NCBI GenBank assembly: GCA_016935735.1 | Contig: JAFGQK010000174.1 | Coordinates: 10,386 to 74,385, forward strand | DNA from: Spirochaetales bacterium | Lineage (GTDB): Bacteria > Spirochaetota > Spirochaetia > SZUA-6 > JAFGRV01 | Direction of reading: 5' to 3' | Length of the DNA: 64,000 nt | Part shown: positions 1-64,000 of the stretch, piece after piece | Layout: each line of letters begins with the position of its first letter | How positions within the stretch are numbered: the first letter of the stretch is position 1 | Translations under genes and position numbers: made by a program | Notes under the pieces: generated by a model | Databases searched by the model: none | What the model was told of the DNA's origin: nothing | Seen by the model: only the letters and a program-made list of their open reading frames with translations

Positions 1-980
1 AACCCTTTGTCGGCGAAAAAGAAGACGGGCACTCGGATGGTGCTGTATTAAAACCGTGCTATGATTCGTATCGCGGAATCACCGTAACCCATGGGATATG
101 TCCCCGTTATGGGGATGTGGATACATACCACATGGCGATGTGTGCTGTCGACGAAGCCTTTCGTGCGCATATAGCCCTTGGGGGAAATCCCGAAGAGGTA
201 TCTGCACTCGATAATTTCTGCTGGCCCGACCCTCTTGAATCGGAAACGAACCCGGATGCGCGCTATAAACTGGCACAACTTGTCCGGGCATGCAGGGGCC
301 TCCATGATGCATGTATGGCGTATTCAATCCCGCTTATCTCCGGTAAGGATTCGATGAAAAACGATGCAATTGTGGGTGGAAAAAAGATATCTGTCCGTCC
401 CACCCTTTTAATTTCCCTTATGGGCATTATTCCCGATATCCGGACTGCCATTACCACAGATTTCAAAAAGCCGGGAGACACTATTGTGCTTCTTGGTTAT
501 ACAAATGGCGAACTCGGGGGAACACGGTTCGAACAACTTGTCGGAAAAGAACTCGGTAATTGCCCGGAAGTAAGACCGGCTGAAGCATATCCCCTGTATG
601 AAGCAATGTACCAGGCAAATCAAAAGGGTCTTGTATCTTCATGTCATGACCTTTCGGATGGCGGGCTTGGAATTGCCCTCTGTGAATCGGCAATCGGGGG
701 AAGACTCGGTGCAGCCATATGCCTGGATGATATCCCCGGTAACGATACGTCACAACAGGAAGATGCCCGTATTCTTTTCTGCGAATCGCCATCCCGGTTC
801 CTCGTTACGCTGGCCGGGGAAAAGAAAGACATGTTCTTTGCCTTAATGAAAGATATTCCCTGTATTGCCGTCGGGCAGGTGACAGGAACCCCCCTCATCA
901 CCATAAATCGTGCAGGGAATACCCTGCTTTCAATCGATCTCGATACAATTATACGTGCATGGAAAACCCCTTTTGAATAA
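1..980 (+). CDS. purL: Phosphoribosylformylglycinamidine synthase subunit PurL, C-terminal part. The gene is 5'-truncated by the window edge.
   Basis: The reading frame stays open from nt 3 to the stop at 980, and the GTG at 117 is only the first in-frame start the ORF tool found. The HDxSDGGL motif is present as 'SSCHDLSDGGLGIALCESAIGG', and the domain is typical of the PurM-like C-terminal domain of PurL/FGAM synthase. Confidence 0.7.
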   Translation, partial: PFVGEKEDGHSDGAVLKPCYDSYRGITVTHGICPRYGDVDTYHMAMCAVDEAFRAHIALGGNPEEVSALDNFCWPDPLESETNPDARYKLAQLVRACRGLHDACMAYSIPLISGKDSMKNDAIVGGKKISVRPTLLISLMGIIPDIRTAITTDFKKPGDTIVLLGYTNGELGGTRFEQLVGKELGNCPEVRPAEAYPLYEAMYQANQKGLVSSCHDLSDGGLGIALCESAIGGRLGAAICLDDIPGNDTSQQEDARILFCESPSRFLVTLAGEKKDMFFALMKDIPCIAVGQVTGTPLITINRAGNTLLSIDLDTIIRAWKTPFE

Positions 981-992
981 CAACAGTTTTCA

Positions 993-3900
993 TTACAGCT
1001 TCTTCAGTTTGAATAATGTCAGTATATGAAACAATGCGGCATGAAGAAGGAGAACTGCCAGATTATACCAGATTGTCCTGAAAACGAAACATCCCCATAT
1101 CTTATCGTGTGCAGGAAAGATATTGACATCCGTTACCCAGTCTGTAATTCCCGCCAGATCCCTTCTTTTAAGCATTTTAAGCCATTCAACGGTTCCTGCA
1201 TCATAAAAGTCTTTATGCACCGCCTCGTTCACTTCATAATCCAGGTATTCGGTGTAGTACCCGTTCGGTCCTGCCTTAATAAATATTTCTTTAATCTCCT
1301 CCAACTCTGTCGCAGATAATCCCTTTTTTAATTCATAAACGTTCTTCATATCATCGATCGCATAGTAGTTCTTTATCGTCTCCTTAAGTTCGGGATAATC
1401 TTTTTCCAGTTCCTTTTCAATACGATCTTCAAATTCCTTCACAGATATTTTAGGGGGAAGAGGATCCTTTACCCTGGATTTGAGTTGTGCAATCGGGGTG
1501 TAGATTATTTCATTGCTGTCCCATTGCCCCTTTTCATATTCCTGTCTGATAAGCATGATACGATCCGTATCCGTTACCTGGTAGAGAGGGTTGAAGTATT
1601 CACTTCCGGCAAGAAGCCCTTCATATGACCACCGTGCAAAGGTAATATCCGAATAGACCGGGACTACCCTGTTCATCACCTTTCCCATATCGGTAAACTG
1701 GACAAACATACCCCCGAATATGATCTGGGGTATGATGATGAGCGGGATAATATTAAAAGCAGCCAGGCCGGAGCGGAGGAGGGAGGATACGAGTATTCCC
1801 AGGGCAAAAGCGGCATACGTGGTGACAAATCCCATAAGGATAAAATAAAGGTAAAAATTTCCCATTGGAAGATGACTCAATTCCGGCGGGGGAAACACCG
1901 GTATTTTAAGGATAACAAATCCCAGTGACACAAAAACCACTACCTGGAGGAATGCGAAAAGTGAAAACGTAATCGACTTGGAAATAAGATACTGCCATGG
2001 TTTTATGTCCACAATCTTTTCCCGGATTAAAATGGGCCTGTCTTTAATGACTTCATTTACACTCGCCATAAGACCGAAAAAAATAAAAATAATGGAAGAA
2101 AGAAAGAGGTATTTGGTAAACTGGGTATTGGCAAAGAACATATAAGGGGATGTCCCCCCCTTGAGCAGGAAACTCAGGATAAGCCCCAGGATAAACGGTA
2201 CCAGGAAGGTCATGATCATATTTGTCCTGTCGTTGAGTTTTTCCACAAAATTACGCCGGAATAATGAGATGAGGATTTTTAGCCTGGTAAAAATCGTTCT
2301 CTTTTTTGCAGGGGGTAGTTCTTTTGTAACTACCTGTTCTGCCTGATCTTCCTGTTCTTCCGCTGTTGTTATTTTGGAAAGGTAAAGTTGTTTCCAGTAA
2401 TCGGGATCATATCGCCGGTGGGGAAGAAGTATTTGCCTGGGTTTACGAAATAACGTACGGATAATCTTTTCGAACCCTTTGCCCCAATCCTGTTTTCTCG
2501 TATAGAGGGGGAGCCCGTCTTTTCCCAGTTCCTTTTTTTCAAGTACATTGAATATGATTTCGGGGTTTACATTCCCGCAGGACGGACATTCGATAAAATC
2601 GTCCCGTAACGGGAAGAATTTCTTAAAGTACCGGATCGCTTTCAAACTGTTACCGTAATATGCACATTTCCCCCCGACATCCAGGAGCAGAAGCTTGTCA
2701 AATTTTTTGTAGATATCCGATCCGGGTTGGTGGATGATGACGAATACAATCTTTCCCCTTTTTGAAAGGCGTGAAAGAAGGCTTATAATCATTTCCGAAT
2801 CTTTGGAAGAAAGCCCGGATGTCGGTTCATCCAGGAAAAAGAGATCCGGGTCGGCCAGGAGTTCCAGTCCGATGTTGAGTCGCTTCCTCTGTCCCCCGCT
2901 TAACACCTTCTGCACGGGATTCCCCACTTTCAGATTCTTCTTGTCCAGCAGTCCTATATCTTTCAGCACGCTTTCGATCAGGAAATTGATTTCCTTTTTG
3001 CTTCTCCCGGGCATTCGTATTTTTGCAGCATAATACAGGTTCTGGTACACGGTTAGATTCTCGAATAAAAGATCATCCTGGGGCACATACCCGATGTAAT
3101 TTCTTACTTTATCGAAATGTTCATAAAAATCCGCCCCATTCACCAACACCTGCCCGCTGTATGGTTTCAGGTATCCGAGAAGGAGCTGGAGAAGTGTTGA
3201 TTTCCCTGCCCCGCTTGCACCCATTATCCCGATCAATTCACCGCTTTTTGCTTCAAAGGAAAGATCATCAATCCCGATTTTGTTATTTTTGAATCTATAC
3301 GTAAGATGATCCACCGTAAACCGGGAAAAATGGATAATCGATGTAATGATTTTTCCTGTATCGGTATGAAAGAGCACATGGTTTTTCCCGATAATAAGGG
3401 TTGAATCCTTTTTTATTTCTTTCTTCTCTCCCTGGTGTATTTCTTTTCCATTCAGGTATATATTATACGGCAACTTTTCTGTATGAAGGGCGAAATGTAC
3501 CCCGTCTTTCACCTTGTGTAATTTGACAGGGATATAGAGTTCTTTTTCGTTCTCGTCATCAATATAGATATCGGCGAGTTGATCCTGGTCACTGATAATG
3601 AGGACATCTTTTTCAGGGGTAAACTCCTTGAGAGTATACACATCCCGGCTTTCCGTTTTAAGAATTTCCCGCAGCGGGATCTTGAAGCTGTTTTGAAGTA
3701 CAACTGAATCCGATACATTGATAAAAGAAAAAGTATCGATCTCCTGCTGATTTACCTTTATTGAACAATTTCTCTCTGTATTTTTATATAACCGGATAAT
3801 ATTCTGTGAGACATCGATCCTGAAATCTGCCCGGGCAAAATCGATCTTTTTCACCATTTTCTGGTTTTCATAGGTAAGATACATCTGCTTGCTGTACCCG

Positions 3901-4565
3901 TTCTGTTTTAGTTTAAAAAACAGGGCAATGTCACTGGTATGGATATCCTTCTTGTTTACGGAAATAACCTTTTTCCCTTCCAGGGGGACAATCTGCCCCG
4001 TATGGATGAGTTGTTCATCAACAAACATCGAAGCTTCGGGATGTTTGTTCACCAGGTAATAATGACCGTGAATCTCAAAGATTTCACAACTGCAATTATT
4101 GTATACAATATCAACGCTTTGCGGATCTTCACCGATAGCGATCTTCCTGTTTATATTGTCTGCAAAATCAAAATCATACATATCCACAAGCAGTGATTTG
4201 ATAAGGTCTGCATCTTCTTCCTGAATGGCAAAGAAACCGCACACATTATCGAAAATTAACAGTTCGCTTTCCGTAATACCGTCTGCCCCGAGGAGTTCGT
4301 ATATCTTCATGATTAACGATATCTTCCCCATATAATCCTTGCCATAGTCCCTGTTCACATTGTCCAGAATTGATTCAAGGACCGGTTTTTCTTTGAGTGC
4401 CTTGAGGAATCCCTGGAACACATCCTCGGCAACATTTTTCGGGTAGTACTGCTTGATGTATTGAGAAAAGAAATCGATCTCCTGTTCAGACACCTTGCCA
4501 TCCGCCTGGATGACATAAGCCATAAGATTGACCAGGTTCAGGTTTTCAGGTTTTATATCCGGCAT
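993..4565 (-). CDS. Multidomain ABC transporter: N-terminal TerB-like domain, two FHA-like domains, an ABC ATPase (Walker A, signature motif) and a C-terminal ABC-2 type permease.
   Basis: A Walker A motif (GASGAGKST) and the LSGGQRKR ABC signature are present, followed by 'LFFLDEPTSGLSS' as the Walker B. About six C-terminal TM helices are predicted. The N-terminus has a 'LMAYVIQADGKVSEQEIDFF' TerB/DjlA-N-like segment. Two segments resemble FHA domains ('IAIGEDPQSVDIV...HYYLVN...' and 'LIIGKNHVLF'). The probable true start is the ATG at 4565 (protein MPDIKPEN), which is preceded by a GGGGAG ribosome-binding site. The ORF-track start at 4643 is upstream of that and in frame. Confidence 0.8.
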   Translation of the reverse strand: MPDIKPENLNLVNLMAYVIQADGKVSEQEIDFFSQYIKQYYPKNVAEDVFQGFLKALKEKPVLESILDNVNRDYGKDYMGKISLIMKIYELLGADGITESELLIFDNVCGFFAIQEEDADLIKSLLVDMYDFDFADNINRKIAIGEDPQSVDIVYNNCSCEIFEIHGHYYLVNKHPEASMFVDEQLIHTGQIVPLEGKKVISVNKKDIHTSDIALFFKLKQNGYSKQMYLTYENQKMVKKIDFARADFRIDVSQNIIRLYKNTERNCSIKVNQQEIDTFSFINVSDSVVLQNSFKIPLREILKTESRDVYTLKEFTPEKDVLIISDQDQLADIYIDDENEKELYIPVKLHKVKDGVHFALHTEKLPYNIYLNGKEIHQGEKKEIKKDSTLIIGKNHVLFHTDTGKIITSIIHFSRFTVDHLTYRFKNNKIGIDDLSFEAKSGELIGIMGASGAGKSTLLQLLLGYLKPYSGQVLVNGADFYEHFDKVRNYIGYVPQDDLLFENLTVYQNLYYAAKIRMPGRSKKEINFLIESVLKDIGLLDKKNLKVGNPVQKVLSGGQRKRLNIGLELLADPDLFFLDEPTSGLSSKDSEMIISLLSRLSKRGKIVFVIIHQPGSDIYKKFDKLLLLDVGGKCAYYGNSLKAIRYFKKFFPLRDDFIECPSCGNVNPEIIFNVLEKKELGKDGLPLYTRKQDWGKGFEKIIRTLFRKPRQILLPHRRYDPDYWKQLYLSKITTAEEQEDQAEQVVTKELPPAKKRTIFTRLKILISLFRRNFVEKLNDRTNMIMTFLVPFILGLILSFLLKGGTSPYMFFANTQFTKYLFLSSIIFIFFGLMASVNEVIKDRPILIREKIVDIKPWQYLISKSITFSLFAFLQVVVFVSLGFVILKIPVFPPPELSHLPMGNFYLYFILMGFVTTYAAFALGILVSSLLRSGLAAFNIIPLIIIPQIIFGGMFVQFTDMGKVMNRVVPVYSDITFARWSYEGLLAGSEYFNPLYQVTDTDRIMLIRQEYEKGQWDSNEIIYTPIAQLKSRVKDPLPPKISVKEFEDRIEKELEKDYPELKETIKNYYAIDDMKNVYELKKGLSATELEEIKEIFIKAGPNGYYTEYLDYEVNEAVHKDFYDAGTVEWLKMLKRRDLAGITDWVTDVNIFPAHDKIWGCFVFRTIWYNLAVLLLHAALFHILTLFKLKKL

Positions 4566-4597
4566 GGTTTTTCTCCCCTGTAATAAGTGGATTTGTA

Positions 4598-4695
4598 TTG
4601 CGTTGGCAGCCAGGTTACATAGATTAGAATAAATAATAAGCACCTGGATAGTTTGTTTATTGAATTGTGGGCCTGGCCAACGTCATGATATGAAG
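4598..4695 (+). repeat. Copy A of the conserved intergenic element family (core only, lacking the long palindrome).
   Basis: The sequence 'attgcgTTGGCAGCCAGGTTAcatag...caCCTGGATAg...ttgTGGGCctgGCCaaCGTcATGatatg' aligns with the copies at 9262-9352, 21624-21767 and 30532-30674. Confidence 0.5.
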
Positions 4696-4903
4696 TATAT
4701 GCATGACAGGGGAGAAGTCAAGGAGAGGAGAGAGCGGGAAATGAGTGTGTATTTTATGGAAACAGTATTTGACAGTGCAGAATTTTAAGATTTTTGTTTC
4801 TCCCGGGAGTAAATTCGCCCGCTCGAATCTCTTTAATTCCTTGAATGGTTGTTTGACCTCTGCTTCCCTGTCGTGAACATAAATTTGAACCACTTCCGGA
4901 ATT

Positions 4904-5404
4904 TTATACTCTTTTCCTTAAATGATATACAATTGTTCTGTCTTCCATAAGTTCCGGCCCCGCATATATCTGATAACCATTTCTCTTCCAGAATTTTATA
5001 GCTTCCCCATTATTTACCTGTACTCCGGAATAAATATATTCTATTTTTTTATTCTTAATTATTTCTGACTCGATTAATGTGACGACCCTGGTTCCAAGTC
5101 CTCTTTTCCTGTATGGTTTGGCAATCATTAAAAGTGCAAGATATGCCTGATTTGGTTTATCTGAATAATTCCCTGAACAAAAATCAATAATACCAGCCAT
5201 TATTTTATTTTCAATTATTCCACAGTAGAACCTGTTTTCTTCTTTTGAAGAGTCAATATCGGCGATTACCATATCCATAGAGGCTTTTGGTACCGGACCA
5301 AGCTCAAGGAAATCCTCACATTCCCTGTATATCTGAAAAACTGTCTCCATTTCATCTGTTTTTACCGGCCTTATTTCAAGTTCCCGATCACGTATGGGAA
5401 ACAC
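4904..5404 (-). CDS. GNAT family N-acetyltransferase.
   Basis: The protein is 166 aa and carries the acetyl-CoA-binding motif 'RKRGLGTRVV' and a typical GNAT fold signature. Confidence 0.65.
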   Translation of the reverse strand: MFPIRDRELEIRPVKTDEMETVFQIYRECEDFLELGPVPKASMDMVIADIDSSKEENRFYCGIIENKIMAGIIDFCSGNYSDKPNQAYLALLMIAKPYRKRGLGTRVVTLIESEIIKNKKIEYIYSGVQVNNGEAIKFWKRNGYQIYAGPELMEDRTIVYHLRKRV

Positions 5405-5433
5405 AGACTCACCTCACGATAAAGTGATTTTTT

Positions 5434-5916
5434 TTATAAAAAAGTATCATTCCGGGGCGGCTGCGTATTACCATCCGGTAACCACAGCTTTTTTAAACAT
5501 GGCCTTCTCTTTGCTTCAATAACAAAAGGCAAAATATCTTTATCGAACAATAGCGGATCATAGGTATCCTCATTTTCGATAGAAAACCATTTATACCCTG
5601 TTAGTTTATCAAATCCCGCTGAATCAAGTATGATATGTTGCTTCTCCTTAATTGAGGCGATTGCAACAAAATATTCTTTATATTTTCTGTCCGGATTATT
5701 ATGGGAGAAATTGAATAGCTCATGGATATCAATTTCTACACCTAATTCTTCCATTATTTCACGTCTGATTCCTTCCACCGGTTCTTCATTTTCTTCCAGT
5801 CCGCCCCCGGGCAGCCACCAGTATCTTTTCCCTTCCGGTGTTTCGTGTTCCACAAGCAGAAGTTCTTTTAATGAGTTGAGTAAAAAAGCACAGCACCGGC
5901 TATGACGATTAGACAT
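5434..5916 (-). CDS. NUDIX hydrolase.
   Basis: The Nudix box 'LPGGGLEENEEPVEGIRREIMEELGV' (GX5EX7REUXEEXGU) is present. Confidence 0.7.
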   Translation of the reverse strand: MSNRHSRCCAFLLNSLKELLLVEHETPEGKRYWWLPGGGLEENEEPVEGIRREIMEELGVEIDIHELFNFSHNNPDRKYKEYFVAIASIKEKQHIILDSAGFDKLTGYKWFSIENEDTYDPLLFDKDILPFVIEAKRRPCLKKLWLPDGNTQPPRNDTFL

Positions 5917-5921
5917 TTTTT

Positions 5922-8900
5922 CTATTCAAGTTCTTTCAAACTGGCAAGAATCCGCTCTCTGTTTGCCCTGTGTTCTGCAAGCCTGTCGCGCTGTTTCTGC
6001 ACCACATCCGCCGGCGCCCGGTTTACAAAGTTTTCGTTATTCAGTTTCTTTTCACTCGCCTCAATCTCTTTTTCAACCCGGGAAAGTGCATCGTTCAGGC
6101 GCTTTTTTTCTTCTTCATCATCGATTACATCGTGAACAAAGATCTGGCATTCTGCAACAAGTTTGTATGCTGAACCGGGTATTCTCTTTGCCCCTGTCTT
6201 TACCGTGAGTTCACCGATTCCCCCGAGTTCCTCTACAATATAGGCTTTCCGGGAAATAAACTCTTTTATCCTGTCTACCGGACTTACCGTTACCACAAGT
6301 TTTTCCTTTGGCGGCACATTCCGTTCCGAACGTATTTCCCGTACTGCACGTGTTATGTCCTGTAATAAAGCGAATTCCGCATGGATGGTTTCATTTTCAA
6401 GTCCGGGTAAGGGAACGGGCCATGGGGCATTGATAAGCTGGTCTGTCACTGTTACTGCTGCCAGGTTTCCGAGTCCGCGGACAGGGGCATATTCACCAAG
6501 TATCTGCCAGAGATGTTCTGTAATAAAAGGAATAAACGGATGGAGGAGTCTTAATATCTGGTCCAGGCAGAAGGATAGAACCTGGGTTACGACTCCCCCG
6601 GATTGTTCATTCCTGTTTCCCAGTCTCGGCTTGATAAGTTCAACGTACCAGTCGCAGAAAGATGACCAGAAAAAATCACGTACGGCGTTCAGTGCAAAGC
6701 TGGGGTTGTAATTTTCAAGTCCCCTGTTCACTTCCCGGATGGTATTACTCAAGCAGTCAAGTATCCAGAGGTCTTCAAAGGCCAGGTCATTATGCGTTCT
6801 TTCTGTGGCCAGGACATTGTGCATGTTCATGAATGCAAAGCGGGCCGAATTCCATAGTTTTGTACAAAAGGCTCTCCCGATTTCGAATCGTTCACTGGTC
6901 AATTTCGCCTGTTTCAGATGGGGCAAAGTACCAAGAACGTCAAATTCCTTTTTACACGCATTACACACATAGCAGAATATATTCCCCCCGTGCTTTGTAC
7001 CCCCCAGGTCATTATGGTGCCCGCATTCCGGGCATATGGCAGTCACCGGGAGCCGGATATCCTGTGTCCCTGTCTGCATATCGGAAAGAACATAGCGTAT
7101 TGCATCTGTTCCGTATGCATTGATAATATCCACCGGATCAATGCCGTTTCCTTTGGATTTACTCATCCGGACGCCCTTGCCATCCAGGATATTGGCATGA
7201 ATAAACACATCGGTAAAAGGGATATCCCCGAGGCAGTAAAGACCGGCAAGCACCATCCGTGCAACCCAGAGGGTAATAATGTCCCGGCCCGTAATAAGGC
7301 AGCTTCCCGGGTAATAGTATGAAAGACAGTCCTCAATGCCGTCCCGGGGCTTGCCCAGGGGGGTCTGCCCTTCATCAACCTCTGCTGTTTCCGGCTCCGG
7401 CCACCCCAGGGTGGAAAAGGGCCAGAGTGCGGATGAAAACCAGGTATCCAGCACATCCGTATCCTGTTCATACCCATGGGATTCAAGTACCTTAATAATG
7501 TCTTCTGCATCGCTTAAAAGACAGATATCCACCCTGCATTCTTCATCCTCCTGCCATACAGGAAGATTAAACCTTTCAAGTCCTGCCCCTGTAACAAGTA
7601 CTTTTTTTTCTGTTTGTATGGTATTGATACTTATAACAAACTCCCTGCCCGCTTCCTTCTGTCTTTCACATAAACAGATAAGTTCTGCAAAAAGTGCTTC
7701 TGATGAAAGCTGATCCTTTTCAAATGTTTTTGACCAGACAGGGATCCGGTGTCCCCACCAGAGTTGCCTGCTTATAGGCCAGTCCCTTTTCTCTGAAAGC
7801 CAGTCCAGGTAGGTCTTTTTATACCGCTCAGGATGGATTGTTACCCTTCCGTCGATAATAGCATCCATGGCTGCCTGTACCAGTCCGGGGCTCTTGAACT
7901 CTTTGTCCGTACCCCGCCCCATAATAATACCATCATCAACATCACCCATTTTTATGAACCACTGGTCTGATAGAAACGGTTCGATCGGTGTCTTGCTCCT
8001 GTCACTGTGCCCGATCTCTACAGTCCTGTCTTCGATACGGTTTAAAAGCTTCTGCTTATCCATATCCTGTACCACCTTTTCCCGCGCAGCAAACCGGTCC
8101 ATCCCTGTATATGGTCCTGCGTTCTCATTCAGGGTGCCGTCCTCATTCAGGATATTGATAATGTCAATCTCATCCCTGTGACGCATCCACACTGCATAAT
8201 CGTTATAATCATGGGCAGGGGTTATCTTTACACAACCCGAACCGAGTTCGGGCTTTGCCCATTCATCCAGGATAAGCGGTATGGGTCTGTTTAAAAGGGG
8301 AAGGTTTACCTTTTTCCCGGCCATAGCCATATCACGGAGTTTCAGAAGCCCGGGAAGGATCGTCTTTTTCCGTTCATAAAGCCCTTCAAGTTCTTTTTCC
8401 AGTTCAGCTTTACTCCCCGGCCCTGCATGGGAAAACTCATGTTCCGTTTCCCTTATTTTATGATTCAAGGCACCTTCCGGTTCCGGGTGTACTGCCACCG
8501 CGGTATCGCCAAGCATTGTTTCCGGCCGGGTAGTTGCAACAATCACGGCACCCGGCCCCGATTCTCCCGGATCAATCACCGGGTAAATAAGATGCCAGAA
8601 ATGCCCGTCTACTGTTTCATAATACATCTCATCATCGGATATTGTCGTATGGAGAAAAACATCCCAGTTTACCAGCCGTTTTCCCCGGTAAATAAGACCG
8701 TCCCGGAACATCCGGAAAAAAGCATACCGTACAGCCCGTGCACAGACATTATCCATGGTAAACCGCTGCCGGTCCCAGTCGCAGCTGCATCCCATACGCT
8801 GCTGCTGTTCGATAATTCGCGCCTGGTACATGTCCTTCCATTTCCATATTCGTTTTACAAGACCTTCCCGTCCGATTTCGTGGCGTGTAATATTTTCAAG

Positions 8901-9257
8901 CTCTTTGAGCCTCTTTTCAACCACAGCCTGGGTAGCAATGCCTGCATGGTCTGTACCGGGCATCCAGAGGGTATTGTCCCCCATCATCCTGTGCCAGCGT
9001 ATAAGGAGATCCTGCATACCATTGTCCATGGCATGCCCCATATGAAGTGCACCGGTGACATTGGGAAGAGGCATCATTACTACATAGCGTTTATCCCGCT
9101 TTCGTTCATCCGGTACAGCGTGAAATGCGCCTCCCTTTAACCAGAGTTTATAAATTTTTCCCTCCACTTCGGAAGGTGTATACGTTTTCGATAATTCGGC
9201 CTTTTCACTCATCTTCTTATACCTGACTTTCCTTATTATGCTATTCTGATTTACCAT
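5922..9257 (-). CDS. valS: Valine--tRNA ligase.
   Basis: The HIGH-type motif 'HMGHA' and the KMSKS motif 'KMSKSKGN' are present. The N-terminus 'TYTPSEVEGKIYKLWLKGGAFHA' is typical of ValRS, and the C-terminus is a coiled coil. An alternative start is M at 9212 (MSEKAEL...). Confidence 0.9.
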   Translation of the reverse strand: MVNQNSIIRKVRYKKMSEKAELSKTYTPSEVEGKIYKLWLKGGAFHAVPDERKRDKRYVVMMPLPNVTGALHMGHAMDNGMQDLLIRWHRMMGDNTLWMPGTDHAGIATQAVVEKRLKELENITRHEIGREGLVKRIWKWKDMYQARIIEQQQRMGCSCDWDRQRFTMDNVCARAVRYAFFRMFRDGLIYRGKRLVNWDVFLHTTISDDEMYYETVDGHFWHLIYPVIDPGESGPGAVIVATTRPETMLGDTAVAVHPEPEGALNHKIRETEHEFSHAGPGSKAELEKELEGLYERKKTILPGLLKLRDMAMAGKKVNLPLLNRPIPLILDEWAKPELGSGCVKITPAHDYNDYAVWMRHRDEIDIINILNEDGTLNENAGPYTGMDRFAAREKVVQDMDKQKLLNRIEDRTVEIGHSDRSKTPIEPFLSDQWFIKMGDVDDGIIMGRGTDKEFKSPGLVQAAMDAIIDGRVTIHPERYKKTYLDWLSEKRDWPISRQLWWGHRIPVWSKTFEKDQLSSEALFAELICLCERQKEAGREFVISINTIQTEKKVLVTGAGLERFNLPVWQEDEECRVDICLLSDAEDIIKVLESHGYEQDTDVLDTWFSSALWPFSTLGWPEPETAEVDEGQTPLGKPRDGIEDCLSYYYPGSCLITGRDIITLWVARMVLAGLYCLGDIPFTDVFIHANILDGKGVRMSKSKGNGIDPVDIINAYGTDAIRYVLSDMQTGTQDIRLPVTAICPECGHHNDLGGTKHGGNIFCYVCNACKKEFDVLGTLPHLKQAKLTSERFEIGRAFCTKLWNSARFAFMNMHNVLATERTHNDLAFEDLWILDCLSNTIREVNRGLENYNPSFALNAVRDFFWSSFCDWYVELIKPRLGNRNEQSGGVVTQVLSFCLDQILRLLHPFIPFITEHLWQILGEYAPVRGLGNLAAVTVTDQLINAPWPVPLPGLENETIHAEFALLQDITRAVREIRSERNVPPKEKLVVTVSPVDRIKEFISRKAYIVEELGGIGELTVKTGAKRIPGSAYKLVAECQIFVHDVIDDEEEKKRLNDALSRVEKEIEASEKKLNNENFVNRAPADVVQKQRDRLAEHRANRERILASLKELE

Positions 9258-9261
9258 CCTG

Positions 9262-9352
9262 CTAAAATAACAAGGTTAAATCAAAATGGCTGAACGCTGG
9301 CCACCGGGTTAAATAAACCGGGTTATGGGTGTAACCATCGTTATGATATGGT
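9262..9352 (+). repeat. Copy B of the conserved intergenic element family, carrying the core plus a half-palindrome remnant.
   Basis: The sequence 'taaaataacaaggttaaatcaaaatggctgAACGCTGGCCACCGGGTTAaataAACCGGGTTAtgggtgtaaccatCGTTATGatatgg' is homologous to copies C and D, including 'aaaataacaag' from the palindrome arm. Confidence 0.5.
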
Positions 9353-9538
9353 AGTTATATAATTAATGAAACAGGAAGTCAATGTAAAGGGTGTTCTTTC
9401 AGCGGTTCTGAATATGAGATTTATGCTATGTGAGTATTTTAAAAATTTATATTGCAATAGGTGTTTTTATCTATCATAATGTGTTATAAGGAAGGATATC
9501 CTGTATAAATGCGATAGTATATAACAAGGAGGTATTCG

Positions 9539-9931
9539 ATGAAACAAATTAAAATCCTTATCATTGTTATGAGTTTTTTGTTATTAACTTCTGTTCTTTG
9601 TGCAGATACAATGAACTGGATAATACACATAATGGCCGGTATGAAGTTTACCGTGCATTTTAACGAAAAGGATTCCAAATACAAGGGATTATTAAAAAAA
9701 GAACCCCTCGATTTTTTACGAAGCGGGGAATCATATGATGTTATTTATAAAAACGGTGAATTCTTGTGCAGCGGGTATCATAATAAAAGGAAGCAAAAGG
9801 GTACATGGGGCGATTCAAGGGGAAATCCCCTGAACAACCAGATTTCTCTCTGGGGCAGGATATTTGCATTTGACGGGGAAGGAAATATCTATGATGCCGA
9901 GCATGGTCTTGTCGGACACTTAACAAGATAA
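9539..9931 (+). CDS. Hypothetical small secreted protein.
   Basis: The N-terminal signal peptide is 'MKQIKILIIVMSFLLLTSVLCA'. I recognise no conserved domain. Confidence 0.45.
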   Translation: MKQIKILIIVMSFLLLTSVLCADTMNWIIHIMAGMKFTVHFNEKDSKYKGLLKKEPLDFLRSGESYDVIYKNGEFLCSGYHNKRKQKGTWGDSRGNPLNNQISLWGRIFAFDGEGNIYDAEHGLVGHLTR

Positions 9932-9965
9932 TAAAAAATTTTTAATTCAAATATCTTCCTCACTC

Positions 9966-9994
9966 TTGACATCCAGGTAAGTTGGGTGTACGTT
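9966..9994 (+). promoter_or_regulatory. Candidate sigma70-type promoter (TTGACA-N17-TACGTT) upstream of the LeuB-family gene.
   Basis: A 'TTGACA' at 9966-9971 and a 'TACGTT' at 9989-9994 are separated by a 17-nt spacer. An AAGGAGG ribosome-binding site lies just before the ATG at 10050. Confidence 0.3.
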
Positions 9995-10049
9995 TTCATA
10001 TCTTTTTAAAATTTCACTACTGCATACAGGGAAAGATCAAGGAGGAACC

Positions 10050-11096
10050 ATGTATAACATAGCGGTAATCGGCGGGGACGGCACAGGCCCGGAAGTAGTC
10101 CGGGAAGGAATAAAGGTATTAAAAAGTGCGGGTGATAAGTTCACTATCAAGTTTGATTTTCACTATTATGATTTTGGCGGGGACAGGTATCTCAAGACAG
10201 GGGATACACTTCCTGATACTGCAATAACTGAGTTAAAGCAATATGATGCAATCTACCTGGGCGCTATCGGACATCCGGATGTGAAGCCGGGTATCCTTGA
10301 AACCGGGATACTTCTTAAACTCCGCTTTACCCTGGATCAGTACATTAACTTAAGGCCGATAAAGCTGTATCCGAATGTGGAAACACCCCTGGCAAACAAA
10401 GGACCGGAAGACATAGATTTTATTGTCGTGCGGGAGAATACGGAAGGACTCTACTGTAGTATCGGGGGTTTTTTAAAAAAAGGAACACCGGACGAAGTGG
10501 CAACCCAGGAAATGGTCAATACAAGGAAAGGGGTTGAACGCTGTATCCGTTATGCTTTTGAAGCCACCCGGAAGCGGAATAAAAAGAAGACCCTTACCCT
10601 CTGTGCAAAGACAAATGTCCTTACCTATGCCCATGATCTCTGGTGGCGGGTGTTTATGGAAGTATCAAAAGAATATACGGACATTAAACCTGAATATGCT
10701 CATGTTGATGCAACCACCATGTGGATGGTCAAGAATCCCGAGTGGTTCGATGTCATCGTGACAACAAATATGTTCGGGGACATTATTACCGATCTCGGCG
10801 CCATGATCCAGGGAGGAATGGGAATTGCCGCGGGCGGGAACATCAATCCGGAAGGTGTTTCAATGTTTGAACCCATCGGCGGATCCGCACCAAAGTATAC
10901 AGGGAAAAATATTATCAATCCCCTTGCTGCCATCTTTGCCGCCCAGATGATGCTCGATGTACTTGGAGAAGAACAGGCAGCACGTGCAATAGAAGAATCA
11001 GCAGTAAAGACTATAAGCAGGATGAAAAGCATGGCAGCAGGGAAAATGGGATTTACCACCACAGAGATCGGGGATATGGTTGCAGATGGTGTATGA
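10050..11096 (+). CDS. 3-isopropylmalate dehydrogenase family (LeuB/tartrate/isocitrate DH-like) NAD-dependent decarboxylating dehydrogenase.
   Basis: The protein starts 'MYNIAVIGGDGTGPEVV', is 348 aa long, and has the typical Asp-rich active-site motif 'GDIITDLGAMIQGGMG'. Its stop overlaps the next gene's start by 4 nt (ATGA). Confidence 0.8.
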   Translation: MYNIAVIGGDGTGPEVVREGIKVLKSAGDKFTIKFDFHYYDFGGDRYLKTGDTLPDTAITELKQYDAIYLGAIGHPDVKPGILETGILLKLRFTLDQYINLRPIKLYPNVETPLANKGPEDIDFIVVRENTEGLYCSIGGFLKKGTPDEVATQEMVNTRKGVERCIRYAFEATRKRNKKKTLTLCAKTNVLTYAHDLWWRVFMEVSKEYTDIKPEYAHVDATTMWMVKNPEWFDVIVTTNMFGDIITDLGAMIQGGMGIAAGGNINPEGVSMFEPIGGSAPKYTGKNIINPLAAIFAAQMMLDVLGEEQAARAIEESAVKTISRMKSMAAGKMGFTTTEIGDMVADGV

Positions 11097-12061
11097 AACT
11101 GGTTATACAGATACCCTGCTATAATGAAGAGGAAAGCCTCCCCATTACCTTAAAGGAACTTCCACGTGAGGTTGATGGTTTTGATGAAGTGAAGTGGTGT
11201 GTGATTGATGACGGCAGTACGGACAAAACAGTGGAAGTGGCCAGGGCCTTCGGGGTGGATTATATTGTAAGTTTAAAACATAACAAGGGATTGGCCAGGG
11301 CCTTTATGAAAGGACTTGAGGTCTGCCTGAAGTCGAATGCCGATGTTATTGTGAATACGGATGCGGATAATCAGTATAATGCAGGTGATATCCCCAGACT
11401 CGTTCTTCCCATTATAAACGGGGAAGCCGATATGGTGATAGGCGAAAGACCGATAAACAAGATAAAGCATTTTTCTCCTTTAAAAAAATTATTGCAGAAA
11501 GTCGGCAGTTTTGTCGTAAAAGCGGTTAGCGGTACGCAAATTGCGGATGCACCAAGCGGGTTCCGGGCTATTTCCAGGTATGCTGCCATGCATCTGAATA
11601 TATTCAGCACGTATACCTATACCCTGGAGTCGATTATTCAGGCGGGGAAAAAGAATCTGAAAATCACTTCTGTTAAAATACATACAAACGATCATATCCG
11701 GCCGTCACGATTAATGAAAAGCACTTTTTCTTATATTATAAAATCGATTATCACGATTATCCGGATTTTTGTTGTATATAATCCCTTCCGTTTTTTTATG
11801 ACCCTGGCGATAATGCTGTTTATCCTGGGATTGATTCCCGGGATCCGGTATGTCATCCTTTTTATTGCCCGTGCGGAAAGCGGACATATTCAATCACTCA
11901 TTCTTTCGGCCATACTCCTTATTATGAGTGTGCAGATCGGTGTTCTTGCCTTTATCGGGGACCTTAATGCAGTGAACAGAAGTATCATGGAAGACATTCA
12001 GTATATGTTAAGGAAAAAGAATTACAAGGAGTATGATTTTGAGAAAGATGATTTTGAATGA
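11093..12061 (+). CDS. Family 2 glycosyltransferase (polyprenyl-phosphate sugar synthase, DPM1/ArnC/GtrB-like) with two C-terminal TM helices.
   Basis: The 'VIDDGSTDKT' and 'NTDADNQY' (DxD-like) motifs are present, and the C-terminus has hydrophobic helices. Confidence 0.8.
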   Translation: MKLVIQIPCYNEEESLPITLKELPREVDGFDEVKWCVIDDGSTDKTVEVARAFGVDYIVSLKHNKGLARAFMKGLEVCLKSNADVIVNTDADNQYNAGDIPRLVLPIINGEADMVIGERPINKIKHFSPLKKLLQKVGSFVVKAVSGTQIADAPSGFRAISRYAAMHLNIFSTYTYTLESIIQAGKKNLKITSVKIHTNDHIRPSRLMKSTFSYIIKSIITIIRIFVVYNPFRFFMTLAIMLFILGLIPGIRYVILFIARAESGHIQSLILSAILLIMSVQIGVLAFIGDLNAVNRSIMEDIQYMLRKKNYKEYDFEKDDFE

Positions 12062-12659
12062 TGATATTCCTGCCGGTAACTGGGAGAATAAGTACGAATC
12101 GAAAAATCCTGTTGCCAGGTTTCTCATGCAACGGTTTATGAAAACCATGAAATTAATCATATTACAAAGGAAAAGCGAGATCACTTCCATATCCGAAGTC
12201 GGCTGCGGTGAAGGATATGTAACCAGTGAAATCCATAATATGGTTCCTTTTGTAAAGATAAAAGCGAGTGATTTTTCAGGAGAAATTATAAAAACAGCAG
12301 GAGAAAAATTTCCATTCCTCGATTTTTATGTTAAAAGTATCTACGATCTGGGTCCGGAAGACAGCGCGGATTTCATTATCTGCTGCGAAGTCCTGGAACA
12401 CCTCGAATTCCCGGGAAAGGCCCTGGAAAGGCTTGCTGTTATTACAGGAAAATACTGTCTTTTAACTGTCCCGAATGAACCCCTCTGGAGATGCCTGAAT
12501 ATGATACGGGGTAAATATCTCAATGATTTCGGGAATACCCCGGGACATATACAACACTGGTCATTACATCAATTCGTAAAGCTTGTTAAAACATATATGA
12601 ATGTATTAATGGTAAAATTCATTCTCCCATGGACACTGGTATTGAGTAAAAAAAAGTGA
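12033..12659 (+). CDS. Class I SAM-dependent methyltransferase.
   Basis: The glycine-rich motif 'EVGCGEGYV' is present. The gene overlaps the upstream glycosyltransferase. Confidence 0.65.
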   Translation: MILRKMILNDDIPAGNWENKYESKNPVARFLMQRFMKTMKLIILQRKSEITSISEVGCGEGYVTSEIHNMVPFVKIKASDFSGEIIKTAGEKFPFLDFYVKSIYDLGPEDSADFIICCEVLEHLEFPGKALERLAVITGKYCLLTVPNEPLWRCLNMIRGKYLNDFGNTPGHIQHWSLHQFVKLVKTYMNVLMVKFILPWTLVLSKKK

Positions 12660-13618
12660 AAACAAAAAAATCGAATATCATCATCAGTATTGCAGGATAT
12701 AGTATTTTAATTCTTTCCTTTGGTTTTATTATTTATTCACTTAAGAATATCGATCTGAAATTCCTCTTTACTGAAAAACACATCCCCTTTCTTTTTTTCC
12801 TGATTCCTCTTTTTCTCCTTTATTCCGGGGTTGTCCTTCTTCTTGCAGTGAATTTCAGTGTTACCATGAGCAGGATCAACAAAGACAAGAAAATCAACCT
12901 TTTGATTGTTCCCGGATATTTAAAAGCCAATATCGGAAAATATCTTCCCACCAACCTGTTCCATTTTGCCGGCAGACACATTCTTTTCAATACTATGGGT
13001 TATGAAAATAAAAAAATACTGGCCGGTAATATCATCGAGTTCATAATCCTTATTGGCATTTCCCTTCTTCTTTTACTCACCGGCATACTGGGGGGCTTTA
13101 TTTCCATTCCACAAGCCGCTTTCGATATGATTCTAAGGAACAGGATACTCTTCACTGTCATTATTACAGCGGCTGTTCTCATCATCATTATCTTATTAAT
13201 AAAATTCAGAATAAAGAATTTTATTGCCCGGGTTACTTCCCTTTTGTCCGGTCTTAAACCAGGGATTGTGCTGCTTCTCGTACTCTCCTATTCCGTCTTT
13301 TTTATTGTATCCGGCACCATGTTATATAGTATTCTTACTTATTTTTCAGGGATTCCCTTTTCCATGAAGGATCTTCTCTATGCCCTTTTTTCTTTTTCTG
13401 TCTGCTGGCAGATCGGTTTTATAAGTCCCGGGGTTCCCGGGGGAATCGGGGTAAGGGAAGCATTACTGCTTTTGTTTTTTAAGGACTTTTATGGGGAGAC
13501 AATAGCATTTTATTCAGGAATTGTCTTAAGATTAATCACAATTTCCGGTGATGTTATTGCTTTTTTTTATGCATTTTTATTAAATAAGCTATTCAGAAAT
13601 ATCAGGACAGAACAATGA
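12656..13618 (+). CDS. Polytopic membrane protein of the flippase-like family (lysylphosphatidylglycerol-synthase TM region / UPF0104-like).
   Basis: About eight TM helices are predicted, and a 'PGGIGVRE' motif is present. It is translationally coupled (4-nt overlap) to the methyltransferase and to the downstream GT-C gene. Confidence 0.5.
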   Translation: MKTKKSNIIISIAGYSILILSFGFIIYSLKNIDLKFLFTEKHIPFLFFLIPLFLLYSGVVLLLAVNFSVTMSRINKDKKINLLIVPGYLKANIGKYLPTNLFHFAGRHILFNTMGYENKKILAGNIIEFIILIGISLLLLLTGILGGFISIPQAAFDMILRNRILFTVIITAAVLIIIILLIKFRIKNFIARVTSLLSGLKPGIVLLLVLSYSVFFIVSGTMLYSILTYFSGIPFSMKDLLYALFSFSVCWQIGFISPGVPGGIGVREALLLLFFKDFYGETIAFYSGIVLRLITISGDVIAFFYAFLLNKLFRNIRTEQ

Positions 13619-16014
13619 TGAGAAAAATAGTAAACAGCATTACAAAACCATTAAAGGGTACATTGATAACGGGTGGAAAGTACTTTGCTTCAAACTGGAT
13701 CGAACTTATTTTTAAACTCGTCTATATTATCATTCTTGTTATTATTGTACAGTCAATTTTCGCCTTTGGTTTCAAAGCATGGCTTTACCCGATTAAACTG
13801 TACCAGTATTATGATGAATGTTCATATATAAGTATGGGAAAATATTTCCGTCTTTTTTCCCCCTTTACTCTTTTCAAGGATTATCTTTTAAAAGACAAAC
13901 CGATTCCTCCTGTTTACCATGAATTTCACAGCCGGGCTGTTTACTGGTCGTATATTCTGTCGTTACCCATGAAACAATCCACCGATGTGGAATACCTGCA
14001 TCATTTCCGTGCGCTCTTTTTTGCATTTGCCACCCTGGTATTTTTTTTCATTGGCCATAAACTGGCGGGATTTACCGGGGGTGTTGCAGCTGCCGCTTTC
14101 TGGATCGGGACACCCATACTCAATTACTGGGGGAAATTCTTTATGACGGATGTTCCTTCGCTTGCTTTTATTGCAGCGGGATACCTCTTTTTACTCTATT
14201 CCGACCGGTCCCGGTTAAGTGCACTCCTGGGTGGTTTTCTCATAGGGTTTGGAGCATTTACCAGGTTTACGACAATTGTCCTCGCTTTTCCCGCCCCGTT
14301 TATTATACTGGCGAATTTCTTTCATCCGTTTAAACGGCGAAACTACCAGATCATTGGTGAACTGGCAAAAACCCTTTCCGGCTTTGTCTTTGCCACACTC
14401 CCTTTCCTTGTTTTAAGTACCTTATTATACAGAAATCCCCTCCAGCCTTTTAATGCAGCCAGGTATGCCGTGAACCAGTCCCCGGTAGATGATCCTGGTT
14501 ATTATATCCGTAATATCTGGATAGAGGCGGGTCTCCCCATGAAAATCGGTGCAATCCTTTCGATTCTTGCCGTGTTCATCCTTGCTCTTTCCTGGGGACT
14601 CAAACAGGTAACGGTGAATGAAAAAAAAGGAAAGACCCCGCTCATAAACCTTGTCAGTTTCCCGAAAAGCTTTGTTTCCGGTCTTCTCTACCACGGGATT
14701 ATCCTGGTTTCTCTCATTCTTACCACCTCCATTTATTTAATGGGGGTTACGGGTATTCCCCACAAACTTCCAAGGTATATTGCAGGCGGGGTCGTTCCCC
14801 TTATCATTATTGCAGCAATGGGATTCGGGGCATTTGAGAAATTGATTCTCCAGTTTTTAAGGATTCCCTTAAAACGGATTACCGATTCTTTTAACTCATT
14901 CATGCTCTCGGTTGCCCGGGAACTCAAGAGGATTTCCCCGCGAAAGGAATTCTTAAAGATAAGAAATGCAGTGGTCCGTTTTTATCTCCGGCTTAAGAGG
15001 GAAGATGTTTTATCGATTGTATCGTCCGTTATATGGTGGTTTCACCATGAAAATCTTATCCGTGTTTTCAAAAGAACAAGCCTGTATTTTCAGAAGCGCT
15101 TCCGTTTTATCTGCAATATCTGGTTTATCGTTGGTTTCCTGTTCCTTGTCATTTTAGGTATAAGCATTCATGCATTAAGGGGTGTCCCGCAGAATGTATG
15201 GGACTCCACCATGAACAGGAAGTTCGATTTTAAATACAGTATTCCCGGAGAGATTGTAAAAAATACAGCAGGCCACATTGTAAGGCGGTTACAGCCCGAA
15301 TATAACTTCGCAACGACGACACCTGCGGGAATAGACTGGGACATGAGTATTAATGAAAAATTAAGACTCGTAGAAGAAGACCCGGGAAAGGCTTACAGCA
15401 CACTGAAATATATTTATGGCTATTATCTTGACCTGTACAGTGAACTCAATAAACTGATGAAACCTACAGAGGTGTTATATGTGGACAGGTTGCTTTATAT
15501 TCCCTTTACGCCCGGCTATATAACGTATGCTTCCATATGGCTGGATGATTATGTTCAGTACGGCTACTCCCTTCAAACCCTTATTAGACGGGGATATTTC
15601 CCCTACACCGGGTATGTTGTCGTTTTTAAATACCGGGGGTCGGAGTTTTTCAAGGATGAGGAAACAGAAGAGGAAAGCGGGGGCGAAGAAGAAAGTGCCG
15701 GTGATGAGAAAAAAGAGGAAAAGGCGTATGATTACTTCCGGTCCATAAACCGGCCTGCGGTGCAGCAGCATGGAAGTTTCGAATATGTAAAGAGTGTGAG
15801 TTATTTTGAAATTTACCGGTATAAAGGGGGAAAACCGTTCCCTTATCTTACAGAAGGGGAAGGAGAAAGAGAGGAAATGACGGAATCCATTGGCGAGACG
15901 GGTGGGAAGAAAGAAAACGAAACGATGATGTTTCTGAAGGAACAGTATAAGAAGTTTTTCGAGTTCTGGCTTGCGATTTTTGAAAAGGAAAAGAAGGAAG
16001 AAGCCGCAGAGTAG
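13615..16014 (+). CDS. GT-C fold membrane glycosyltransferase (ArnT/PMT-like) with an acidic C-terminal tail.
   Basis: The protein is 799 aa. The N-terminal half is multi-TM, the C-terminal half is soluble, and it ends in a Glu-rich tail 'EETEEESGGEEESAGDEKKEEK'. Confidence 0.55.
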   Translation: MMRKIVNSITKPLKGTLITGGKYFASNWIELIFKLVYIIILVIIVQSIFAFGFKAWLYPIKLYQYYDECSYISMGKYFRLFSPFTLFKDYLLKDKPIPPVYHEFHSRAVYWSYILSLPMKQSTDVEYLHHFRALFFAFATLVFFFIGHKLAGFTGGVAAAAFWIGTPILNYWGKFFMTDVPSLAFIAAGYLFLLYSDRSRLSALLGGFLIGFGAFTRFTTIVLAFPAPFIILANFFHPFKRRNYQIIGELAKTLSGFVFATLPFLVLSTLLYRNPLQPFNAARYAVNQSPVDDPGYYIRNIWIEAGLPMKIGAILSILAVFILALSWGLKQVTVNEKKGKTPLINLVSFPKSFVSGLLYHGIILVSLILTTSIYLMGVTGIPHKLPRYIAGGVVPLIIIAAMGFGAFEKLILQFLRIPLKRITDSFNSFMLSVARELKRISPRKEFLKIRNAVVRFYLRLKREDVLSIVSSVIWWFHHENLIRVFKRTSLYFQKRFRFICNIWFIVGFLFLVILGISIHALRGVPQNVWDSTMNRKFDFKYSIPGEIVKNTAGHIVRRLQPEYNFATTTPAGIDWDMSINEKLRLVEEDPGKAYSTLKYIYGYYLDLYSELNKLMKPTEVLYVDRLLYIPFTPGYITYASIWLDDYVQYGYSLQTLIRRGYFPYTGYVVVFKYRGSEFFKDEETEEESGGEEESAGDEKKEEKAYDYFRSINRPAVQQHGSFEYVKSVSYFEIYRYKGGKPFPYLTEGEGEREEMTESIGETGGKKENETMMFLKEQYKKFFEFWLAIFEKEKKEEAAE

Positions 16015-16023
16015 AATTCGCCT

Positions 16024-16743
16024 GTGATTGCCGGAATAAACTCAAGGCTGGATATATTAATGAACATAACTGCTGAAACGATTAAAGAATTTACTATGAA
16101 TTCAGGAAGTGATCTTTGTGGAATTGCTTCGATAAATCGATTTGTTAATTTACCGCCATTATCTAATCCAAAGGATATATTAAAAACTGCAAATTCCGTA
16201 ATTGTTATCGCGAAGAAATTTCTCAGGAGCAGTATAAATCTAAACAGTACTATACCTTATACGATTATTCGTAATCATTTGAGTAAAGAAATTGATGAGA
16301 TAACAATAGGATTGTCATATTTTATTGAAGCACATAATTATATTGCTTTCCCAACAGGTGCAATTGAACCATGTAATTTTAATAAGAATTTGTTAAAAAC
16401 AGTTGGTTTAATATCATTAAAAAATGCTGCATATCTGGCAGGATTAGGTGTAATCGGGAAAAACACCCTGTTAATTACCCCAGAATTCGGTAATATGGTC
16501 TGGTTGGGAGCTGTAATTACTTCTCTGGAATTAGAGCCTGATCCAATTCTTGAAAAAAATCCATGTCACAAAAATTGTAAAATATGTATAGATAATTGTC
16601 CTGTAAAAGCGCTTGATGGGAGTAAATTTATGGATCAACAAAAATGCTGGGATTTTGCGTTTGGTGAATCAGAAGAAGGAGAATGGAGAATAAAATGTTT
16701 TAAGTGTAGACAAATATGCCCATTCTCAAATGGTTATAAATAA
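16024..16743 (+). CDS. 4Fe-4S cluster protein, possibly a short member of the epoxyqueuosine-reductase (QueG) family.
   Basis: Cys motifs 'CHKNCKICIDNCP' and 'CFKCRQICP' are present. An alternative start is the ATG at about 16061 (MNITAE...). Confidence 0.4.
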   Translation: MIAGINSRLDILMNITAETIKEFTMNSGSDLCGIASINRFVNLPPLSNPKDILKTANSVIVIAKKFLRSSINLNSTIPYTIIRNHLSKEIDEITIGLSYFIEAHNYIAFPTGAIEPCNFNKNLLKTVGLISLKNAAYLAGLGVIGKNTLLITPEFGNMVWLGAVITSLELEPDPILEKNPCHKNCKICIDNCPVKALDGSKFMDQQKCWDFAFGESEEGEWRIKCFKCRQICPFSNGYK

Positions 16744-16926
16744 TCGAGTTTACTGCGCTTACGTCCGGGGATACCAGTGAGTATAATTGATGATAACGGA
16801 TATTCTTTTCAATGGTTCCGGGAATCAACCCGGACGGGAAATTATATATCCTGGTACTTAATACAATCTCACGTTGAAGATCGGCGTCCCCAAATAGTGC
16901 AGGTGATCGGGGGGGGAGAAGGAAAA

Positions 16927-17142
16927 ATGAAGAAAGCAATAATCATTGGTGCAAGTTCCGGTATTGGAAAAGAGCTTGCAAAAATATTGTCGAATGAAAA
17001 TTATATTGTCGGTCTTGCTGCAAGAAGATTACACTTATTAGAAAATTTACAGCGTGAATTAAAAAATAAATCAATTGTTACCTATATTGATATATCAAAA
17101 TATAATGAAATTGAGGAAACGTTAGCAAGACAGTTTTTTTGA
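16927..17142 (+). pseudogene. Truncated short-chain dehydrogenase/reductase (SDR). Only the N-terminal ~70 aa are present.
   Basis: 'MKKAIIIGASSGIGKELAKIL...' contains the classical TGxxxGxG Rossmann motif of SDRs. The ORF stops after 72 codons, whereas full-length SDRs are about 250 aa. Confidence 0.5.
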
Positions 17143-17168
17143 CAGAAAAATGCTATTTCTTAAGCATA

Positions 17169-17444
17169 TCATTTGACAATATATAAAAAATCATTAAAGA
17201 ATTCTCTTAAAGTCTTTTGAATTGATTCCTTTCTCATAATTTCTTGATATCTTGAAAATTCTTCGTGTGTCATTTCCCGGCCTTCTTTATAAGCTTTCTC
17301 ATTTAAATCCAGGAGTTCTTTAATATCTTTCTGAATATTTTCCTGTTTTTCATTTTCAGTAATATACTCTTTAACCTGTCTTTCCAATTCGTTTCCTTTC
17401 ATAAAAAATTGTCCTTTCTCTAAATAATTTATGTAAAAAATCAT
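17169..17444 (-). CDS. Hypothetical small helical protein.
   Basis: A 91-aa ORF, charged and coiled-coil-like, sits in an AT-rich region. I recognise no domain. Confidence 0.25.
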   Translation of the reverse strand: MIFYINYLEKGQFFMKGNELERQVKEYITENEKQENIQKDIKELLDLNEKAYKEGREMTHEEFSRYQEIMRKESIQKTLREFFNDFLYIVK

Positions 17445-18099
17445 TTTTCTGCTTTATTTTATATACCCATTTAACACCTTACCCTTTTTTAAATTGGCGT
17501 TTTCTTGGGTAATATTGTACCCGGGTCTTATCAATAATATCACTCATGATTTTATGCCCCTGACATCATTTTTAAGACTTCCGGTTCCTCAATTTTTGTT
17601 CCGGGCATTCTCTTTTATCCTTCAAGTCTTTTCTGTTTATTTCTTCCAATTCTTGCTTTTTGTATCTTTCATTAGAAAATCCTTAACAAAATTATGCTAT
17701 ACATTAGTATAGTATAATTTTGTTATATGTCAATAGTTTTTAAATAGTTTCTTAAATAGTTCTTTAAAAATGAAACAACCTTTGCAGCATAATTCCCGCC
17801 TGTTCCTTATATAGGATTCTTTATTGCAGGAAATAAAACTGGATTTCCTCATCTTTAAGGTTATTCTCTCTTTTATCCATAAAATAATCCTGGATAAAAG
17901 ACTGCTAAAAAATGACAAACAGTATTGTAATTTTCAGAAAGATGTATTAGTGTATTTCGAATTTGCTTGCTTTTTCGTTAAAGGGATGTACGCAACAGGG
18001 TGAGACATAGCGAGGGCGCGGTTAATAGTGGCTGTTACAGGAAAAACCACTCAATTTAGACAGTAAATAATAATTGAATACGATTTAATAGAGTGAAGA

Positions 18100-18648
18100 A
18101 TGAAATTTAAGGAACTGGAAACAAATAGATTATTTCTTCGAAGATTTAAGAAAGAAGATATAAATTTTATCTATACTCATTTTTCAAATAAGGATGTTTC
18201 AAAATATCTCTATGACAGCGAACCACCCGGAAATATCGATGAAGCAAATTGTATTCTTGAATGGTGTATGGATTTTAATTCTGAAAGACATATTCGCTGG
18301 TGTATACTATTGAAAAAGGGACTTAAACCCATAGGCACTTGCGGATTTCATAATTATGATATACAGAATAATTCAGCTGAAATAGGTTACGATTTGTCTA
18401 ACATATATTGGAATAAAGGATATATGTCGGAAGCATTAAAAAAAATGTTATTATATGGATTTGACGATCTTTGTCTAAATAGAATTTATGCTTGCGTTTA
18501 TGTAGAAAACATTCGATCAAATAAATTATTAGAAAAATCGGGCTTTACCCTGGAAGGGATAATTAGGGATAAACATCTATTTCGTGGAAAATATTACGAT
18601 CACAATTTATTCTCTTTGCTTAAACGTGAGAGATCTGAATGCATATAA
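18100..18648 (+). CDS. GNAT N-acetyltransferase, RimJ/RimL-like.
   Basis: The protein is 182 aa with an Acetyltransf_3-like pattern. Confidence 0.65.
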   Translation: MKFKELETNRLFLRRFKKEDINFIYTHFSNKDVSKYLYDSEPPGNIDEANCILEWCMDFNSERHIRWCILLKKGLKPIGTCGFHNYDIQNNSAEIGYDLSNIYWNKGYMSEALKKMLLYGFDDLCLNRIYACVYVENIRSNKLLEKSGFTLEGIIRDKHLFRGKYYDHNLFSLLKRERSECI

Positions 18649-18699
18649 AAAAATCCAGGTTCCATTGTCTTTTTTTAAAATCTATGGTAATATATATAT

Positions 18700-18972
18700 G
18701 TGTTTCTAACCCTGTTTAAAGCTGGGAGGGGACGAGACAAATTCTTCACAATTCATGACTTGCAAAAGGACCTTTTTTACAAGTACACATTGGCAGTATA
18801 TTCAGGGAATGTTGGTGGATCCATCCGGGAAAAGCAATATGCGTTTGACTCAGAGGATGAAAAAAAAGCTGTTTTGCAGGCGCTTTTTAAACAAAAAATA
18901 AAAGAAGGGTATAAGGTTATCTATGAGTATCCTAAAAAACTCAAAGGTATATTGACAAGGGATACCGCTTAA
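18700..18972 (+). CDS. WGR-domain-like small protein.
   Basis: The protein is 90 aa. 'FKAGRGRDKFFTIHDLQKDLFYKYTLAVYSGNVG' resembles the WGR domain signature. Confidence 0.4.
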   Translation: MFLTLFKAGRGRDKFFTIHDLQKDLFYKYTLAVYSGNVGGSIREKQYAFDSEDEKKAVLQALFKQKIKEGYKVIYEYPKKLKGILTRDTA

Positions 18973-18988
18973 CTCTAAATAAACAGTT

Positions 18989-20278
18989 ATGAATACAATA
19001 GACGGCCTTTTCTCCTATCTTGAGTCATTTACCAATCTTGAAAAGAATCAAAAGTATTCAGGACGAACGTACAGGCTGGACAGGATGTATACCCTGCTGG
19101 ACATGTTTCAGAACCCGCATTGTGCTTTTAAAACAATACATGTAGCCGGTACCAAGGGAAAAGGTTCGACAGCTGCTTTTATTGCATCAGTATTGAAAAC
19201 CAATGGCTTTCGGACAGGTCTTTATACATCGCCGCATGTGTCCTCATATTGTGAACGGATTACGGTAAACCAGGATTTCCCGGACAGCAGGATACTTTTG
19301 TCAATCGGAAAAACAATAAAAGAAAAAGTGAGTGAATTGCATGACTTTCATCCTACGACCTTTGAACTTCTTACCCTTCTGGCCTTCTGTTATTTCCGGG
19401 AAACAGCATGCGAATATGTTGTGGCAGAGGTTGGAATCGGGGGAAGGCTTGATGCAACAAATGTCATATGTCCTTTAATAAGTGTGATTACTCCCATTGA
19501 TATTGAACATACTGATGTGCTGGGAAATACCCTGCCTGAAATAGCCCGGGAAAAAGCGGGAATAATAAAACAGGGGATACCTGTTTTTTCCGGCATTCAG
19601 CAGGAACCGGTAAAACAGGTTATAAAAAAGGTAAGTGATGAAAAAAAAACCACTGTAATTTTCCTGGATGAAGTAATAGTAGAATTGGATGTTGCCCTTT
19701 CCCCCGGATATACATTATGCAAGCTGAAACTCGAAGGCAGGGAAAGAATATCGTTTTCCCTTTCAATGCCGGGTGAATTCCAGGCAGAAAATGCAAGCCT
19801 TGCATATATAGCCCTTACATCCCTGTTCCCGGCCATTTCCCCGGAAAAGGTAAAAGCTGGGTTTATAAGCACAAAACTTCCCGGAAGGTTTGAGATTATC
19901 GGGAATAAGCCGGTAATCGTGCTTGATGGTGCACATACACCGCTTGCGGTAAGCAGGGTTCTTTCTGCCTTTCAAGCGTTGTATCCAGGAAAAGCGATAT
20001 TGATTTTCGGTTCTGCCATGGGGAAAAATCATGAAAAAATGTCTGCTATTCTTGCCCCATATTTCCATGTGATCATTATCTCGACACCTGGTTATTTCAA
20101 GGAAAGTGATCCCCATGCGGTGTATAAGGCTTTTAAGGCAAAGAATAAAAACACCATCTTAATAAAAGAGCCCCGGAAAGCGCTTTTCAAAGCTCTCCGG
20201 AAAGCGCACGGAAAGCTGCCTGTCCTGGTTACGGGCTCGTTTTATATGGTGGCGGAAATACGGAGAATTGTTCTCTGA
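18989..20278 (+). CDS. folC: Bifunctional folylpolyglutamate synthase / dihydrofolate synthase.
   Basis: The Mur-ligase P-loop 'VAGTKGKGST' is present, the protein is 429 aa, and the FolC-type central and C-terminal domains are recognisable. Confidence 0.85.
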   Translation: MNTIDGLFSYLESFTNLEKNQKYSGRTYRLDRMYTLLDMFQNPHCAFKTIHVAGTKGKGSTAAFIASVLKTNGFRTGLYTSPHVSSYCERITVNQDFPDSRILLSIGKTIKEKVSELHDFHPTTFELLTLLAFCYFRETACEYVVAEVGIGGRLDATNVICPLISVITPIDIEHTDVLGNTLPEIAREKAGIIKQGIPVFSGIQQEPVKQVIKKVSDEKKTTVIFLDEVIVELDVALSPGYTLCKLKLEGRERISFSLSMPGEFQAENASLAYIALTSLFPAISPEKVKAGFISTKLPGRFEIIGNKPVIVLDGAHTPLAVSRVLSAFQALYPGKAILIFGSAMGKNHEKMSAILAPYFHVIIISTPGYFKESDPHAVYKAFKAKNKNTILIKEPRKALFKALRKAHGKLPVLVTGSFYMVAEIRRIVL

Positions 20279-20315
20279 CAAGCCGAAAAAATTCTTATTT
20301 CTCTATAATTTTACC

Positions 20316-20343
20316 TTGACAAAAACATTTATTTTATTACATT
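20316..20343 (+). promoter_or_regulatory. Candidate sigma70-type promoter (TTGACA-N16-TACATT) upstream of the GT4 gene.
   Basis: 'ccTTGACAaaaacatttattttatTACATTag' lies immediately upstream of the ATG at 20356. Confidence 0.3.
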
Positions 20344-20355
20344 AGTAGAATCATT

Positions 20356-21543
20356 ATGCATATAGGAATTTTTACCGACACATACTATCCGGTCATTAAT
20401 GGGGTATCTGCGTCAACCCTCTATTTTACCGAGGAACTTGTACGGCGGGGCCACCATATTTCCATATTCTGCCCCCGGTACAAAGGAACAGAAAACGAGA
20501 TCCGGGATCACAGCAAACCGGGATATTCAATATACCGCTGTTTTGGGACTCCCCTGCCAACAAATAAGGAACATTATATTACCCTGCCCTGGCTCGGTTT
20601 CCGGGTGGATATTGAAAAGCTTCACCTGGATATTATACATATTCAGCATCCCCTTTTAGTGAGTGGTTATGGTGCATGGATGTCCAGAAAGCTTGGTATT
20701 CCCCTTACCCAGACATACCACACCCTGTTTGAGCAATATGGACATTATATTTTTCTTCCCGAACCTTTAATGAAGATTCTTTGCGGGAAAATAAGCAGGT
20801 TCATCTGTAACCTTTGCGACGTGACTTTTGCCCCGTCCCCCCAGATAAAAGAAATTCTTGAAGGATATAAGATAACAACTCCTATTGTACTTTGTCCCAC
20901 AGGTGTGGATATCGAAGGATCTCAAAGAAAATTTAATAAGGAACTGGTAAAAGAAAACCTCGGTATTTCAAAAGAAAAAAGAATTCTTCTTTTTGCATCC
21001 AGAATGTGCCAGGAAAAATCCGCAGATGTTGTTGTAAAAGCATTTCCCCATATCCTTAAAAAGATTCCTGATTCAGTACTTATTCTTTCAGGGGACGGCC
21101 CTGTGAAAAAGAGAATCGCATCACAAATTAAAAAGCTTAATGTAAACGGGAAAATCATCTTAAAAGGATATTTAAGCAGACCGGATCTTTATTCCCATTA
21201 CAAGCAGGCAGATTTATTCATATTCCCGTCCATATCCGAAACCCAGGGGCTGGTTGTTCTTGAAGCCCAGATGTTCAGCACGCCGGTTGTTGGCGTATCA
21301 AAAAACGGCGTGCAGATGATTATGGAAAACAACAGGGGAGGGCTCCTGGCAAAAAAGAGGAGCCCAAAGGAAATTGCAAATCTGTGTATAAATTTATTAC
21401 AGGATAAAAAACTCTATGACCGGAAATCCAGAGAAGCGTTTGAGAATGCACAAAACTGGCGCACCCAGAAGTTTACCGATATTATGGAATCCTGGTTTAC
21501 AAAATTAGTGGGAAAAAACAGTAAAAACAAAACAAATAGATAA
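20356..21543 (+). CDS. Family 4 glycosyltransferase (GT-B, 'group 1').
   Basis: The protein is 395 aa, with the EX7E-type motif 'FPSISETQGLVVLEAQMFSTPVV'. Confidence 0.8.
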   Translation: MHIGIFTDTYYPVINGVSASTLYFTEELVRRGHHISIFCPRYKGTENEIRDHSKPGYSIYRCFGTPLPTNKEHYITLPWLGFRVDIEKLHLDIIHIQHPLLVSGYGAWMSRKLGIPLTQTYHTLFEQYGHYIFLPEPLMKILCGKISRFICNLCDVTFAPSPQIKEILEGYKITTPIVLCPTGVDIEGSQRKFNKELVKENLGISKEKRILLFASRMCQEKSADVVVKAFPHILKKIPDSVLILSGDGPVKKRIASQIKKLNVNGKIILKGYLSRPDLYSHYKQADLFIFPSISETQGLVVLEAQMFSTPVVGVSKNGVQMIMENNRGGLLAKKRSPKEIANLCINLLQDKKLYDRKSREAFENAQNWRTQKFTDIMESWFTKLVGKNSKNKTNR

Positions 21544-21623
21544 ATCCGGTTTATCTGTCCTGAAAATTTCTCCCGGAATAAACAAAATCAAGATTATCCT
21601 GTGTGGACACGGTTGATACATAT

Positions 21624-21767
21624 GCTATTTTGACTTAAAATCTTGTTAAAATAACAAGATTTCAAGCAAAATAGATAAACGTTGGCCGCCAGGTTAATGA
21701 GACCAGCATAATTAAAAGAATCTGGATAGCTTGTTAATTGGGTTGTGGGCTTAAGCCTTCGTTATGG
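21624..21767 (+). repeat. Copy C of the conserved intergenic element family (degenerate palindrome plus core).
   Basis: 'ctattttgacttaaaatcttgttaaaataacaagatttcaagcaaaatag' is followed by 'ataaACGTTGGCCGCCAGGTTAatg...atCTGGATAgc...ttgTGGGCTTAAGCCttCGTTATGg'. It is about 85% identical to the copy at 30532-30674. Confidence 0.6.
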
Positions 21768-21795
21768 CATATACCCAGAAAAAGGGAGGAAAGAT

Positions 21796-23238
21796 ATGGA
21801 GAATAAATTTCCCCGGCAGCCGGTATTGTTTGTGGATGATGAAGAAGATATGCTGGACACATATGAAATGGCACTTAAGATCGATGGATTTAATAATTTT
21901 ATTTTTTTAAGTGACAGCAGAAAAGTTGCACCTGTTCTCGAGGAAGTCGAGATCTCTGTTGCTGTTATCGATCTTTTTATGCCCCATATCCGGGGAGAAG
22001 AACTGCTCAAACAATTGAAAGAAACACACCCGGAAATTCCGATTATTGTGGTAACAGGGACAAATGAGGTATGCACGGCAGTGGATTGCATGAAAGCAGG
22101 TGCTTTCGATTATATGGTGAAACCCATTGAAAATAGCCGCCTGACATCCAGCATACGAAGAGCCCTGGAAATACGTGAACTGAAAGATGAGGTCAATAAC
22201 CTTAAATTAAAAATGCTTTCACAGGAGCTACAGCACCCCGGTGTATTCAACGGGATCATTACGGTGAATTCAAAAATGAAAGCGATATTCAAATATATGG
22301 AAGCAATTGCCATTACCCCGAAACCCGTTCTCATAACCGGCGAAAGCGGTGTGGGAAAAGAATTGATTGCCCAGGCAATACATAAACTCAGTAATCGAAA
22401 TGGTGATTTTATTGCAGTGAATGTCGGCGGGCTGGATGATACGATGTTTTCCGATACGCTTTTCGGACATAAAAAGGGCGCTTTTACCGGGGCAGACAGT
22501 TCACGTCCCGGGCTTATCGAACAGGCAGCCGGGGGTACACTTTTCCTGGACGAGATCGGTGATATTGATAATGTTTCCCAGGTCAAGCTTTTAAGGCTTA
22601 TTCAGAACAGGGAATATTATCCCCTTGGTTCGGATGTGGTAAAAAGAACCGATACACGGATTGTGACCGCAACAAACTCTTTACTGGAAGCAAAACAGAA
22701 AAAGGGTCTTTTCCGTACCGATCTTTATTTCAGACTTCTTACTCATTATATAGAAATACCCCCCTTAAAGGAAAGAAGAGAGGATATCCCTTATCTGGTA
22801 AACCATTTTATAAAACAGGCTTGTGAATCAATAAGGAAAAAATCCCCGGTTGTCCCGGCAGAACTCTATACTCTCCTGTCTGCATATTATTTTCCCGGTA
22901 ATGTCCGTGAGTTACAATCGTTGATATACGATGCGGTAAGCCAGTGTGAGACACCCGTTCTTTCGCTTTCCGTGTTCAGGGAGTATTTTAAAAGAAGAAG
23001 AAAATCCATTCATGAGACGGAAGAAACCCTGCCCCGGGATTCATTCTCACTTTCCTATTCAGGCAGGTTCCCGACGATAGGGGAGGTTGAAGACTATTTA
23101 ATACCGGAAGCGATGAGGATGGCAGAAGGGAATCAATCAATTGCCGCTGTTTTCCTTGGTATCAGTCAGTCCACTTTAAGCAGACGTCTTCAGCAGAATC
23201 AGGAGAAAAATAAGGAAGAAGAAGCACCCCCCGCTTAA
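21796..23238 (+). CDS. Sigma54-dependent Fis-family response regulator (NtrC-like enhancer-binding protein).
   Basis: A receiver domain ('VAVIDLFMPH'), an AAA+ domain ('GESGVGKE') with an intact GAFTGA motif, and a C-terminal HTH are present. The start at 21796 (MENKFPRQ...) is preferred over 21745 because it follows an AAGGGAGG ribosome-binding site. Confidence 0.85.
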   Translation: MENKFPRQPVLFVDDEEDMLDTYEMALKIDGFNNFIFLSDSRKVAPVLEEVEISVAVIDLFMPHIRGEELLKQLKETHPEIPIIVVTGTNEVCTAVDCMKAGAFDYMVKPIENSRLTSSIRRALEIRELKDEVNNLKLKMLSQELQHPGVFNGIITVNSKMKAIFKYMEAIAITPKPVLITGESGVGKELIAQAIHKLSNRNGDFIAVNVGGLDDTMFSDTLFGHKKGAFTGADSSRPGLIEQAAGGTLFLDEIGDIDNVSQVKLLRLIQNREYYPLGSDVVKRTDTRIVTATNSLLEAKQKKGLFRTDLYFRLLTHYIEIPPLKERREDIPYLVNHFIKQACESIRKKSPVVPAELYTLLSAYYFPGNVRELQSLIYDAVSQCETPVLSLSVFREYFKRRRKSIHETEETLPRDSFSLSYSGRFPTIGEVEDYLIPEAMRMAEGNQSIAAVFLGISQSTLSRRLQQNQEKNKEEEAPPA

Positions 23239-23241
23239 TTT

Positions 23242-23958
23242 TTAATTTACCCATTTTTCCGAATACATTTCGGAAATATAGCTTTCCTCCATCCCATCGA
23301 GGATTTTCATCCATTCAAGGAATTTTTCCGCTTCTTTTTTATTCTGATAGGGACCAATGCGAACCCGGTAGTAGGTGGTGCTTTTAATTTCCCGTGTTTG
23401 CACCTGGCCCTGAAATCCGTGTTCTACGAGTTTTTCATTCAGCGTATCTGCTTTGTTTCTGCTTTGAAATGAACCGGCCTGGATCCAGTACTCAATAATC
23501 CTTACCAGCCGGCGTGAAGCTTTTGTCGGTTTTGGGACGGGGACCGGAGTCGGCTGTGGTTTTACAATCCAGGTTGTAGAATATTCCGGTTTATCATCCC
23601 TGGGGGCACGGATAAAGATAGTATCTTTCTCTTTTTCTGTTTTCTTTTCTGTCCCTTCTTTTTCTGCATCACTTTCCTTTTTGTCTTTATCATCTTTTTC
23701 TAACGACTTTTCCTTTTCATCATCCTTTTCCCCGTATACAATTGGCATCTTTTCAGAGGGTACTTCGGTGGGCTCAAGACCGGGGAGTTCGGTGTCATCT
23801 TTAATATGTTCGAAAATATCTGGTTTACTCCCGTTCTCGTCATCTACCGGTTTCTCCCTTTCCCTGTCCGGCAATGACCATACAAATCCAATACCGAATA
23901 TGAGTACAAGAAATGCGCAAATGCAAATGACAATTAATAGAATGTTTCTACTTTCCAT
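23242..23958 (-). CDS. SPOR-domain protein (septal peptidoglycan-binding, FtsN/DedD-like).
   Basis: An N-terminal TM segment, a charged Lys/Glu-rich linker and a C-terminal SPOR-like domain ('WIQAGSFQSRNKADTL...YYRVRIGPYQNKKEAE') are present. Confidence 0.65.
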   Translation of the reverse strand: MESRNILLIVICICAFLVLIFGIGFVWSLPDREREKPVDDENGSKPDIFEHIKDDTELPGLEPTEVPSEKMPIVYGEKDDEKEKSLEKDDKDKKESDAEKEGTEKKTEKEKDTIFIRAPRDDKPEYSTTWIVKPQPTPVPVPKPTKASRRLVRIIEYWIQAGSFQSRNKADTLNEKLVEHGFQGQVQTREIKSTTYYRVRIGPYQNKKEAEKFLEWMKILDGMEESYISEMYSEKWVN

Positions 23959-24032
23959 ATCCTGATTGTTGCTCCTCTCATCATTGTAAGTATCGACTCA
24001 AAGACGGATTGTATTGAGGTGAGTTTTATTTT

Positions 24033-26750
24033 TTAGTGGATTTCTCCCCATGTCCGGGCTTTTTCTATGGAAACAACAAGAGGTACTTTGAGTTTTATTG
24101 CATTTTCCATGGCTTGTTTTATAATCTTTTCCACTTTCCCGGTTTCGTCTTCCGGGACCTCAAAGATAAGTTCATCATGTACCTGGAGGATGAGTTGTGT
24201 TTTACTTCCGGCATCAGCCAGTTCTTTTTTTACCCGGATCATGGCGGTCTTTACAATATCAGAGGCACTTCCCTGAATCGGGGTGTTCACTGCAATTCTT
24301 TGTTCTGCCATTCTCACTGTTTTATTCGGATTCTTTATGTTGGGAACTGCCCTTTTTCTTCCCAGGATCGTTTCCACATACCCGGTCTTTTCCGCATTCT
24401 CGATGATCTGTTCTTTGAACCGTGCTACTCCTGAATATTCATTAAAATAAGCATCGATAAACCTGTCTGCATCTGTCCGTGATATTTTCAGATCTTTTGA
24501 AAGCCGGAAAGCAGACATCCCGTAAATAACGCCGAAATTGATTGTCTTTCCTATGCGCCGTTCAGGAGGGGTGACACCGGGTTCCTCCCTGGAAAAGATG
24601 AGTGATGCAGTATGTGTATGAATATCTTTTCCCTGGTTGAATGCCTGGATGAGCTTTTCATCCCCGGATAAATGGGCGAGAATAACAAGTTCGATCTGGG
24701 AATAATCCGCACTTAAAAGAATATGGCCTTTTTCTGCAATAAAGGCAGAACGGATTCTCCGCCCTTCTTCTTCCCTTACCGGGATATTCTGGAGGTTTGG
24801 CTCATTGCTGGAAAGCCTTCCGGTTGCAGTACCTGTCTGGAGAAAATGAGTGTGAATTCTCCCGGTTGCCGGGTTTATCTGTCCGGGAAGTGTATCGGTG
24901 TAGGTGGATTTGAGTTTACTTAAAAACCGGTGTTTTACCACCTTGTCTGCAACAACATCTTCCTGTGCAAGCTGTTCAAGAACATTCGAGTCGGTGGAAT
25001 ACCCGGTTTTGGTCTTTTTTAACGGTTTAAGACCACGTTCCTCGAAAAGAATCTGCTGTAGTTCCTTTGTCGAACGGATATTGAATTCATGGCCGCAGTC
25101 CTTGTATATCTTTTTTTCAATATTTTCCAGTTCACACTCGAGCTCATTCCCGTATGTTTTAAGGGTTTCTGCTTCCAGCTTTATTCCGGTAAGTTCCATA
25201 TCGGAAAGGACCGTCACAAGGGGCATTTCAACCGAATAAAAAAGGTCTTTCAGGCTTTTTTCTTCATCCAGCTTTTTTTCAAATAGTTCATAAAGCTGAT
25301 ACGTAATATCCGCATCCTCTGCTGCATAATCGGTAACATGTTGAATATCAATATCAAAGAGGGTTTTTTCTTCTCCTTTGAGGATGAGTTCCTTATAATG
25401 GATTGTCTTGAATTTAAGGTATTTTTCTGCAAGATAATCCATATTGTACCGTCCCGATGCAGAATCAAGGAGCCAGGCAGCGATCATTGTATCAAAAAAT
25501 ATATTTGTTATCTTGATGCCCCACCGTTTCATTACCTTATAGTCGTATTTTATGTTCTGCCCGACCAATCGTAACGATGAATCGGTAAGAAGACTTATAA
25601 GCCTTTTTCTTATTTCCCCTTCTGCCGGGCACTTGCAATCATGTGCCTGGATCGGTATATAACATGCTTTCCCTTTTCCTGTTGAAAGCGAGAAACCGAT
25701 TGGGGTAGCAAGCATGACATCCTTATGGGTTGTTTCAACATCAAAGGCAAAGACCTTTTCCTTTTTTACCAGGGAAATCCACTCATCGATCTCTTCCAGC
25801 CGGGTTAATGTTTTATATGTTCCTTCTTTTGTCTGCGGGAGAGATGCACGGTATAATCCTTCTTTTTCCAGATCTTTTAAGAATGATTGAAACCCCTCAT
25901 TCTTGTACAAAAAGATCAGCTTTTCATAATCCGGGAGTATCCGTTCAATGGAATCAAATCCTTTAAAAGAGGTGTCGGTTCTTAAGGTGACAAGCTTCCG
26001 GCTCAAGCTCGCACTCTCTTTCCCGTCAATTAATTTCTGTTTCTGGCTTTTGGATGTTATGTTGTCAATATCCTGGTATATCCTGTCCAGGGTTTTAAAC
26101 TGGGCGAGAAGTTTTGCCGCGGTCTTTTCCCCGATACCGGATACACCCGGGATATTGTCCGAGGTATCCCCGGAAAGGCTTAAAAAATCGACAACCTGTT
26201 CAGGATAGATCCCCTTTTTTTCATACACTTCATCTTTTCCACATACACTGAAATCCTCGAGTCCCTTTTCCGGGTAAAGAATTTTTATCTGTTCATCAAC
26301 AAGCTGTAGAAGATCTTTGTCCTTTGTAAGAATAAAGCAAGGCCGTTTTTCTTCCCTGCACTTTACCGCAATGGTGGCAATAATATCATCCGCCTCAAAA
26401 CCGTTTTCACGGAGGCAGGGAATGCCCTGCGCTTTTAGAATTTCTTCCAGTCTGGGAATCTGCGGATGGAGGTCTTCCGGCGGGTTTTCCCTGTTTGCTT
26501 TGTACCGGGAATATTCTTTATGCCGGAACGTAGGGGTAATGGAATCCATGACCACACAGAGAAACCGGGGATTTTTTAAACGGATAAGTTTGTTCAACGA
26601 AAGGATAAAACCATAGATGGCAGATGCATTTTTCCCCGCGGGATTTCTGAGCGGATTTTTTAAGAATGCATAATAAGCCCGGTAAATAAGACTATATCCA
26701 TCGATAAGATAGACCGGTTCTGTTTTTGCTTTTTCTTTCTGTTCTTTCAT
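24033..26750 (-). CDS. polA: DNA polymerase I.
   Basis: The protein is 905 aa. A 5'-3' exonuclease N-terminus, a 3'-5' exonuclease domain, and polymerase motifs 'RRIGKTINFGVIYG' and 'QVHDELIFEV' are present. Confidence 0.95.
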   Translation of the reverse strand: MKEQKEKAKTEPVYLIDGYSLIYRAYYAFLKNPLRNPAGKNASAIYGFILSLNKLIRLKNPRFLCVVMDSITPTFRHKEYSRYKANRENPPEDLHPQIPRLEEILKAQGIPCLRENGFEADDIIATIAVKCREEKRPCFILTKDKDLLQLVDEQIKILYPEKGLEDFSVCGKDEVYEKKGIYPEQVVDFLSLSGDTSDNIPGVSGIGEKTAAKLLAQFKTLDRIYQDIDNITSKSQKQKLIDGKESASLSRKLVTLRTDTSFKGFDSIERILPDYEKLIFLYKNEGFQSFLKDLEKEGLYRASLPQTKEGTYKTLTRLEEIDEWISLVKKEKVFAFDVETTHKDVMLATPIGFSLSTGKGKACYIPIQAHDCKCPAEGEIRKRLISLLTDSSLRLVGQNIKYDYKVMKRWGIKITNIFFDTMIAAWLLDSASGRYNMDYLAEKYLKFKTIHYKELILKGEEKTLFDIDIQHVTDYAAEDADITYQLYELFEKKLDEEKSLKDLFYSVEMPLVTVLSDMELTGIKLEAETLKTYGNELECELENIEKKIYKDCGHEFNIRSTKELQQILFEERGLKPLKKTKTGYSTDSNVLEQLAQEDVVADKVVKHRFLSKLKSTYTDTLPGQINPATGRIHTHFLQTGTATGRLSSNEPNLQNIPVREEEGRRIRSAFIAEKGHILLSADYSQIELVILAHLSGDEKLIQAFNQGKDIHTHTASLIFSREEPGVTPPERRIGKTINFGVIYGMSAFRLSKDLKISRTDADRFIDAYFNEYSGVARFKEQIIENAEKTGYVETILGRKRAVPNIKNPNKTVRMAEQRIAVNTPIQGSASDIVKTAMIRVKKELADAGSKTQLILQVHDELIFEVPEDETGKVEKIIKQAMENAIKLKVPLVVSIEKARTWGEIH

Positions 26751-27205
26751 GCTGTTGTATCGATAAATGAAGGATTCCCGGTTTTTCTGAAAGGAGATGG
26801 CTTTACCCTTTTTTTCTGTAAGAGTTTTTCCAATTCGCTTTTTATCGATCCCATTTGTATCTCCAATGCTTTCCTGTTTTCACTGTTCAAAACCAGAAGT
26901 TTTGTCTGCAAACTCCCGATGCTTGCCCGGAGGGTCTTTATTTCCATATCTGTGTCAGGAAATGATTCAGAGTATACTTTATTAAAAGAAGGGATAACCT
27001 TGCTGTATGCTTCGGCCTTTTTTATAAATTCACTTTCCAGTTCCCTGTAATGAAAAAGTTTTAACGCATCACCGGAAATAATTGTTTCTTTTTCTTTTTC
27101 TGCAAGAGTCAGGTATTCTTTTAATATTTTTTCCTGGGCAGAGAGTAAATCACGTAACTGGATTACAATCCTCTCCGTATCCGGGTTTTTCCTGTCAGTT
27201 TTCAT
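26747..27205 (-). CDS. Hypothetical coiled-coil protein, possibly a FliT/FlgN-like flagellar chaperone.
   Basis: The protein is 152 aa and helical. It sits between fliS and polA with a 4-nt overlap to polA. Confidence 0.3.
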   Translation of the reverse strand: MKTDRKNPDTERIVIQLRDLLSAQEKILKEYLTLAEKEKETIISGDALKLFHYRELESEFIKKAEAYSKVIPSFNKVYSESFPDTDMEIKTLRASIGSLQTKLLVLNSENRKALEIQMGSIKSELEKLLQKKRVKPSPFRKTGNPSFIDTTA

Positions 27206-27216
27206 TTCATGGTCTT

Positions 27217-27684
27217 TTAGCCGGCGATATTGATACCTCCCCCCGGCCGTGCAGTGGAATTCTCAAGATTCACCTTATCGACAATCTGATTCCATGCATC
27301 ACGAAGTTCCATAAGCATTGTTTTCACGGCCCCGAGCGGCTTGTAATCCTTTTTGATATTTGCATTAAGGAGTTCCCTGTTCATATAAATGTAGATACTG
27401 AAGAGGTTTCTCGCTATTTCCCCTCCCTGCTCAAAATCCAGGGAAACCATGAGTTCAGAGATGATATCCTGGGCTTTTATAATACCATTGCTTACCCTGT
27501 CCAGTTTTTTGCTTTTCTTTTTTAATTCTTCAATAGCAATATTGAGATTTTTAATTGCACCATCGTAGAGCATTATGATGAGTTGTCCCTGTGTTGCTGT
27601 TTTTATCTGGGTTTCTTTATAAGCTTTGAGCGGATTACTCTCCATTGACTCTCTCCTCTCTTCCCTTTGGGAATGAATATCCAT
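27217..27684 (-). CDS. fliS: Flagellar export chaperone FliS.
   Basis: 'NPLKAYKETQIKTATQGQLIIMLYDGAIKNL...KAQDIISEL...LRDAWNQI' matches FliS closely. The probable start is the M of MESNPLK at about 27645. Confidence 0.8.
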   Translation of the reverse strand: MDIHSQREERRESMESNPLKAYKETQIKTATQGQLIIMLYDGAIKNLNIAIEELKKKSKKLDRVSNGIIKAQDIISELMVSLDFEQGGEIARNLFSIYIYMNRELLNANIKKDYKPLGAVKTMLMELRDAWNQIVDKVNLENSTARPGGGINIAG

Positions 27685-27973
27685 AAATTTTTATTGCTAT
27701 CTGGGTTTCATTATTGTTCCTTACATTATATTCTCTTTTTCTTTCAATCCTCATAGTGTTCTCCGCACCTCTCTATGAAAAAGTTGTATTTCTGAATACA
27801 GACTTCCTCTTAATCTATCTCGACATAAAACCCTTTATTCTTAAGGTTTTTTTCATTATTTTTTATGTAAAAGAACTCATACCCGGTTTCCTCCCCGGTA
27901 TCCTGCAATAATACTTTCAATCGTAACTGTTTCGGGAATAGAATTCAATAGTTTTCTCTAAAAAAATATCAAT

Positions 27974-30265
27974 TTATTTTGCATGTTTTATGAGAGTAGA
28001 CACCGGAACAATGGAATACCCGCCATTAAGCAGGGCATTGATAAGGATATCGAGCTTTTTAAAGAGATAATCTTCCCTTCTCCCCCCGGGAAGACCCACA
28101 TTAACCGGGATAATTGATCCTGGCTTTTTTTCTGTCATGATTCTATTGATGAGTTCTGCAGAAGAAAGGTATATACCCCTGGTAATATCAATTTCATTCT
28201 CTGTCACCCAGTCCATTGTATCGACATCCTTGCCAATGTAGGTATAATTCATCTCCCTTGAGACTTCAATAATCTGGGAATTTACAAAGTAATAGGGGGC
28301 GTGCCAGTAAAGGGAAAGATCATACCCTGTTGCTGCAAAATATTCATCCTCGTTTATCCCGAGTCCCTTTTTAATGAACTCCCTGTCAAGGCTGTATTTC
28401 GAATCTGTCATATTAAAGTAAGCATAAAACAGGGACCCTGTTTCATGGCCTGAATTTGCTATTTCCTTTATTCCGCCAGGGTAACGGGCAATCGCTTCCC
28501 CATTAATAAAAAAGGTTGCTTTTATATGGTACTCCGAGAGTATATTCAGGATCGCAGGAAGCCCCTGGATCGAGTTAATGACATTAAAAACAATGGCGAC
28601 TTCACGTCTTCTTAAACGGGAACCGTGGTTAAATACATCAAAACTTACCGGATCATCCTTTTCCGGGAATGGTTCATACTGAATCGTCTTGTTTTCTTCA
28701 AAAAGGGGAAAGGTACCGTATGTTTCTGCTTCTATTTTCCTTACCATAATCATGTTTTTGAATATCCCGTCTGCCGATTCTGCAAAATACACCCGGTAGG
28801 ATTGGGATTCATTCGATGGTTCCCTGATCTGGAAAAGGGATGTACTGTTCCATGTTGATTCCCCGGCATTTGTTGTATAAACCTTGTTTGCCATTTTCAT
28901 AAGGATTGATTGTTCATCCTGTGAAAAACCCCATTCACCTGCTTTTGAAAGTGCGAGAAGGGTTGTTTTTTTAAGGGTAAAATTGTAGATAATAGTGGAA
29001 TGCCCCCCTGCAATAATCAGTTCCTGGTTATTCTTCCAGATCGCTTGAAGGGGCTGGGCATGCAGTACCGTTTCAAGACGCTCCCAGCTCATATAATTAC
29101 GGAGTTCCACCCTGTCTTTTTTTATGAGAATAACAGAGCGTTCATCCGGGGAAAGTACCATGTCTTTCACATCTTCATCATCCGTTTTTATGAATGCGGA
29201 AAAAGCGGTATTCTCTTTTACTGCAATCCGGAAAAGATTTATTTTCATCTGTCCGGAGACAATCTTCCGTGCCAAAACGGTAATCTGGTCTCCTTTTGAC
29301 CAGACAATGCGGGTAATTTCCGAATTTTTCGGGAGATAGAGGTAGGGGAGTGACTGGACATCCCCGACAGAGGTATAGTCATCCGATCTTAGAAAATAGA
29401 GAAAGAGGTTTCTCCCTTCCTTGCTTAAGAGTATCTTTTCCCCGTCCGGTGCGATCCAGAAATTATCGAAGTTCGGATCGAACTCGAAAGGAATTTTCCC
29501 CGATATTGTCCCTATCCGTAATATATCTTTATAAAATGACCGGGTAAAAAATTCCTTGCTCGAGATCTTCTGTACAAAGGTTCCTGCAATATAGTACAGG
29601 GAACCTGTGCCGGACCACCTCGCATTCCGGAGAATCCCTTTGCCGATTATTCTCATACTTTCTGTCAGGACCCTGTTTTCTTCCAGGTGGTCCATGGAAA
29701 AGTAATGAATATTCCCCTTTTTACTGTATACAAAATACCGTGAATCAGAAGACCAGAGGGCAGGGGGGTCTTCAAAGCTTATTTCGACATCCGTTGAAAT
29801 AAGGTGTTCTTCCATTTTATCGAGATTGCAGAGCATGAGATCCCCGTATGCATTCCGGGGATTTGAAAAGTAAACAAGATACCTCCCGTCCGGTGAACTC
29901 TGGAGCCGGGTGAGTTTCCCCTGTTTCAGAATATTATCCTGAATAAAAGACGAAAAAAGCTCAAAAGTGGCAACAGAACCGTTTTTCGTATGAATGCGAA
30001 ACACACCATATCTGTTCTGGATCTGGACCTCGTCCGAATCTTTTAAAAGCATAATCTGCTCGGGGAAATAGGTAAGCTGGTGAAGTTCGCCGGTATCAAG
30101 ATGAGTGAAAAAAAGGGTTTCATATTCTCCATAACCCGGGAAATCCGCAGACAGCTTGAAAAAAAGGATGTTGGACCGGGATATATCCATCCCGGAAAAT
30201 GTCACCTCCGGATAGGCTTTCAGGAGGAAAAATAGCAAGACTATGGCACTTATCGTTCTTTTCAC
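27974..30265 (-). CDS. Secreted polysaccharide deacetylase (CE4/NodB homology domain) with an N-terminal beta-propeller-like region.
   Basis: A signal peptide and a C-terminal NodB-like region ('HIKATFFINGEAIARYPGG', 'GHETGSLFYAYF') are present. Confidence 0.6.
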   Translation of the reverse strand: MKRTISAIVLLFFLLKAYPEVTFSGMDISRSNILFFKLSADFPGYGEYETLFFTHLDTGELHQLTYFPEQIMLLKDSDEVQIQNRYGVFRIHTKNGSVATFELFSSFIQDNILKQGKLTRLQSSPDGRYLVYFSNPRNAYGDLMLCNLDKMEEHLISTDVEISFEDPPALWSSDSRYFVYSKKGNIHYFSMDHLEENRVLTESMRIIGKGILRNARWSGTGSLYYIAGTFVQKISSKEFFTRSFYKDILRIGTISGKIPFEFDPNFDNFWIAPDGEKILLSKEGRNLFLYFLRSDDYTSVGDVQSLPYLYLPKNSEITRIVWSKGDQITVLARKIVSGQMKINLFRIAVKENTAFSAFIKTDDEDVKDMVLSPDERSVILIKKDRVELRNYMSWERLETVLHAQPLQAIWKNNQELIIAGGHSTIIYNFTLKKTTLLALSKAGEWGFSQDEQSILMKMANKVYTTNAGESTWNSTSLFQIREPSNESQSYRVYFAESADGIFKNMIMVRKIEAETYGTFPLFEENKTIQYEPFPEKDDPVSFDVFNHGSRLRRREVAIVFNVINSIQGLPAILNILSEYHIKATFFINGEAIARYPGGIKEIANSGHETGSLFYAYFNMTDSKYSLDREFIKKGLGINEDEYFAATGYDLSLYWHAPYYFVNSQIIEVSREMNYTYIGKDVDTMDWVTENEIDITRGIYLSSAELINRIMTEKKPGSIIPVNVGLPGGRREDYLFKKLDILINALLNGGYSIVPVSTLIKHAK

Positions 30266-30531
30266 CTGTACATCACCTCATGAACATCCCGGTTCCCGGG
30301 AAAAAACTATATTCCTTATGTGTAATAATTAATGTTCGGCAGATCAAGGAGTGGAGAAAAACAGGAAATGTCCATTGTTTTAAAATATAGAGCACTTTTC
30401 TGTTTTTTCAAGGTTTTTTGAGGAGAAAGGAATGTGTTTTGAATACGGTAATAAAAATATGTAGCTTTAATCAACTATATCCAGCATATATTAGTTGATT
30501 CTATAATTTTATTGTCCAGGAATCTCGATTA

Positions 30532-30674
30532 TGCTATTTTGTTAAAATCTTGTTAAAATAACAAGATTTTAACAAAATAGATAAACGTTGGCCGCCAGGT
30601 TAAATAGACCAGTATCATTAAAAGAAACCTGGATAACTCATTATTCGGGTTGTGGGCTTAAGCCTTCGTTATGG
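30532..30674 (+). repeat. Copy D of the conserved intergenic element family, with a 47-bp perfect palindrome followed by the core.
   Basis: Positions 30534-30580, 'ctattttgttaaaatcttgtt-aaa-aacaagattttaacaaaatag', form a perfect 22-bp-arm inverted repeat. The core 'ataaACGTTGGCCGCCAGGTTAaat...aaCCTGGATAac...ttgTGGGCTTAAGCCttCGTTATGg' follows. Confidence 0.6.
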
Positions 30675-30771
30675 AATTACGTGAAGGAATTCGGGAATTT
30701 ACATTACTTGACTTAAGACAATTCATTATTTAAGATAATTCAACATTTAATAATATAATAAGGAGTTTCAA

Positions 30772-31290
30772 GTGAAAAGAAAAATTATGTGTTGTATTTT
30801 ATTCCTGTTATGGGCTGTTGGATTTTTATACACCCAGGCCAGCAATACAATCGACCCGTATGAGATGACAGCAATCAGTGTATCCGGGAGAAAAGTATAT
30901 GTAACAGAACCAATATTAAAAGTTTTGGAATACGATATTGTGTATACCTTAAAGAATGCTCTCTGGGATGGATCGGTATTTACTGCTCACCGTAATGGTT
31001 TATTTGTCGTAACAGTGAGTTTTGTGAAAGACGCATACTATCATAACGGAACCCAGGATGATGTTTATGTTACAGTATATAAAGAAGATATATCCGGGGT
31101 TCGGACATCAATGGGCTTGGCCTGGAGCGGTGAGGGAACCGGGAAACGGGGAACGGGTACTTATACCGTTGTGGCGGAACTCCTGGAAGGAGAAAAAATT
31201 CTTACTGTTGCGCATGCTGCAAAGGGCGATATATGGAATTTAGAGCTTTTTAATTTAACCATCTATTCCCTGCCAAATTATGTATATTAA
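30772..31290 (+). CDS. Secreted hypothetical protein with a possible C1q/TNF-like jelly-roll domain.
   Basis: The signal peptide is 'MKRKIMCCILFLLWAVGFLYTQA'. The beta-rich C-terminal part ('FTAHRNGLFVVTVSF...VYVTVYK...GDIWNLELFNLTIYSL') resembles C1q-like domains. This is weak, pattern-only evidence. Confidence 0.35.
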   Translation: MKRKIMCCILFLLWAVGFLYTQASNTIDPYEMTAISVSGRKVYVTEPILKVLEYDIVYTLKNALWDGSVFTAHRNGLFVVTVSFVKDAYYHNGTQDDVYVTVYKEDISGVRTSMGLAWSGEGTGKRGTGTYTVVAELLEGEKILTVAHAAKGDIWNLELFNLTIYSLPNYVY

Positions 31291-31301
31291 AAGGGGGGTA
31301 T

Positions 31302-32933
31302 GTGCCGGATCAGGAAATGGTGAACGAATATAAAACATCAATTGAACTCGCATTAAGGGAACGGGTAAAGGAACTGAAATGTCTTTATATCATTAGTTCC
31401 GAAATTGAAACAGCAGAAAACCTGGAACGGGCTTTACGGAATTCCCTACAACACCTTGTGGCAGGATTCCAGTTCCCGGAAATTGCAACAGCCAATATTA
31501 CCCTGGATAATCTTTGCTTTGGTGATTGTGATACAGGAAATAAAGACAGGGATTTATGTTTAGAAGAAAATATTTTCGTAAATAAACAAAAAAGGGGTAC
31601 GGTATCCGTTTTTTACCAGAGAAAAGAAGAATTCTTACAGGAAGAAAGAAAATTACTCAAAGAAATCTCCAGCATGATAGCCCGGGCAGTTGAAAAGCAG
31701 GATTTAAAAAACAGACTTAAAGAAAATATCGAAAAGCTGGAGGTCCTTGTAAAGGAAAAAACACTGGAAGTGGAGGAATCCAACAGAAGAAACAAAGCTT
31801 TGCAGGAACTTACGGAAGCCCTTGACCGGAGCAAGAAAGAACTCCAGACCTTTTTTGCTGCTATTACGGATAGTATTGTTGTTATCGACCAGGCATATAC
31901 CATTTCCATTTCCAATAAATTATATTTTCAAAAAGGAGACAAATGCCATAAGAAATTGTTCGGGATGGATGCTGTGTGTCCTTTTTGCCCTGCAGAAAGG
32001 GCTTTTAAGGATGCATGTTCACTTAGCATAGAAACAAAAGTAGAAAACAACTATTATCTCCTCGAAGTATACCCGATTATAAATAAATCGGGTAAAGTTA
32101 TCCGTGTTCTGGAAAAATGTAGTAATATTACCAAGGAAAAGCAAATTGAATTTCAACTTGTTCAATCATATAAACTGGCATCCCTGGGCAAGCTTGTTGC
32201 AGGGGTTGCCCATGAAATAAACAACCCGAATACCTTTATCAGGGGAAATCTGAAAATCATTAAAGAAGCCCTTTCCGATATTATTCCTATCCTGGATCAT
32301 TATAATAATGGAAAAGAGAGGGACGTTACCATAGCCAGGCTTCCTTTTACTGTGTTCAAAGAGAATATCCCGGTATTGATCGATGATATGATAAACGGGG
32401 TAAACAGGATTAAAAAGATTATCGACGGCCTCAGAAACTTTGCACGAAAAAATGAAGGATTTTTAGAGGATGATATTGATATTAACAGCATTGTATATAA
32501 TTGTCTGCGATTAATAGAAAACCAGATCAGAAAGAGTGCAGAAGTAAAACTGGAACTTGCACAGGCAATTCCCGTTTTTAAGGGCAATTTCCAGAAACTC
32601 GAACAGGTACTTGTCAATATGATCATCAATGCCTCCCAGGCGATAAGCGATCAACAGGGGATTATTGCCATTAAAACGCAGTATGATGAAAAAAAGAATG
32701 AAATGATTTTATCCATCAAAGACAATGGTACAGGAATTGATGAAAGTACGTTAAAATATATATTCGATCCTTTTTTTACAACAAAAAGGGGCAAAGGGGG
32801 CACAGGACTTGGGCTTTCAATTTCCTATGGCATTATAAAAGAACATAATGGAAGAATAGAAGTGGAATCGCAAAAAGGAAAAGGAACAACATTCACTATT
32901 TTTGTTCCGGTTACACAAGGTACTATAAAATGA
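31302..32933 (+). CDS. Cytoplasmic sensor histidine kinase (coiled-coil, PAS, HisKA, HATPase_c). No TM segment is evident.
   Basis: The H-box 'HEINNPNTFIRGN', N-box 'NMIINASQA', G1 'DNGTGI' and G2 'GTGLGLSISYGII' are present. Its stop overlaps the next gene's start. Confidence 0.85.
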   Translation: MPDQEMVNEYKTSIELALRERVKELKCLYIISSEIETAENLERALRNSLQHLVAGFQFPEIATANITLDNLCFGDCDTGNKDRDLCLEENIFVNKQKRGTVSVFYQRKEEFLQEERKLLKEISSMIARAVEKQDLKNRLKENIEKLEVLVKEKTLEVEESNRRNKALQELTEALDRSKKELQTFFAAITDSIVVIDQAYTISISNKLYFQKGDKCHKKLFGMDAVCPFCPAERAFKDACSLSIETKVENNYYLLEVYPIINKSGKVIRVLEKCSNITKEKQIEFQLVQSYKLASLGKLVAGVAHEINNPNTFIRGNLKIIKEALSDIIPILDHYNNGKERDVTIARLPFTVFKENIPVLIDDMINGVNRIKKIIDGLRNFARKNEGFLEDDIDINSIVYNCLRLIENQIRKSAEVKLELAQAIPVFKGNFQKLEQVLVNMIINASQAISDQQGIIAIKTQYDEKKNEMILSIKDNGTGIDESTLKYIFDPFFTTKRGKGGTGLGLSISYGIIKEHNGRIEVESQKGKGTTFTIFVPVTQGTIK

Positions 32934-34312
32934 AAAAAATACTGGTTATTGATGATGAACAGGCAATTCTGAATTATTTAAAAATTTTTTTATTACAATC
33001 CGGGAAATTCGATATTCACCTGCTCAAAGATAGTACGAAAGCATACAAGTTACTTAAAAATGAAAACTTTGATATCTTACTCCTTGATATGGATATGCCC
33101 AAAGTTACAGGGCTGGATATCCTGTCATTTATAAACGAAAATTCCATCAATATTATTACCATTGTTCTTACCGGGGTGGAGGATATCGATCTTGCCATAA
33201 AGGCTATGAAACTTAAAACATTTGATTACCTGCTAAAACCTGTGCAGGAAGAAAAATTCACTGATATCCTGGATATGGCAATCGATAAGGCCGAGTTTAA
33301 AAAAATGAAAGATGTTTCCAATACATCGCTTTCCATGGAAAGTCTTATTCATAAACATGCTTTTTCGAATATTATTACCTGTAATGAGGAAATGCTTAAA
33401 ATATTTCATTTTGTCGAAAAGTTTGCACTTACAGACAACAGTATATTGATATGGGGGGAAAGCGGGACAGGAAAAGAACTCATAGCCCGGGCGATACATG
33501 AAATAAGCCGGAGAAAAACGAACAAGTTCATCGCAGTGAATGCAGGTTCTTTTGCTAATGAACTGTTTTTGTCCGAATTCTTCGGTCATGAAAAAGGTGC
33601 TTTTACCGGTGCAATAAAGGATAAAAGGGGGTTTATCGAAGAAGCGGCCGGGGGTACATTGTTCCTGGATGAAATCGGGGAATTATCCCTGCCCATACAG
33701 GTAAAACTGCTCCGAGTCCTGCAGGAAGAAGAGTTTTACCGGCTGGGATCAACGGAAAACAGGAAAGCGAATGTAAGGATAATTGCAGCAACCAACAAGA
33801 ACTTGTTTGAAGAAATCAACAATGGAAATTTCAGAAAAGATCTTTTCTTCCGGCTGAATATCAATTCAATATATCTCCCCCCATTACGAGAAAGAAAAGA
33901 AGATATTACTTTACTGGCTTACTATTTCCTTGAAAAATTCAATAAAAAATATGATAAAACTATAACCACTATTTCAAGTGATGTCCTTGACCTGTTAAAA
34001 ACATATGCTTACCCGGGAAACACAAGGGAATTAATGAATATTATCAACAGTGCCATTATTATAGAGACAGGTGAGGTCCTTGAGAAAAAATCACTCCCTC
34101 ATTATTTCCTGGAAAACACCTATCCGGCGGATGTTTATCCGGCGGATAAAAACAACCGGAATAATTCCCTTAAAACCCTGGAAGAAGTGGAAAAAGAGTA
34201 TATAAAAAAGGTGCTTATAAAAACGGATATGAATAAGACAAAAGCTGCAAAGATACTCGGGATTTCAAGGGTAAGCTTGATTTCCAGGATAAAGAAGTAC
34301 GAACTTGATTGA
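32930..34312 (+). CDS. Sigma54-dependent Fis-family response regulator (NtrC-like).
   Basis: A receiver domain ('ILLLDMDMPK'), 'GESGTGKE', a GAFTGA motif and a C-terminal HTH ('KTKAAKILGISRVSL') are present. Confidence 0.9.
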   Translation: MKKILVIDDEQAILNYLKIFLLQSGKFDIHLLKDSTKAYKLLKNENFDILLLDMDMPKVTGLDILSFINENSINIITIVLTGVEDIDLAIKAMKLKTFDYLLKPVQEEKFTDILDMAIDKAEFKKMKDVSNTSLSMESLIHKHAFSNIITCNEEMLKIFHFVEKFALTDNSILIWGESGTGKELIARAIHEISRRKTNKFIAVNAGSFANELFLSEFFGHEKGAFTGAIKDKRGFIEEAAGGTLFLDEIGELSLPIQVKLLRVLQEEEFYRLGSTENRKANVRIIAATNKNLFEEINNGNFRKDLFFRLNINSIYLPPLRERKEDITLLAYYFLEKFNKKYDKTITTISSDVLDLLKTYAYPGNTRELMNIINSAIIIETGEVLEKKSLPHYFLENTYPADVYPADKNNRNNSLKTLEEVEKEYIKKVLIKTDMNKTKAAKILGISRVSLISRIKKYELD

Positions 34313-34411
34313 CCATAACCTTCTATGAAATAGAATCGGACTGGTGATATTTTTACCAGCTAAAAGTTTTTGTATTGAATTGGTATATTACGAAAATGGG
34401 AGGTAAAACGA

Positions 34412-35467
34412 ATGATTACTGCAGGAATTTATGGAGGATCCGGTTATATGGGGGGCGAGGTAATCCGTATTCTCCTTGACCATCCTGAAACGGAAATAGT
34501 TTGGATTACGAGCAGGGGTGATAAACCGGTTGAGTATTTCCACCGGAATTTGACAGGCCGTGGTCTTGTGTTTGTTAAGCCGGAACAGACATCGAAATGT
34601 GATGTGGTGTTTACCGCATTACCGTCCGGTCATATCATGAGAATGGCATCTTCTTTGCTTGCTGACGGGACAAAGATCATTGACCTGGGAGCGGATTTCC
34701 GCCTGAAAAATAGGGATGATTGGGAACGAACGTATGGAATGAAGCATGAGAACTGGGATCTGGTCGCGGAAGCTGTGTACGGAATTACCGAATTGCACCG
34801 TGATGAGATTAAAAAAGCAAGGATTGTGGCAAATCCCGGGTGCTATTCTTCCGCATCAATACTGGGATTGGCGCCATTAGTAAAGAATAATATCATCGAC
34901 ACTGAACATATCATTATAGACGGACTATCCGGGACAACAGGTGCGGGTGCAGAACCGGATATGCCTTCACATCATCCGGAAATAGCGAATAATATTGTTC
35001 CGTATAATGTTATTGACCACCGCCATACTTATGAAATCGAGCAGGAATTACAGAATTTATCGGACAGCCGGGCTATTGTGCACTTTACAAGCTGTTATGT
35101 GCCGATTACAAGGGGAATCCTTGCAATATGCCATTGTTTTCCAGAGAAAAGTATTTCAAGGAATGAATTAATTGAGTTGTTCCGCCAGTTTTATACAGGG
35201 CATCCTTTTATTAACATCGTCGATATGCCGAAAGAAAAGAATGTGTCATGGCAATATCTTCCCTATCCATGGGTCGCAGCCGTTTCAGGGTCTAATTACT
35301 GCCATATCGGCCTTGATATTGACGAAAAACGAAACAGGATTGTCGTATTCAGTGTTCTGGACAGCATCGGAAAAGGAGGCGCCCAGGTAGGAGTACAGAA
35401 TATGAATCTCCTGTTCAATCTGCCGGAAGAAACAGGATTACAGAGAACCGGTTTGCATCCGTATTGA
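34412..35467 (+). CDS. argC: N-acetyl-gamma-glutamyl-phosphate reductase.
   Basis: The NAD-binding N-terminus 'ITAGIYGGSGYMGGEVIRIL' and the active-site Cys motif 'ANPGCYSSA' are present. Confidence 0.85.
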   Translation: MITAGIYGGSGYMGGEVIRILLDHPETEIVWITSRGDKPVEYFHRNLTGRGLVFVKPEQTSKCDVVFTALPSGHIMRMASSLLADGTKIIDLGADFRLKNRDDWERTYGMKHENWDLVAEAVYGITELHRDEIKKARIVANPGCYSSASILGLAPLVKNNIIDTEHIIIDGLSGTTGAGAEPDMPSHHPEIANNIVPYNVIDHRHTYEIEQELQNLSDSRAIVHFTSCYVPITRGILAICHCFPEKSISRNELIELFRQFYTGHPFINIVDMPKEKNVSWQYLPYPWVAAVSGSNYCHIGLDIDEKRNRIVVFSVLDSIGKGGAQVGVQNMNLLFNLPEETGLQRTGLHPY

Positions 35468-35680
35468 TGGTATCCTGTAAAAATGAAAGACTATAATCAA
35501 CATCGTGTGTAGTAAACCCCTTGAATTTTTATTCATTTTCTTGTAATTTAATAACAAAATAGAGGGAATTATTATTGGTAGAAAAAACCGTGATGCCATC
35601 CGGTTGCAGAAACATTCATGGCGCCAGACGAAAATATCCATTGCCGAAATAATAATTGATGAGTATGTTTAATATATAAA

Positions 35681-37177
35681 ATGAAAAGTTTAAGTTTAAA
35701 ATTAAGTGTCTTATATATATTTCTCGCTATCCTTAATATCTCGTTTTTTACTATTATTATATTTGAAAACCAGATCGATCTGATAACAGAAACATCAAAA
35801 TATCAAACTATTGATTTTGCAAATAAAATCTACTACCAATTCGAAGATCTGAAACAGGAAATAAGTGAAAGGGAAGAACCCCTCACAGAAGAAAAACTTT
35901 ATATCGATATCCGTAATGCCCTGGAAGATATTCTTTATGAGTATATTATATTCAATCAATCAGGATTGGTTCTCTATCAATCAAGTCCGGCATTCTCACT
36001 CAAAGACAAGTACAGAACAAATGGCCAGAAGGCACTGACAAAGAGCGATTTCCTGGGAGAACCTTATACCTTTGATGTTGATGAGGAAGCCCGGGAGATA
36101 CTTTTCTATATCCCGATAAACTTCCCGATACAGAACATTGAACAACTGGTACTTCTTTTTAAACTCGGGATGAAGGATATTGATAAAAAACTCACTACCC
36201 TTTACTCCCTGGTTATTGTCATTATCGTGACTATTGCCCTTTTTCATATTATCTTTGGTTTTTTCCTTCACAGGATTGTGATATCACCAATAAAGACCCT
36301 GGCCTACACAAGTACCGAGATAAGCAAAGGGGATTTATCTGCCAGGGTAAAACTCAGGAAAAAGGATGAAATAGGCCGGCTTGGTGTTGCATTCAACAAT
36401 ATGGCAGATTCTGTGCAGGAGACCATTACAAAACTCGATGAACAAAACAAGCTTATGCGCTTTGAACTTGCCATGGCGAGTGCCGTTCAAAAATCCATTT
36501 ATCCTGCTATCCGTAAAACAAAGTACTTTGATGTTGCAATTTATCACAGACCATATATGGAAGTAAGCGGGGATTATCATAACATCTATCACCTGGGAGG
36601 GAACAAATACGGGATTCTCATTGCAGATGTTGCAGGTCATGGTGTTGCCGCTGCCCTTATTACCATGCTTATAAAGGAAAGGTTCGAAGAACTTGCAGGA
36701 AAATTTGCAGATCCGAAGGAACTCCTCCAGCGGATCAATATAATATTCAAAGATTTAATGGTCGACTATGAGAAATATTTTACGGCGTTTTATCTGATTA
36801 TCAATAAAAATACCCAGGCGCTTTTCTCCAATGCCGCACACCCGAAGGCAATTCTCCTCAGGGAAAGCAATGTGTATCATCTTTCTGTAAAAGGGATACT
36901 GATAGGAGTTTCCCAGATGATGGAGGACGCATTTGAAACAAAACGAATCGCTTTAAAAACGGGGGATAAAATTATTCTTTATTCAGACGGGATAACAGAA
37001 GCGATGAATACACGGAATGAAGAATACGGGATAAAGCGGCTTACCCTGGTATCACAGAAAAATGCCCCGAAAACATGCGATGAGATAGTAAAAGCAATCA
37101 CCGCCCACTTCCACGACTTTACACAGGGAGCAAAACAGTCGGATGATGAAACCCTTCTGGTAATCGAGATTAGGTAA
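35681..37177 (+). CDS. Membrane-anchored HAMP-domain PP2C/SpoIIE-family serine phosphatase (RsbU-like).
   Basis: The N-terminal TM region is followed by a HAMP domain ('IKTLAYTSTEISKGDLSARVKL...LGVAFNNMADSV') and a PP2C domain ('EVSGDYHNI...ADVAGHGVAAAL'). Confidence 0.8.
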   Translation: MKSLSLKLSVLYIFLAILNISFFTIIIFENQIDLITETSKYQTIDFANKIYYQFEDLKQEISEREEPLTEEKLYIDIRNALEDILYEYIIFNQSGLVLYQSSPAFSLKDKYRTNGQKALTKSDFLGEPYTFDVDEEAREILFYIPINFPIQNIEQLVLLFKLGMKDIDKKLTTLYSLVIVIIVTIALFHIIFGFFLHRIVISPIKTLAYTSTEISKGDLSARVKLRKKDEIGRLGVAFNNMADSVQETITKLDEQNKLMRFELAMASAVQKSIYPAIRKTKYFDVAIYHRPYMEVSGDYHNIYHLGGNKYGILIADVAGHGVAAALITMLIKERFEELAGKFADPKELLQRINIIFKDLMVDYEKYFTAFYLIINKNTQALFSNAAHPKAILLRESNVYHLSVKGILIGVSQMMEDAFETKRIALKTGDKIILYSDGITEAMNTRNEEYGIKRLTLVSQKNAPKTCDEIVKAITAHFHDFTQGAKQSDDETLLVIEIR

Positions 37178-37183
37178 TGACAT

Positions 37184-38851
37184 ATGCCTAAGAAATTTAT
37201 AAACCTTATAACCGATCAGAAATTCATTCTTGGTATAGTACTCGCCACCCTGGTTATACTATCGGGGATGATTTTCTTAAATGATATCGTGGTCTCCATA
37301 CGCCTTCTGGAGCTCAAGGCTTATTTAAGGGATATTGACAAAAAGGCCTCGGATATGAGTACTGTAGGGATGGTAAGCAAGTTCAAACTTCACAAGAAAC
37401 TCTATGAAAATAAATTAAATGAAGATGACCTGAATAAAGAGGAGTTTAATGTAACATCCAGGCTTTTGAGTTCCGATGATCATGATGATATCCCCTTTAC
37501 AAAGTACAGAGAGCTTGCACCGCCGGTTCTTGCAGTAATGAATCTGATAAGGCTTGTGTTAAGGAAACCGCCTGTTGAATATATTCTTTCAAACAGGGAA
37601 AACTACAAACTCACCCTTGCCTACTACACTGAACGGCAAAAGAAATATAACAGGGCACTGGAGATTTACGATGACCTGTTATCGGAAGACGGGGTAAAAG
37701 CAGATCAGATTCACATTATCCTGCTCCACCAGGGATATTGCTTATCCATTATCGGTGATTATGACAGGGCAAAAGAAAAATATCTTGAAATCATAAAAAA
37801 CTTTGAAAATGAGGATGTGGCCATTACCGCAGCAAGACTTCTCCGTTTTATAGAAGAACTGGAAGCAGAGGTACGAAAGGTAAAGGAATCGGACGACAGC
37901 CCCCTTATAAAATCGGAGAAACTCTATAAACTTATTGCATTCAAGGAAGCCCTCGAAATACTGGATAAGGTGGTGGAGGAAGATGAGAAAGCATCAGACA
38001 AAGTACAGTATTTACGGGCCCGGTGCTATGAAGAAACCGGGAAAAAGGAAACATCCGTAACGATTTATCAAGACATTGTGGATAATTCCATCGAGGAAAA
38101 GCATTACGAATCGGAAACTGCAAAGCAGGCAAACCGGCGAATTTTATTAATCTCTGCAACAGAGGAAGAAGGAGAAAAAATCAAGGAATTATCCATTAAA
38201 AATCATGAACTTATCGCGGATCCTGATTTTCAGGGTCTTCTCGATACAGCGGAAAAACTGGAGACCGCTTTTACAGAAGAAGAAGAAAAATTAAAGGAAA
38301 TGGGAAAAAAAGAGTTTCCTGAAACCGGACCTACTCCCGGGAATAAGGAAGAATCCGGGGAAACCCCTTCTTCGGATGCACAGGATGAGGAACCGGGGAA
38401 AGAAATAACCGGTAAGGAACAGGAATTTAATGAATTCCTGGAAGATTCATTAAAAAATGTTGAAGAAAGAATAGACCAGTTAATAGAAGAAAAGGAAATA
38501 ACCCCTGCGCCTACACCTTTTCCAACCCCGGTTCCAGCACAGACGAAAGCAAAAGAAAGAAGAACTCCTGTCCCGACCAATGTACCGGAACCAACAGAAA
38601 AGAAAGGACCCTATAGTTTACCTTATCTGGATGATAAAGGAAATGTTGAAAAAGTGGAAGATTATAATGAAACCGGTGTCCTTACAAGGGTGAAAGAATT
38701 TAATGACAGCGGGAAGATCTTCAAACTCACCGAGTTTAATGAAACAACCGGTGAAATGAAAGGGTACTTTGTCTATGAATTCGATGAAAATGGGAATCCT
38801 GTTAAAGTGTATGCATATGATGCAGACGGGAATTTAATAAGAGATGATTAA
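37184..38851 (+). CDS. TM-anchored TPR-repeat protein with an acidic/Pro-rich linker and C-terminal YD-like repeats.
   Basis: An N-terminal TM segment is followed by TPR-like helical repeats, a 'PAPTPFPTPVPAQ' linker, and C-terminal 'YAYDADGNL'-type repeats. Confidence 0.45.
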   Translation: MPKKFINLITDQKFILGIVLATLVILSGMIFLNDIVVSIRLLELKAYLRDIDKKASDMSTVGMVSKFKLHKKLYENKLNEDDLNKEEFNVTSRLLSSDDHDDIPFTKYRELAPPVLAVMNLIRLVLRKPPVEYILSNRENYKLTLAYYTERQKKYNRALEIYDDLLSEDGVKADQIHIILLHQGYCLSIIGDYDRAKEKYLEIIKNFENEDVAITAARLLRFIEELEAEVRKVKESDDSPLIKSEKLYKLIAFKEALEILDKVVEEDEKASDKVQYLRARCYEETGKKETSVTIYQDIVDNSIEEKHYESETAKQANRRILLISATEEEGEKIKELSIKNHELIADPDFQGLLDTAEKLETAFTEEEEKLKEMGKKEFPETGPTPGNKEESGETPSSDAQDEEPGKEITGKEQEFNEFLEDSLKNVEERIDQLIEEKEITPAPTPFPTPVPAQTKAKERRTPVPTNVPEPTEKKGPYSLPYLDDKGNVEKVEDYNETGVLTRVKEFNDSGKIFKLTEFNETTGEMKGYFVYEFDENGNPVKVYAYDADGNLIRDD

Positions 38852-39252
38852 TCAATGACTTTAAAGAGTTTCTCGAAAAGGGTATCCTGAAATATTTTTC
38901 CTATTGTATCCCTTATTGATTTAAGTGCGAAATTTCTACCGCTTTTTTTTAACTGATTCTTTAAAATAATAAGCATGCAAATACCTGAAGAATCAATTGT
39001 TTTTGCTTCGGACATATCCAGAACCACGGATTTCACATTATCCGTAAGTGAATCAAGAATTTTTGTTTTTATTTTTTTTTCATTGTAAATATCAATAGCT
39101 CCCCCGATTATGAAAGTGATTTCATTTTCCTTTGTTACCAGTTTAATATGTACATCATCCGGCATTCTGTATTCTATGATATGACAATTTTGTTTTCTCT
39201 TCAAGTACCTGTAATGGATTTTTTTTTGAAAAAAAGATTTTTTTCCATGCAC
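38848..39252 (-). CDS. STAS-domain anti-sigma-factor antagonist (SpoIIAA/RsbV-like).
   Basis: The 'DMSEAKTIDSSGICMLI' motif carries a phosphorylatable Ser in the DSSG context. The probable start is the M of MPDDVHIK at about 39165. Confidence 0.6.
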   Translation of the reverse strand: MHGKKSFFQKKIHYRYLKRKQNCHIIEYRMPDDVHIKLVTKENEITFIIGGAIDIYNEKKIKTKILDSLTDNVKSVVLDMSEAKTIDSSGICMLIILKNQLKKSGRNFALKSIRDTIGKIFQDTLFEKLFKVID

Positions 39253-39393
39253 TACTTATAAAAAAAGAATATGGAATGCAGACCCATGAAATAAGTAATT
39301 TTATAAAAAGTATGGAAAAAGTGCGGAAAAGTGATATATTAAAAAAGAAATATTAACATTATTGCCGGAATTTGATATATTAACCAATGAATA

Positions 39394-39990
39394 ATGAAAC
39401 CGAAAATGTTTTATTTTTATAACCTTCATTTCCCCTCAGAAGTAAGGGTTTCCGAGTTCTCAGAAGACTGTATCAGGCTTCATGATGATTCAACACTCAT
39501 TTATGATATAAATATCCATGATCTTATACTAAGGCACTTTGTTTTTTATAATAGATGGTTTGACGTACACTCCTTTCTGGCAAAAAACGGGGATTTTGAA
39601 ATACTCCCCGGGCCTATTGATTGTTGTTTTGACTGTGACATCAGCACCCCACTCTTTAACCTGGATAATAAATTTTATAATATAGACCTGGAATATGATA
39701 TCCTTGTGGGCAAGGACGGGAAGATGCACCAGATTAAAGATGAAGAAGAGCATTTTGTTGCGATAACAAACAAGTGGATGTCCGATTTCGAGGAAAAAGG
39801 GGCCCAGAAAGGGCTTAATGATCTGAAAGAAATTCTCAATGGCCATGGGCTTATTGATTTCCTTAATACTATATACCCATTCCAGGGAATAACCTGTCCG
39901 GGGGAATCCCAGCGTTATTACAAAAAAAACATTGATGATGTGAGTATATTGAAAAAAAATGAGCGCCAGAAGTATATTGTAAAAGTATAA
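39394..39990 (+). CDS. Hypothetical protein, possibly a DUF402-like nucleoside-phosphatase family member.
   Basis: The protein is 198 aa with a 'YNIDLEYDILVGKDGKMHQIKDEEE' region. Similarity is weak. The gene abuts the HAD gene downstream. Confidence 0.3.
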   Translation: MKPKMFYFYNLHFPSEVRVSEFSEDCIRLHDDSTLIYDINIHDLILRHFVFYNRWFDVHSFLAKNGDFEILPGPIDCCFDCDISTPLFNLDNKFYNIDLEYDILVGKDGKMHQIKDEEEHFVAITNKWMSDFEEKGAQKGLNDLKEILNGHGLIDFLNTIYPFQGITCPGESQRYYKKNIDDVSILKKNERQKYIVKV

Positions 39991-40869
39991 ATGGAAGAAA
40001 TAATCAGCACCGATGTTATCAATAACCATACAGATTACAGAGGCCTGGTCATTACCGATCTTGATGGAACCCTGCTTGATTCAAATTCAAACATAAAAAC
40101 AGAAGATTACAATACCTTACTACATCTGGAACAGAACGGATTTTTAAGAGTAATCGCTACAGGCAGGAATCTCTACTCTCTTTTTAACCGGATCGATCCC
40201 GGTTTTCCTGTCGATTATATCATCTTTTCATCCGGTGCGGGGATCTGGGATCAAAAAAACAAGCGCTATATAAGAATGATTACAATGGAATCGGATGAAG
40301 TACAAAAAGCAGCTTCTTTGTTTTGTGAATTTTCTCTTGATTTCGCGGTTCATCATCCTATACCGGACAATCATCATTTCTCTTACTACCTGCAAAAAGA
40401 TAAAAACGAGGATTTTATACGCAGAGTGCAACATTACAGGGATTTTGCTTCCAGATGGGAAAACCTCCCTTCCATATACCCAAGGGCAAGCCAGGTTCTT
40501 ACTATTATTACCGGTAACAGGGATAACTCTATTTATTACGATATTCGCATGAAACTTCCCGGTTTTACTGTTATAAGAACAACATCTCCCATGGATCATA
40601 CCTCCCTCTGGATTGAAACATTCCCCCAAAACGTATCAAAAGGCCAGGCATCCGCATGGCTTGCCTCCAGGTTCGGTGTAAACAGGGAAAATACCCTGGC
40701 AATCGGGAATGACTACAATGATACCGATCTTCTTTCCTGGGCAAAAACAGCATACGTTGTTTCAAATGCCCCGGATGAATTAAAAAAAATGTTTCCTTCT
40801 GTTGTATCACACAATGAATGCGGCTTTTCGGCAGCAGTAAACAAATGGTTTCCGGCATTTACAAAGTAA
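39991..40869 (+). CDS. HAD-IIB (Cof-type) phosphatase.
   Basis: Motif I 'ITDLDGTLLD' and motif IV 'GNDYNDTDLL' are present. Confidence 0.75.
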   Translation: MEEIISTDVINNHTDYRGLVITDLDGTLLDSNSNIKTEDYNTLLHLEQNGFLRVIATGRNLYSLFNRIDPGFPVDYIIFSSGAGIWDQKNKRYIRMITMESDEVQKAASLFCEFSLDFAVHHPIPDNHHFSYYLQKDKNEDFIRRVQHYRDFASRWENLPSIYPRASQVLTIITGNRDNSIYYDIRMKLPGFTVIRTTSPMDHTSLWIETFPQNVSKGQASAWLASRFGVNRENTLAIGNDYNDTDLLSWAKTAYVVSNAPDELKKMFPSVVSHNECGFSAAVNKWFPAFTK

Positions 40870-40974
40870 AAAAATCAGGATATACGGGTTTTTTAAAAAA
40901 GGGGTGTTGAACTTTTTATAAAATGTTCTATATTATTATATAATACCGGAAAAACCGGCAATAAGGATACTGAT

Positions 40975-41316
40975 ATGAATGAAATAACGCTTGATATTAA
41001 AAGTAACCTTGGACAACGTTTAAAGAGAATCAGGAAACCGGAAAAACGGTGTCTTCTTTTTAAAAATAATATAATCCCTGCAGCAACGAAAATCACGATC
41101 GGCAGGGATAAAATGAATAATATTGTTATTTATGACAATATGATTTCACGTTTTCATGCAGTAATTCAAAAGATCAACCAGGCCTATTTTATTAAAGACC
41201 TTAACAGTACAAACGGGACATCGGTAAATGGGAAAATGGTGCCGGGGGGAAAGTACATACGCTTATATCCGAATGATATCATTCAATTAGGAAGAACCGA
41301 TTTATCGTTTATTTAA
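40975..41316 (+). CDS. Small FHA-domain protein.
   Basis: 'ITIGRDKMNNIVIYDNMISRFHAVIQ...LNSTNGTSVNGKMV...IIQLG' is an FHA signature. Confidence 0.7.
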   Translation: MNEITLDIKSNLGQRLKRIRKPEKRCLLFKNNIIPAATKITIGRDKMNNIVIYDNMISRFHAVIQKINQAYFIKDLNSTNGTSVNGKMVPGGKYIRLYPNDIIQLGRTDLSFI

Positions 41317-41535
41317 CGGGGTTCTTGCAAAAATACCATATTTACTGCAAGAACCAATATATACAAAAGTGGAGTATTTTTAATTCCTTTTAATATAATA
41401 AAAATACTCCAAAGCCAATTGTAAAAATCACCTTGTTGAAAACGACAATTGGAGTTCAACGAATGTTGAGCACTCTACAACTATTATTGGATTTTTGCAA
41501 GTGGCTATAACATAATTCAGGAAAGGATTACATTT

Positions 41536-42432
41536 ATGGGGGAAACATTTAACCAGCTTCCGGAAAATATACAGGTTCATTTAAGGAAAATAACGGAAAG
41601 CTCCGGTTTACCGAATACAGAAGAATCTGCTGAATTAATTGCTGTAAACTGGGTAGAAAAAAAGGACTTATTTAAGGAACAGATCAAATTACTTGGGATG
41701 AATGAAGTTGATATCTTTAAGAAGGACGATGAACGGCCAGTTCTTCTTCTTACCTATTCAGGAAGCCTTATATCCCTTGGTGCCCTTGCCGGAGGAAAGC
41801 GATGGATTGAATATGCCAGTATAAAACTAAGAAGTGATGTACCGAACGTGGTAAATGTGCCTGAATCTGCCCTGGAAGATGATATACAGACAGATGCTGA
41901 AGCGGTTTTTACACAGGGAAAGATAAAGCAGACTTCTTCTCTCTTGAAAATAGCAGTATGCAGCGAAGAAATTCCTGTAGAAGAACAGGAGAAACGGATA
42001 AGAGAGGCAATGATATTCCTTACAAACAGCTTTACAAAAGCAAACAGGAAAATAACCGCTTCCAGGGGTGAAACCCCGGATAACTTTACCATGAAATCGA
42101 TTATCCGGTATATTGCAAGCAAAAACAATATAACCCAGAAACTTACCGGTCAGATACTTGATGATTTCCTTTTTATCCTCGAATCCGGGATGCTCCTTGG
42201 AGAAAGGATTCCCCTTGGCCGTATGGGCAAGCTTTTTATAAAAAAACGCGCTGCACAAAAAGCACGGGTAAGTATCAATCCCCACACCCAGGAAGAGATG
42301 CTTATCCCTGCAAAACCGGAAATGTTCGTGCCAAAGATATCTTTCAGTAAAATGATAAAGGAAAAAGTAAAGACAGTAGATATCGATGATATTGAAGATG
42401 CCGGAGATGAAAAAGAATCGGAAGAAGAATAA
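41536..42432 (+). CDS. Hypothetical protein with a C-terminal HU/IHF-fold DNA-binding domain and an acidic tail.
   Basis: The C-terminal ~90 aa, 'LTGQILDDFLFILESGMLLGERIPLGRMGKLFIKKRAAQKARVSINPHTQEEMLIPAKPEMFVPKISFSKMIKEKV', match the HU/IHF pattern (G-x-F, R-x-x-R-x-G-R-N-P-x-T-x-E-x-I-x-I-P-A). The N-terminal ~190 aa are unrecognised. Confidence 0.45.
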   Translation: MGETFNQLPENIQVHLRKITESSGLPNTEESAELIAVNWVEKKDLFKEQIKLLGMNEVDIFKKDDERPVLLLTYSGSLISLGALAGGKRWIEYASIKLRSDVPNVVNVPESALEDDIQTDAEAVFTQGKIKQTSSLLKIAVCSEEIPVEEQEKRIREAMIFLTNSFTKANRKITASRGETPDNFTMKSIIRYIASKNNITQKLTGQILDDFLFILESGMLLGERIPLGRMGKLFIKKRAAQKARVSINPHTQEEMLIPAKPEMFVPKISFSKMIKEKVKTVDIDDIEDAGDEKESEEE

Positions 42433-42462
42433 AAAATCGTGTGATTCTTTTTTCCCTGTTTT

Positions 42463-42957
42463 TCAAATAAACCGGAATGATTCGAAAAAATGGAGTGCAT
42501 CCGGTTCACTTAATCCGGATTCGGAAATTGTTACCACCTCCAGTTGATACTGCTTATCCTTGTTAATACAGAACAGAATATCCATATATGTCTTCACTTT
42601 ATTTTCTACCCGTGAAACACGAAGGGTTAAAGCCGGGAGGTCCAGGAATTCGATATTTCCAGAAGCAATAACGGTAGAAACCTTGACGACATTTGAACGG
42701 GCATAATCCATTACCTGGAGAGATGATTCCCTGTCAAGGATAACACCCAGATCGGTGATTCCCAGCATAAATGCCTTCTCACTATTTTCCGTGATGTAAC
42801 TTTTTAATAGTCCTGAACCAGATGCTGTAGGTATTTTCTGCTCGGAAAACATAACTTCCCTGCAATTAAAAGGCACTTCAAAACTAAAACCGGCTTCCTC
42901 ATTTTTGTAAATCCTGTATCCGGAATCCCGGATACCTTCCTGAGTTTCCATAGGCAT
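42463..42957 (-). CDS. Hypothetical protein.
   Basis: A 164-aa ORF. I recognise no motif. Confidence 0.3.
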   Translation of the reverse strand: MPMETQEGIRDSGYRIYKNEEAGFSFEVPFNCREVMFSEQKIPTASGSGLLKSYITENSEKAFMLGITDLGVILDRESSLQVMDYARSNVVKVSTVIASGNIEFLDLPALTLRVSRVENKVKTYMDILFCINKDKQYQLEVVTISESGLSEPDALHFFESFRFI

Positions 42958-43082
42958 AAGAATGATAGGAATATCCTGTTAAGTCAAGGGGAGATACATG
43001 AAATATCGCAGATTCTTTTCGTGGATTTTTTTCATTTGACATTACGCATGGGAGGTAATATGATGTAAGAAATATAAAAAAA

Positions 43083-44999
43083 GTGAGGACAAATAATATG
43101 GAAATGACGGTACTTTCTTTATTCAGGGAAAAGGTAAAACAATTCCGTGATATCGCAGCTCTTTACTACAAGGATAAAGATAACCAGTTTCAGCCCGTTT
43201 CTTTTACAGAGCTTTTCAATCTTGCAGGTCAATTCGGGACAGGACTTACGGCAATTGGTATTAAGCGGGGGGATCACATTGGCATTATATCCAATAACAG
43301 AAAGGAATGGATGATATCCAGTTTCGGCATTATGGGTATAGGCGCTCTTGATGTTCCAAGGGGATCTGACTCAACGGCAGCCGAAATAAAATATATTCTT
43401 GGTCATGCAGAATGCCCGGTCTGTATTGTCGAAGACAAAGATCAACTGGAAAAGGTATTATCCGTAAAAAAGGGGCTTTTGAAACTTGCTTCTTTTATTG
43501 TCCTGGACGAAGACTATAAAAAGGCATCGAAGAAAGAAGGTGGTGTGGAAGTTTTTACTTTTTTGGAAATACTGGAAAAGGGGAAAACCATACTGGAAAA
43601 GGATCCGGATTTTTTCAATAAAGAAATAGACATGGGAAAAGCAGACGATCTTGCCACCATTATTTATACCTCCGGTACAACCGGTGAACCCAAGGGAGTG
43701 ATGCTTACCCATGATAATTTCCTTCATCAAATACGGGCACCACTGGCTCATCTGGATGTGAGAGTAAATGATTTTTTTCTTTCTGTTCTTCCCATATGGC
43801 ATGTTTTTGAGCGTTCGGCAGAATATGTCGGTCTTTTTGCCGGTTGTTCCATTATTTATTCAAAACTTATAGGAAAAGTAATTCTTGCAGATATGGAAAC
43901 CATGAAACCGACCATCTTTCCCTCCGTACCCAGGATCTGGGAATCGGTCAGGGCGGGAATATATAAAAAAGTGAATTCCGAAGGCGGGATAAAAAAAACC
44001 CTTTTTCACTTTTTTGTATCGGTTGGCACCATTCATGTTTATTTCCTTAATATGATGAGGGGATTACTCCCGGAATTCAAAAAACGCATCCGTTTATTTG
44101 ATATCGTTATAAGCCTTTTTCCCCTTCTTGTCTTTACCCCCTTAAAACTTCTCGGCGATCTCCTGGTCTTCGGACAAATAAAGAAAAAACTTGGGGGCAG
44201 ATTCAAATTCGGTATATCCGGTGCCGGGGCCCTTCCCCCGCACATTGACAAATTCTTTGCTGCTGCGGGTATCCATCTTTTTGAAGGATATGGGCTTACC
44301 GAAGCTGCACCAATTGTTTCGGTAAGAAAACAAAAAACTCCTGTAACAGGTACGATCGGGCCGCCCCTCCCGGAAATTTCAGTAAAGATATGCGATCCGG
44401 AAGGAAATGAATTACCTCCCGGGAAAAAGGGAATACTTTTTATTAAAGGACCGAATGTAATGCAAGGGTATTATAAAAAACCCGAGGAAACAAAGAAAGT
44501 CCTTTCAGACGATGGATGGCTTAATACCGGGGACCTCGCTATGGCCACCTATAATGGAGAGCTTAGAATAATGGGACGGGTAAAAGAGACGATTGTACTT
44601 CTGGGTGGCGAAAATGTTGAACCCGGTCCCATTGAGGATACCATACTGCAATCCCCATATATAGACCAGGTGATGGTCGTTGGCCAGGATCAGAAATATC
44701 TTGGAGTGCTGGTAATACCGAATTTCGAGAACCTTGAAATTTATGCGAGAAAGAACGGCTTGTACTACCCCAAATCCGAAGATCTTACTGATCTGCCGGA
44801 AATTGAAGCCTTAATTAAAGACGAAATCAACTCAAAAGTAAATATAAAAAAGGGGTTCAAAGCATTTGAAAGAATCTTTAAATTGACCCTATTAAAGGTC
44901 CCTTTTGAAGCAGGTAGAGAACTTACCAATACACTTAAACTTAAAAGAGATGTTATAAATAATATGTATAAGAAAGAGATTGAAGAGCTTTTTTCATAA
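43083..44999 (+). CDS. Long-chain fatty-acid--CoA ligase (AMP-dependent synthetase/ligase).
   Basis: The AMP-binding motif 'IYTSGTTGEPKGVMLTH' and the later 'GYGLTE' and 'TGDL' motifs are present. Confidence 0.85.
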   Translation: MRTNNMEMTVLSLFREKVKQFRDIAALYYKDKDNQFQPVSFTELFNLAGQFGTGLTAIGIKRGDHIGIISNNRKEWMISSFGIMGIGALDVPRGSDSTAAEIKYILGHAECPVCIVEDKDQLEKVLSVKKGLLKLASFIVLDEDYKKASKKEGGVEVFTFLEILEKGKTILEKDPDFFNKEIDMGKADDLATIIYTSGTTGEPKGVMLTHDNFLHQIRAPLAHLDVRVNDFFLSVLPIWHVFERSAEYVGLFAGCSIIYSKLIGKVILADMETMKPTIFPSVPRIWESVRAGIYKKVNSEGGIKKTLFHFFVSVGTIHVYFLNMMRGLLPEFKKRIRLFDIVISLFPLLVFTPLKLLGDLLVFGQIKKKLGGRFKFGISGAGALPPHIDKFFAAAGIHLFEGYGLTEAAPIVSVRKQKTPVTGTIGPPLPEISVKICDPEGNELPPGKKGILFIKGPNVMQGYYKKPEETKKVLSDDGWLNTGDLAMATYNGELRIMGRVKETIVLLGGENVEPGPIEDTILQSPYIDQVMVVGQDQKYLGVLVIPNFENLEIYARKNGLYYPKSEDLTDLPEIEALIKDEINSKVNIKKGFKAFERIFKLTLLKVPFEAGRELTNTLKLKRDVINNMYKKEIEELFS

Positions 45000-45000
45000 A

Positions 45001-45030
45001 AAAAAGGGGCAAAAAAGCCCCTACTTATTA
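45001..45030. terminator. Bidirectional Rho-independent terminator between the convergent acyl-CoA ligase and rpsU genes.
   Basis: 'aaaaaaGGGGCaaaaaaGCCCCtactt' is a GC stem flanked by an A-run upstream and T-rich sequence downstream (the reverse holds on the other strand). Confidence 0.55.
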
Positions 45031-45031
45031 T

Positions 45032-45262
45032 CTAAAAACCTTTTGAAATGCCTCCCCTGCGCTGTTTTTTCATTTGTTTCCGTTTAAGCGCCTGCCTTCT
45101 TCTGCTTCTGATCTTGGATGGTTTTTCGTAGTATTCACGCTTTTTCCATTCGCGGATAATACCTTCTTTTTCAACCTGTCTTTTAAAACGTTTAATCGCT
45201 TTTTCCAGTTCCTCTTCCGTATTAACAATAACGTAAGCGATATGAATCACCTCCTTTCGCAC
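45032..45262 (-). CDS. rpsU: 30S ribosomal protein S21.
   Basis: '[46 protein letters not shown]' matches the S21 pattern (RFKR..EK.G...E..RE.YEKP). Confidence 0.7.
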
Positions 45263-45424
45263 GATCTTACATGTTTAGACTTTATAATACCAGGAAACAG
45301 GGATGTATGTCAAGATTAAATTTTAACAGGGTATTATTTTATCCCGGTTTTTTTAAAATAACTTTTATAGATACAAATATCCGGGTCTTGCATCATTACT
45401 CTTTATATATTACTCTCACACAAG

Positions 45425-46222
45425 ATGAAAAAGCTTATAATAAATCCGGAATTCGGGATGGCGGGAGACATGCTTTCTGCAGCCCTGATTTCTGCCGGTG
45501 TACCGGAATCACCGCTTATAGAGGTAATGAAAAGCGCTGCCTCTCTTCTCGGTTTTTGTAAAATCAATGTAAAAAGAGAGCAAAGGGGAAAAGCAACAGG
45601 AGTGTCTCTACGTATTTCACTGGATGAACATATTCATGGAATTGAAATTCCTCGGGCACGTGAGTACTTAAAAAAAACATTTCTTGATTACGGCATTAAA
45701 GGAGAATATAAGGATTTTGCTTACCGGGCACTTACTATCCTGGGGCAGGCAGAACAAAAAGTCCATGCAGAAAAAGCCATGGGAGTACATCACCATCATA
45801 CACCCCATCTTCATGAAGCCCAGGATATTATTATTGATCTTGCAGGAGCTGCATTCGGTTTGCAGGAACTGGACATACATGTATCATCAGTTTTATGCCT
45901 TTCACCTGTTTGTGTTGGCGGGGGTAAAATAACCTTTTCTCACGGAACACTGGATATACCTGCACCTGCAACAGCACAGATCATAGAGGACTATGCTATT
46001 CCTTTTAAAAAAGGCCCCGTGGAATATGAGCTTTTTACTCCTACCGGGGCAGCAATTCTCGCTGCCCTGAAACCGGAATATGTAAAGCGGGATACCTATC
46101 GAAATACCCTTTCCGGTCAGGAAATAATAGCCGGGACAGGATTCGGGAGTCTTAATATATCCGGGGAGGAGACGGGGGGACCGAATGCCCTCTACATTTT
46201 TCTTATGGACACCCGGGTATGA
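45425..46222 (+). CDS. LarC N-terminal domain (DUF111, nickel-pincer cofactor nickel-insertion protein family). The LarC C-terminal domain is absent.
   Basis: 'GMAGDMLSAAL', 'ILGQAEQKVH', 'HLHE', 'DIIIDLAG', 'GKITFSHGTLDIPAPATAQI' and 'TPTGAAILAAL' match the LarC1 region. The protein is 265 aa, whereas full LarC is about 400 aa or more. Confidence 0.65.
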   Translation: MKKLIINPEFGMAGDMLSAALISAGVPESPLIEVMKSAASLLGFCKINVKREQRGKATGVSLRISLDEHIHGIEIPRAREYLKKTFLDYGIKGEYKDFAYRALTILGQAEQKVHAEKAMGVHHHHTPHLHEAQDIIIDLAGAAFGLQELDIHVSSVLCLSPVCVGGGKITFSHGTLDIPAPATAQIIEDYAIPFKKGPVEYELFTPTGAAILAALKPEYVKRDTYRNTLSGQEIIAGTGFGSLNISGEETGGPNALYIFLMDTRV

Positions 46223-46944
46223 ACAGATTACCACTTCTTTTTCTCGATTTTGATGGTGTCATCTGTGATTCTCTTGATGAATGCATCGCAAGCTCACTTT
46301 ATGCCTATTTCAATCTGTTATTGAATAAGGGAATAACAAGCCTTCCCATTGATTATAAAAAACGGTTTGCATTACTCCGGCCATATGTCCGGAATGGCGA
46401 GGATTATCTTGTTATTCAGCAGATACTCAAGGATAACATTCATATAAAAGATCAAATACATTTTGACGATATCCTTTTAAAATACAGAGACAAAATGGCA
46501 TTTTATAAGGAGCTTTTTTATAAAGCAAGAAGCCTTTTTATTGAAAAAGATCCCGGTTTCTGGTTCAGCCTTAACAGGATATACCCTCATATACTCCATT
46601 CCCTTTCAAAAGCCTCCGCATCACCTTATTGTTTTATACTCTCGACAAAACGATCCGATTTTATTCATACCATTCTTAAACAAAACAGGATAAGTATGCC
46701 GGAAGATCATATCCTTGTTGCATGGAACATAAAAAAACTCGATCTTATTTCATCTCTTCTTGATAAAGGAAACTATCCTGCTGCTCTTTTTGTCGATGAC
46801 CAGATCGATCATCTTAAAAAAAACAACGATGTAAGGATTACCACTTACCTGGCGAAATGGGGCTATATTCAAAAGGAGTGGCTTGACCGGGAAGTAAAGA
46901 CAATAGATGAAGAAGAGATGGCGGAAATCATGATGAGGTATTGA
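46219..46944 (+). CDS. HAD-superfamily hydrolase.
   Basis: Motif I is 'LFLDFDGVICDS'. The start overlaps the stop of the LarC-N gene by 4 nt. Confidence 0.5.
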   Translation: MNRLPLLFLDFDGVICDSLDECIASSLYAYFNLLLNKGITSLPIDYKKRFALLRPYVRNGEDYLVIQQILKDNIHIKDQIHFDDILLKYRDKMAFYKELFYKARSLFIEKDPGFWFSLNRIYPHILHSLSKASASPYCFILSTKRSDFIHTILKQNRISMPEDHILVAWNIKKLDLISSLLDKGNYPAALFVDDQIDHLKKNNDVRITTYLAKWGYIQKEWLDREVKTIDEEEMAEIMMRY

Positions 46945-46962
46945 AAGATACCTTGTATAAAG

Positions 46963-48210
46963 CTATATTATATGATGTTTTTTCCCGACTTCCTCGAGGA
47001 CGTCCAGGGCCTTATCCAGGCAGGATTTTGTCAGGGTGGACATAAGACTCAGGCGGATACGTGCCTGACCTTGCGGGACAGCCGGATAAAAAACAGAATT
47101 AAGGAAAATTTCTTTTTCATGAATTTCTGTTGCCATTTTTCGTAATGTAATTTCCTCCCCGACATGAATGGGTATTATTGCCGAATGTGATTGACCAATA
47201 TTGAAACCGAGTGATGTGAGATTTTCCTTCATATAATTGATATTCTTCCAGAGGTTCTCCCGTAATTGGGGTTCCTTTTCCAGGATATCGATGGCCTTTG
47301 AAACACAGGCAGCAATGACCGGGGAAAGCGAAGCGGAAAAGAAATAAGACCGTGAATAAAAACGGAGGTAATTTATCACTTCTTTTGTCGAGCAAATAAA
47401 TCCGCCCATCGCCCCGAGGGTCTTGCTGAAAGTACCCATCACGATATCTATTTTTCCTTCCAGGTCAAAGTACTCAATAGTACCACGCCCGCGTTTACCC
47501 AGGATACCGGTTGCATGTGCCTCATCGACCATAAGCCGGGCATTATACACATCGGTCAAATTTTTTATTTTATCAAGGAGTGAAAGATCGCCATCCATAC
47601 TATACACTCCTTCCACAACAACCAGTTTTCCCTTATCTCTCGTGTTTTTTAATATGCTTTCCAGTTTGTTTGTATTATTATGCCCAAAACTCCTGAATTG
47701 TGCACCGGAAAAAAGCGCACCGTCTATTATACTCGCATGATTGAACCGGTCCGAAATAACAACATCATCTTTCCTTAAAAGTGCTGTAATTACCCCGATA
47801 TTGGTGGAAAAACCTGTCGGGAAAACCATCGCATCCTCGCAGGATTTATATGCAGCGAGTTTCTCTTCCAGTTCCCTGTGAAGTGCGGAATATCCGCAAA
47901 GAAGAGGGGAGCCGCCCAACCCCGGACCATACTGACCCAGCGCTTCCTGTCCTGCTTTTATTACTTCCGGGTGTGAAGACAACCCCAGGTAATTATTTGA
48001 AGCGAGCATAATCATTTTTTTCTTTTTCCCGGTGTACCTGTCCAGGATTGTCACCTCCGGATTACAGGAGGTAAGAAGGGTGCGAAAATAAGTAAAATAT
48101 TTCTTTGCTATATAATCTTCTGCATATTCATAAAAAAAATGTGCCTTTTTAAAAATATCAGGATCATTATACTCTATAAAATCGACCAGTGAATAGTTAT
48201 CCGAATCCAT
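46963..48210 (-). CDS. PLP-dependent alpha-oxoamine synthase family acyltransferase (BioF/Kbl/serine palmitoyltransferase-like).
   Basis: The PLP-lysine motif is 'GTFSKTLGAMGGF'. The protein is 415 aa with a fold-type I aminotransferase pattern. Confidence 0.75.
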   Translation of the reverse strand: MDSDNYSLVDFIEYNDPDIFKKAHFFYEYAEDYIAKKYFTYFRTLLTSCNPEVTILDRYTGKKKKMIMLASNNYLGLSSHPEVIKAGQEALGQYGPGLGGSPLLCGYSALHRELEEKLAAYKSCEDAMVFPTGFSTNIGVITALLRKDDVVISDRFNHASIIDGALFSGAQFRSFGHNNTNKLESILKNTRDKGKLVVVEGVYSMDGDLSLLDKIKNLTDVYNARLMVDEAHATGILGKRGRGTIEYFDLEGKIDIVMGTFSKTLGAMGGFICSTKEVINYLRFYSRSYFFSASLSPVIAACVSKAIDILEKEPQLRENLWKNINYMKENLTSLGFNIGQSHSAIIPIHVGEEITLRKMATEIHEKEIFLNSVFYPAVPQGQARIRLSLMSTLTKSCLDKALDVLEEVGKKHHII

Positions 48211-48294
48211 AATTTACCATCTTCCTTTCATCACCTGTTTATAGTATCCGTCTTTCGATTTATTACCCTTTTCCGGGCTTTGAGGATAGTGCTG

Positions 48295-48660
48295 TTAACA
48301 GAACCAGCCATAAATATGGTTCAGATTAAAAAATTCCTCTAACCGTTCTTTATCTGTATTGTTGATTTTAGCCGTGTCTATCTGTATCCCCATGCCGCCG
48401 ATTGCAGTATCATCAGGAATGACATTTCTCACCTCTCCTTCCAGGTGGAGGGGTAATTTTTCTTCCGGAAGATACACATCGATGTAGACCTGTGTACTTA
48501 CCGGGAAAACGAATTCTGTCTCGACATAAAGCCCGGTGCGTGAAAAATTGGTAACAATACCATCTTTCTGCCGGTCATCCGATTTTAGTTTTCTGAAAGA
48601 TGCGGTAACAGCAGTCCGTATACGCGGATCTTTCCTGCTCTTAAACACATTATTTTCCAT
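48295..48660 (-). CDS. PilZ-domain protein (putative c-di-GMP receptor).
   Basis: 'RKDPRIRTAV' (an RxxxR-like motif) and 'TNFSRTGLYVET' (D/NxSxxG-like) are present in a 121-aa protein. Confidence 0.45.
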   Translation of the reverse strand: MENNVFKSRKDPRIRTAVTASFRKLKSDDRQKDGIVTNFSRTGLYVETEFVFPVSTQVYIDVYLPEEKLPLHLEGEVRNVIPDDTAIGGMGIQIDTAKINNTDKERLEEFFNLNHIYGWFC

Positions 48661-48670
48661 ATCCCTCCTT

Positions 48671-50020
48671 TTAGCTTCCGATTGAAAATGGATGATTTCC
48701 CTTTTTGTTCACTACAAACCAGGTATAAAAAGAGAAAAAAAGCTCTTCATGAAAGAGATCCCTGGGAAAGAATTTTATATATTCCCGCTTGAAATTCCAC
48801 AACCGTCCGAAACTGGCCTTTAAACTGTAGAACTTGCGGTAGGCTTCCCAGTAACTATTCATAAGTTCTTCCGGGGTTATTTTTTCCGGCTGGATAGTAA
48901 CATGAACACCATCATAGTGAGACCAATCATAATCCATTATCCTGCCTGCTTTTTCCATATCCTCCCGGAGTTTTGTGCCCGGAAAGGGAGTGATAAGAAA
49001 AATAAAAAGGTAGTTGATATCCCATTCTAAAATCGTATCGATCGTTCGTTTAAGAGTATCCACCGTATCATTATCAAGTCCAAACATCATGGAAACCTGG
49101 GCAAGGATGCCCACGTCTTTAAGCATTTTGAAGAGATTTTTATATTCTTCCACTTTATTAAAACTTTTATTTACATTACTCAAGTTAACAGGATCAATTG
49201 ACTCGATGCCCATGAAATTCTCATGGCACCCTGCTTTTGCCGCCAATTCAATCATGTCCGGGTATTTTCCTATACCTGTACTCATCTGGCAGGCCCACCG
49301 TTTTTTCAGGGGAATCAGTGCTTTCATCAATTCCCTGGCATAGCCGGGATCTGCAAAAACATTATCATCAACAAAAAGAAATCTGGAAGGATCATTACTT
49401 ATAATCTCATTAATAACAGACGCAATAGGTTTTTTTCTTATTATACGGCCCATAAATTTATGAACAACGCAGAAAGAACAATTATGGGGACAACCTCTTG
49501 TGGTCTGAATCGGAAGGATGGGCGTTTTCGCAAAGGGCGCGATAACATAGTTTTTATAGTTCAATTTATGAAAGCATGGTATAACCGGATTGGAAAGATC
49601 GGTGAAATCTTTTGATTGATATTTCCTTTTTAATTTCTTTTTTTCCGCATCCCGGAGTATATCCTCCCAGATATTTTCCGCTTCACCAATTGCAACAGCA
49701 TCAAAATGCTTGAGGGCTTCATCCGGACACATGGAAGCATGAACCCCGCCTATGATGGTCTGGATTCCTCTTTCCCGAAATTCATCTCCAATTCTATACG
49801 CACCAGTGGCCTGGCTTGTCTGACTGGTCACTGCTACCAGATCCACCTGTTCATTAAAGTCAATATCTTCCACGAATCCTTCCGTAATTCGGAGGTCTAC
49901 ATCTGAAGGGGTTAATCCGGCCAGGGTTGGGAGTGTTAAAGTAGGAAGAAAAAGCTTTTTATACCTGATAAATTCACCATTATTTCCCAGTTGTGGAGCC
50001 TGTATTAATCGAACCTTCAT
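48671..50020 (-). CDS. B12-binding-domain radical SAM enzyme.
   Basis: The CxxxCxxC motif is 'GCPHNCSFC'. An N-terminal cobalamin-binding-like Rossmann region ('DLVAVTSQTSQ...IIGGVHAS') is present. Confidence 0.8.
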   Translation of the reverse strand: MKVRLIQAPQLGNNGEFIRYKKLFLPTLTLPTLAGLTPSDVDLRITEGFVEDIDFNEQVDLVAVTSQTSQATGAYRIGDEFRERGIQTIIGGVHASMCPDEALKHFDAVAIGEAENIWEDILRDAEKKKLKRKYQSKDFTDLSNPVIPCFHKLNYKNYVIAPFAKTPILPIQTTRGCPHNCSFCVVHKFMGRIIRKKPIASVINEIISNDPSRFLFVDDNVFADPGYARELMKALIPLKKRWACQMSTGIGKYPDMIELAAKAGCHENFMGIESIDPVNLSNVNKSFNKVEEYKNLFKMLKDVGILAQVSMMFGLDNDTVDTLKRTIDTILEWDINYLFIFLITPFPGTKLREDMEKAGRIMDYDWSHYDGVHVTIQPEKITPEELMNSYWEAYRKFYSLKASFGRLWNFKREYIKFFPRDLFHEELFFSFYTWFVVNKKGNHPFSIGS

Positions 50021-50315
50021 AGTTTCCTTTCCGTAAAAAAATTGATATTGGGCCTCCCCTGAAATAATCCAGTACTAATAAAAGTATAATAAATAAGAAA
50101 ATAATTCGCAAATAAATTTCTCCGGGAGAGTGAACAAACCCTGTTTTATAAAAAAAAATATTACTTCATTTGCTTTTTACCTCCAAAATTCATTATTATT
50201 TACAATGATAATTAGTTTTAAAGGCCAAAAGAGATTGTATTATTAAAGTGAGAAGGCCGAAATTGTTACTGGTTTTGAAAATATAAGAATATCTGAAATA
50301 GAATTTTGAAGAGTT

Positions 50316-52730
50316 GTGACGACAATGAAGAATATAGATTTTACTAAAATTGATAAAAAGAAAGCCGAACTCTCGGTCGGATTAATTAAGCCTTTCTTAC
50401 TCTACCTGGAATATAAATATAACCGTAAATTTCTCGAAGAATTTATTGCTGAAACGGATATGGATCTGGAATTTCTGGAAAATAGCGGCAACTGGATATC
50501 TTTTGAATATTATACAAAGTTTTTAGAGAAAATAGTACAATTTACCGGGAGTCAACGGGTTTTCAATGAAGCTGCCAAATATATCCTCACAGGGAAAACA
50601 TTTGGTCTGCTTTCTCCTCTTCTTATTGTGACCAAATTTTTCGGGCACCCGGGTATGGCATATAAACAATTGGGAAAAATAGGAGGGGCGATAAATAACG
50701 TTGGGAAATACAGTGTATTATTATTATCAAAGCGTAAGGTCCTTGTTAAATGCACCACCTTCCCCGGTTATAAACAGACCAAGTATAATTGTAATACAAT
50801 GAAAAGCTTTTTTTCCGTTGTTCCCTGTTTCTGGAATCTCCCGGCTGCAAAAGTAAGAGAACTCCAGTGTGCAGTGCGCAGCGGTGATACATGTGTTTAT
50901 GAGATAAGCTGGATTCCAAGGCCGATAAGCACATTTCTCTTTGCATTTATAAGCAGTTTTGTTCTTGCAGCAGAGATTGTGTATTTCTTTTTACAGAAAA
51001 ACAATTTATTTAAGCTGGATTATATTTTTTTTACGGTATTCGGACTTTTTATCTACTATCTCTTGAGGCGGATTTTCCATTACAAAAATATGATAAAAGA
51101 AATACAGGAGGTCCAGGAATTAAGGACCACGGATCTGGAGAGAGCGATAGCAAACAGCAAAAGAGAATACATGGAACTCCGGGAAGCAAATGTACAGATT
51201 ATTGAGAAAGCAAATAAACTCTCTATCCTGAATTATATCTCTGAAGAAATCAGTAAAATAGATTCAGAGGAAGAACTCCTTTTTCTTATCATTAAAATAC
51301 TTATTGATTGTATAGGTTTTGAACGTGGATACTTTTTCTGTTTTAACTCCAACTTTACTTTAGTGGATGAACCAGGGTTTTTTGATAAAGTAACGCATAA
51401 AAAGCAAAAAAAACCGGATCTGGGGACAAACTTGAAAAACCATTCAGTGATTCAGAGTATTTTTACGGATAGAAGACCCCAGGTATTGAGTTCTTCACGG
51501 ATTTTTGAAAATGAAGGAAAAAACGATGAAATTCTCGTGATTCCGCTTTCCATTCATAAAATCTTTTTTTACCTTGTTATTTTTGATAATGCATCCTCGG
51601 GGCAGAATATAAAAGAAAAGAATCTGCAATTCTTTGCTACCGTTGGAAGACAGCTGGAAATTGCTTTGAATAATATCTATGCTACCAAAGCAGCACACAA
51701 TGTTCTTTCAAGCATTCCCTCCACCATTGTCGTATTTGACAGGAATTCATTAAAGATTTCCTATGTGAATACTGCTTACTTAAGACGTTTCCAGGTAACA
51801 AAGAAACAGGTTTTGGGTGAAAATGTTCTTTCAGTCCTGGAAATACCGGAACATTATAAGGAAAAATTCCTATCCCAGGTTGAAAATATCCAGATGATCG
51901 ATTTTATTCACGATCAAGAGTTCCAGACCGGTCTAAGGATTATCGGTTATACAATCTTCAAAATGCCGGAGGGTATCGGGGGAAAAAATGAAATCGGTAT
52001 TATTATGAAGGATATAACCAAGCAGAAGGATTTACAGGAACAACTTATAAGGGGGGAAAAACTGGCTGCATTGGGCACTCTTGCATCGGGGATAGCACAT
52101 GAGATAAACAATCCGCTTTATGGTATTCTTGGTACAGCAGAGGTCATTGTTGATGAATCGAAATCCGAAGAGGTAAAGGATCTGGCAAAGGAGATTATCG
52201 ATTTTACGATGCAGTGTTCAGATATTGTGAAAGATCTTTCTGCATACTCCCGGAGTCTGCGGGAGGAAAAGAAAATGGAAATAGATGTTAATAATATTCT
52301 TGACGAGACAATAAGGATTATCAGATATAGTCCCCAATTCATTAATATAGAAATAAAGAAAGAATTTGATAATATCCCTGTGCTTTATGCACTGGGCGGT
52401 GAGATACGCCAGATATTTATGAATATCATCAACAATGCAATCCAGGCTATGCAGGGAAGAGGAAAACTTGTTATTAGTACACATTTTGTCGATGGTTTTA
52501 TTCAAATCCTGATTAAAGATACAGGTCCGGGAATTCCCAGGAATCTGCTTTCAAAGATATTTGATCCTTTTTTTACTACCAAAGCAACAGGAGAAGGAAC
52601 AGGAATAGGGTTGAATATTGTTTACAGGCTTGTAACGAAATACAATGGGTTTATATCGGTAAACAGTGAAAAAGGGGAAGGTGCGGAATTTATTATAAAA
52701 TTTCCGGCAAAGGTAAAAGAGCCGGCATAA
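50316..52730 (+). CDS. Multidomain sensor histidine kinase (N-terminal unknown sensor domain, two TM helices, GAF-like, PAS, HisKA, HATPase_c).
   Basis: The H-box 'HEINNPLYGILG', 'NIINNAIQA', 'DTGPGI' and 'GTGIGLNIVYRLV' are present, with hydrophobic helices near residues 205-245. Confidence 0.85.
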   Translation: MTTMKNIDFTKIDKKKAELSVGLIKPFLLYLEYKYNRKFLEEFIAETDMDLEFLENSGNWISFEYYTKFLEKIVQFTGSQRVFNEAAKYILTGKTFGLLSPLLIVTKFFGHPGMAYKQLGKIGGAINNVGKYSVLLLSKRKVLVKCTTFPGYKQTKYNCNTMKSFFSVVPCFWNLPAAKVRELQCAVRSGDTCVYEISWIPRPISTFLFAFISSFVLAAEIVYFFLQKNNLFKLDYIFFTVFGLFIYYLLRRIFHYKNMIKEIQEVQELRTTDLERAIANSKREYMELREANVQIIEKANKLSILNYISEEISKIDSEEELLFLIIKILIDCIGFERGYFFCFNSNFTLVDEPGFFDKVTHKKQKKPDLGTNLKNHSVIQSIFTDRRPQVLSSSRIFENEGKNDEILVIPLSIHKIFFYLVIFDNASSGQNIKEKNLQFFATVGRQLEIALNNIYATKAAHNVLSSIPSTIVVFDRNSLKISYVNTAYLRRFQVTKKQVLGENVLSVLEIPEHYKEKFLSQVENIQMIDFIHDQEFQTGLRIIGYTIFKMPEGIGGKNEIGIIMKDITKQKDLQEQLIRGEKLAALGTLASGIAHEINNPLYGILGTAEVIVDESKSEEVKDLAKEIIDFTMQCSDIVKDLSAYSRSLREEKKMEIDVNNILDETIRIIRYSPQFINIEIKKEFDNIPVLYALGGEIRQIFMNIINNAIQAMQGRGKLVISTHFVDGFIQILIKDTGPGIPRNLLSKIFDPFFTTKATGEGTGIGLNIVYRLVTKYNGFISVNSEKGEGAEFIIKFPAKVKEPA

Positions 52731-52766
52731 TATCCCTTTATTTCAGATGCAAAGGAAGTATCTGTT

Positions 52767-53135
52767 ATGAAAAATTTGCTTATAATTGACGATGACGAGC
52801 GAATCAGAAAAATAATGAGGATTCAATTGCATACTGAATATAATGTGTACGATGCAGAAAAAAAGGATATTGCATTCCAAATTCTTACAACTGTTCCTGT
52901 TGATGTTATTATATGTGATATAAAAATGAAGGATTCGAATGGATTTGTAATCCTGAAAGAGTTAAAGGAAAAATATCCCGATATTCCGGTTATTATGCTT
53001 ACCGGTTTTATTGATAAGAGTATGTCTGATAAAGCAAAGAAAATGGGATGTTTTGATTTTATTACAAAACCGGTAAGAAGAGAAAAGTTGAAAATGACGA
53101 TAAACAAAGCCTTGCAGAAGGAAATGTTGCATTAA
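52767..53135 (+). CDS. Single-domain response regulator (CheY-like receiver).
   Basis: The receiver fold is recognisable, and Asp is in 'VIICDIKMKDSNG'. Confidence 0.75.
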   Translation: MKNLLIIDDDERIRKIMRIQLHTEYNVYDAEKKDIAFQILTTVPVDVIICDIKMKDSNGFVILKELKEKYPDIPVIMLTGFIDKSMSDKAKKMGCFDFITKPVRREKLKMTINKALQKEMLH

Positions 53136-53156
53136 GAAATGCTATGGAGGTAGGGA

Positions 53157-53582
53157 ATGGCTGATTCAGACAGGTATGATTTTTTTGAAGAACCGCCTTT
53201 GCATGTGCCCGGACCGGAAACAAAAAAGGTACTTGTCATCGATGATATTACGTATGTCGTCAGGTCAATTTCACGTATATTGCGTTCCCAGGGCTATTAT
53301 GTAATTACTGCCATGACAGGAAAAGAGGCTTTAAGTAAATTTGAAAAATATAGACCGGATCTCCTGACCGTCGATCAGAAACTCCCTGATATGTCGGGGC
53401 TCCAACTCGTTGAAAAAATAAGAAAGCTCTTCGGGGGTGAAAGAGTGAAGGTTATTTTTATTTCTGCGGTTCAGGAAAAAGAGGAGATCAGAGCGATTCT
53501 TAATTCCGGTATTGATAATTACCTGCTGAAACCCTTTAAAAAGGAAATCCTTCTTACCGCAGTAAGAAAATTAATAGGGTAA
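53157..53582 (+). CDS. Single-domain response regulator with a short N-terminal extension.
   Basis: 'VLVIDDITYVVRSI...LLTVDQKLPDMSG' is a receiver domain. Confidence 0.7.
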   Translation: MADSDRYDFFEEPPLHVPGPETKKVLVIDDITYVVRSISRILRSQGYYVITAMTGKEALSKFEKYRPDLLTVDQKLPDMSGLQLVEKIRKLFGGERVKVIFISAVQEKEEIRAILNSGIDNYLLKPFKKEILLTAVRKLIG

Positions 53583-53776
53583 CGGGAGAGGAATCATATC
53601 ATCAGCATTATCCGGCAGATTCTTCATTATGAGCATACATGCACAGCAAAATCACAAAAAAATTCAAACAGCAGATCTGTATTGGAATTTACGATTTTTA
53701 ATAGAGAATCTCTGCCTGAAATGGAATTTCGTTTTTTTCTTAATTTGTATATACTATATAAAGAATAACGAATTAT

Positions 53777-55918
53777 ATGAAGGACAAAGCAGGAGTCTGT
53801 ATGAAAAAACATACCCTAAATCACACACCATTTATTTTGTTCACAATTATATTTATCTTTTCCGGGTGCATGACAGTCCGGGATCCTTTATTTCTGCAAA
53901 AATCCAGAGAAAACAGGAAGGACGGTAAAACCACTACCTATTTTAAAGAACACCCGGTATTACATTCCATTTATGAACTCCATGAAATAGATGAATTACC
54001 CGGTGTTGCAGGGCAAAAATTCGTAACACTCTATCTCCTTACTCTAAAAGAAGAATACCTGCCCATAGGAAACATGACCTTTTGTACCAGGTTTTTCTAC
54101 GATTATTTTACGGAAATCGGATACAGCGAACTTCTCGATAAAATAAAACAGACAGAAGGAAAAAACATGGTGGAAAAGGCCATGAACTATGCAGAAGAAA
54201 CCGGCGAAATTATGGTACTCCTGTCCGGGTATGAAGCGCAGAAACTGGCAAATAAAGGCAGGGATGTGGGGGTGCTGGGAGAATACTATTATGATAAAGC
54301 AGAACAAAAGTACACTGTCCATTACAGTGTTGTCCAGGCATCTAATATCGCATTTGACGAAGAAGGAAATATGGTCCCCTATTGGGTAACAGGTCTTATT
54401 ACAAAACGGAAAGATGCAAACGACCGGTATGGGACAGGCACTTTTCTTGCCCAGGCAGGGATTGCCAATGGACTTATTGATTTTCGCTGGGCATATAATA
54501 CAAAGCTGAACGGTATTATACAGAAGGACAGCAAGGGAAACTTCCGTGGCGGTATTATTTTTATCGTATTCCCGGAAAAAAAGATACCCATACTGGGGCT
54601 TCCCGGCATACCTGTATATTCCCTTACTGTTATGACTGAACCAGCAGAAGCCCTGGTTTATATTGATGGGGTATACAGGGGAACAGGTCCCTGTACAGTC
54701 CAGTTATTAAGAAAAGGAAAGCGTACAGTGGCGGTGACATATCCCGGGTATAAAGAAAAGCTAAAAGAGATTATCCTGGGAGAAATGAAAAAACCTACTT
54801 TATATATAAAACTCGAAGAACAGAAGGGGAGTATCCATATCACAACAGAACCGGAAAAAGCGAAAGTATTTATAAGCGGAAAAGAAGCAGGAACAACTCC
54901 CTGCGATATCCCCGGCCTGCCGGTCGGGGAGTATAAGATAAGCATTCAGCTTCCCGGGTATGTGAGTGTAGGTAAAATCGTGAACGTGGAACAGGATATG
55001 AAAACTGATGTACATTGCATACTGGATAAATATGAAATGATTATGGTAAAAGGCGGGAATTTCCAGCAGGGCGGTAACGGGATTTTGCCTGCCCGTACTG
55101 TTCATGTTGATGATTTCTATATTAATAAGTATGAAATAACTTATGAGCAATATGAATCCTTCTGTACTGATACCGGAAAATTAATGCCCGGTACAGGTGA
55201 ATGGGGAAACCGGAGCAGACCTGTTACCGGTGTAGATTGGTATGATGCAGTCGAGTATTGTAACTGGCTCAGTCTTAAAGAAAACCTGACACCTTGTTAT
55301 GAAATAAAGAAAAATGAACCGGATCCGGATAATAAAAATGCCAATGATACAAAGAAATGGACTGTCACGGCGGTAAAAGATGCAAATGGATACCGGCTCC
55401 CGACAGAAGCAGAATGGGAATATGCTGCAAAAGGCGGGGCTGCGGGCAAGGGATATTTATATGCCGGGAGTAATGAGATCGATCCGGTTGCCTGGTATAA
55501 CGGCAATTCCGGGAAAAAGATTCAACCGGTTGGACAGAAGCAGCCGAACGAGCTTGGACTTTATGATATGAGCGGAAATGTATGGGAATGGTGCGGGGAT
55601 TGGTATGAGGAGATGTATTCTGAACAGTCTTCAGGGGAAAGTAAGTCTGAAGTTTCAAGGGAAAGTCAGTCTGAAGTTCCAGGGGAAAAGCAAGCGGGAA
55701 CCCCGGGAGAAAATCAATCCGGGAACCTGGTAGAAAACCCGTCCGGTCCCGGGGAAGGGACATACCGTGTCCGAAAAGGCGGATCGGCATTCAATACGGA
55801 TGATGAAAACGGGTATCTCCGGGTTTCATCCAGGAATTACCTGGAACCGGATCGCGGGAATGGCTATACTGGATTCAGGGTTGTGCGGCGGATTGATGCG
55901 AAGAAAGCGGATGGGTAA
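53777..55918 (+). CDS. Lipoprotein with two PEGA domains and a C-terminal formylglycine-generating-enzyme (FGE/SUMF1) family domain.
   Basis: The lipobox 'FIFSGC' is present; the likely start is MKKHTL at about 53801. PEGA-like 'VYIDGVYRGTGPCTV' and 'VFISGKEAGTTPCDI' are followed by an FGE-like 'MIMVKGGNFQQGG...RVRKGGSAFN...GYTGFRVVRR'. A Ser/Glu-rich insert is 'SGESKSEVSRESQSEVPGEKQ'. Confidence 0.7.
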   Translation: MKDKAGVCMKKHTLNHTPFILFTIIFIFSGCMTVRDPLFLQKSRENRKDGKTTTYFKEHPVLHSIYELHEIDELPGVAGQKFVTLYLLTLKEEYLPIGNMTFCTRFFYDYFTEIGYSELLDKIKQTEGKNMVEKAMNYAEETGEIMVLLSGYEAQKLANKGRDVGVLGEYYYDKAEQKYTVHYSVVQASNIAFDEEGNMVPYWVTGLITKRKDANDRYGTGTFLAQAGIANGLIDFRWAYNTKLNGIIQKDSKGNFRGGIIFIVFPEKKIPILGLPGIPVYSLTVMTEPAEALVYIDGVYRGTGPCTVQLLRKGKRTVAVTYPGYKEKLKEIILGEMKKPTLYIKLEEQKGSIHITTEPEKAKVFISGKEAGTTPCDIPGLPVGEYKISIQLPGYVSVGKIVNVEQDMKTDVHCILDKYEMIMVKGGNFQQGGNGILPARTVHVDDFYINKYEITYEQYESFCTDTGKLMPGTGEWGNRSRPVTGVDWYDAVEYCNWLSLKENLTPCYEIKKNEPDPDNKNANDTKKWTVTAVKDANGYRLPTEAEWEYAAKGGAAGKGYLYAGSNEIDPVAWYNGNSGKKIQPVGQKQPNELGLYDMSGNVWEWCGDWYEEMYSEQSSGESKSEVSRESQSEVPGEKQAGTPGENQSGNLVENPSGPGEGTYRVRKGGSAFNTDDENGYLRVSSRNYLEPDRGNGYTGFRVVRRIDAKKADG

Positions 55919-55974
55919 GAAAAACAAAGGCTGTATTCATGTAAATGCACACAGCCTTTTTATTCCGCACGATA

Positions 55975-57342
55975 TTATAAAGTCATATCGAGAACAAATT
56001 CAATATTACTTATACCCATGGTATCCATGACAAATGACTGAACCATCTCATATCCATCCTTCATCACCTTTACCTGGTGTTCTCCTTTAACAAGGTACAC
56101 TTTCAAATAGCCCGCGGTTCCAAATACACCACTGCCTGTCAAACCGGCAAGCACCTCATCACTATACACACTCACCCCCTCAACAGGCTTCCTGTCCGCA
56201 TCCACAACAAAAACACCCACTACCCCCATAAGATGCCCTGTTATTAAAGCCCTTCTGTACAAAACAAGGGGAAGCACGACATTCCTTGTATTCATGTCCA
56301 ATACAATTTCATCTTTGCCGCATGCCCCGATAGTCTCCAGATTCCTCTGATCTATGAAGGTAAGCGTTATCGTTACAGTATCGTAGTGGAATTGTTCAAG
56401 AAGAACTTCTCCTTTATATTCTGTCCCCGAAGGATAATATGTTATTTCTTCTTCCCTCAATCCATTGTTAAAGCCGTATAACATGAAATACGTTGTAAGA
56501 TTTTCAGTACCGTCCACCTCTTCGACAATTTCCGCCGGGATAGTGAAAGCGAAAAGGGCTTCCCCGCCATCCATTGTCAGTTCAAAGGCGGTTTCTCCAT
56601 ACAATGGAACAATATCCATTGTAATGTTTCGGGCAGGAACAACATTGATAGTTTCCTGCAAAGGAACGGACTTTCCCTTTTGCGTATTCCCGTCATAAAG
56701 CTTTAACTGCAATGTATGTGCTCCCGGTTCAAGGACAATATACGTATCGGTCACCCCCGTGGCAGGGTTGAAAAAAAGGATCATCTCGTTGTTCCCGTCA
56801 AGAATATACCCGAGCCGGGGGAATTCCAGTATAGCGATTTCCTCCGGGGGGTATGCGAATCGCAAAGAAGCCAATTCTTCAAGGTCGATAGCGATAGTTG
56901 TATCGCCAATTACCGGTCTGACTGTCACGGGAACACTGTTCTCACCATCGACGATAACAACATCCGTAACCGAGCCGGCATATTGATAGTTATGAATAGG
57001 CAAATCAAACAGAAAATGATAGGTTCCCGGCGAAAGCACAATTGTTTTTTCAGATGTCATTTCAAATGTATCAACATCAACAGTAAAGTACCAGGAATAT
57101 ACCTCTTCGGTTCCTGAACCGGCATGTATTACTGTCAATTGACCGGACCCGTAATCAATCGATCGCTGTGCTCCCGGGTTTTTCAAACCGGGAGCTTTTA
57201 TGTCCTGCATCAGCATACCGGTCAGGTGATACTCAAAGCAGATACGCGGGATGTTATCGTTTTCATGAGGCAAAGGCTGGTAACATCCGGAAAAAATGGC
57301 CAATAAGAGCAAACATTTCATCATAAAAATAGATTGTTTCAT
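55975..57342 (-). CDS. Hypothetical lipoprotein.
   Basis: 'MKQSIFMMKCLLLLAIFSGC' is a lipobox. The protein is 455 aa with no recognised domain. It is the last gene of a minus-strand cluster. Confidence 0.45.
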   Translation of the reverse strand: MKQSIFMMKCLLLLAIFSGCYQPLPHENDNIPRICFEYHLTGMLMQDIKAPGLKNPGAQRSIDYGSGQLTVIHAGSGTEEVYSWYFTVDVDTFEMTSEKTIVLSPGTYHFLFDLPIHNYQYAGSVTDVVIVDGENSVPVTVRPVIGDTTIAIDLEELASLRFAYPPEEIAILEFPRLGYILDGNNEMILFFNPATGVTDTYIVLEPGAHTLQLKLYDGNTQKGKSVPLQETINVVPARNITMDIVPLYGETAFELTMDGGEALFAFTIPAEIVEEVDGTENLTTYFMLYGFNNGLREEEITYYPSGTEYKGEVLLEQFHYDTVTITLTFIDQRNLETIGACGKDEIVLDMNTRNVVLPLVLYRRALITGHLMGVVGVFVVDADRKPVEGVSVYSDEVLAGLTGSGVFGTAGYLKVYLVKGEHQVKVMKDGYEMVQSFVMDTMGISNIEFVLDMTL

Positions 57343-57435
57343 TGTACACCTCCATTTTAAAAATAATAGGGGCCGGGAAAAGTCTCCCGGCCTCCTGTGT
57401 TTTCATTATCCGATTAGCGGATACCGTTTCTACTA

Positions 57436-60400
57436 TTATTCCAGCATGCAGGGACATACATCAAAACCGTGGAATGAATCATCATCATCCAGAAAACCCT
57501 GTTCGATCGCATCATCAACTTCCCGGCTTGTATAGGGTATTCCCGTTTGTTCGACACTGTGCTGGCTTAATTCCCGTGCCCGGTACCACCCCGTTTTATG
57601 GCAGACTTCCCAGCCAAGTATGTTCAGACAAATTTTGTCTCTCTGGATAACATCCAGATCCAGTTTCCCGTACGCATCGTTAAAAATGAGCGGGTTTATG
57701 TAAAAGCCCGGCGCCATGCTGTAGATCATATCCGCTTTGCCTGTAGCAGTTATATCGAGATGCCCGCGGTATTCTTTTCCTATGCCGAATGGCCAGGTAA
57801 ACGGGAAATACACACTTATGTCCGCATCAAATAGCCTTTCATCATGCCTGATCGATAGATCCAGATGCGTATGAACCGGATAAACGCCTATTTCCCCATT
57901 GGAAAGAATGATCCGGCTTCTTAAGGAAAGGTTGAACGGGATAATAAAATTCTGGGGATGCAATTCAAAATTGAACCGGGTATAGACGATCGGGAAGAAA
58001 ATATAATGCAGGAAATTCGCCCCGATGAGTACATGCCCCTGCACATCACTTGAATGGGTGGAAATCCCGATTCTGCTGTGACAGGTAAGGGAAAAATCGA
58101 CCTTTCCTTCTATGTTTAGCGGATTTCCCGGTTCCGAAGGAGTATCATACACAAAATATTCACATTCGTCAAAGCAGGCATGTATACTCAGATCCTTTGC
58201 AGTAACATGAACGGTATCGTTTATCGAGTATCGCAAGAATCCCAGGGCAAAGACACTCGCTATCCCGCAGAAATTCTTACGGATAAAGAACCAGTCGCCG
58301 AATCTGAACTTGTCCATCTCATTTTCCTTTTTCGAGAAATAATCGGTAAGTGAAGTATCCAGGGCATGTTCTATCGTTATCTGCTCGTTCAATGTTTCAT
58401 CAATCCCTTCGATAAGGTCCTGCCACATGCCATTCAGGATTGAGGTATATTGCGTGCCGCCGTCCAGAACCGGGATAACGCCGTCCGCACTCGCTGTTTT
58501 GCGGAGCGTATCTATCGTACTCACCTGGATATACCCTTTTCCGTTCGGAAGATTATACAACCCACCTATGACAGGAACATTTCCCATATCCACGCCCGTT
58601 GTTAGATCGTTAAGCGATTCATCTGCACTTATCGATACGATCTTGTAGGTAAGATTCCTTTTTTCATCCAATACCGGGATAATTCCCGGGGGCATCAAAA
58701 AGGCTTTTCGTATAACCCTGCTGTGGGAAACCAGGAGCTCCTCTGTATCAAGCTCATTCATATAGATTCGTTTAAAGGAATTATCCGTTAACGAGACGAA
58801 GTTTGCCCAGGGAAACTCGGTTTTCCCGAGATCCGGGGGAAGCTTTTTGACATGGAAGTCGTAGTTTTTGCTGTCCAGAATGATACCGTTTTCACCATAG
58901 GCGAGTATTTTCACGGAACTATTCTCTGTGGTCAGCAATCCCATATCCACGATAGAAAAGAACCCGTTTTCCGGGGTATCATCGATAAATATCTTATCCG
59001 GGGTGTGATATTCGACCCTGGCAAACGGCCCTGCGGTTTGAACATGGATGACATTCAGCAGACTTACCTTTTCGATGTATACATTTTCATCTGCAAGCAG
59101 CGAGTTCACACCGGTAATCTGGCCTGTCTGGAATACCAGTTTATGAAAATTATCCCCCGTATATTCTCCCGTAAGCCGCCCATCCGGGTCGACCGTCAAA
59201 AGAAAGGTATCCCCGAAATGCGCTGTGATGCCGGTAATTGTGATACCGGCCTTTTCATTTATTTTCATACCGGAAATTTCCCGTACCCGGGTATGCATGT
59301 TCCCGTCCGGCGTTATGTGATCGAACCTGACCGGTATTCGTTCATCGAGGTCAAGATGCCCGGTATTACGCAATGAAAGAAAAACGGTTACATCATAAAG
59401 ATCGTCAAAAGCCAGTTCCTCGTACCGGTAATCGATACTCCCCTCATCTGCGGTAATGTTTTTCCTCCCTATCTGGAAATTTACCCATCTGGTAAAATGA
59501 TCGTTATTCCGGTACCCGCTTACGGCAAGCTCCCTGTCGCCGGCATCCACAGTAAGCGGAATTCTTGTACGCGGCGGTTCGGTAACGAGATGCTCGTTCA
59601 TCCCGTCGATCGATCGTGTAACATACTGAAAACTATTGCCGGCATCGTACTCAAAAAGGACAACCGGCGGGGTATCGTACGATACGATCCGGTCTCCCCC
59701 TTCCGGTGAAAGAATTTCAAGGAGAACGACCTGGAAATAGACCCGTTTTGTAATCTTCCTGCCGGTAACATCCTCTGCTTCTATCCTGAACTCATGGCTG
59801 CCGTGAGAAAGGTTGGCAAGCTCCCGGGTCTCTTCATTATCCAGGAACATCCGGATGGTCTTCATCTCCTTATTGAACCTGTATTCGACAGGTATGTCCG
59901 TATACGCATACATGTGCGGTCCCGGTGAAAGAATCTCCAGTCCGGGTTCGATCGTATCGATGGTAAAGGGAACCGATTTACGGATAACATTCCCGCTTAC
60001 CGGGTGAACGGCGGTAAAAAGGATGGTATATTCCCCGTCACCGGGAAGTTCGATGGTTTCACCCGGCAGGATGCCTGTTGTCGTTTCTCCCAATGTATAG
60101 GATACCTCCGCATTTGAAATAAACGATACTTCGATTGTTTTCCCCGGATACACCATTCCGCGGGACGGGGTAAGAACCGACAATGTGGGAAACTTTTCCG
60201 AAACCGAAAATGCCGTTTCTGTCGAGGTTATTACTCCCCTCTCGTCTTCTGCAAAAAGCTCGATGGTGTACTTTCCATCCGGGAGACCGGCAAGGACAGG
60301 ATCATCCAGCGCTTCCCCGTCATCAAGGGTGTACCAGACCCTGCTTAACGGCCGGTTACTCCGGTAATCAAGAGGGATGGTGTTTGTGCCATATTCTTTA

Positions 60401-62790
60401 TCCGAAGGAGAAAGAAGGATGACGCTGAATGCATCATATTTTTTCCTGAAATCAACCGATTGCTCCAGCCATTCACCGGTTCCGGTTTCAGCTTTTACGG
60501 ATAATGTATGTACCCCGTCTTCCAGGCCTGCAATCCCTATCGTGATATTGCCGTTACTATCTTCAAGCGGGTACACCCCGGCTGCATCGATAAAGAATTG
60601 TATCTGCATGAGGGGAACATTGGAGGTATAACGGAAGACAAGTTTATCATCGTATTCCATGCTGCTGTTCACCCCGGTAATATGCAACTCCGGGGTAATG
60701 ATTTCCAGGGTCTTGAACAGATGCTTTACGGTGTTGTTCAATGCCCTGTCGAATACGGACAAGCGGATATGATTACTCCCGTTTACCAGGGGGATGATGA
60801 GATTTGCATCATCAACCGCCACCTCGGGATTGATATTCAACTGATAGCTTTTTTTCAGCACGCCGCTCGCTTCATCCGTGATATCGACTTCCAGGTGTAA
60901 TGCATTGTCTGCAATATATTGATTCGTTATCCGGATGTCAGGTGCAGACCGGTCACACATCACCATATTGTCATTCACATACTCATACCTGATGTCTGCA
61001 TAATTGGTAATCCTGCATTGAAACTGGAAGGAGTAACCGTCTTCGATGGGGAAGGTATAAACCTGGGAAACGGGATCGAGTTCCCCGGCAGGATACCATT
61101 CGGAAAACTGTCCGGTTTCCCCATTGACAAGCGGGGCCTTTCTCTGGAGAAGTAGAAGCTCTGCATAGTTTCCTTCAGGGACGGTAATATCGAGATCGAC
61201 ACTCTCCGTTGAACAGTAACCGTCTGCATACCCGATTGAACCATCATGTCCTTCTGTCGCGTCTGCCTGCTTATAATGAGTCACGGGGCTATACCAGGAT
61301 TCCCCGGAAACAGGGTCCACCACCTTGAACTGGATGCCGATATCCTTTGCAGGGGAGAGGTGTTCCACCACTAATCGTTTCTCCCCGTCAAATATCTTTG
61401 CGTTCACCGTAAAAAGGCTTTCCGTTACCTTTTCCAGAGGCCGGGATAATAGCACCGTCCCGTTTGAAAGCTCCTTGAACAGGAGGGTATATACAGGATC
61501 GGCCGTGGATTCGAATATTCCGGTCCCGGTACAAACAATAGTTGTATCATAGTCATGTGTATACAGCCGGTATGAACCTGTTTCAACATCCAGATTCATG
61601 CTTCCGGCCATAAAACCGGAATCTCCAACCGGCAGTAAAAAGGGGTACTCCCGTGTCATGACCGGCAGGATATAGCCCGGGTCTGCCGGTATCTGTACCC
61701 CATCACTTGCCGGGTTCATGGCAGCATCAAATTTTCTTAGATAAAGCTGCGGCATGGTATTCTGCATCTGTGTATAGCAGACGACAAAACCGTCATCGTT
61801 CATTTGTAGAATGTTGTATTCATTCAATGCACCCTGGTGAATCGACCGGGCAGAACAGACCGGATCAAATCCGTAAATGGTTTTTTTATAAACAGCCCCG
61901 TAGAGTGCATTATTCACCTTCCATGTTGCGAGTATGGCAGTATCCGGGAGCTGGGTAAGTTTTACCCCGTACAATTGATTTGTATTCGATGTCGTGTAGA
62001 GCGAGACCGGTTCGGTCGTTATCTCTATTCCTTCAAAATCGTATAACATCAACTTCATGACACTGCTGGTTCCTGCGGTATCGCACCATGCAACCGCATA
62101 ACAATTGTCTACGGACAGCACATCGAAAATGAATTGTCCATGCTGGGTGGAGGTGAATTCGTTCCGTTCTCCTGCTGTGTAGACATCGAAAACATCTTCT
62201 TCGTGTGTGTATATCTGCCCATAGATATAATAGTTATTTTCAATCGGGTTAAAATATCTCCAGTGTACGGCAAAGTTGTCGTTCCTCAGGATAGTGATGT
62301 GCGGGGGCTCGAACCGGAACGATTCAAAAGCAGCATCACTGGTAAAGAGCGTCATCTTTTCCGTAATATCTGCCCCGGTATTATCAACTATCTGGTAACA
62401 GACGGTATACCTGTTATTTTCCATAAACGACGATACGAGGAGTATGTTCCCGTTATGAAAATACCGGATATCGTAAAAAGGTTCCCTGTTAACAGTAAGC
62501 CATTCATAAACCCGGGGCTTGTCATTCAGCCCTCCCGGGGGGACGGGTTCCCAGGTGACTCCTCCATCTATCGAATAGTACGCTTCCTTATCCTGTCCGG
62601 CCAACGGTTTTTCCCCGGTATATGTTGCGGTTATAGATATTTCGCCATAATAATAGCTGTTATTCACCACATGCCCTTCTGAAATATACGGTTCAGTTAA
62701 AACAAGCAAGGGATCTTCCCGGGGAAAAAGATTGAACAGGGTAACGATAAATAAGGAAAGAAGGAATATCCATCGTTTCCATTTTTTCAT
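57436..62790 (-). CDS. Very large secreted protein (about 1785 aa) with tandem beta-sandwich (Ig-like) repeats and a beta-rich, Cys-containing C-terminal region.
   Basis: The signal peptide is 'MKKWKRWIFLLSLFIVTLFNLF', and the start at 62790 follows a perfect AAGGAGGT ribosome-binding site. Repeated ~85-aa modules have the pattern 'L..LSP..G..Y....I...Y.....L.....DG.HTL.V.A.D'. The last ~350 aa are rich in alternating hydrophobics and end in '...DVCPCMLE'. Confidence 0.6.
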   Translation of the reverse strand: MKKWKRWIFLLSLFIVTLFNLFPREDPLLVLTEPYISEGHVVNNSYYYGEISITATYTGEKPLAGQDKEAYYSIDGGVTWEPVPPGGLNDKPRVYEWLTVNREPFYDIRYFHNGNILLVSSFMENNRYTVCYQIVDNTGADITEKMTLFTSDAAFESFRFEPPHITILRNDNFAVHWRYFNPIENNYYIYGQIYTHEEDVFDVYTAGERNEFTSTQHGQFIFDVLSVDNCYAVAWCDTAGTSSVMKLMLYDFEGIEITTEPVSLYTTSNTNQLYGVKLTQLPDTAILATWKVNNALYGAVYKKTIYGFDPVCSARSIHQGALNEYNILQMNDDGFVVCYTQMQNTMPQLYLRKFDAAMNPASDGVQIPADPGYILPVMTREYPFLLPVGDSGFMAGSMNLDVETGSYRLYTHDYDTTIVCTGTGIFESTADPVYTLLFKELSNGTVLLSRPLEKVTESLFTVNAKIFDGEKRLVVEHLSPAKDIGIQFKVVDPVSGESWYSPVTHYKQADATEGHDGSIGYADGYCSTESVDLDITVPEGNYAELLLLQRKAPLVNGETGQFSEWYPAGELDPVSQVYTFPIEDGYSFQFQCRITNYADIRYEYVNDNMVMCDRSAPDIRITNQYIADNALHLEVDITDEASGVLKKSYQLNINPEVAVDDANLIIPLVNGSNHIRLSVFDRALNNTVKHLFKTLEIITPELHITGVNSSMEYDDKLVFRYTSNVPLMQIQFFIDAAGVYPLEDSNGNITIGIAGLEDGVHTLSVKAETGTGEWLEQSVDFRKKYDAFSVILLSPSDKEYGTNTIPLDYRSNRPLSRVWYTLDDGEALDDPVLAGLPDGKYTIELFAEDERGVITSTETAFSVSEKFPTLSVLTPSRGMVYPGKTIEVSFISNAEVSYTLGETTTGILPGETIELPGDGEYTILFTAVHPVSGNVIRKSVPFTIDTIEPGLEILSPGPHMYAYTDIPVEYRFNKEMKTIRMFLDNEETRELANLSHGSHEFRIEAEDVTGRKITKRVYFQVVLLEILSPEGGDRIVSYDTPPVVLFEYDAGNSFQYVTRSIDGMNEHLVTEPPRTRIPLTVDAGDRELAVSGYRNNDHFTRWVNFQIGRKNITADEGSIDYRYEELAFDDLYDVTVFLSLRNTGHLDLDERIPVRFDHITPDGNMHTRVREISGMKINEKAGITITGITAHFGDTFLLTVDPDGRLTGEYTGDNFHKLVFQTGQITGVNSLLADENVYIEKVSLLNVIHVQTAGPFARVEYHTPDKIFIDDTPENGFFSIVDMGLLTTENSSVKILAYGENGIILDSKNYDFHVKKLPPDLGKTEFPWANFVSLTDNSFKRIYMNELDTEELLVSHSRVIRKAFLMPPGIIPVLDEKRNLTYKIVSISADESLNDLTTGVDMGNVPVIGGLYNLPNGKGYIQVSTIDTLRKTASADGVIPVLDGGTQYTSILNGMWQDLIEGIDETLNEQITIEHALDTSLTDYFSKKENEMDKFRFGDWFFIRKNFCGIASVFALGFLRYSINDTVHVTAKDLSIHACFDECEYFVYDTPSEPGNPLNIEGKVDFSLTCHSRIGISTHSSDVQGHVLIGANFLHYIFFPIVYTRFNFELHPQNFIIPFNLSLRSRIILSNGEIGVYPVHTHLDLSIRHDERLFDADISVYFPFTWPFGIGKEYRGHLDITATGKADMIYSMAPGFYINPLIFNDAYGKLDLDVIQRDKICLNILGWEVCHKTGWYRARELSQHSVEQTGIPYTSREVDDAIEQGFLDDDDSFHGFDVCPCMLE

Positions 62791-62807
62791 ATATAACCTC
62801 CTTTTTA

Positions 62808-64000
62808 TTATCTTGATACGGTTGCCTGGCAACTGTTGTATTGATTTTCACTCACCTGGTATGTCAGTTTGACTCGATAGTCCCCGGCGGATACATGGGG
62901 AAAGGTGACAGTGTCCCAGCGAAACGGCTTTACTACCGGTACTGTCTTCCTGGCAAGCAGGAGAGAATCCTTATAAAGCTCCACCACCGGGACAATTCCC
63001 GGTGTACTCCCTAAATTGATGATGGGGGCGACAATATCCTGTCCCCGGAAATAGACCTTGCCTAAAGTGAGTTTACACCCTGCACCGGCTGGCGGGGTAG
63101 TATTACCAAAGATACCGGCAGTTTCCGTATTGTTATTGTAATTCACTTCACCTGTAGCCTTTGAGGGATTTACCATCGCATATAACCGTTTGTTATGTAA
63201 TGCAGCGATTCCTTCATCGTACAGAACAACGTCTGTTTTTTTCGATCCCGTACAGGTGATTGATTCTTCAATATGGATTACCCCCGGCTCCGCATCCGGT
63301 AGGAGGGCTGCAATTTCCGGGTTATCGGTCACAAGCACCTCAACAGTACCATTATAATCAGCACCTTTATTCACTAAAGACAGAGAGATATGGTTTCCGG
63401 TAACAGCGAGATTCTCGATACAGAAATCGGGAAGGGGTTCGAAGATGTATGAGCCTTTATTATTCGAATAATCATCTTCCTTTACGGCCCGGTCCTGGTT
63501 CACCGCCACCACCACCTGGAAAGGTTCATATATTTCCTCCATTTGTTCCCAGGTAAAGAAAACATGAATATCGGAATTCGGATCAAAAACCGTTGTGCCC
63601 AATGCATCAGTGTGGTCACCGGTAACCGAATAAAAATCGACCTGCACAGGGAGTGCTGCTATCCTTTTCATTTCCACGATTCTTGCACAGATCGTCTTTT
63701 CATCACTCCTCACAACCGAATCGACTTTATAATCAGGAAGGATTTTTAACGTATGTGTGGTGATATTGTTTTCACAGTTTCTTTCCGGGAAGGATGCCTC
63801 GATCCTGTGGTCCAGAAACACCTTGGGCTTACTGATTGTTACAGGATGCTCAAGAACAACAGACTCACCCGGTAAAAGGCCATCGACTTCCTGCGGTGCT
63901 GTTGCCGTTCCGTTTATCGACAGGCAGGTGCTGAATCGATAGGCCGGGAAAAAACCTGTATTGATTATCCTGAACCCGCACGTTACTGTTTGCTGCAGGG
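62808..64000 (-). CDS. CARDB-like repeat protein, 5'-truncated by the window edge.
   Basis: The minus-strand frame stays open from 63822 to 64000 with no stop, so the gene extends beyond the window. 'EDDYSNNKGSY' and 'EVNYNNNTETAG' match the CARDB E-x-N-N signature. Its stop is 18 nt upstream of the next gene's start. Confidence 0.5.
   Translation of the reverse strand, partial: LQQTVTCGFRIINTGFFPAYRFSTCLSINGTATAPQEVDGLLPGESVVLEHPVTISKPKVFLDHRIEASFPERNCENNITTHTLKILPDYKVDSVVRSDEKTICARIVEMKRIAALPVQVDFYSVTGDHTDALGTTVFDPNSDIHVFFTWEQMEEIYEPFQVVVAVNQDRAVKEDDYSNNKGSYIFEPLPDFCIENLAVTGNHISLSLVNKGADYNGTVEVLVTDNPEIAALLPDAEPGVIHIEESITCTGSKKTDVVLYDEGIAALHNKRLYAMVNPSKATGEVNYNNNTETAGIFGNTTPPAGAGCKLTLGKVYFRGQDIVAPIINLGSTPGIVPVVELYKDSLLLARKTVPVVKPFRWDTVTFPHVSAGDYRVKLTYQVSENQYNSCQATVSR

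Follow-up and report, generated by a model that had tools for sequence, protein, structure and literature searches.

To our knowledge, Rv1747 of Mycobacterium tuberculosis is the only well-studied bacterial ABC exporter that bears FHA domains, in the order FHA-FHA-ABC ATPase-ABC-2. Its two FHA domains are canonical phosphothreonine-binding modules, both of which bind the phosphopeptides of the phospho-acceptors Thr-150 and Thr-208, and its operon includes the kinase PknF (PMC3138270). Tandem FHA domains also form the N-terminus of EssC/YukB, the type VIIb secretion ATPase, where they have been documented without phosphothreonine-binding residues (PMC4925161). Exporters of the ABCG/White, PDR, and ABCA classes (ABCG2, ABCG5/8, Cdr1) place the ATPase before a membrane domain of the ABC2_membrane fold. 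TerB domains are found in tellurite-resistance and anti-phage systems. TerB proteins have been reported as inner-membrane-associated and amphitropic, and membrane surveillance has been proposed for TerB domains, which occur in validated defence systems.

Here we describe a gene of an uncultured spirochaete, found in a 64-kb window (the whole stretch of DNA analysed), whose product joins in a single polypeptide a TerB domain, three FHA-like modules, an ABC ATPase, and an ABC-2 membrane part whose TM5-TM6 loop contains a folded domain. We put at roughly 55% the probability that it is a half-transporter of the ABCG/PDR/ABCA class, most likely a homodimeric ATP-driven exporter or flippase, with a regulatory N-terminal arm and a periplasmic TM5-TM6 cap. 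It belongs to a rare, uncharacterized family, and its FHA-like modules show no sign of phosphothreonine control.

Results

Gene and reading frame

The features of the gene are collected in Table 1. Translation from the ATG at 4565-4563 on the reverse strand gave 1190 aa, one fewer than the initial annotation had stated, and the product matched P0001 (annotated 'MAG: ATP-binding cassette domain-containing protein [Spirochaetales bacterium]') at 100% identity. Fourteen homologs (35-84% identity) were colinear with it over 97-100% of the length, and no frameshift is present. The single reading frame, the Shine-Dalgarno sequence, and these full-length homologs bear out the initial annotation in treating 993-4565 as one gene, and the domain order that it gave (TerB, FHA-like, ABC ATPase, ABC-2 permease) was also right. 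No Rfam family matched the 5' region. The gene is solitary, flanked by a GNAT acetyltransferase gene and by a convergent AIR-synthase-like gene lying 12 nt from its stop codon; the neighbours, which further include valyl-tRNA synthetase and NUDIX genes, are of the housekeeping kind.

Table 1. Features of the gene and its product (positions in the 64-kb window)
Feature	Positions	Strand	Residues	Basis and remarks
Complete CDS	993..4565 (including stop)	-	1190 codons + stop	ORF list and translation
TerB domain	4200..4541	-	9-122	PF05099, 31.1 bits (cut-off 24.4)
FHA-like module 1	3939..4151	-	139-209	AF2 model, block pLDDT 82-93
FHA-like module 2	3666..3893	-	225-300	AF2 model, block pLDDT 84-95
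FHA-like module 3	3339..3641	-	309-409	AF2 model
ABC nucleotide-binding domain	2616..3317	-	417-650	PF00005 at 433-583, E 5.2e-32
Conserved ECPSCGNVNPEIIF motif	2550..2591	-	659-672	Includes a Cys-x-x-Cys pair
Membrane domain: elbow helix, TM1-TM5, re-entrant segment	1611..2270	-	766-985	PF01061, E 1.4e-19; hydropathy
Loop domain between TM5 and TM6 (EL3)	1086..1610	-	986-1160	Folded alpha/beta domain
TM6	1002..1076	-	1164-1188	Hydropathy; long helix, pLDDT 94-96
Shine-Dalgarno-like GGGGAG	4573..4578	-		7 nt 5' of the ATG; direct sequence reading
Sigma-70-like promoter candidate TTGACT-16-TATACT	4694..4721	-		10/12 matches, about 130 nt 5' of the start codon; sigma-70-like sites no more numerous in this region than in shuffled sequence

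An ABCG-type core with a folded TM5-TM6 domain

The ATPase domain is complete, as had been proposed, and holds every hallmark of the PF00005 superfamily: Walker A (GASGAGKST), the Q-loop (Q496), an LSGGQ signature (LSGGQRKR), Walker B with its catalytic Glu (LFFLDEPT), and the H-loop (H612). The residues G449/G452/G454/K455/T457, Q496, S556-G558, D579/E580, and H612 were invariant in 120 homologs. With this domain N-terminal to a six-TM ABC-2 domain, the protein has the layout of an ABCG/White-type (ABC-2, type V) half-transporter, and the best matches of its ABC part among solved structures were Cdr1/Pdr5, ABCA3/4/1, and ABCG1/8/2. The ABCG2 alignment (positions 28-545 of the ABC part) ran through the ATPase domain and on through TM1-TM5. 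TIGR00955 scored 266 bits over residues 421-986, far under its curated cut-off of 736, which makes the protein a relative of the ABCG class outside the eukaryote-centred subfamily. Downstream of the ATPase domain, the ECPSCGNVNPEIIF motif, which presumably corresponds in position to the 'CP...NPADF' region of ABCG proteins, was strongly conserved (C660 and C663 in 118, N665 in 114, P668 in 117, and E669 in 114 of the 120 homologs).

The match to PF01061 confirms the ABC-2 permease previously assigned, and hydropathy located its six hydrophobic segments, the last of which is followed by a basic C-terminal tail, KLKKL. The description as a six-helix permease is correct for the count of helices and incomplete otherwise, since a folded domain of about 175 residues (modelled pLDDT 87) splits TM5 from TM6. 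By the positive-inside rule and analogy with ABCG proteins, this domain is inferred to face the periplasm. No PDB fold matched it. The large TM5-TM6 domain and the third FHA-like module were both overlooked in the initial annotation. A conserved Cys-Pro...Asn-Pro-Glu after the ATPase domain and a TM5-TM6 extracytoplasmic loop that is the largest are shared with the ABCG, PDR, and ABCA exporters, from which the protein differs by the 415-residue, presumably regulatory N-terminus and by the autonomy of the loop domain with its lack of a PDB counterpart.

Three FHA-like modules that profiles fail to recognize

In the profile searches TerB was found, whereas neither FHA (PF00498) nor Yop-YscD_cpl profiles matched residues 127-416 of the 1190-aa protein even at E ≤ 10. 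The FHA-like fold itself is supported by the beta-sandwich architecture and by Foldseek, whose top matches were the tandem FHA domains of YukB/EssC (probability 0.90-0.99); the modules number three rather than the two first reported. Module 1 is family-wide, and homolog occupancy indicated that it is the sole module of the Bacteroidota-type homologs of about 1000 aa. It aligned in the FHA register with the true FHA protein of the window (hhalign probability 47.6%), and its region drew weak, sub-threshold FHA-clan Pfam matches in P0138 and P0128 (E 0.03-0.04). Module 3 probably arose as a copy of module 1 that has since diverged (hhalign probability 92.9%, E 3.6e-7), and FHA and Yop-YscD_cpl matches in P0150, P0142, and P0138 fell on query residues 316-401 within it. 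Module 2, a compact seven-strand beta module, showed no sequence relation to modules 1 and 3 by hhalign. It matched no more than the C-terminal two-thirds of the FHA profile, and only through homologs: a Pfam FHA match in P0137 (23.4 bits against a cut-off of 20.7) and a Yop-YscD_cpl match in P0134 both corresponded to query residues 248-299. Short helices (residues 91-102 and 179-185 of the modelled segment) connect the modules at a block pLDDT of about 70-95. FHA-clan Pfam matches at E ≤ 0.01 occurred in only 3 of 35 clade members, and modules of this kind escape Pfam in most members.

EssC, the closest structural match, is built differently: its ATPase is of the FtsK/SpoIIIE type rather than ABC, it has two FHA modules against three here, and it has no TerB domain. 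No sequence similarity between EssC and the spirochaete protein was detectable.

Phosphothreonine binding and phospho-regulation

The initial annotation had suggested phospho-regulated export on the model of Rv1747. Under that scheme, the transporter or one of its partners would be phosphorylated by a Ser/Thr kinase, and binding of the phosphothreonine by the FHA modules would switch export on, with the SpoIIE-type phosphatase and small FHA protein of the window sharing the circuit. FHA-regulated ABC exporters do exist (Rv1747; PMC3138270), module 2 of P0137 exceeds the Pfam FHA cut-off, and the window does encode a genuine FHA protein, as had been noted (40975-41316, 79 bits), as well as a HAMP-SpoIIE phosphatase (35681-37177). 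The residues of the modules argue against it. At the FHA Gly-Arg position, module 1 has G-E here and K/E/D/G across the 120 homologs, while module 3 has S-D here and mostly N (N/D) in the wider clade; neither Ser-x-x-His nor Asn-Gly is conserved. Judged by alignment rather than by superposing the binding pocket, phosphothreonine binding is therefore unlikely: the Arg is replaced in modules 1 and 3, while Ser-x-x-His and the Asn are unrecognizable. A phospho-ligand site of a non-canonical kind is possible.

No Hanks-type kinase (Pkinase) domain was found in 40 scanned ORFs of at least 150 aa in the window, a scan that left out six overlapping ORFs of that size, and no Ser/Thr kinase flanked the gene in six homolog loci. 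The FHA protein and the phosphatase, which had been cited as co-occurring with the transporter, lie 31-36 kb from it with housekeeping genes between, and co-occurrence inside 64 kb is no evidence of linkage. HAMP-SpoIIE proteins usually act in partner-switching cascades. The long, disordered, Thr-rich inter-module linker of the Rv1747 type is absent as well, the confident model containing no long low-confidence linker. Taken with the missing FHA profile match, these results make an Rv1747-type switch improbable. The comparison with Rv1747 holds at the level of FHA folds ahead of an ABCG-like half-transporter; it ends with the three degenerate modules, the extra TerB domain, the lack of a nearby kinase, and the TM5-TM6 domain of about 175 aa.

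TerB and the distribution of the family

The TerB-like N-terminal domain proposed earlier was confirmed above the curated cut-off, by a PF05099 match that runs from position 2 to position 116 of the 118-position profile. Two Asp-Gly-x(4,5)-Glu motifs lie within the domain (ADGKVSEQE and ADGITESE), and its acidic residues are largely kept (D22 in 91, E29 in 98, and D95 in 102 of the 120 homologs). A GAF domain is present in 2 of 35 members of the three-module clade, which we take from reading the N-terminal sequences to be P0123 and P0129. In these two, GAF appears to replace TerB, a pattern that fits the expectation for an interchangeable sensor.

The presence of TerB in validated defence systems with a proposed role in membrane surveillance could suggest an anti-phage or membrane-surveillance system analogous to Bunzi, Shango, or Dionysus. 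PADLOC models, however, matched the generic ATPase domain only and left the N-terminal 420 aa unmatched, the neighbours are housekeeping genes with no defence island, and the family stays conserved and colinear from one phylum to another, all of which renders this reading highly improbable.

The three-module form is rare: its mid-region profile matched 45 clusters among 1.84 billion representatives. The mid-region (about 290 aa) is colinear with the clade profile and had a BLAST match in 15 of the 120 listed homologs, and residues 211-410, which hold modules 2 and 3, are inserted only in the Spirochaetales/Cloacimonadota clade. All close relatives are metagenome-assembled sequences. The TerB-ABC architecture as such is widespread (more than 100 matches, mostly Bacteroidota-type with one module), which the initial annotation had missed. 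These Bacteroidota-type proteins (about 1000-1030 aa, e.g., from Chryseosolibacter indicus), annotated merely as 'ATP-binding cassette domain-containing protein', belong to the same family and share TerB, module 1, the ATPase, the ABC-2 domain, the long TM5-TM6 loop, and the CPxCGNVNPE motif; they differ by having one FHA-like module instead of three. Their gene neighbours differ too, with a DUF218 gene on the downstream side and, on the upstream side, a gene for an unrelated lipoprotein.

Partner genes of the relatives

A conserved gene pair encoding a lipoprotein and a secreted protein lies directly downstream in six distinct relatives' loci (L001, L002, L003/L004, L006, L007, and L012/L013). 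The partner genes of different relatives are homologous to one another, and genes for PrsW-type and trypsin-type proteases stand upstream in two of these six loci. Together with the large, well-folded, and conserved loop domain, this arrangement raises the alternative of a mechanotransducer rather than an exporter, in which ATP hydrolysis would move the periplasmic TM5-TM6 domain, as in FtsEX or LolCDE, to act on the lipoprotein and secreted protein and perhaps on the neighbouring PrsW and trypsin-like proteases. The mechanotransducing ABC systems known to us, however, are built on the MacB/FtsX fold, in which TM1 and TM2 flank the periplasmic domain, unlike the ABC-2/ABCG fold found here, and the ABCG-type proteins whose structures have been solved act as exporters or floppases. 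In addition, the window gene and its 84% ortholog have no adjacent partners and are nevertheless under strong purifying selection, which indicates a function independent of linked partners. We regard mechanotransduction as unlikely, if credible.

In the 64-kb window, tblastn found no homolog of the lipoprotein or secreted-protein partners, and partner genes are also absent beside the gene in the closest relative (L005). This absence, along with the close spacing of the stop codon and the convergent gene, could mark a decaying orphan, a non-functional remnant of the relatives' multi-gene system. Decay is largely refuted by a dN/dS of 0.07 overall against the 84% ortholog, which likewise lacks adjacent partners, and by per-domain values of 0.03-0.16 that indicate purifying selection in each domain. 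The uninterrupted 1190-codon reading frame, the intact catalytic motifs, and the good Shine-Dalgarno sequence also speak against it, leaving it only the slightest probability.

Discussion

The ATPase motifs, the ABCG-type layout, and the solved-structure matches support an exporter or flippase of the ABCG/PDR/ABCA class, and its substrate is predicted to be hydrophobic or envelope-bound. About 415 cytoplasmic residues precede the ATPase domain, first TerB and then three FHA-fold modules in a rigid stack. From architecture alone, a regulatory role is inferred for this arm, which would serve as an input outside the transport path with TerB as the sensing element. The FHA-like modules probably have a phospho-independent role in protein-protein contacts or as spacers, similar to the paired FHA domains of EssC/YukB, and may connect sensor and ATPase dimer through autoinhibition, oligomerization, or partner recruitment. 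On the far side of the membrane, the TM5-TM6 domain would cap the exit of the translocation path, and in most relatives it probably meets the lipoprotein and the small secreted protein encoded downstream.

A more elaborate reading, which we hold to be rather doubtful, is that of a ligand-gated envelope machine instead of a plain exporter, in which an interchangeable cytoplasmic sensor (TerB or, in some members, GAF) would gate the ABCG-type ATPase via the phospho-independent FHA stack and the TM5-TM6 domain would serve a dedicated lipoprotein/secreted-protein pair, either by passing substrate to it or by moving it mechanically. The copy in the window would then represent a lineage whose partners have been uncoupled or relocated. 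If true, Spirochaetota and Cloacimonadota would possess a trans-envelope system not described before.

For annotation, the FHA-like modules teach that an FHA fold alone does not equal phospho-signalling and that the binding residues should be checked first. Fusions of regulatory domains to ABC exporters offer a compact view of the way transport can be turned on or off, and the spirochaete protein displays a different solution from that of Rv1747 on the same chassis, with TerB as the apparent input and degenerate FHA folds. If TerB gates the ATPase, ATPase activity would provide a simple read-out for what TerB senses. The TM5-TM6 domain without a solved-structure match and the partner genes of the relatives mark an uncharacterized envelope function in poorly studied phyla.

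Results

The transporter gene lies within a single uninterrupted minus-strand ORF, and its product of 1190 residues, followed by a stop codon, is 100% identical to P0001, the window's own protein in the database, where it is named 'MAG: ATP-binding cassette domain-containing protein [Spirochaetales bacterium]'. A longer GTG start at 4643 was rejected, as homologs begin at the ATG and a Shine-Dalgarno sequence precedes that codon; plus-strand ORFs of 85-99 aa overlapping the gene interior were likewise discarded, being without support. A word-indexed protein search with residues 1-420 alone gave no match, which we take for a false negative of its word filter and not for a sign of rarity, given that the identical protein is in the database. 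A protein search retrieved 14 other full-length homologs (35-84% identity), and because these span 97-100% of the query in colinear fashion, a separate N-terminal gene joined by a frameshift was ruled out and a frameshift or gene-fusion artefact was rejected. When the gene was codon-aligned with that of the 84% ortholog, dN/dS came to 0.07 overall and 0.03-0.16 for the separate domains; purifying selection acts on all parts of the protein.

Features of the transporter, its relatives' loci and the window (window coordinates unless residues or a relative's locus, L001 to L012, are indicated)
Feature	Position	Strand	Evidence or content
ORF containing the gene	4643 to 993	-	ORF list of the window
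Start codon ATG	4565-4563	-	read from sequence
Shine-Dalgarno GGGGAG	4578-4573	-	before ATG
TerB (PF05099)	residues 9-122		Pfam, 31.1 bits vs curated cut-off 24.4
ABC_tran	residues 433-583		Pfam, E 5e-32
ABC2_membrane	residues 766-985		Pfam, E 1e-19
ABC2_membrane_3	residues 816-967		Pfam, E 1e-10
Motif ECPSCGNVNPEIIF	residues 659-672; 2550-2591	-	nearly invariant
Modelled modules 1, 2, 3	residues 139-209, 225-300, 309-409		AlphaFold2
Module 1 matches	query residues 143-205		homologs P0138, P0128; both weak, E 0.03-0.04
Module 2 matches	query residues 248-299		homologs P0137 (FHA 23.4 bits, over 20.7 cut-off), P0134
Module 3 matches	query residues 316-401		homologs P0150, P0142, P0138
Lipoprotein and secreted-protein pair	L001:3868-5141; L002:5839-7135; L003:10525-11878; L006:10713-11994; L007:10757-12053; L012:7941-9146		relatives' loci
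~700-aa/~300-aa and protease genes	L001:5202-8283; L006:12088-15208; L007:12172-14199; L006:4110-6975; L007:2767-5997		relatives' loci
HAMP-SpoIIE (PP2C-type) phosphatase	35681-37177	+
Phosphatase and TPR genes together	35681-38851	+
FHA protein, 113 aa	40975-41316	+	79 bits
PEGA/FGE-sulfatase protein	53777-55918	+
1798-aa ORF	57436-62832	-	TTG start
ORFs flanking the 1798-aa ORF	55975-57342; 62808-63821		no Pfam match
Signalling genes	21745-23238; 31302-34312; 50316-52730 (+)

Pfam profiles supported three domains of the initial annotation, namely the N-terminal TerB domain, which scored above its cut-off, a complete ABC nucleotide-binding domain, in which all catalytic motifs were present, and the ABC-2 membrane domain. 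Across 120 aligned homologs, the Walker A, Q-loop, signature, Walker B and H-loop residues did not vary. The top NCBIfam match was TIGR00955 (White/ABCG 'pigment precursor permease' subfamily; residues 421-986), at 266 bits and far under the 736-bit cut-off. The solved structures nearest to the ABC part by sequence were Cdr1/Pdr5, ABCA3/4/1 and ABCG1/8/2, with the ABCG2 alignment spanning both the ATPase and the membrane domain. Directly after the ATPase domain, the motif ECPSCGNVNPEIIF lies where, in our reading, ABCG proteins have their 'CP...NPADF' region. Both of its cysteines occur in 118 of the 120 homologs and are often missing from more distant members of the three-module clade, the relatives with a mid-region of ~290 aa (present in 15/35). 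With two cysteines per protomer, this Cys-x-x-Cys pair could form a four-Cys metal site in a homodimer.

Hydropathy placed five helices within residues 781-958 and a sixth at 1164-1188; the six-helix permease described earlier is incomplete as a description, in that it overlooked a large folded domain between TM5 and TM6. The model of residues 955-1190, built with 36 homologs, was confident and alpha/beta (pLDDT 87.2, pTM 0.75), and the modelled TM5-TM6 domain is without a fold match in the PDB. Basic charge is found before TM1, between TM2 and TM3, and after TM6, a distribution that, together with the ABCG analogy, would place residues 986-1160 outside the cytoplasm.

Residues 127-416 had no Pfam match even at E <= 10, so that the domain search returned the proposed TerB domain of the N-terminus and not the proposed FHA domains. 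Because the mid-region profile gave no meaningful match against PDB sequences either, it is the predicted fold and the Pfam matches of homologs that carry the FHA assignment. With 17 homologs as input, AlphaFold2 gave a confident model of residues 120-420 (mean pLDDT 83.9) that was almost all beta and resolved three modules with short helices between them. Independently, the top-ranked structures in Foldseek were the YukB and EssC tandem FHA N-termini, and single FHA domains came next (probability 0.97-1.0). In hhalign profile-profile comparison, modules 1 and 3 aligned in FHA register (probability 92.9%, E 3.6e-7). Module 1 also aligned in register with the window's true FHA protein, at a probability of 47.6% and with the 17-sequence profile only; that FHA sequence gave weak matches (2-11%) to module 2, module 3 and the 120-sequence module 1 profile, and its sole phmmer match in the clade was P0161, a 225-aa fragment. 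In the wider three-module clade, Pfam detected FHA in 3/35 members (best E 3.7e-7) and Yop-YscD_cpl in 3/35. When ten homolog N-termini were scanned singly and their matches transferred via the alignment, all three modules were hit, and these hits together with the relation between modules 1 and 3 indicate three tandem FHA-like modules, of which module 2 is the most reduced. The FHA-like fold proposed earlier is therefore borne out, with a count of three rather than two.

The TerB-ABC-ABC2 architecture is common, with well over 100 matches, mostly of ~1000-1030 aa, in Bacteroidota, Cyclobacteriaceae and similar groups. Walker A lies at residue ~265-290 in these homologs versus 449 in the window protein; the one module they possess aligns to module 1, and residues 211-410, comprising modules 2 and 3, constitute an insertion. 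Close relatives of the window protein are all from uncultured organisms, and a one-module ortholog, P0112, belongs to the cultured Bacteroidota species Chryseosolibacter indicus. The three-module form is rare: a mid-region profile search (E <= 1e-3) of 1.84 billion representatives clustered at 50% identity found 45 clusters, nearly all of 1050-1300 aa, and a tighter mid-region alignment searched against species-representative genomes found one locus, the partial contig of homolog P0010. TerB was detectable in 21 of 35 three-module members, and a GAF domain was detected at the N-terminus of two of the 35 (best E 3.9e-17). In the apparent GAF carriers, P0123 and P0129, which were picked by reading the sequences rather than by individual scan, a GAF-like region appears to replace TerB ahead of module 1, as would be expected of an interchangeable sensory input.

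The residues associated with phosphothreonine binding were poorly retained in the modules. At the FHA Gly-Arg position, module 1 has Gly-Glu (K, E, D or G in the 120 homologs) and module 3 has Ser-Asp (mostly Asn in the wider clade); the Ser-x-x-His loop of module 1 is deleted or unconserved, and the Asn-Gly loop shows no conserved Asn. Judged from these alignments, the modules would not be phosphothreonine readers. Their nearest structural relatives by Foldseek, the tandem FHA domains of EssC/YukB, are documented to have FHA folds without the phosphothreonine-binding residues, and a search for phospho-dependent partners of these domains found none (PMC4925161). In mycobacterial Rv1747, by contrast, both FHA domains bind phosphothreonine peptides (Thr-150, Thr-208), and the operon is shared with the kinase PknF (PMC3138270). 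A Hanks kinase domain was found in none of the 40 scanned window ORFs of at least 150 aa, a set from which six such ORFs overlapping larger ones were left out. The genuine FHA protein and the HAMP-SpoIIE phosphatase, whose co-occurrence had suggested phospho-regulated export, are encoded more than 30 kb from the transporter gene with unrelated genes in between. With no kinase in the scanned ORFs and the FHA and phosphatase genes distant, a phospho-circuit has no support beyond the fold, and regulation of the Rv1747 kind appears distinctly improbable. The phosphatase gene is itself followed 6 nt on by a gene for a 555-aa TPR protein, with the FHA gene ~2 kb past the latter; a kinase was not found between or near these genes.

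In six distinct three-module loci (those of P0003, P0006, P0015, P0005, P0009 and the distant P0016), the transporter gene is immediately followed by a lipoprotein gene and a secreted-protein gene. The lipoproteins are helical and 259-288 aa long. Those of the five closer loci have a signal peptide with a lipobox Cys and are 30-54% identical to one another (E 1e-32 to 1e-90); the distant L012 copy matches them at E 3e-5 to 2e-11 with 20-24% identity. Among the secreted proteins (130-176 aa), identity is 23-39% (E 7e-7 to 1e-32), the L012 copy matching only that of L006 (E 3e-5). A ~700-aa multi-pass membrane protein is common to three relatives' loci (43-49% identity), two of which also encode a ~300-aa downstream protein, and PrsW-type and trypsin-type protease genes lie upstream in two; together with the pair, these genes suggest a larger conserved envelope gene cluster. 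Pfam gave no match for the lipoprotein, secreted, ~700-aa or ~300-aa proteins. Bacteroidota-type loci, from the ~1000-1030-aa relatives with one module, have other neighbours: a DUF218 gene lies on the downstream side, and the lipoprotein gene upstream is an unrelated one. None of the partner genes was found downstream of the transporter or elsewhere in the 64-kb window, and none is adjacent in the closest relative, P0002 (locus L005); this lineage has therefore either lost or relocated them. A mechanotransducer acting on periplasmic partners would agree with the linkage seen in relatives and less well with its absence here, and we consider it unlikely. The missing partners might also point to a decaying orphan, yet the dN/dS values place the transporter under selection still, which makes decay scarcely credible.

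The transporter gene stands alone, with GNAT acetyltransferase, NUDIX hydrolase and valyl-tRNA synthetase genes upstream on the same strand and a convergent AIR-synthase-related gene 12 nt downstream. A promoter-like site lies ~130 nt 5' of the start, although such sites were no commoner than in shuffled sequence, as was true of promoter and terminator counts in general. The 5' region matched no Rfam family, and thus no riboswitch or other RNA hinting at a substrate. PADLOC assigned no defence-system membership; this counts against phage defence of the TerB type, which the TerB domain might bring to mind and which we regard as very improbable. Elsewhere, the window is dense in signalling genes, including two response-regulator-type sigma-54 activators (one directly 3' of a histidine kinase) and another histidine kinase of 804 aa. 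A 713-aa protein combines PEGA repeats with a C-terminal FGE-sulfatase domain; comparable architectures elsewhere in bacteria often begin with a Ser/Thr kinase domain, and its first ~280 residues had no match at E <= 1e-4, with no such kinase domain detectable. The 1798-aa ORF, otherwise unannotatable, has a marginal Big_13 (bacterial Ig-like) match alone, and with its flanks might make up a locus for a giant surface protein.

Discussion

The gene encodes an intact ABCG-class half-transporter with a cytoplasmic arm of TerB and three FHA-fold modules and a folded domain between TM5 and TM6, an architecture that we regard as nearly certain. We class the protein as an FHA-decorated ABCG-like exporter. 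In the picture that we favour, at a probability slightly better than even (roughly 0.55), it would be a homodimeric exporter or flippase with a regulatory N-terminal arm: TerB, which has been reported as membrane-associated and amphitropic, would be the sensor, the degenerate FHA modules would be phospho-independent coupling or interaction units, and the outer TM5-TM6 domain would provide a docking or exit cap.

The gene was already in databases under its generic name, as was the TerB-ABC combination in precomputed Pfam annotations, and no published description of this architecture turned up in the literature on TerB combined with ABC transporters or FHA domains. New here are three degenerate FHA-fold modules that Pfam does not see, two of them a clade-specific insertion, as well as the TM5-TM6 domain without a fold match, the apparent GAF sensor swap and the conserved partner genes in relatives. 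Mechanistically the protein holds no surprise, but it gives TerB function and FHA modules that would act independently of phosphorylation a clean, testable entry point.

Follow-up and report, generated by a model that had tools for sequence, protein, structure and literature searches.

Three-component systems are the established paradigm of periplasmic glycosylation (PMC11127046, PMC7389260). Those considered here are GtrA/GtrB/Gtr*, ArnC/ArnEF/ArnT, CsbB/GtcA/YfhO, and ORF15/14/12 of C. youngae, in which the flippase is a GtrA, SMR or MATE protein. UPF0104 proteins have been treated as flippases as well, in case of MprF/PplT, GpgF, and AglD (bioRxiv 10.1101/2022.03.11.483950; PMC12713373), and the flippase role of GpgF was called unverified (PMC12713373). 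In archaea, a conserved neighbourhood joins a UPF0104 protein (arCOG00899), a PMT/STT3-like protein (arCOG00563), and an AglD-like GT2 (arCOG00897) (PMC5898192); MJ_1079/MJ_1080 is an example of this module, which is predicted only (Makarova et al. 2015, PMC5898192). The Spirochaetales locus described here contains the same families with the same predicted logic, but it is bacterial, and its GT2 and UPF0104 proteins are encoded by separate genes with a methyltransferase gene between them.

This locus is part of six consecutive open reading frames (Table 1) in the 64-kb window, i.e., the whole stretch of DNA that was analysed. With a probability of about 75%, the six frames represent three evolutionarily independent units that were made contiguous here, namely leuB, a four-gene cassette (GT2, methyltransferase (MT), UPF0104, and GT-C), and the Fe-S gene of an AT-rich islet. 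The gene identities proposed in an earlier, sequence-only reading were confirmed by the domain calls, which are Iso_dh for the leuB product, Glycos_transf_2, class I methyltransferase, a weak LPG_synthase_TM, a borderline PMT_2, and Fer4_16/QueG-like for the products of the genes that follow.

Table 1. Features of the leuB-cassette-islet region (positions refer to the window).
Feature	Position	Strand	Length or basis
leuB upstream region	9960..10049	+	sequence read directly
leuB	10050-11096	+	348 aa
GT2 polyprenyl-phosphate glycosyltransferase (predicted)	11093-12061	+	322 aa
class I SAM methyltransferase (MT)	12033-12659	+	208 aa from ATG 12033
UPF0104/YbhN/PplT-family membrane protein	12656-13618	+	320 aa
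GT-C-fold glycosyltransferase	13615-16014	+	799 aa
short QueG/RdhA-superfamily 4Fe-4S gene	16024-16743 (from ATG: 16060)	+	239 aa (227 aa)
AT-rich islet	16015..~18700	.	GC3 and gene content
SDR remnant in islet	16927-17142		71 aa, without continuation in any frame
GNAT gene in islet	18100-18648		

All six frames are located on the same strand with near-zero spacing, as had been noted before. The accompanying statement that each gene overlaps the next by 4 nt or abuts it holds for leuB/GT2 (ATGA, the ATG of the GT2 gene overlapping the TGA of leuB), MT/UPF0104 (GTGA), and UPF0104/GT-C (ATGA), but not for GT2/MT, with an overlap of 29 nt from ATG 12033 or 23 nt from TTG 12039, nor for GT-C and the Fe-S gene, which are separated by 9 nt up to GTG 16024 or 45 nt up to ATG 16060. 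The start of the methyltransferase gene is ambiguous, with ATG 12033, TTG 12039 (situated 7 nt after AAGGAG), and ATG 12048 as candidates; the NCBI calls are TTG 12039 (206 aa) and, for the Fe-S protein, ATG 16060 (227 aa). No intergenic space within the six-gene block is large enough for a terminator, and at the leuB/GT2 boundary, where a terminator would contradict an operon, the overlapping frames leave none. Terminator-like matches in 9200-18200 are not in excess (9 found, 8.0 expected from shuffles), and those on the plus strand within the block are all situated inside genes and have weak stems. The block has the common strand, the lack of terminators, and the overlapping or abutting frames of a single operon. 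Since leuB and GT2 overlap by 4 nt (ATGA) and no terminator is present, leuB and the cassette are likely to form one transcript in this genome.

The same tight packing can be read as a sign of one six-gene pathway, in which, ahead of the transfer of the sugar by the GT-C, the sugar or the acceptor is oxidatively decarboxylated by a LeuB-like enzyme and oxidised or reduced by the Fe-S protein. A second assembly contains the same junctions (see below), and tartrate dehydrogenase (TDH), the sister group of the LeuB subfamily, provides the second-best PDB match of the leuB product (3flk, 272 bits, after M. tuberculosis LeuB 1w0d with 316 bits). Against this pathway stands the identity of the dehydrogenase. 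To count as LeuB, a protein has to reach the curated equivalog cut-off of the HMM NF002898 (393 bits) over its full length, and the leuB product attains 520.7 bits (E 1.8e-156), with residues 2-346 aligned to model positions 5-343 of 347. It fails the cut-offs of the models for tartrate dehydrogenase TtuC (TIGR02089, 356.8 vs 470.4 bits; NF006048, 322 vs 501), homoisocitrate dehydrogenase (HICDH; AksF2, 271 vs 540 bits), and isocitrate dehydrogenase (IDH; at most 231 bits vs cut-offs of 484-585). In LeuB, the substrate loop Glu-x-Gly-(L/I)-Leu recognises the isopropyl group (Glu/Leu loop of T. thermophilus). In the PDB-match alignments, this loop reads ILE84-TGILLKLR in the window and LERGLLLRLR in M. 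tuberculosis LeuB, whereas P. putida TDH has SLWGSLLKFR (W-G-S-L-L), unlike E84-T-G-I-L-L of the window. Thus the inspection of the loop, which had been suggested as a check, came out in favour of LeuB.

Orthologs of this LeuB, 70-88% identical, are found across many phyla. Among 80 ortholog loci with 70-80% identity, 34 have leuA, leuC or leuD within 10 kb; leuD is situated directly upstream in 17 and asd directly downstream in 18 loci, and the typical gene order is ilvBNC-leuA-leuCD-leuB-asd. None of leuA, leuC, and leuD was found within the 64-kb window, and leuB is a solitary gene in this lineage. Its frame is uninterrupted and as long as those of its relatives; the start codon is preceded by a strong Shine-Dalgarno sequence (AAGGAGGA) and, as a -35-like box, by CTCTTGACA, a motif that also occurs upstream of leuB in the related locus L081. 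We presume that this upstream region acts as promoter. Compared to M. tuberculosis-type LeuB (NF002898 / PRK03437; 1w0d), the full-length match, the loop, the catalytic residues, and the leu-operon orthologs are the same and no functional difference was observed; the gene of this lineage is merely detached from leuCD and, in the window, arranged head-to-tail with an unrelated cassette. Judged by profile scores, substrate loop, and the ilv/leu operons of its orthologs, leuB is most probably an ordinary housekeeping gene outside the cassette, encoding 3-isopropylmalate dehydrogenase for leucine synthesis, and the earlier view that the enzyme is probably not a leucine LeuB is not supported.

Conserved linkage of leuB and the cassette is lacking. 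Searches by tblastn with GT2, MT, UPF0104, GT-C, and the Fe-S protein gave no match in the 80 leuB ortholog loci, and the cassette is next to leuB neither in any of these (0/80) nor in the three loci with the closest leuB relatives (0/3), L081 (88%), L082 (86%), and L092 (87%). Instead, a CBM3-GH5-dockerin cellulase gene is located 260-390 nt downstream of leuB in all three. In L081 and L082, the two downstream regions that were read, a hairpin with a T-run, i.e., a terminator, comes after the leuB TAA. The MAG of L081 does contain the cassette, but on another contig, L084, where GT2-MT-UPF0104-GT-C occur without leuB, preceded by 306 nt of AT-rich non-coding DNA and followed by a convergent AMP-binding gene. 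Furthermore, MT-UPF0104-GT-C are present in L090 and L091, and the 3' end of the UPF0104 gene together with GT-C in L083; the contigs of L083 and L090 begin inside the cassette and are uninformative on leuB. The cassette is followed by an ABC exporter in L090 and by convergent genes in L083, and in L083, L084, and L090 the Fe-S gene is absent after GT-C. In the distant module L085, GT-C, UPF0104, and GT2 occur together and the methyltransferase is absent, and more distant GT-C homologs stand alone. From its gene content in these loci, the cassette can be regarded as a co-inherited module, and a functional coupling of leuB with it is not supported by the gene neighbourhoods. The neighbourhood search that had been proposed did not recover the six-gene set as one unit.

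In case of the Fe-S gene, base composition is a further argument against a common pathway. GC3 amounts to 0.21 in this gene, compared to 0.40-0.47 from leuB through GT-C (GT-C itself 0.46), and to 0.19-0.24 in the islet, compared to 0.40-0.49 in most flanking genes. The gene adjoins a truncated SDR, and the islet also comprises a GNAT gene and about 950 nt that contain no convincing gene. The Fe-S protein scores 65.5 bits with TIGR00276 (QueG; cut-off 200), matching only model positions 132-212 of 337, and 25.5 bits with Fer4_16 (cut-off 30); its PDB match to QueG 5d6s (E 1.4e-14) covers the core region only. It has the core and the 2x[4Fe-4S] region in common with the QueG/reductive dehalogenase superfamily, but with 227-239 aa, as against 399 and 437 aa in solved QueG chains, it falls below the cut-off and lacks the full-length architecture of epoxyqueuosine reductase QueG. 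Unlike QueG, it groups with short uncharacterised paralogs, and over its full length it is approximately 25% identical to short Clostridium plasmid proteins annotated as “epoxyqueuosine reductase” or “4Fe-4S double cluster”. Of the small 4Fe-4S protein that had been suggested, the 4Fe-4S assignment stands, whereas the protein is a short QueG/RdhA-superfamily paralog and not a small ferredoxin. Considering composition and gene content, the Fe-S gene is a short QueG-like paralog belonging to a foreign, partly decayed, AT-rich islet and located outside the cassette. Its foreign composition and its absence after GT-C elsewhere speak against an action of the Fe-S protein on the sugar or acceptor, as the LeuB identity and the unconserved linkage do against oxidative decarboxylation by the dehydrogenase. 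The comparative context has largely refuted the six-gene pathway, and we regard it as highly improbable.

From 10833 to 17946, the window agrees at every base with L093, an independent Logan assembly that covers both the leuB-3'/GT2 and the GT-C/Fe-S junction. Upstream of 10832, the Logan contig diverges into a different, distant leuB allele, and therefore one of the two assemblies is chimeric inside leuB. Since assemblers evidently cross between genomes within this gene, and neither flank shows a synteny with relatives by which the join could be tested, the leuB-GT2 adjacency might have arisen from metagenome mis-assembly through the conserved leuB, or a 3' leuB remnant might precede the cassette while an intact leuB is located elsewhere. 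We argue from the allele comparison that the Logan contig rather than the window is chimeric: the 5' and 3' parts of the window leuB are equally near to L081 and L082 (amino acid identity 89/85% and 86/89%, third-position identity 0.52/0.46 and 0.40/0.40), but the Logan 5' part has just 53-69% nucleotide identity to them. Furthermore, the last 264 nt of leuB are joined in-frame to GT2 in both assemblies, GC3 shows no break between ValRS and GT-C, and the leuB frame is intact and of regular length, so that an artefact of this kind appears improbable. In the rearrangement that made the three units contiguous, the cassette would have been cut off from its own upstream region, and leuB from the terminator still present in its relatives. 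For this reason, transcription of the cassette probably starts at the leuB promoter, and its translation is probably coupled to that of leuB, a coupling that would be due to the rearrangement and not to shared chemistry.

The first cassette gene encodes a Glycos_transf_2 protein (PF00535, 84.6 bits) with an N-terminal GT-A domain, a DAD motif at residues 91-93, and two C-terminal TM helices at about residues 230-294, and it possesses the GT-A fold, the DxD-type motif, and the C-terminal membrane anchor of a three-component GT2. Sub-threshold NCBIfam matches comprise AglJ, dolichyl-P-hexose transferase, PpgS, and ArnC, with archaeal AglJ as the best, and the nearest PDB entries are dolichol-P-mannose synthase (DPMS; 5mlz, E 3e-12) and ArnC. 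It is 81% identical to the first gene product of the L084 cassette, with which it shares the N-terminus MKL. We take it for a polyprenyl-phosphate GT2 of the DPMS/ArnC/GtrB/AglJ-like type with a presumed lipid donor. The class I methyltransferase (Pfam Methyltransf_23/12/11/25) is soluble, without any TM segment, and has 59% and 79% identity to its counterparts in the L084 and L090 cassettes, respectively. A SAM methyltransferase as accessory enzyme is a difference to the three-component systems.

The UPF0104 protein is polytopic, with about 8 TM helices, and conserved in the cassette. It aligns over nearly the full length of PF03706 (LPG_synthase_TM; 7-295 of 302) with 19.6 bits compared to a gathering score of 33.4, homologs at 72-74% identity carry a precomputed PF03706 or a YbhN annotation, and a PG..GGIG..E motif is invariant. 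Among PDB folds, its AF2 model (pLDDT 86) credibly matches just P. aeruginosa MprF (9goe_A, probability 1.00, TMq 0.50, 334 columns), with a Foldseek E-value of only 0.02; all remaining fold matches have probabilities of 0.20 or less. Based on this model, we consider the protein a candidate lipid-linked-sugar flippase with an MprF flippase-domain-like fold.

The GT-C is composed of a TM domain (~24-415), whose first loop contains the motif D67-E68, an additional TM segment at ~495-525, a soluble C-terminal domain (~526-745), and an acidic disordered tail. No PDB sequence match was found, and identity to solved GT-Cs in the fold-search alignments is 8-13%, but the GT-C fold and the acidic motif in the first extracytoplasmic loop are present. 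Compared to the three-component systems, it carries a distinctive C-terminal domain of ~270 aa. Protein O-mannosyltransferases (PMT, GT39) are characterised by a PMT/PMT_2 HMM match, a DE motif in loop 1, and luminal MIR domains in loop 5; the PMT_2 match of the GT-C is borderline. Neither sequence nor an association with an arnABCD Ara4N pathway places it in GT83 ArnT. For a three-component scheme, a flippase candidate that is not a GtrA, SMR or MATE protein is unusual, and the GT-C subfamily is rare.

With a GT2 near DPMS/ArnC and a flippase model that matches MprF, the polyprenyl-phosphate-sugar route that had been proposed for GT2, flippase-like protein, and GT-C is retained. On the cytoplasmic face, the membrane-anchored GT2 would load a sugar onto polyprenyl phosphate, the methyltransferase probably modifies the lipid-linked sugar or its precursor ahead of export, the UPF0104/PplT protein would carry the lipid-linked sugar across to the periplasmic leaflet, and the GT-C, whose first periplasmic loop bears the DE motif and whose C-terminal domain is periplasmic, would transfer the sugar to a periplasmic acceptor, putatively a glycolipid, a glycan or a protein. 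Alternatively, the cassette could modify membrane glycerolipids without a polyprenyl carrier: the GT2 would glycosylate a phospholipid or glycolipid, a PmtA-like methyltransferase would methylate the head group, and UPF0104 would flip the product, as proposed for MprF, GpgF, and HexF, with a separate or downstream role of the GT-C. All experimentally studied UPF0104 contexts indeed involve glycerolipids, i.e., Lys-PG (MprF), GlcN-PG (GpgSDF), HexSDF, and E. coli PplT with ClsB (PMC12713373; bioRxiv 10.1101/2022.03.11.483950), and rare fusions of PplT with a SAM methyltransferase have been reported (bioRxiv 10.1101/2022.03.11.483950). We nevertheless consider this alternative unlikely.

Most likely, as far as family and motif assignments tell, the products of the cassette decorate the cell envelope with a lipid-carried sugar. 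The apparent six-gene pathway is probably an accident of gene order and not new biochemistry. Some regulatory coupling might result from it, e.g., an envelope modification that tracks leuB expression.

Assignment of the dehydrogenase at the head of the six-gene block to LeuB or to the tartrate (TDH), homoisocitrate (HICDH) or isocitrate (IDH) dehydrogenases was made by curated equivalog cut-offs and genomic context. The protein scores 520.7 bits against the NCBIfam LeuB equivalog NF002898 (cut-off 393). Tartrate dehydrogenase was rejected due to sub-cut-off scores with the NCBIfam models (356.8 vs. 470.4 and 322 vs. 501), as were homoisocitrate and isocitrate dehydrogenase, since the protein is below cut-off on HICDH and on all IDH models. 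Among solved structures, M. tuberculosis LeuB (1w0d, 316 bits) is the closest, followed by P. putida tartrate dehydrogenase (272 bits), and in the PDB alignments the substrate loop E84-T-G-I-L-L is of the LeuB type, matching E-R-G-L-L-L of M. tuberculosis, unlike W-G-S-L-L of tartrate dehydrogenase. LeuB orthologs are 70-88% identical across the Spirochaetota, Desulfobacterota, Latescibacterota, Omnitrophota, Bacillota, and others, and this extreme conservation is the pattern expected for a housekeeping enzyme. As judged from these scores and from orthologs located beside leuA, leuC or leuD, the window dehydrogenase is a genuine LeuB, and the sequence-only reading of an enzyme outside leucine biosynthesis is unsupported.

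For 80 leuB ortholog loci, flanks of up to 10 kb per side, as contigs permit, were compared by clustering of ORFs and Pfam annotation of recurrent neighbours. These neighbours are the aconitase large and small subunits (LeuC, LeuD), HMGL-like+LeuA_dimer (LeuA), Asd, IlvC, IlvN, and IlvB. At least one of leuA, leuC and leuD is situated near leuB in 34 of the 80 loci; leuD is located directly upstream in 17 and asd directly downstream in 18. Among the nine Spirochaetota loci, leuCD-leuB was observed once and a solitary leuB with variable neighbours eight times. The 64-kb window contains an asd gene and none of leuA, leuC and leuD. The search for a linkage between leuB and the downstream cassette (GT2, methyltransferase, UPF0104/PplT protein, and GT-C) in other genomes was negative: homologs of these four proteins or of the Fe-S protein occur in 0 of the 80 loci, and the linkage is found in 0 of the 3 closest relatives.

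In these three leuB loci, L081 (88%), L082 (86%), and L092 (87%), a gene encoding a CBM3 + GH5 cellulase + type I dockerin protein is located 260-390 nt 3' of leuB (L081 10719-12731, L082 11306-13345, L092 1915-3954). A homolog of it is absent from the window. In case of L081 and L082, for which the downstream sequence was read, the leuB stop codon TAA is followed by a clear hairpin and a T-run. Cellulases with a dockerin, found here in MAGs of Spirochaetales, are a hint of cellulosome-like organisation.

The cassette itself has few relatives. For the window GT-C, 14 were found in a word-indexed search of 5.8 billion proteins, and 4 clusters at E<1e-30 among 1.84 billion representatives, beyond which only generic PMT_2-type matches (E~1e-8) occur. 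The complete cassette is present in L084, a locus of the MAG that also carries the L081 leuB (GCA_016934975.1), with identities of 81% (GT2), 59% (methyltransferase), 64% (UPF0104), and 64% (GT-C); upstream of it lie 306 nt of AT-rich DNA without coding sequence, and downstream a convergent AMP-binding gene. In L090, methyltransferase (79%), UPF0104 (74%), and GT-C (80%) are followed by an ABC exporter, and in L083 the UPF0104 3' end and GT-C (72%) by convergent genes. In the more distant L085, GT-C (39%), a PF03706 protein, and GT2 (52%) are grouped in divergent arrangement without a methyltransferase; still more distant GT-C homologs stand alone. These contexts point to GT2-(methyltransferase)-UPF0104-GT-C as the heritable unit, with leuB and the Fe-S gene outside it. 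A gene for an apolipoprotein N-acyltransferase (LNT_N + CN_hydrolase) is situated approximately 1 kb away from the L085 module (10001-16818). This proximity resembles the link between Ppm1 and Lnt in actinobacteria and may be a hint that lipoproteins or lipoglycans serve as acceptors.

The layout of six translationally coupled genes holds largely as described, except for the GT2/methyltransferase junction and the identity of the last protein. Overlaps of 4 nt were observed for leuB/GT2 (ATGA), methyltransferase/UPF0104 (GTGA), and UPF0104/GT-C (ATGA). The GT2 and methyltransferase genes overlap by 29 nt if the latter starts at ATG 12033, or by 23 nt in case of TTG 12039 (NCBI's 206-aa call), which has AAGGAG 7 nt before it. 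Between the GT-C stop and the start of the Fe-S gene there are 9 nt (GTG 16024) or 45 nt (ATG 16060, NCBI's 227-aa call).

Features of the window discussed in the text
Feature	Coordinates	Strand	Description
TerB-ABC fusion gene	993-4643	-	1216 aa; N-terminal TerB domain fused to ABC ATPase and ABC-2 permease; unusual architecture
ValRS gene	5922-9257	-	1111 aa, long for the family
Six ORFs (leuB, GT2, methyltransferase, UPF0104, GT-C, Fe-S)	10050-16743	+	348, 322, 208, 320, 799, 239 aa, in order
AT-rich islet	16015-18700		~2.7 kb; QueG-like gene, SDR remnant, ~950 nt without convincing gene, GNAT
SDR remnant	16927-17142		71 aa, truncated
91-aa ORF	17169-17444	-	sole ORF in the ~950-nt stretch
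GNAT gene	18100-18648		
asd	34412-35467		
Long ORF	57436-62832	-	1798 aa, TTG start

In case of ValRS, the 414 tRNA-synt_1 profile positions (Pfam) are spread over ~700 residues, which indicates large insertions.

Due to the identical GT2 N-terminus (MKL...) in the window and L084, the join in the window is placed exactly at the leuB stop/GT2 start. Synteny mapping of the relatives' flanking genes against the window revealed only leuB and the cassette in common. A terminator scan of 9200-18200 yielded 9 terminator-like sites vs. 8.0 expected from shuffled sequence, which is chance level; scans for tRNAs and Rfam families gave no matches in the window, and neither a T-box nor a leader was found 5' of leuB. 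Co-transcription of leuB with the cassette is probable in this genome, as the result of a rearrangement by which the terminator of leuB and the region originally upstream of the cassette were lost. That genes of a MAG are tightly coupled in translation is no evidence that they share a function, and the main value of the comparison lies in an avoided misannotation, as a housekeeping leuB was nearly recast as a sugar-modifying enzyme.

A contig of an independent assembly (Logan, SRR13394437) is identical to window 10833-17946 and spans both the leuB-3'/GT2 and the GT-C/Fe-S junction. Its first 500 nt, corresponding to window 10335-10832, represent a distant leuB allele with about 57-70% nucleotide identity, and thus one of the two assemblies crosses genomes inside leuB. 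A chimeric leuB in the MAG is unlikely, because its 5' and 3' parts are equally close to L081 and L082, with amino-acid identities of 89/85% and 86/89% and third-position identities of 0.52/0.46 and 0.40/0.40. The 5' leuB part of the Logan contig is only 53-69% nucleotide-identical to L081/L082. The likelier chimera, as far as these identities indicate, is the Logan contig, formed through a conserved leuB stretch.

The match of the Fe-S protein to QueG (65.5 bits vs. a cut-off of 200; PDB 5d6s, E 1.4e-14) and to reductive dehalogenases is confined to the core, and the protein is ~25% identical over its full length to short proteins of Clostridium plasmids annotated as "epoxyqueuosine reductase" or "4Fe-4S double cluster". 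With a GC3 of 0.21 its gene groups with the SDR remnant, the 91-aa ORF, and GNAT (0.19-0.24), compared to 0.40-0.47 for leuB through GT-C and 0.39-0.49 for most other flanking genes; due to this base composition it is a member of the AT-rich islet and outside the cassette. A continuation of the SDR after a frameshift was ruled out, as no frame carries it onward. The islet has the appearance of a segment that was acquired horizontally and is in decay. Considering this composition and the inheritance of the cassette without either gene, the proposed participation of LeuB and the Fe-S protein in the glycosylation chemistry is unsupported.

Within the cassette, GT2 matches PF00535 and, below threshold, the NCBIfam models of AglJ, dolichyl-P-hexose transferase, PpgS, and ArnC. 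Among solved proteins, P. furiosus dolichol-P-mannose synthase and ArnC are the closest to it. A DAD motif is present, and the C-terminus forms two TM helices. The methyltransferase is a soluble class I SAM enzyme with no specific family match. The UPF0104 protein matches PF03706 below threshold, yet over its full length; close homologs are annotated as YbhN/UPF0104, and the protein carries an invariant PG-PGGIG-RE motif. A PDB sequence search with it gave spurious decarboxylase matches only, and the sole credible PDB match of its AF2 model (pLDDT 86) is P. aeruginosa MprF (probability 1.0, TMq 0.50). BLASTP against the L085 PF03706 protein revealed no significant similarity, and the two are therefore assigned to one family by HMM and fold evidence, not by pairwise similarity. 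GT-C (AF2 pLDDT 82, pTM 0.82) had 0 PDB sequence matches at E<=10. Its nearly invariant D67, within YYDECSY directly after TM1, is by position the counterpart of the DE motif in loop 1 of PMTs and ArnT. The TM domain is followed by a C-terminal α/β domain (~526-745), ~28-30% identical even in distant homologs, and by an acidic disordered tail.

These family, fold, and motif features support the reading of GT2, flippase-like protein, and GT-C as a glycosylation core. Established three-component periplasmic glycosylation relies on a synthase of the lipid-phosphate sugar, a flippase, and a transferase of the GT-C type (PMC11127046; PMC7389260), a scheme which the cassette fits with the UPF0104/PplT protein in the flippase slot. 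This family is implicated in Lys-PG flipping (MprF), was proposed as flippase for GlcN-PG (GpgF) and archaeal glycosylation (AglD C-terminal domain), and occurs in a conserved archaeal neighbourhood with PMT/STT3-like and AglD-like GT2 proteins (bioRxiv 10.1101/2022.03.11.483950; PMC12713373; PMC5898192). Lacking a signal peptide and TM segments, the methyltransferase would be cytoplasmic, with the lipid-linked sugar or a precursor of it as substrate, by analogy with ArnD, epimerases, and deacetylases, which are auxiliary enzymes in other glycosylation systems. The cassette is a new member of a well-known kind of system, distinguished by its uncommon flippase type and rare GT-C subfamily.

It is tempting to speculate, at a probability of roughly one in four, that it represents an uncharacterised bacterial three-component glycosylation, in which UPF0104/PplT, and not GtrA, SMR or MATE, flips a polyprenyl-phosphate sugar O-methylated while lipid-linked by a dedicated SAM methyltransferase, and a rare Spirochaetales-restricted GT-C with its own C-terminal periplasmic domain moves the methyl-sugar to the spirochaete envelope, here under leuB-promoter control that would tie envelope decoration to amino-acid supply. 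The trio of GT2, UPF0104, and GT-C, hitherto predicted mainly for archaea, has a bacterial representative in this cassette, which is compact and clonable and thereby suited to a test of polyprenyl-phosphate-sugar flipping by stand-alone UPF0104/PplT proteins. Its GT-C delimits a very small subfamily in a group of Spirochaetales.

Follow-up and report, generated by a model that had tools for sequence, protein, structure and literature searches.

A multi-copy intergenic repeat with two predicted hairpin modules and TATG ends, possibly restricted to one uncultured Spirochaetales lineage

An element repeated in four spacers of a chromosomal window

The window, that is, the whole 64-kb stretch of DNA that was analysed, has the content of an ordinary chromosomal region. 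Pfam searches with all sizeable ORFs identified valS, polA, fliS/flgN, glycosyltransferases and two-component systems, and found no transposase in the 64 kb, Y1_Tnp included. The closest named homologues of its response regulator (RR) and ValRS proteins come from Spirochaetales MAGs. A first-pass annotation had reported that four intergenic regions of this window share a collinear element, and this is confirmed: the four regions (copies A to D, Table 1) align collinearly and match a profile derived from them with nhmmer E values between 1e-26 and 1e-50, with no further match to this profile in the rest of the window. The short core TGGCNNCCNGGTTA is present four times in the window, always on the + strand, when 0.79 occurrences are expected, and a long gapped pattern also gives four matches against 0.00 expected by chance. 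The repeat is a multi-copy family, with identities among copies of 76-89%. A covariance model (CM) that was built without copy A still recovers it, and when the CM and nhmmer were run over 162 kb (the window plus the relatives described below, which contribute the diverged copies E and F), no copies appeared beyond the known six. In the alignment of copies C and D, which has 5 gap columns, 138 of 150 bases are identical, so that their similarity stands while its value becomes 89% instead of the ~85% over ~145 bp initially given. In the same way copy B, which had been placed from 9262, is real but starts at 9237, with a decayed upstream hairpin. No real ORF spans any copy, in agreement with the earlier annotation; a mechanical ORF (993-4643) overlaps copy A and its likely start is the ATG at 4565.

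Table 1. Copies of the element, their modules and settings, and the spacers compared among relatives. Positions without a contig name are those of the window; GT, glycosyltransferase.
Feature	Position	Strand	Parts	Setting	Score, method or length
Copy A, SL2 only, without SL1	4600-4700	+		Between two - strand genes, antisense to both; 35 nt from the ATG (4565) of a TerB-ABC transporter gene	CM 54.7 bits, E = 6e-8
SL2 of copy A		+	GCGTTGGC 4600-4607 pairs with GCCAACGT 4676-4683; TTGTGGG 4665-4671, then CATGATATG		
Copy B, short form	9237-9360	+	TATG 9237-9240; decayed SL1 ~9241-9290; SL2 9294-9341; TATG 9342-9345	Divergent spacer, valS (-) / 130-aa gene (+); left end 25 nt from valS ATG (9212)	CM 94.4 bits
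Copy C, full element	21621-21774	+	TATG 21621-21624; imperfect SL1 21625-21674; SL2 21679-21762; TATG 21763-21766	Tandem spacer, GT4 glycosyltransferase gene (ends 21543) / sigma-54-type RR gene (starts 21796)	CM 158.8 bits
Copy D, full element	30530-30680	+	TATG 30530-30533; SL1 30534-30580; linker ATAA; SL2 30585-30669; TATG 30670-30673	Divergent spacer upstream of operon: 172-aa protein, histidine kinase, sigma-54 RR	CM 155.6 bits
SL1 of copy D	30534-30580	+	22-nt arms 30534-30555 / 30559-30580, 100% complementary; 3-nt loop		
SL2 of copy D	30585-30669	+	ACGTTGGC 30585-30592 pairs with GCCTTCGT 30662-30669; P1b GCC/GGC; TTGTGGG box 30650-30656		
Copy E, diverged	L042:64-235			Upstream of GT gene	nhmmer
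Copy F, diverged	L047:7722-7885			Between convergent RR and SPOR genes	nhmmer
GT-RR spacer	Window			With copy C	252 nt
GT-RR spacer	L039			RR 82% identical to that of the window	69 nt
GT-RR spacer	L040			RR 78% identical	92 nt
RR upstream spacer	P0004 contig			RR 77% identical; upstream gene partial, not assigned as GT	93 nt
GT-RR spacer	L042			RR 72% identical	84 nt
GT-RR spacer	L047			RR 69% identical	24 nt
GT-RR spacer	L045			RR 67% identical	27 nt

The spacers that hold copies are divergent, tandem or convergent, with no preferred type, and the orientation of the copies relative to the downstream gene, which the first-pass annotation had proposed to check, is not constant across them. Since only 25 nt separate copy B from the valS start codon, the valS promoter must lie either inside the copy or beyond it, and in the latter case the 5' leader of the valS transcript would run antisense across the element. 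Copy D carries an outward promoter-like site (TTAACA-N17-CATAAT) at its left end, as does copy B, the two sites facing valS (B) and a deacetylase gene (D), and the gene downstream of it has a site of its own (TTGACT-N17-TAAGAT) outside the element. Both sigma-54 RR loci of the window (21796-23238 and 30772-34312) are preceded by copies, C and D, the two most alike. The chance of both loci carrying copies is around 1 in 100 by a rough post-hoc estimate; the association is probably a coincidence, as relatives do not have the element at the first locus.

Away from the four copies, a palindrome with 19-nt arms that are 95% complementary (TAACAAAATTATGCTATAC / GTATAGTATAATTTTGTTA) lies at 17684-17725, in an ORF-poor, AT-rich stretch (17445-18100). 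It has the words TTATGCTAT and ATTTTGTTA in common with the left end and first hairpin (SL1) of the element, gives no HMM or CM match, and may either be a relic of the SL1 type standing alone or act as operator for the adjoining small - strand ORFs. A 121-aa ORF at 16777-17142 matches only positions 1-69 of the 195 in a short-chain dehydrogenase profile, and has the look of a truncated gene; next to it lies the AT-rich stretch of 17.1-18.1 kb, where the GC content goes down to 35%.

Predicted hairpin modules and ends of the element

The element is about 150-165 bp long and consists, in this order, of TATG, SL1, a linker of 4-5 nt, a second structured module (SL2) and a final TATG-like tetranucleotide (YRYG). 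SL1 is predicted to be an AT-rich hairpin of 47-53 nt with arms of 18-22 bp. It is perfect in copy D, where the palindrome with 22-bp arms noticed in the first-pass annotation is exact (22-nt arms with 3 nt between them) and the whole element folds at -50 kcal/mol (z = -7.7); it has mismatches in C, has decayed in B and is also found in E (fold z = -3.8). In copy F the sequence of SL1 is another one, and yet 18 perfect pairs are kept (fold z = -6.0). The upstream module previously ascribed to C and D is found there and also in B, as a decayed hairpin, and is missing from A. The SL1 of B and C shows G-U as well as A-C mismatches.

SL2, of ~90 nt, would be closed by a helix between nCGTTGGC and GCCAACGn' and extended by a helix of 3 bp, P1b. 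Inside it, the only recurring features are a short hairpin beside the helix, an A-rich stretch, a second hairpin and a (G)TTGTGG(G) box; TTGTGG(G) is invariant across all six copies. About 36 nt of this interior are missing in copy B. Copies B, C and D have A-U as the outermost pair of the closing helix; A has G-U, E has G-C and F has U-A. P1b is GCC/GGC in three copies (A, C and D), ACC/GGU in copy B and GUU/GGC in copy E, and its first pair (alignment columns 10/23) is GC four times, AU once and GU once. In copy F the closing helix is uninterrupted over 11 bp. A construct of the two strands of the closing helix was used to measure its pairing: 89% of the cells pair and both sides have changed in two pairs, a result equalled by 13 of 500 shuffles, and every slid register pairs at 15-44%. 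From the natural alignment of B to F, RNAalifold recovered both SL1 and the closing helix, with 33 pairs, 11 of them with compensatory changes. The search for covarying pairs that had been recommended at the outset was thus carried out with RNAalifold and the closing-helix test, and it revealed compensatory changes in both stems; judged from the alignment, predicted pairing in both stems is kept through sequence change.

Two smaller structures that the first-pass annotation placed in the core are present in part of the family only. The stem CCAGGTT/AACCTGG can form in A, C and D and not in the other copies. GGCTTAAGCC is indeed self-complementary, a property peculiar to C and D, where an AA-to-TT change breaks two pairs of the helix and creates this local palindrome; at the same position A, E and F read GCCAACG, which pairs with the 5' CGTTGGC.

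On the left, copies B to E all have a sharp boundary at TATG|CTA. At the right end the copies read CGTTATG (B, C and D), CGTCATG (A), CGCTGTG (E) and CGATACG (F). TATG is present on both sides of B, C and D, and could be a 4-bp target duplication or, alternatively, part of the element. Copy F has ATAT on its left and TACG on its right, and within each of A, E and F the flanks do not match. No terminal inverted repeats (TIRs) were found at the ends, the left one (CTATTTTG...) being unrelated to the reverse complement of the right one (ACGAAGGC..., with GCCTTCGT at the right); the inverted repeats that the element does have are internal, either forming SL2 or constituting SL1 itself. All six copies share one orientation (+ strand), and E and F also do so relative to the GT-RR gene pair, although the evidence on orientation and on copies rests on these six. 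The GC skew in the window tracks the gene strand and gives no replication direction with which to compare the orientation of the copies.

Relatives with and without the element

Contigs encoding RR and ValRS homologues were taken as relatives of the window; those that carry copies E and F come from related Spirochaetales metagenomes. The spacer upstream of the RR gene is much longer in the window than in six relatives (Table 1), and once the 154-bp copy C is subtracted, 98 nt are left in the window. In L039, the relative with the most similar RR, the spacer sequence is ...ACATATG|TAGTACACTC..., against ...ACATATG[element]GCATATACCC... in the window, and the L039 site, which is empty, holds a single CATATG (CATATG|TAGTAC versus CATATG[element]GCATAT). 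The spacer lengths together with the empty site of L039 show that copy C is an insertion in the lineage of the window. The sites of the other copies are less informative: at the position in L045 that corresponds to the gene downstream of copy D lies a non-homologous gene, and D therefore offers no empty-site test; the region upstream of valS, where copy B lies, is non-syntenic in the relatives and shows only that the element is absent there.

Searches with nhmmer and the CM detected no copy in L039, L040, L048, L049, L171 or 43 kb of the MAG GCA_016930085.1; the distribution among related genomes is patchy. Another contig of the same organism (L041, Logan SRR13394437, RR 100% identical) begins inside copy C, at window position 21738, with TTGGGTTGTGGGC. 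Since short-read assemblies are expected to break at repeats, this start fits a repeat. Copy D reads TCGGG where L041 starts, and the 30-nt overlap that breaks the assembly may stem from a further copy, beyond those seen.

Outside this group of relatives, a pattern scan of a genome collection gave 37 matches, all of them chance or coding, including two in paralogous genes of a Latescibacterota MAG and four in Vibrio, and a stricter pattern applied to metagenomes gave one match, also by chance. The patterns of these genome and metagenome scans were derived from the window copies and required GGTTA, which E and F do not have. Viral contigs scanned with CGTTGGC-N-TTGTGG-N5-GCCAACG and two other patterns yielded coding or chance matches only, and blastn against plasmids and phages yielded nothing. 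The element is uncatalogued and, beyond the window, it was seen only in two related metagenome samples. It may well be an interspersed, non-coding repeat family confined to one uncultured clade of Spirochaetales, new as an element though of a kind already known (REP/BIME, bcr1, Correia); we would put the case for this at about even.

Several other features of the relatives were recorded. The 727-nt spacer between a marR-like gene and valS in L049 (741-1467; ValRS 80% identical, same sample as copy E) contains no element. In L171 (JGI 3300056889, ValRS 71% identical) a CRISPR array lies upstream of valS at 1-245, with a 35-nt repeat (ATTTGAGATGAAGACCTGAATGAAGGGATTACGAC) and 36-38-nt spacers; inspection of the sequence revealed it, and TRF did not report it. 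The same contig carries, at 7008-7444, an IS200-type Y1_Tnp gene with an in-frame TGA at the expected conserved tryptophan (HIV*ITKYRK), probably a pseudogene, followed by the GC-rich hairpins GTCGAC-TTCAA-GTCGAC and CTACCGGC-TTT-AGCCGGTAG.

Possible origin and mode of spread of the repeat

What kind of element is this? An interspersed repeat fits the presence of several patchy copies, the insertion relative to relatives, the occurrence in any type of spacer, the sharp ends and the internally deleted short form. The suggestion of a REP/MITE-like repeat family, made from the window alone, is likewise supported by the empty C site in six relatives, by the copies elsewhere, by the use of all kinds of spacers and by the contig break. 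We favour, with middling confidence, a structured repeat that is non-autonomous and specific to the lineage, and that may move as single-stranded DNA in an IS200/IS605- or REP-like manner. Such an element would have spread by means of an enzyme encoded elsewhere. The likeliest route would be a single-strand HUH/Y1 enzyme (IS200/IS605- or RAYT-like) that recognises hairpins and inserts the element 3' of TATG, as suggested by the lack of TIRs, the TATG at both ends of the well-kept copies, the presence of a hairpin at each end, the conservation of pairing instead of sequence and the single orientation. Against this route, SL1 does not resemble SL2, TATG directly adjoins the foot of SL1 and there is no Y1 gene in the window; the flanks of the L171 Y1_Tnp gene, the only Y1 gene seen and from the same sample as copy F, have no significant similarity to the element. 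Effects on neighbouring genes, through the outward promoter-like site or through long RNA hairpins if the element is co-transcribed, would be by-products and not the purpose of the element. With copies 76-89% identical, there is no sign of recent activity. By extrapolation, if the density of four copies per 64 kb held, the genome-wide copy number would be high.

Several known systems resemble the repeat in part. IS200/IS605 elements insert 3' of a specific tetranucleotide, with a lagging-strand orientation bias (PMC5027513), and REP/RAYT is a related Y1 HUH case, in which the REP sequences are imperfect palindromes of 20-40 bp (stems of 8-9 bp) that carry an unpaired GTAG or CGTC at one end (PMC3733652). 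REP/REPIN sequences number hundreds in a genome and flank the gene for their RAYT. The PATEs of IS200/IS605 and the REP/REPIN sequences (PMC5027513, PMC3733652) are like the present element in being non-coding, without TIRs and with hairpins near both ends, and also in having a fixed tetranucleotide by the hairpin foot and at the left flank, an extragenic location and one orientation in the copies seen. An IS200/IS605 derivative would also lack a target-site duplication. Here TATG stands directly before SL1 in four copies (B to E), and as it is also the right end of B, C and D it may be a 4-bp duplication. REP/REPIN sequences differ in that here SL1 is AT-rich, is 47-53 nt long with 18-22-bp arms, carries a TATG tag and is accompanied by an additional 90-nt module. 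IS200/IS605 ends usually carry similar small hairpins, whereas SL1 and the SL2 closing helix have no sequence in common, and the IS200/IS605 cleavage site lies at a distance from the left hairpin (the IS608 geometry), whereas here TATG abuts SL1. The only Y1 gene seen, that of L171, lacks element-like flanks, unlike in the Y1 systems.

Other comparisons do not involve a Y1 enzyme. The bcr1 elements are about 155 bp long, bordered by TTTAT and predicted to fold stably, and their transcription has been reported. The bcr1/BCR repeats of the Bacillus cereus group have TTTAT-linked mobility and no assigned transposase (PMC6542083). Like them, the present repeat is lineage-specific and intergenic, of 100-400 bp and with a short direct motif (TTTAT there, TATG here), but there is no sequence similarity and both the host phylum and the end motif are different. 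Correia elements of Neisseria, of about 105-155 bp, exist as full-length and internally deleted size classes, with 26-bp terminal inverted repeats and a TA duplication. Copy B recalls their short class and the outward promoter-like site at the left end of D is also Correia-like, whereas the 26-bp TIR and the TA duplication are missing here. Correia elements are small and intergenic, promoters can arise at their ends, and they give rise to RNA hairpins of the RNase III type (PMC2649163).

The copies might instead be a family of small structured RNAs encoded on the + strand, either stand-alone sRNA genes or cis-acting modules, whose paralogues have been gained and lost in the lineage; we regard this as unlikely. 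On this view SL2 would be a three-way junction in which the conserved UUGUGGG is left single-stranded, and SL1 would form a hairpin on the 5' side. An RNA would account for the compensatory changes in both stems, and three further features point the same way: the strongly conserved primary-sequence box beside the helix, the folding of the + strand, which is 7-10 kcal/mol better than that of the - strand in A, C and D, and the P1b of copy E, which is kept by two G-U pairs that on the other strand would be A-C mismatches. A promoter-like site (TTGTTA-N17/18-CAAAAT) can also be read from the sequence inside SL1 of B, C and D, but it is not conserved in E and F, and a sigma-70 promoter in SL1 (TTGTTA-N17-CAAAAT) was rejected on this ground. 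The mismatches in SL1 of B and C are of both polarities and reveal no consistent strand asymmetry; the fold z-scores of SL2 are weak in A to E (-0.1 to -2.0) and strong only in F (-4.85); a perfect 22-bp hairpin would be unusual for an sRNA; copy A is antisense to both its neighbours and has no SL1, and B has lost a third of SL2. No intrinsic terminator was detected on either strand. With Rfam 15, no family matched the 64-kb window at gathering score, and A, D and F searched at E <= 10 gave only generic hairpin (miRNA-like) noise far below threshold, in line with the first-pass annotation, which had recognised no named RNA family. The small RNA gene family that it had offered as one option thus keeps its compensatory pairing, and lacks a conserved promoter, a terminator and an Rfam match.

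That the repeat is a cis-regulatory DNA module, with SL1 as operator or enhancer and a sigma-54-type or other promoter (TGGC...GGTTA) serving the downstream genes, seems very improbable. It draws on the position of C and D ahead of the two sigma-54-dependent RR loci of the window, on a palindrome that would suit a dimeric regulator and on the resemblance of TTGGC to a -24 box. Yet in a sigma-54 promoter (TGGCAC-N5-TTGCW) the GG at -24 is followed one helical turn later by a GC at -12, and with GG placed at -24 the stretch TGGC[CA][GA]CC[AG]GGTTA[AC] gives AA or AC at -12 in A to D, while E reads TGGCCGTTAGCTATA and F reads TGGCTGCTACAAATA, so that the sigma-54 promoter proposed in the first-pass annotation is rejected: its -12 geometry fails, and copies E and F have not kept the region. 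The conservation of TGGC comes from its being one strand of the predicted long-range helix. A shared cis-regulatory module, which had been another of the initial options, is also disfavoured by the varying orientation and position relative to genes (F lies between convergent genes, A is antisense in a row of - strand genes), by the orthologous RR gene of six relatives, which is without the element, by an SL1 whose sequence varies among members while its pairing is kept, and by the promoter-like site that the gene downstream of D has for itself outside the element. A MITE mobilised by a DDE cut-and-paste transposase targeting TATG, the TATG pair being its 4-bp target-site duplication, is improbable as well. 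TATG on both sides of B, C and D and the single CATATG of the L039 empty site would agree with it, and the size, the AT-richness, the intergenic sites and the deleted short form B are like those of Correia-type MITEs (PMC2649163). However, no inverted repeats lie inside the two TATGs (CTATTTTG... versus ...GCCTTCGT), the existing ones being only internal (SL2) or SL1, and in B, C and D TATG is one fixed sequence and not a variable duplication. When target-site duplications and aligned boundaries were looked for, as had been advised, the sharp left edge and the paired TATG of B, C and D were in favour, and the unmatched flanks within A, E and F against.

Other candidates were rejected as well. 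A tRNA-derived element was discarded, as no tRNA or tmRNA was found in the window. An integron attC site is an imperfect palindrome with R'' (RYYYAAC) on its 5' side and R' (GTTRRRY) on its 3' side; here the order is reversed on either strand (5' GTTGGC ... GCCAAC 3'), and neither a cassette array nor intI is present in the window. A DnaA box, a dif/Xer site, an IHF site and a CsrA-sponge were all ruled out by sequence inspection. A more speculative idea, for which we would not hold out much hope, is that the repeat is an undescribed hairpin-dependent mobile unit, and not a degenerate REP, IS200 or MITE: such a unit, with structured ends that differ from each other and with TATG as its target, would move by means of a single-strand DNA enzyme or via RNA, with the SL2 three-way junction (UUGUGGG) as the partner of a recombinase or nuclease.

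Whatever its route of spread, the repeat explains the breaks of short-read assemblies in intergenic regions of this spirochaete clade and can serve to mark recent changes in the genome of an uncultured lineage. The copies upstream of the two sigma-54 regulator loci should not be read as promoters or riboswitches, while some copies may have been co-opted, for instance copy B, beside the essential valS. Small structured repeats without TIRs are poorly catalogued outside Proteobacteria and Firmicutes, and the combination of two unlike conserved hairpins with fixed TATG ends could point to an unrecognised mobilising enzyme.

Follow-up and report, generated by a model that had tools for sequence, protein, structure and literature searches.

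C1q-type domains are known mostly from animal immunity and synapse biology, and in bacteria from spore surfaces and injection-system tail fibres. The exosporium proteins BclA and ExsFA of Bacillus, for example, carry C1q/TNF-like binding domains. Extracellular contractile injection systems have also been described with C1q domains on their tail fibres (PMC12923769). Different from these spore and fibre proteins, the domain described here stands alone: a collagen-like stalk, a fibre shaft and an anchor domain are all missing. Within the gC1q family (PF00386; C1q, C1QL, cerebellins, caprin-2 and adiponectin), its nearest counterparts are the invertebrate ‘secreted globular-head-only’ C1q proteins; compared with the family, it is bacterial, scores below the Pfam C1q model and has invariant motifs of its own. 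The two genes that follow it resemble NtrB/NtrC and AtoS/AtoC, being adjacent and overlapping and encoding a kinase with a PAS-like sensor, HisKA and HATPase_c, and, as in NtrC and AtoC, a regulator with REC, an AAA+ domain with GAFTGA and a Fis-type HTH. The region also holds a repeat that is similar to REP/BIME, ERIC, Correia-type and MITE-like elements in being ~100-160 nt long and intergenic, with a strong hairpin and several copies in 64 kb; in contrast to those elements, all its copies lie on one strand.

The window is the whole 64,000-nucleotide stretch of DNA that was analysed, which comes from a Spirochaetales MAG, and the locus under study has the following layout:

30772-31290, + strand: gC1q-like gene, 172 aa, GTG start, with AAGGAG at 30760-30765
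31291-31301, + strand: intercistronic spacer of 11 nt, carrying the kinase ribosome-binding site AAGGGGGG
31302-32933, + strand: sensor histidine kinase gene, 543 aa
32930-34312, + strand: sigma-54 activator gene, 460 aa, its start overlapping the kinase stop (ATGA)

The gene upstream of the gC1q-like gene is divergent, and argC adjoins the activator gene downstream. The genes around the locus are housekeeping genes, with no spore, phage or injection-system locus among them. The initial annotation read the three genes as one operon and was prepared to abandon this if a terminator or promoter lay between 31290 and 31302. The sequence scan found neither there, the 11-nt spacer being too short for one, and a consensus promoter and terminator scan of the + strand from 30772 to 31302, including the inside of the gC1q-like gene, found none. 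Given the 11-nt gap between the gC1q-like and kinase genes, the 4-nt overlap between the kinase and activator genes and the lack of any predicted terminator or promoter between them, co-transcription of all three genes is plausible on the basis of spacing and prediction. With moderate confidence, we consider that the locus is best explained as two units joined in this lineage, likely co-transcribed from a sigma-70-type promoter, with a dispersed repeat upstream.

The product of the first gene can be divided as follows:

residues ~1-23: signal peptide, with a putative cleavage site between MKRKIMCCILFLLWAVGFLYTQA and S
residues ~32-168: jelly-roll domain

The protein has a basic N-terminus and a hydrophobic stretch, with a Kyte-Doolittle 19-residue maximum of 1.98 at residue 5, and the AlphaFold model (pLDDT 85.6) is all-beta beyond residue 34, both as expected for the exported, beta-rich protein that had been proposed. 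Anchoring as a lipoprotein via Cys7 or Cys8 was considered and rejected, since both residues are too near the N-terminus and are missing in homologues. The predicted model is a compact ten-strand jelly-roll superimposable on gC1q, and its top Foldseek matches are C1QL2 and the caprin-2 C1q domain, with target-normalised TM-scores of 0.76-0.79. A family profile searched against the PDB found a triple-domain chain of Cbln1 (cerebellin-1; E 8.7e-12), the caprin-2 C1q domain (E 4.4e-5, 125 residues aligned) and the C1q A/C/B chains (E 5.6e-5). In a Pfam search, the 172-aa protein itself gave no C1q (PF00386; gathering score 23.7 bits) match at E <= 0.1; the model was matched by six homologues that are 40-46% identical to it (best E 1.1e-10), and further relatives score 29-63 bits. 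The possible C1q/TNF-like fold, whose failure to appear had been set beforehand as a ground for refutation, was thus recovered by profile, AlphaFold model and Foldseek alike. As modelled, the 30772 product has a genuine C1q/TNF-type fold and is predicted to be an exported, stand-alone domain.

Out of 1.84 billion proteins, the family accounts for ~300 cluster representatives; its invariant motifs in the window protein are TVSFVKD and AWSGxGxGxRGTG. In four relatives (P0133, P0134, P0135 and P0137), a single chain contains the domain three times in tandem, while others, namely subtilases, an M43 metallopeptidase and a 2030-aa Laminin_G/phage-collar protein, carry it C-terminally. Because the domain recurs in tandem triplets and at the C-termini of secreted proteases, the gC1q-like protein is probably, by analogy, a binding module similar to a lectin or adhesin. 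Judging from the fold family and the architectures of the relatives, it would be a Sec-exported trimer that binds an extracellular or envelope ligand. The composition of its gene shows no anomaly and no sign of recent transfer.

The kinase consists of four regions:

residues ~1-112: small alpha/beta domain with the motif RERVKELxCLY
residues 113-187: coiled coil
residues 188-276: PAS-like domain with invariant C215, C226, C229 and C273
C-terminal part: HisKA (H304), then HATPase_c, both by Pfam

No membrane-helix-like segment is present (Kyte-Doolittle maximum 1.28), in agreement with the kinase having been described as free of transmembrane helices. Its further description as a PAS kinase stands in structure and not in Pfam, where no PAS match was found in the kinase at E <= 0.1. 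In a model of residues 1-290 (pLDDT 91.9), residues 188-276 form a five-strand alpha/beta domain resembling CitA PASc, LOV and Rv1364c PAS (target-normalised TM-scores 0.55-0.67), so that a PAS fold N-terminal to HisKA is seen in predicted structure only. The third gene, previously called an NtrC-type activator, encodes Response_reg (4.1e-22), Sigma54_activat (6.9e-65), AAA_lid_14 (1.1e-23) and HTH_8 (5.3e-13) by Pfam, with GAFTGA at residues 223-228 and the acceptor D53 in REC; on these sequence features, its product is an NtrC-class sigma-54 enhancer-binding response regulator, and the earlier name can be kept. Both proteins score well below the NCBIfam equivalog cut-offs, the kinase for AtoS (222 vs 646 bits), ZraS (146 vs 479) and NtrB (100 vs 240), and the activator for AtoC (393 vs 714 bits), NtrC (347 vs 559) and ZraR (319 vs 760). 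Compared with NtrB and AtoS, the kinase differs in its sensor part, namely the RERVKELxCLY domain, the long coiled coil and the four-cysteine PAS-like domain. Different from the NtrC and AtoC systems, there is no glnA, ato or recognisable sigma-54-promoter target operon nearby. The soluble kinase would sense an intracellular signal, possibly metal, Fe-S or redox, via its N-terminal alpha/beta and four-cysteine PAS-like domains, and would phosphorylate the REC-AAA+-HTH_8 activator, which would in turn activate sigma-54 promoters at other places in the genome.

The association of the two parts was compared among relatives. Downstream of the five close gC1q-like homologues (P0002-P0006, 63-82% identity), mostly on short contigs, the next gene is unrelated or convergent, or there is none; the kinase follows in none of the five, and among the kinase matches listed (120 of 193) none is a fragment of the kinase N-terminus. 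The activator is likewise missing from all of ~12 distant gC1q-like loci. Conversely, in three loci, L022-L024, a kinase of 49-51% identity lies next to an activator of 66-69% identity, with no gC1q-like gene; the activator is kept in three of the four orthologous kinase loci and the gC1q-like gene in none of the four. This distribution indicates a conserved two-gene module of kinase and activator that is independent of the gC1q-like gene, the two being joined only in this lineage among the relative neighbourhoods that could be read. It does not agree with the self-contained regulatory cassette envisaged in the initial annotation. It also bears on the idea that the gC1q-like protein is an accessory sensor, which would pass an external ligand signal to the two-component pair in the way that periplasmic binding proteins serve as co-sensors for some kinases. 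Gene adjacency is the one argument for such a role, whereas the kinase lacks any segment in the membrane or periplasm that could receive the signal, orthologous pairs occur without a gC1q-like partner and gC1q-like homologues occur without kinases; we regard it as extremely improbable.

Two candidate promoters were located immediately upstream of the gC1q-like gene:

30708-30736, + strand: candidate sigma-70-type promoter TTGACT-17-TAAGAT, matching the consensus at 9/12 positions only
30730-30759, + strand: second candidate, TTAAGA-18-TATAAT, which would leave the ribosome-binding site no room

The first lies 3′ of the repeat and 36 nt ahead of the start codon, and transcription of the three genes would probably begin from a sigma-70-type promoter at this place, just 5′ of 30772. 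The secreted protein had been proposed to be the regulated output of the activator. A strict GG-N10-GC scan of 30200-30800 gave a best match of 6/12, situated within the divergent gene, and found no site with -24 GG and -12 GC upstream of 30772, as a sigma-54-dependent operon should have, so this proposal is not upheld. Across the whole window, the sigma-54 consensus is matched about as often as by chance (192 vs 200.9 expected), and neither the consensus nor the GG-N10-GC scan found a sigma-54 promoter in the activator-argC gap or beside the orthologous pairs. Since neither unit recurs beside the other in relatives and no sigma-54 promoter lies upstream, the two are best viewed as independent.

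The palindrome upstream of the locus (30534-30555 / 30559-30580) has 22-nt arms that are 100% complementary, separated by a 3-nt spacer, and as RNA it would fold with -29.7 kcal/mol (z -7.2). Its existence as noted before is thus confirmed, with perfect arms; its assignment to this operon is not, given that a dispersed ~150-nt repeat has it as its 5′ part. Of this repeat, the window has four copies on the + strand, three of them full and one partial:

30523-30674, + strand: copy c3, hairpin 30534-30580 and core 30584-30674 (beginning with AACGTTGGCCGCCAGGTTAAATAGACC and ending with GGGCTTAAGCCTTCGTTATGG)
21620-21767, + strand: copy c2, hairpin and core
9237-9352, + strand: copy c1, hairpin degenerate and core shortened
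4599-4690, + strand: copy c4, core alone with no hairpin

The copies were confirmed by core pattern and nhmmer after reading 9240-10070. They differ by indels and partial deletions, which made a search for further palindrome copies at up to three mismatches misleading, as it returned none. Copy c3 ends 98 nt ahead of GTG 30772, and c2 ends 29 nt ahead of the ATG of another sigma-54 activator gene (21796-23238); the window has exactly two such activator genes, both 3′ of full-length copies. Copies c3 and c2 share 90% identity over 150 nt (nhmmer E 1.8e-58). Copy c1 is flanked by the probable ValRS start (ATG 9210-9212, - strand) on one side and a small secreted ORF (9539-9931, + strand) on the other, and c4 by two - strand genes that encode an ABC transporter and a GNAT acetyltransferase.

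Several other identities of the element were considered. Rfam 15 gave no match at gathering score in the whole window, the repeat included, and relaxing the limit to E <= 10 added only microRNA-hairpin matches that are spurious and lie far under threshold. A viral-contig scan for the repeat returned nothing, it was possible to define neither terminal inverted repeats nor target-site duplications, and no transposase or RAYT-type gene was seen near the repeat. The palindrome was rejected as an intrinsic terminator, as it has no U-tract on either strand and sits between divergent gene starts. Neither palindrome nor repeat was found upstream of the homologues (P0002, at 82%, not included) or the orthologous pairs, and a conserved operator of the gC1q-like gene or kinase pair was rejected for this absence. 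A structured RNA was not supported by Rfam, RNAalifold or single-sequence core folds, the hairpin alone being supported. A 9-mer, ATTTTGTTA, linking the palindromes at 17684 and 30534 proved weak, with 6 copies vs 2.07 expected and 4 of 100 shuffles reaching 6.

These data allow the cassette to be weighed in its explicit form, in which the activator binds the palindrome and drives the whole operon, the secreted protein being the output of an autoregulated unit. AtoC, NtrC and similar enhancer-binding proteins bind inverted repeats, and the perfect 47-nt dyad 215 nt 5′ of the start, the gene order and the tight spacing would all fit, as would TTGGCCGCCAGGTTAAAT in the repeat core, which is similar to the -24 TGGC element. 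However, this TGGC motif has AA (AC in c4) instead of the near-invariant -12 GC and is ~33 nt from the dyad centre, too near for usual DNA looping, and the 6/12 limit of the GG-N10-GC sites applies here too. The repeat also occurs at three other places, one of them between two - strand genes, the orthologous kinase-activator pairs have no such dyad or motif nearby, and the linkage is not conserved. We therefore judge an autoregulated cassette to be quite improbable, and retain the two-unit reading, in which the palindrome would be the hairpin of a region-wide repeat and no operator private to the gC1q-like operon.

Another interpretation is that the repeat is a shared cis-regulatory module, as promoter/operator or leader, which puts both activator operons and the gC1q-like gene under common control. 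Both activator genes lie 3′ of full-length copies in the same orientation, and c2 and c3 share 90% identity, as against only 37% between the two activators; moreover, there is no promoter room between c2 and the start codon, and the transcript of 21796 has therefore to start in or before the repeat. On the other hand, the copies number only four and the association was recognised post hoc; c1 is followed by a small ORF that is unrelated, and c4 is antisense between two - strand genes. The core has no conserved RNA fold (z -0.1 to -2.2, a structure that differs per copy and a covariation term of +0.12), the copies of the repeat share no conserved consensus promoter, and high nucleotide identity is predicted just as well by a recently spread REP- or MITE-like repeat. 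Common control of this kind is conceivable, though we do not think it probable. It is doubtful, too, that the repeat is a cis-regulatory module not described before and specific to the sigma-54 activator operons of this spirochaete lineage, working through a non-canonical -24/-12-like promoter (TTGGCCGCCAGGTTAAAT) or a common hairpin-binding factor; if true, it would wire both activators and the exported gC1q-like protein into one regulatory cascade.

For the two-unit reading that we prefer, the locus carries the lesson that a functional cassette is not predicted by tight gene spacing alone. Free, exported single-domain proteins of this kind would offer a simple bacterial model of the C1q fold as a binding module, and with the kinase-activator pair comes a PAS-like sensor with four cysteines. 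The main lead is the dispersed repeat ahead of both sigma-54 activator genes: with both of them 3′ of full-length copies, the repeat may be regulatory, and control of the operon may be less ordinary than a sigma-70-type promoter would suggest.

The chromosomal stretch examined here, from a Spirochaetales metagenome-assembled genome, contains the housekeeping neighbours ValRS, DNA polymerase I, ArgC and Mur ligase. Its three-gene run was found at exactly the coordinates of the initial annotation, whose sequence-level observations are correct:

30772–31290, + strand: C1q-like ORF, GTG start, with AAGGAG ahead at 30760–30765
31302–32933, + strand: kinase ORF, GTG start, with AAGGGGGG ahead
32930–34312, + strand: activator ORF, ATG start, 4-nt overlap with the kinase stop

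The intergenic distances are 11 nt and −4 nt. Within 30772–31302 there is no consensus sigma-70 promoter and no + strand terminator-like site, and a candidate promoter matching the consensus (TTGACT-17-TAAGAT) is located at 30708–30736. The tight spacing favours co-transcription of all three genes, probably from a promoter of the sigma-70 type. Divergent from the shared intergenic region, 27974–30265 (− strand) encodes a 763-aa secreted protein with a polysaccharide deacetylase domain at its C-terminus; the flanking gene at 35681–37177 (+ strand) encodes a HAMP-SpoIIE (PP2C) membrane phosphatase.

The 172-aa product of the first gene shows 100% identity to the NCBI entry 'hypothetical protein JXB88_12595 [Spirochaetales bacterium]' and has itself no match in Pfam or NCBIfam. 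A search of 5.8 billion proteins gave five close relatives (63–82% identity) as well as six at 40–46% identity with Pfam C1q (PF00386) matches, precomputed and re-verified, the best E being 1.1e-10. A twelve-sequence profile matches the PDB structures of cerebellin-1, caprin-2 and complement C1q chains (E 8.7e-12 to 5.6e-5), and the AlphaFold model on the twelve-sequence alignment is confident (pLDDT 85.6): the signal peptide forms a helix at the N-terminus, which a short disordered linker joins to an all-beta domain. The relatives' Pfam matches, the PDB profile matches and the model together establish the C1q/TNF-like fold to the extent that prediction allows, and the earlier guess of such a fold is upheld by the profiles and the structure prediction. 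At its N-terminus the protein has MKRK, a hydrophobic stretch and then TQA|S, which together read as a standard Sec signal. A lipobox at Cys 7–8 was rejected, since it is too near the N-terminus and the homologues lack these cysteines. Myxobacterial members of the family have lipoprotein-type signal peptides.

In an exhaustive profile search of 1.84 billion entries the family comprises 301 cluster representatives at E ≤ 0.001, 51 of them at E ≤ 1e-30. Some relatives carry three tandem domain copies per chain, and in others the domain is C-terminal on subtilases (S8), an M43 metallopeptidase or a 2030-aa Laminin_G/phage-tail-collar protein (multi-domain, fusion and other notable relatives: P0133–P0137, P0146, P0168, P0175 and P0240). 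Tandem copies and fusions fit a trimer-forming extracellular binding module, a role that we infer for the C1q-like protein.

The second gene had been described as a PAS kinase free of transmembrane helices. Its hydrophobicity peaks at 1.28 (19-residue Kyte-Doolittle mean), with no segment sufficient for a membrane helix, which bears out the latter point. Pfam finds HisKA and HATPase_c only; the model of residues 1–290 (pLDDT 91.9) resolves into a small alpha/beta domain, a ~75-residue helix and, in agreement with the description, a PAS-like domain at 188–276 that structurally matches the CitA PASc, LOV and Rv1364c PAS structures. Cys215, Cys226, Cys229 and Cys273, in or beside this domain, are invariant across 14 homologues, a pattern that points to a possible metal, Fe-S or redox site. 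The RERVKELxCLY-motif domain at the N-terminal end of the kinase is also found in fusions to LuxR/GerE-type regulators (P0038, P0045 and P0058). The third protein, with REC, Sigma54_activat (GAFTGA at 223–228), AAA_lid_14 and HTH_8 domains, is a complete NtrC-class enhancer-binding response regulator, as had been proposed. Both kinase and activator fall under the equivalog cut-offs of AtoS/AtoC, NtrB/NtrC and ZraS/ZraR.

The initial annotation had combined these genes and an upstream palindrome into a self-contained regulatory cassette. In none of the five close relatives (0/5) does the kinase follow the C1q-like gene. P0003 is followed by a 484-nt gap and an unrelated secreted protein; no gene was found in the 814 nt downstream of P0005; P0006 has a cellulase gene upstream, and its contig stops 161 nt past the C1q-like gene; P0004 neighbours a convergent methyltransferase gene; and the next gene after P0002 is 144 nt downstream, with no fragment resembling the kinase N-terminus for P0002 among the 120 kinase-search matches listed (of 193). 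Roughly a dozen more distant C1q-like loci, from Myxococcota, Flavobacteriaceae and Saprospiraceae, show no activator, and a kinase gene, unrelated and 4.5 kb away, is present in only one of them. Conversely, kinase (49–51% identity) and activator (66–69%) are adjacent in three other loci (L022–L024), all without a C1q-like gene; in a fourth locus (L021) the contig ends inside the kinase gene. Since the homologues occur without the kinase and the pairs elsewhere without the C1q-like gene, the conserved unit is the kinase–activator pair; on available data, the C1q-like gene lies ahead of it in this genome only. The loci of the orthologous kinases (L021–L024) have glutamate dehydrogenase, glutamate-synthase-like, Fe-S/molybdopterin oxidoreductase or PPDK_N genes alongside, and in the window the activator is followed by argC; these neighbours hint weakly at a connection with nitrogen, glutamate or redox metabolism.

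A sigma-54 activator requires a promoter with −24 GG and −12 GC. The best such site within 30200–30800 scores 6/12 and lies in the divergent deacetylase gene, and consensus matches over the whole window are at chance level. Functional coupling, and with it the role that the initial annotation read into the locus, is unsupported, every test of it (sigma-54 promoter, homologue loci, orthologous pairs) having failed. The window's best intergenic-type sigma-54-like site, GGGCAGGATATTTGCA (10/12), is at 9853–9868 (+ strand), 182 nt 5′ of the 10050 gene (Iso_dh family, first in a glycosyltransferase/methyltransferase cluster) and within the 3′ part of a small ORF at 9539–9931.

The palindrome stands as a perfect dyad (30534–30580), far above chance, but it belongs to one copy of a dispersed repeat. 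A search with its arm at up to 3 mismatches gave no second copy; the same sequence was then recognised on reading another intergenic region. Three positions (9293, 21678 and 30584) carry the core pattern AACGYTGGCCRCCRGGTTAAATARACC, with none expected, and an nhmmer profile finds four copies in the window:

4599–4690, + strand: c4, core alone, hairpin absent (E 5.1e-08)
9237–9352, + strand: c1, hairpin degenerate, core shortened (E 6.3e-41)
21620–21767, + strand: c2, full length (E 3.4e-58)
30523–30674, + strand: c3, full length, perfect hairpin (E 1.8e-58)

The repeat (~100–155 nt) consists of a hairpin and a core (AACGYTGGCCRCCRGGTTAAATARACC ... GGGCTTAAGCC TTCGTTATGG), and c2 and c3 share 90% identity across 150 nt. 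Folded as DNA, the hairpin reaches −20.5 kcal/mol in c3 (z −12.6) and −15.0 in c2 (z −7.8), where a C insertion in the left arm is paired by a G insertion in the right; that of c1 has decayed (−5.0 kcal/mol, z −1.5). The core shows no sign of conserved RNA structure: single-sequence folds differ from copy to copy and do not outperform shuffled sequences (z −0.1 to −2.2), and the RNAalifold consensus reaches just −10.25 kcal/mol, its covariation term being +0.12. No Rfam family matches the repeat, and no copy occurs in the 25 other loci examined or in viral contigs. Its motif TTGGCCGCCAGGTTAAAT resembles the −24 element of sigma-54 promoters, the −12 GC position being AA (AC in c4). Another palindrome, AT-rich and near-perfect (arms of 19 nt, 95% complementary), lies at 17684–17725 and shares with the 30534 palindrome the weakly enriched 9-mer ATTTTGTTA (6 copies vs 2.07 expected).

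The window has exactly two sigma-54 activator genes, each 3′ of a full-length copy. The second is:

21796–23238, + strand: REC-Sigma54_activat (AAA+)-HTH_8 activator, ATG 29 nt after the end of c2

It shows 37% identity to the 32930 activator and has no adjacent kinase gene; its ORF-list start is GTG 21745, and a likelier one is ATG 21796, which has the ribosome-binding site GGGAGG. That two of three full-length copies fall at the only two activator operons has a hypergeometric estimate of 0.005 (33/6545), a rough, post hoc figure calculated by hand from three copies and ~35 transcription units in the window. Such a coincidence would be uncommon by chance alone, and it keeps a regulatory module shared by both activator operons as a live alternative. 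However, what follows c1 is a small, unrelated ORF for a secreted product, and c4 is antisense, between two − strand genes. Because these contexts speak against dedicated regulation, a lineage-specific, REP/MITE-like intergenic repeat is our default reading. The ORF downstream of c1 (9539–9931, + strand) encodes 130 aa that lack a Pfam match and begin with a stretch resembling a signal peptide. At 9210–9257 and 4566–4643, the ORF-list starts of two − strand genes are probably too long: for ValRS the likeliest start is the second Met, ATG 9210–9212 (MSEKAELS...), 27 nt from the c1 edge; that of the ABC-transporter gene may, as a guess, lie near 4566 behind a GGGGAGA site, where the candidate ATG is in a different reading frame from the 993–4643 ORF.

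The best description of the locus is a gene for an exported, stand-alone gC1q-domain protein of bacteria that in this lineage lies ahead of a conserved cytoplasmic kinase/sigma-54 activator pair, with a copy of a dispersed hairpin repeat preceding all three genes.
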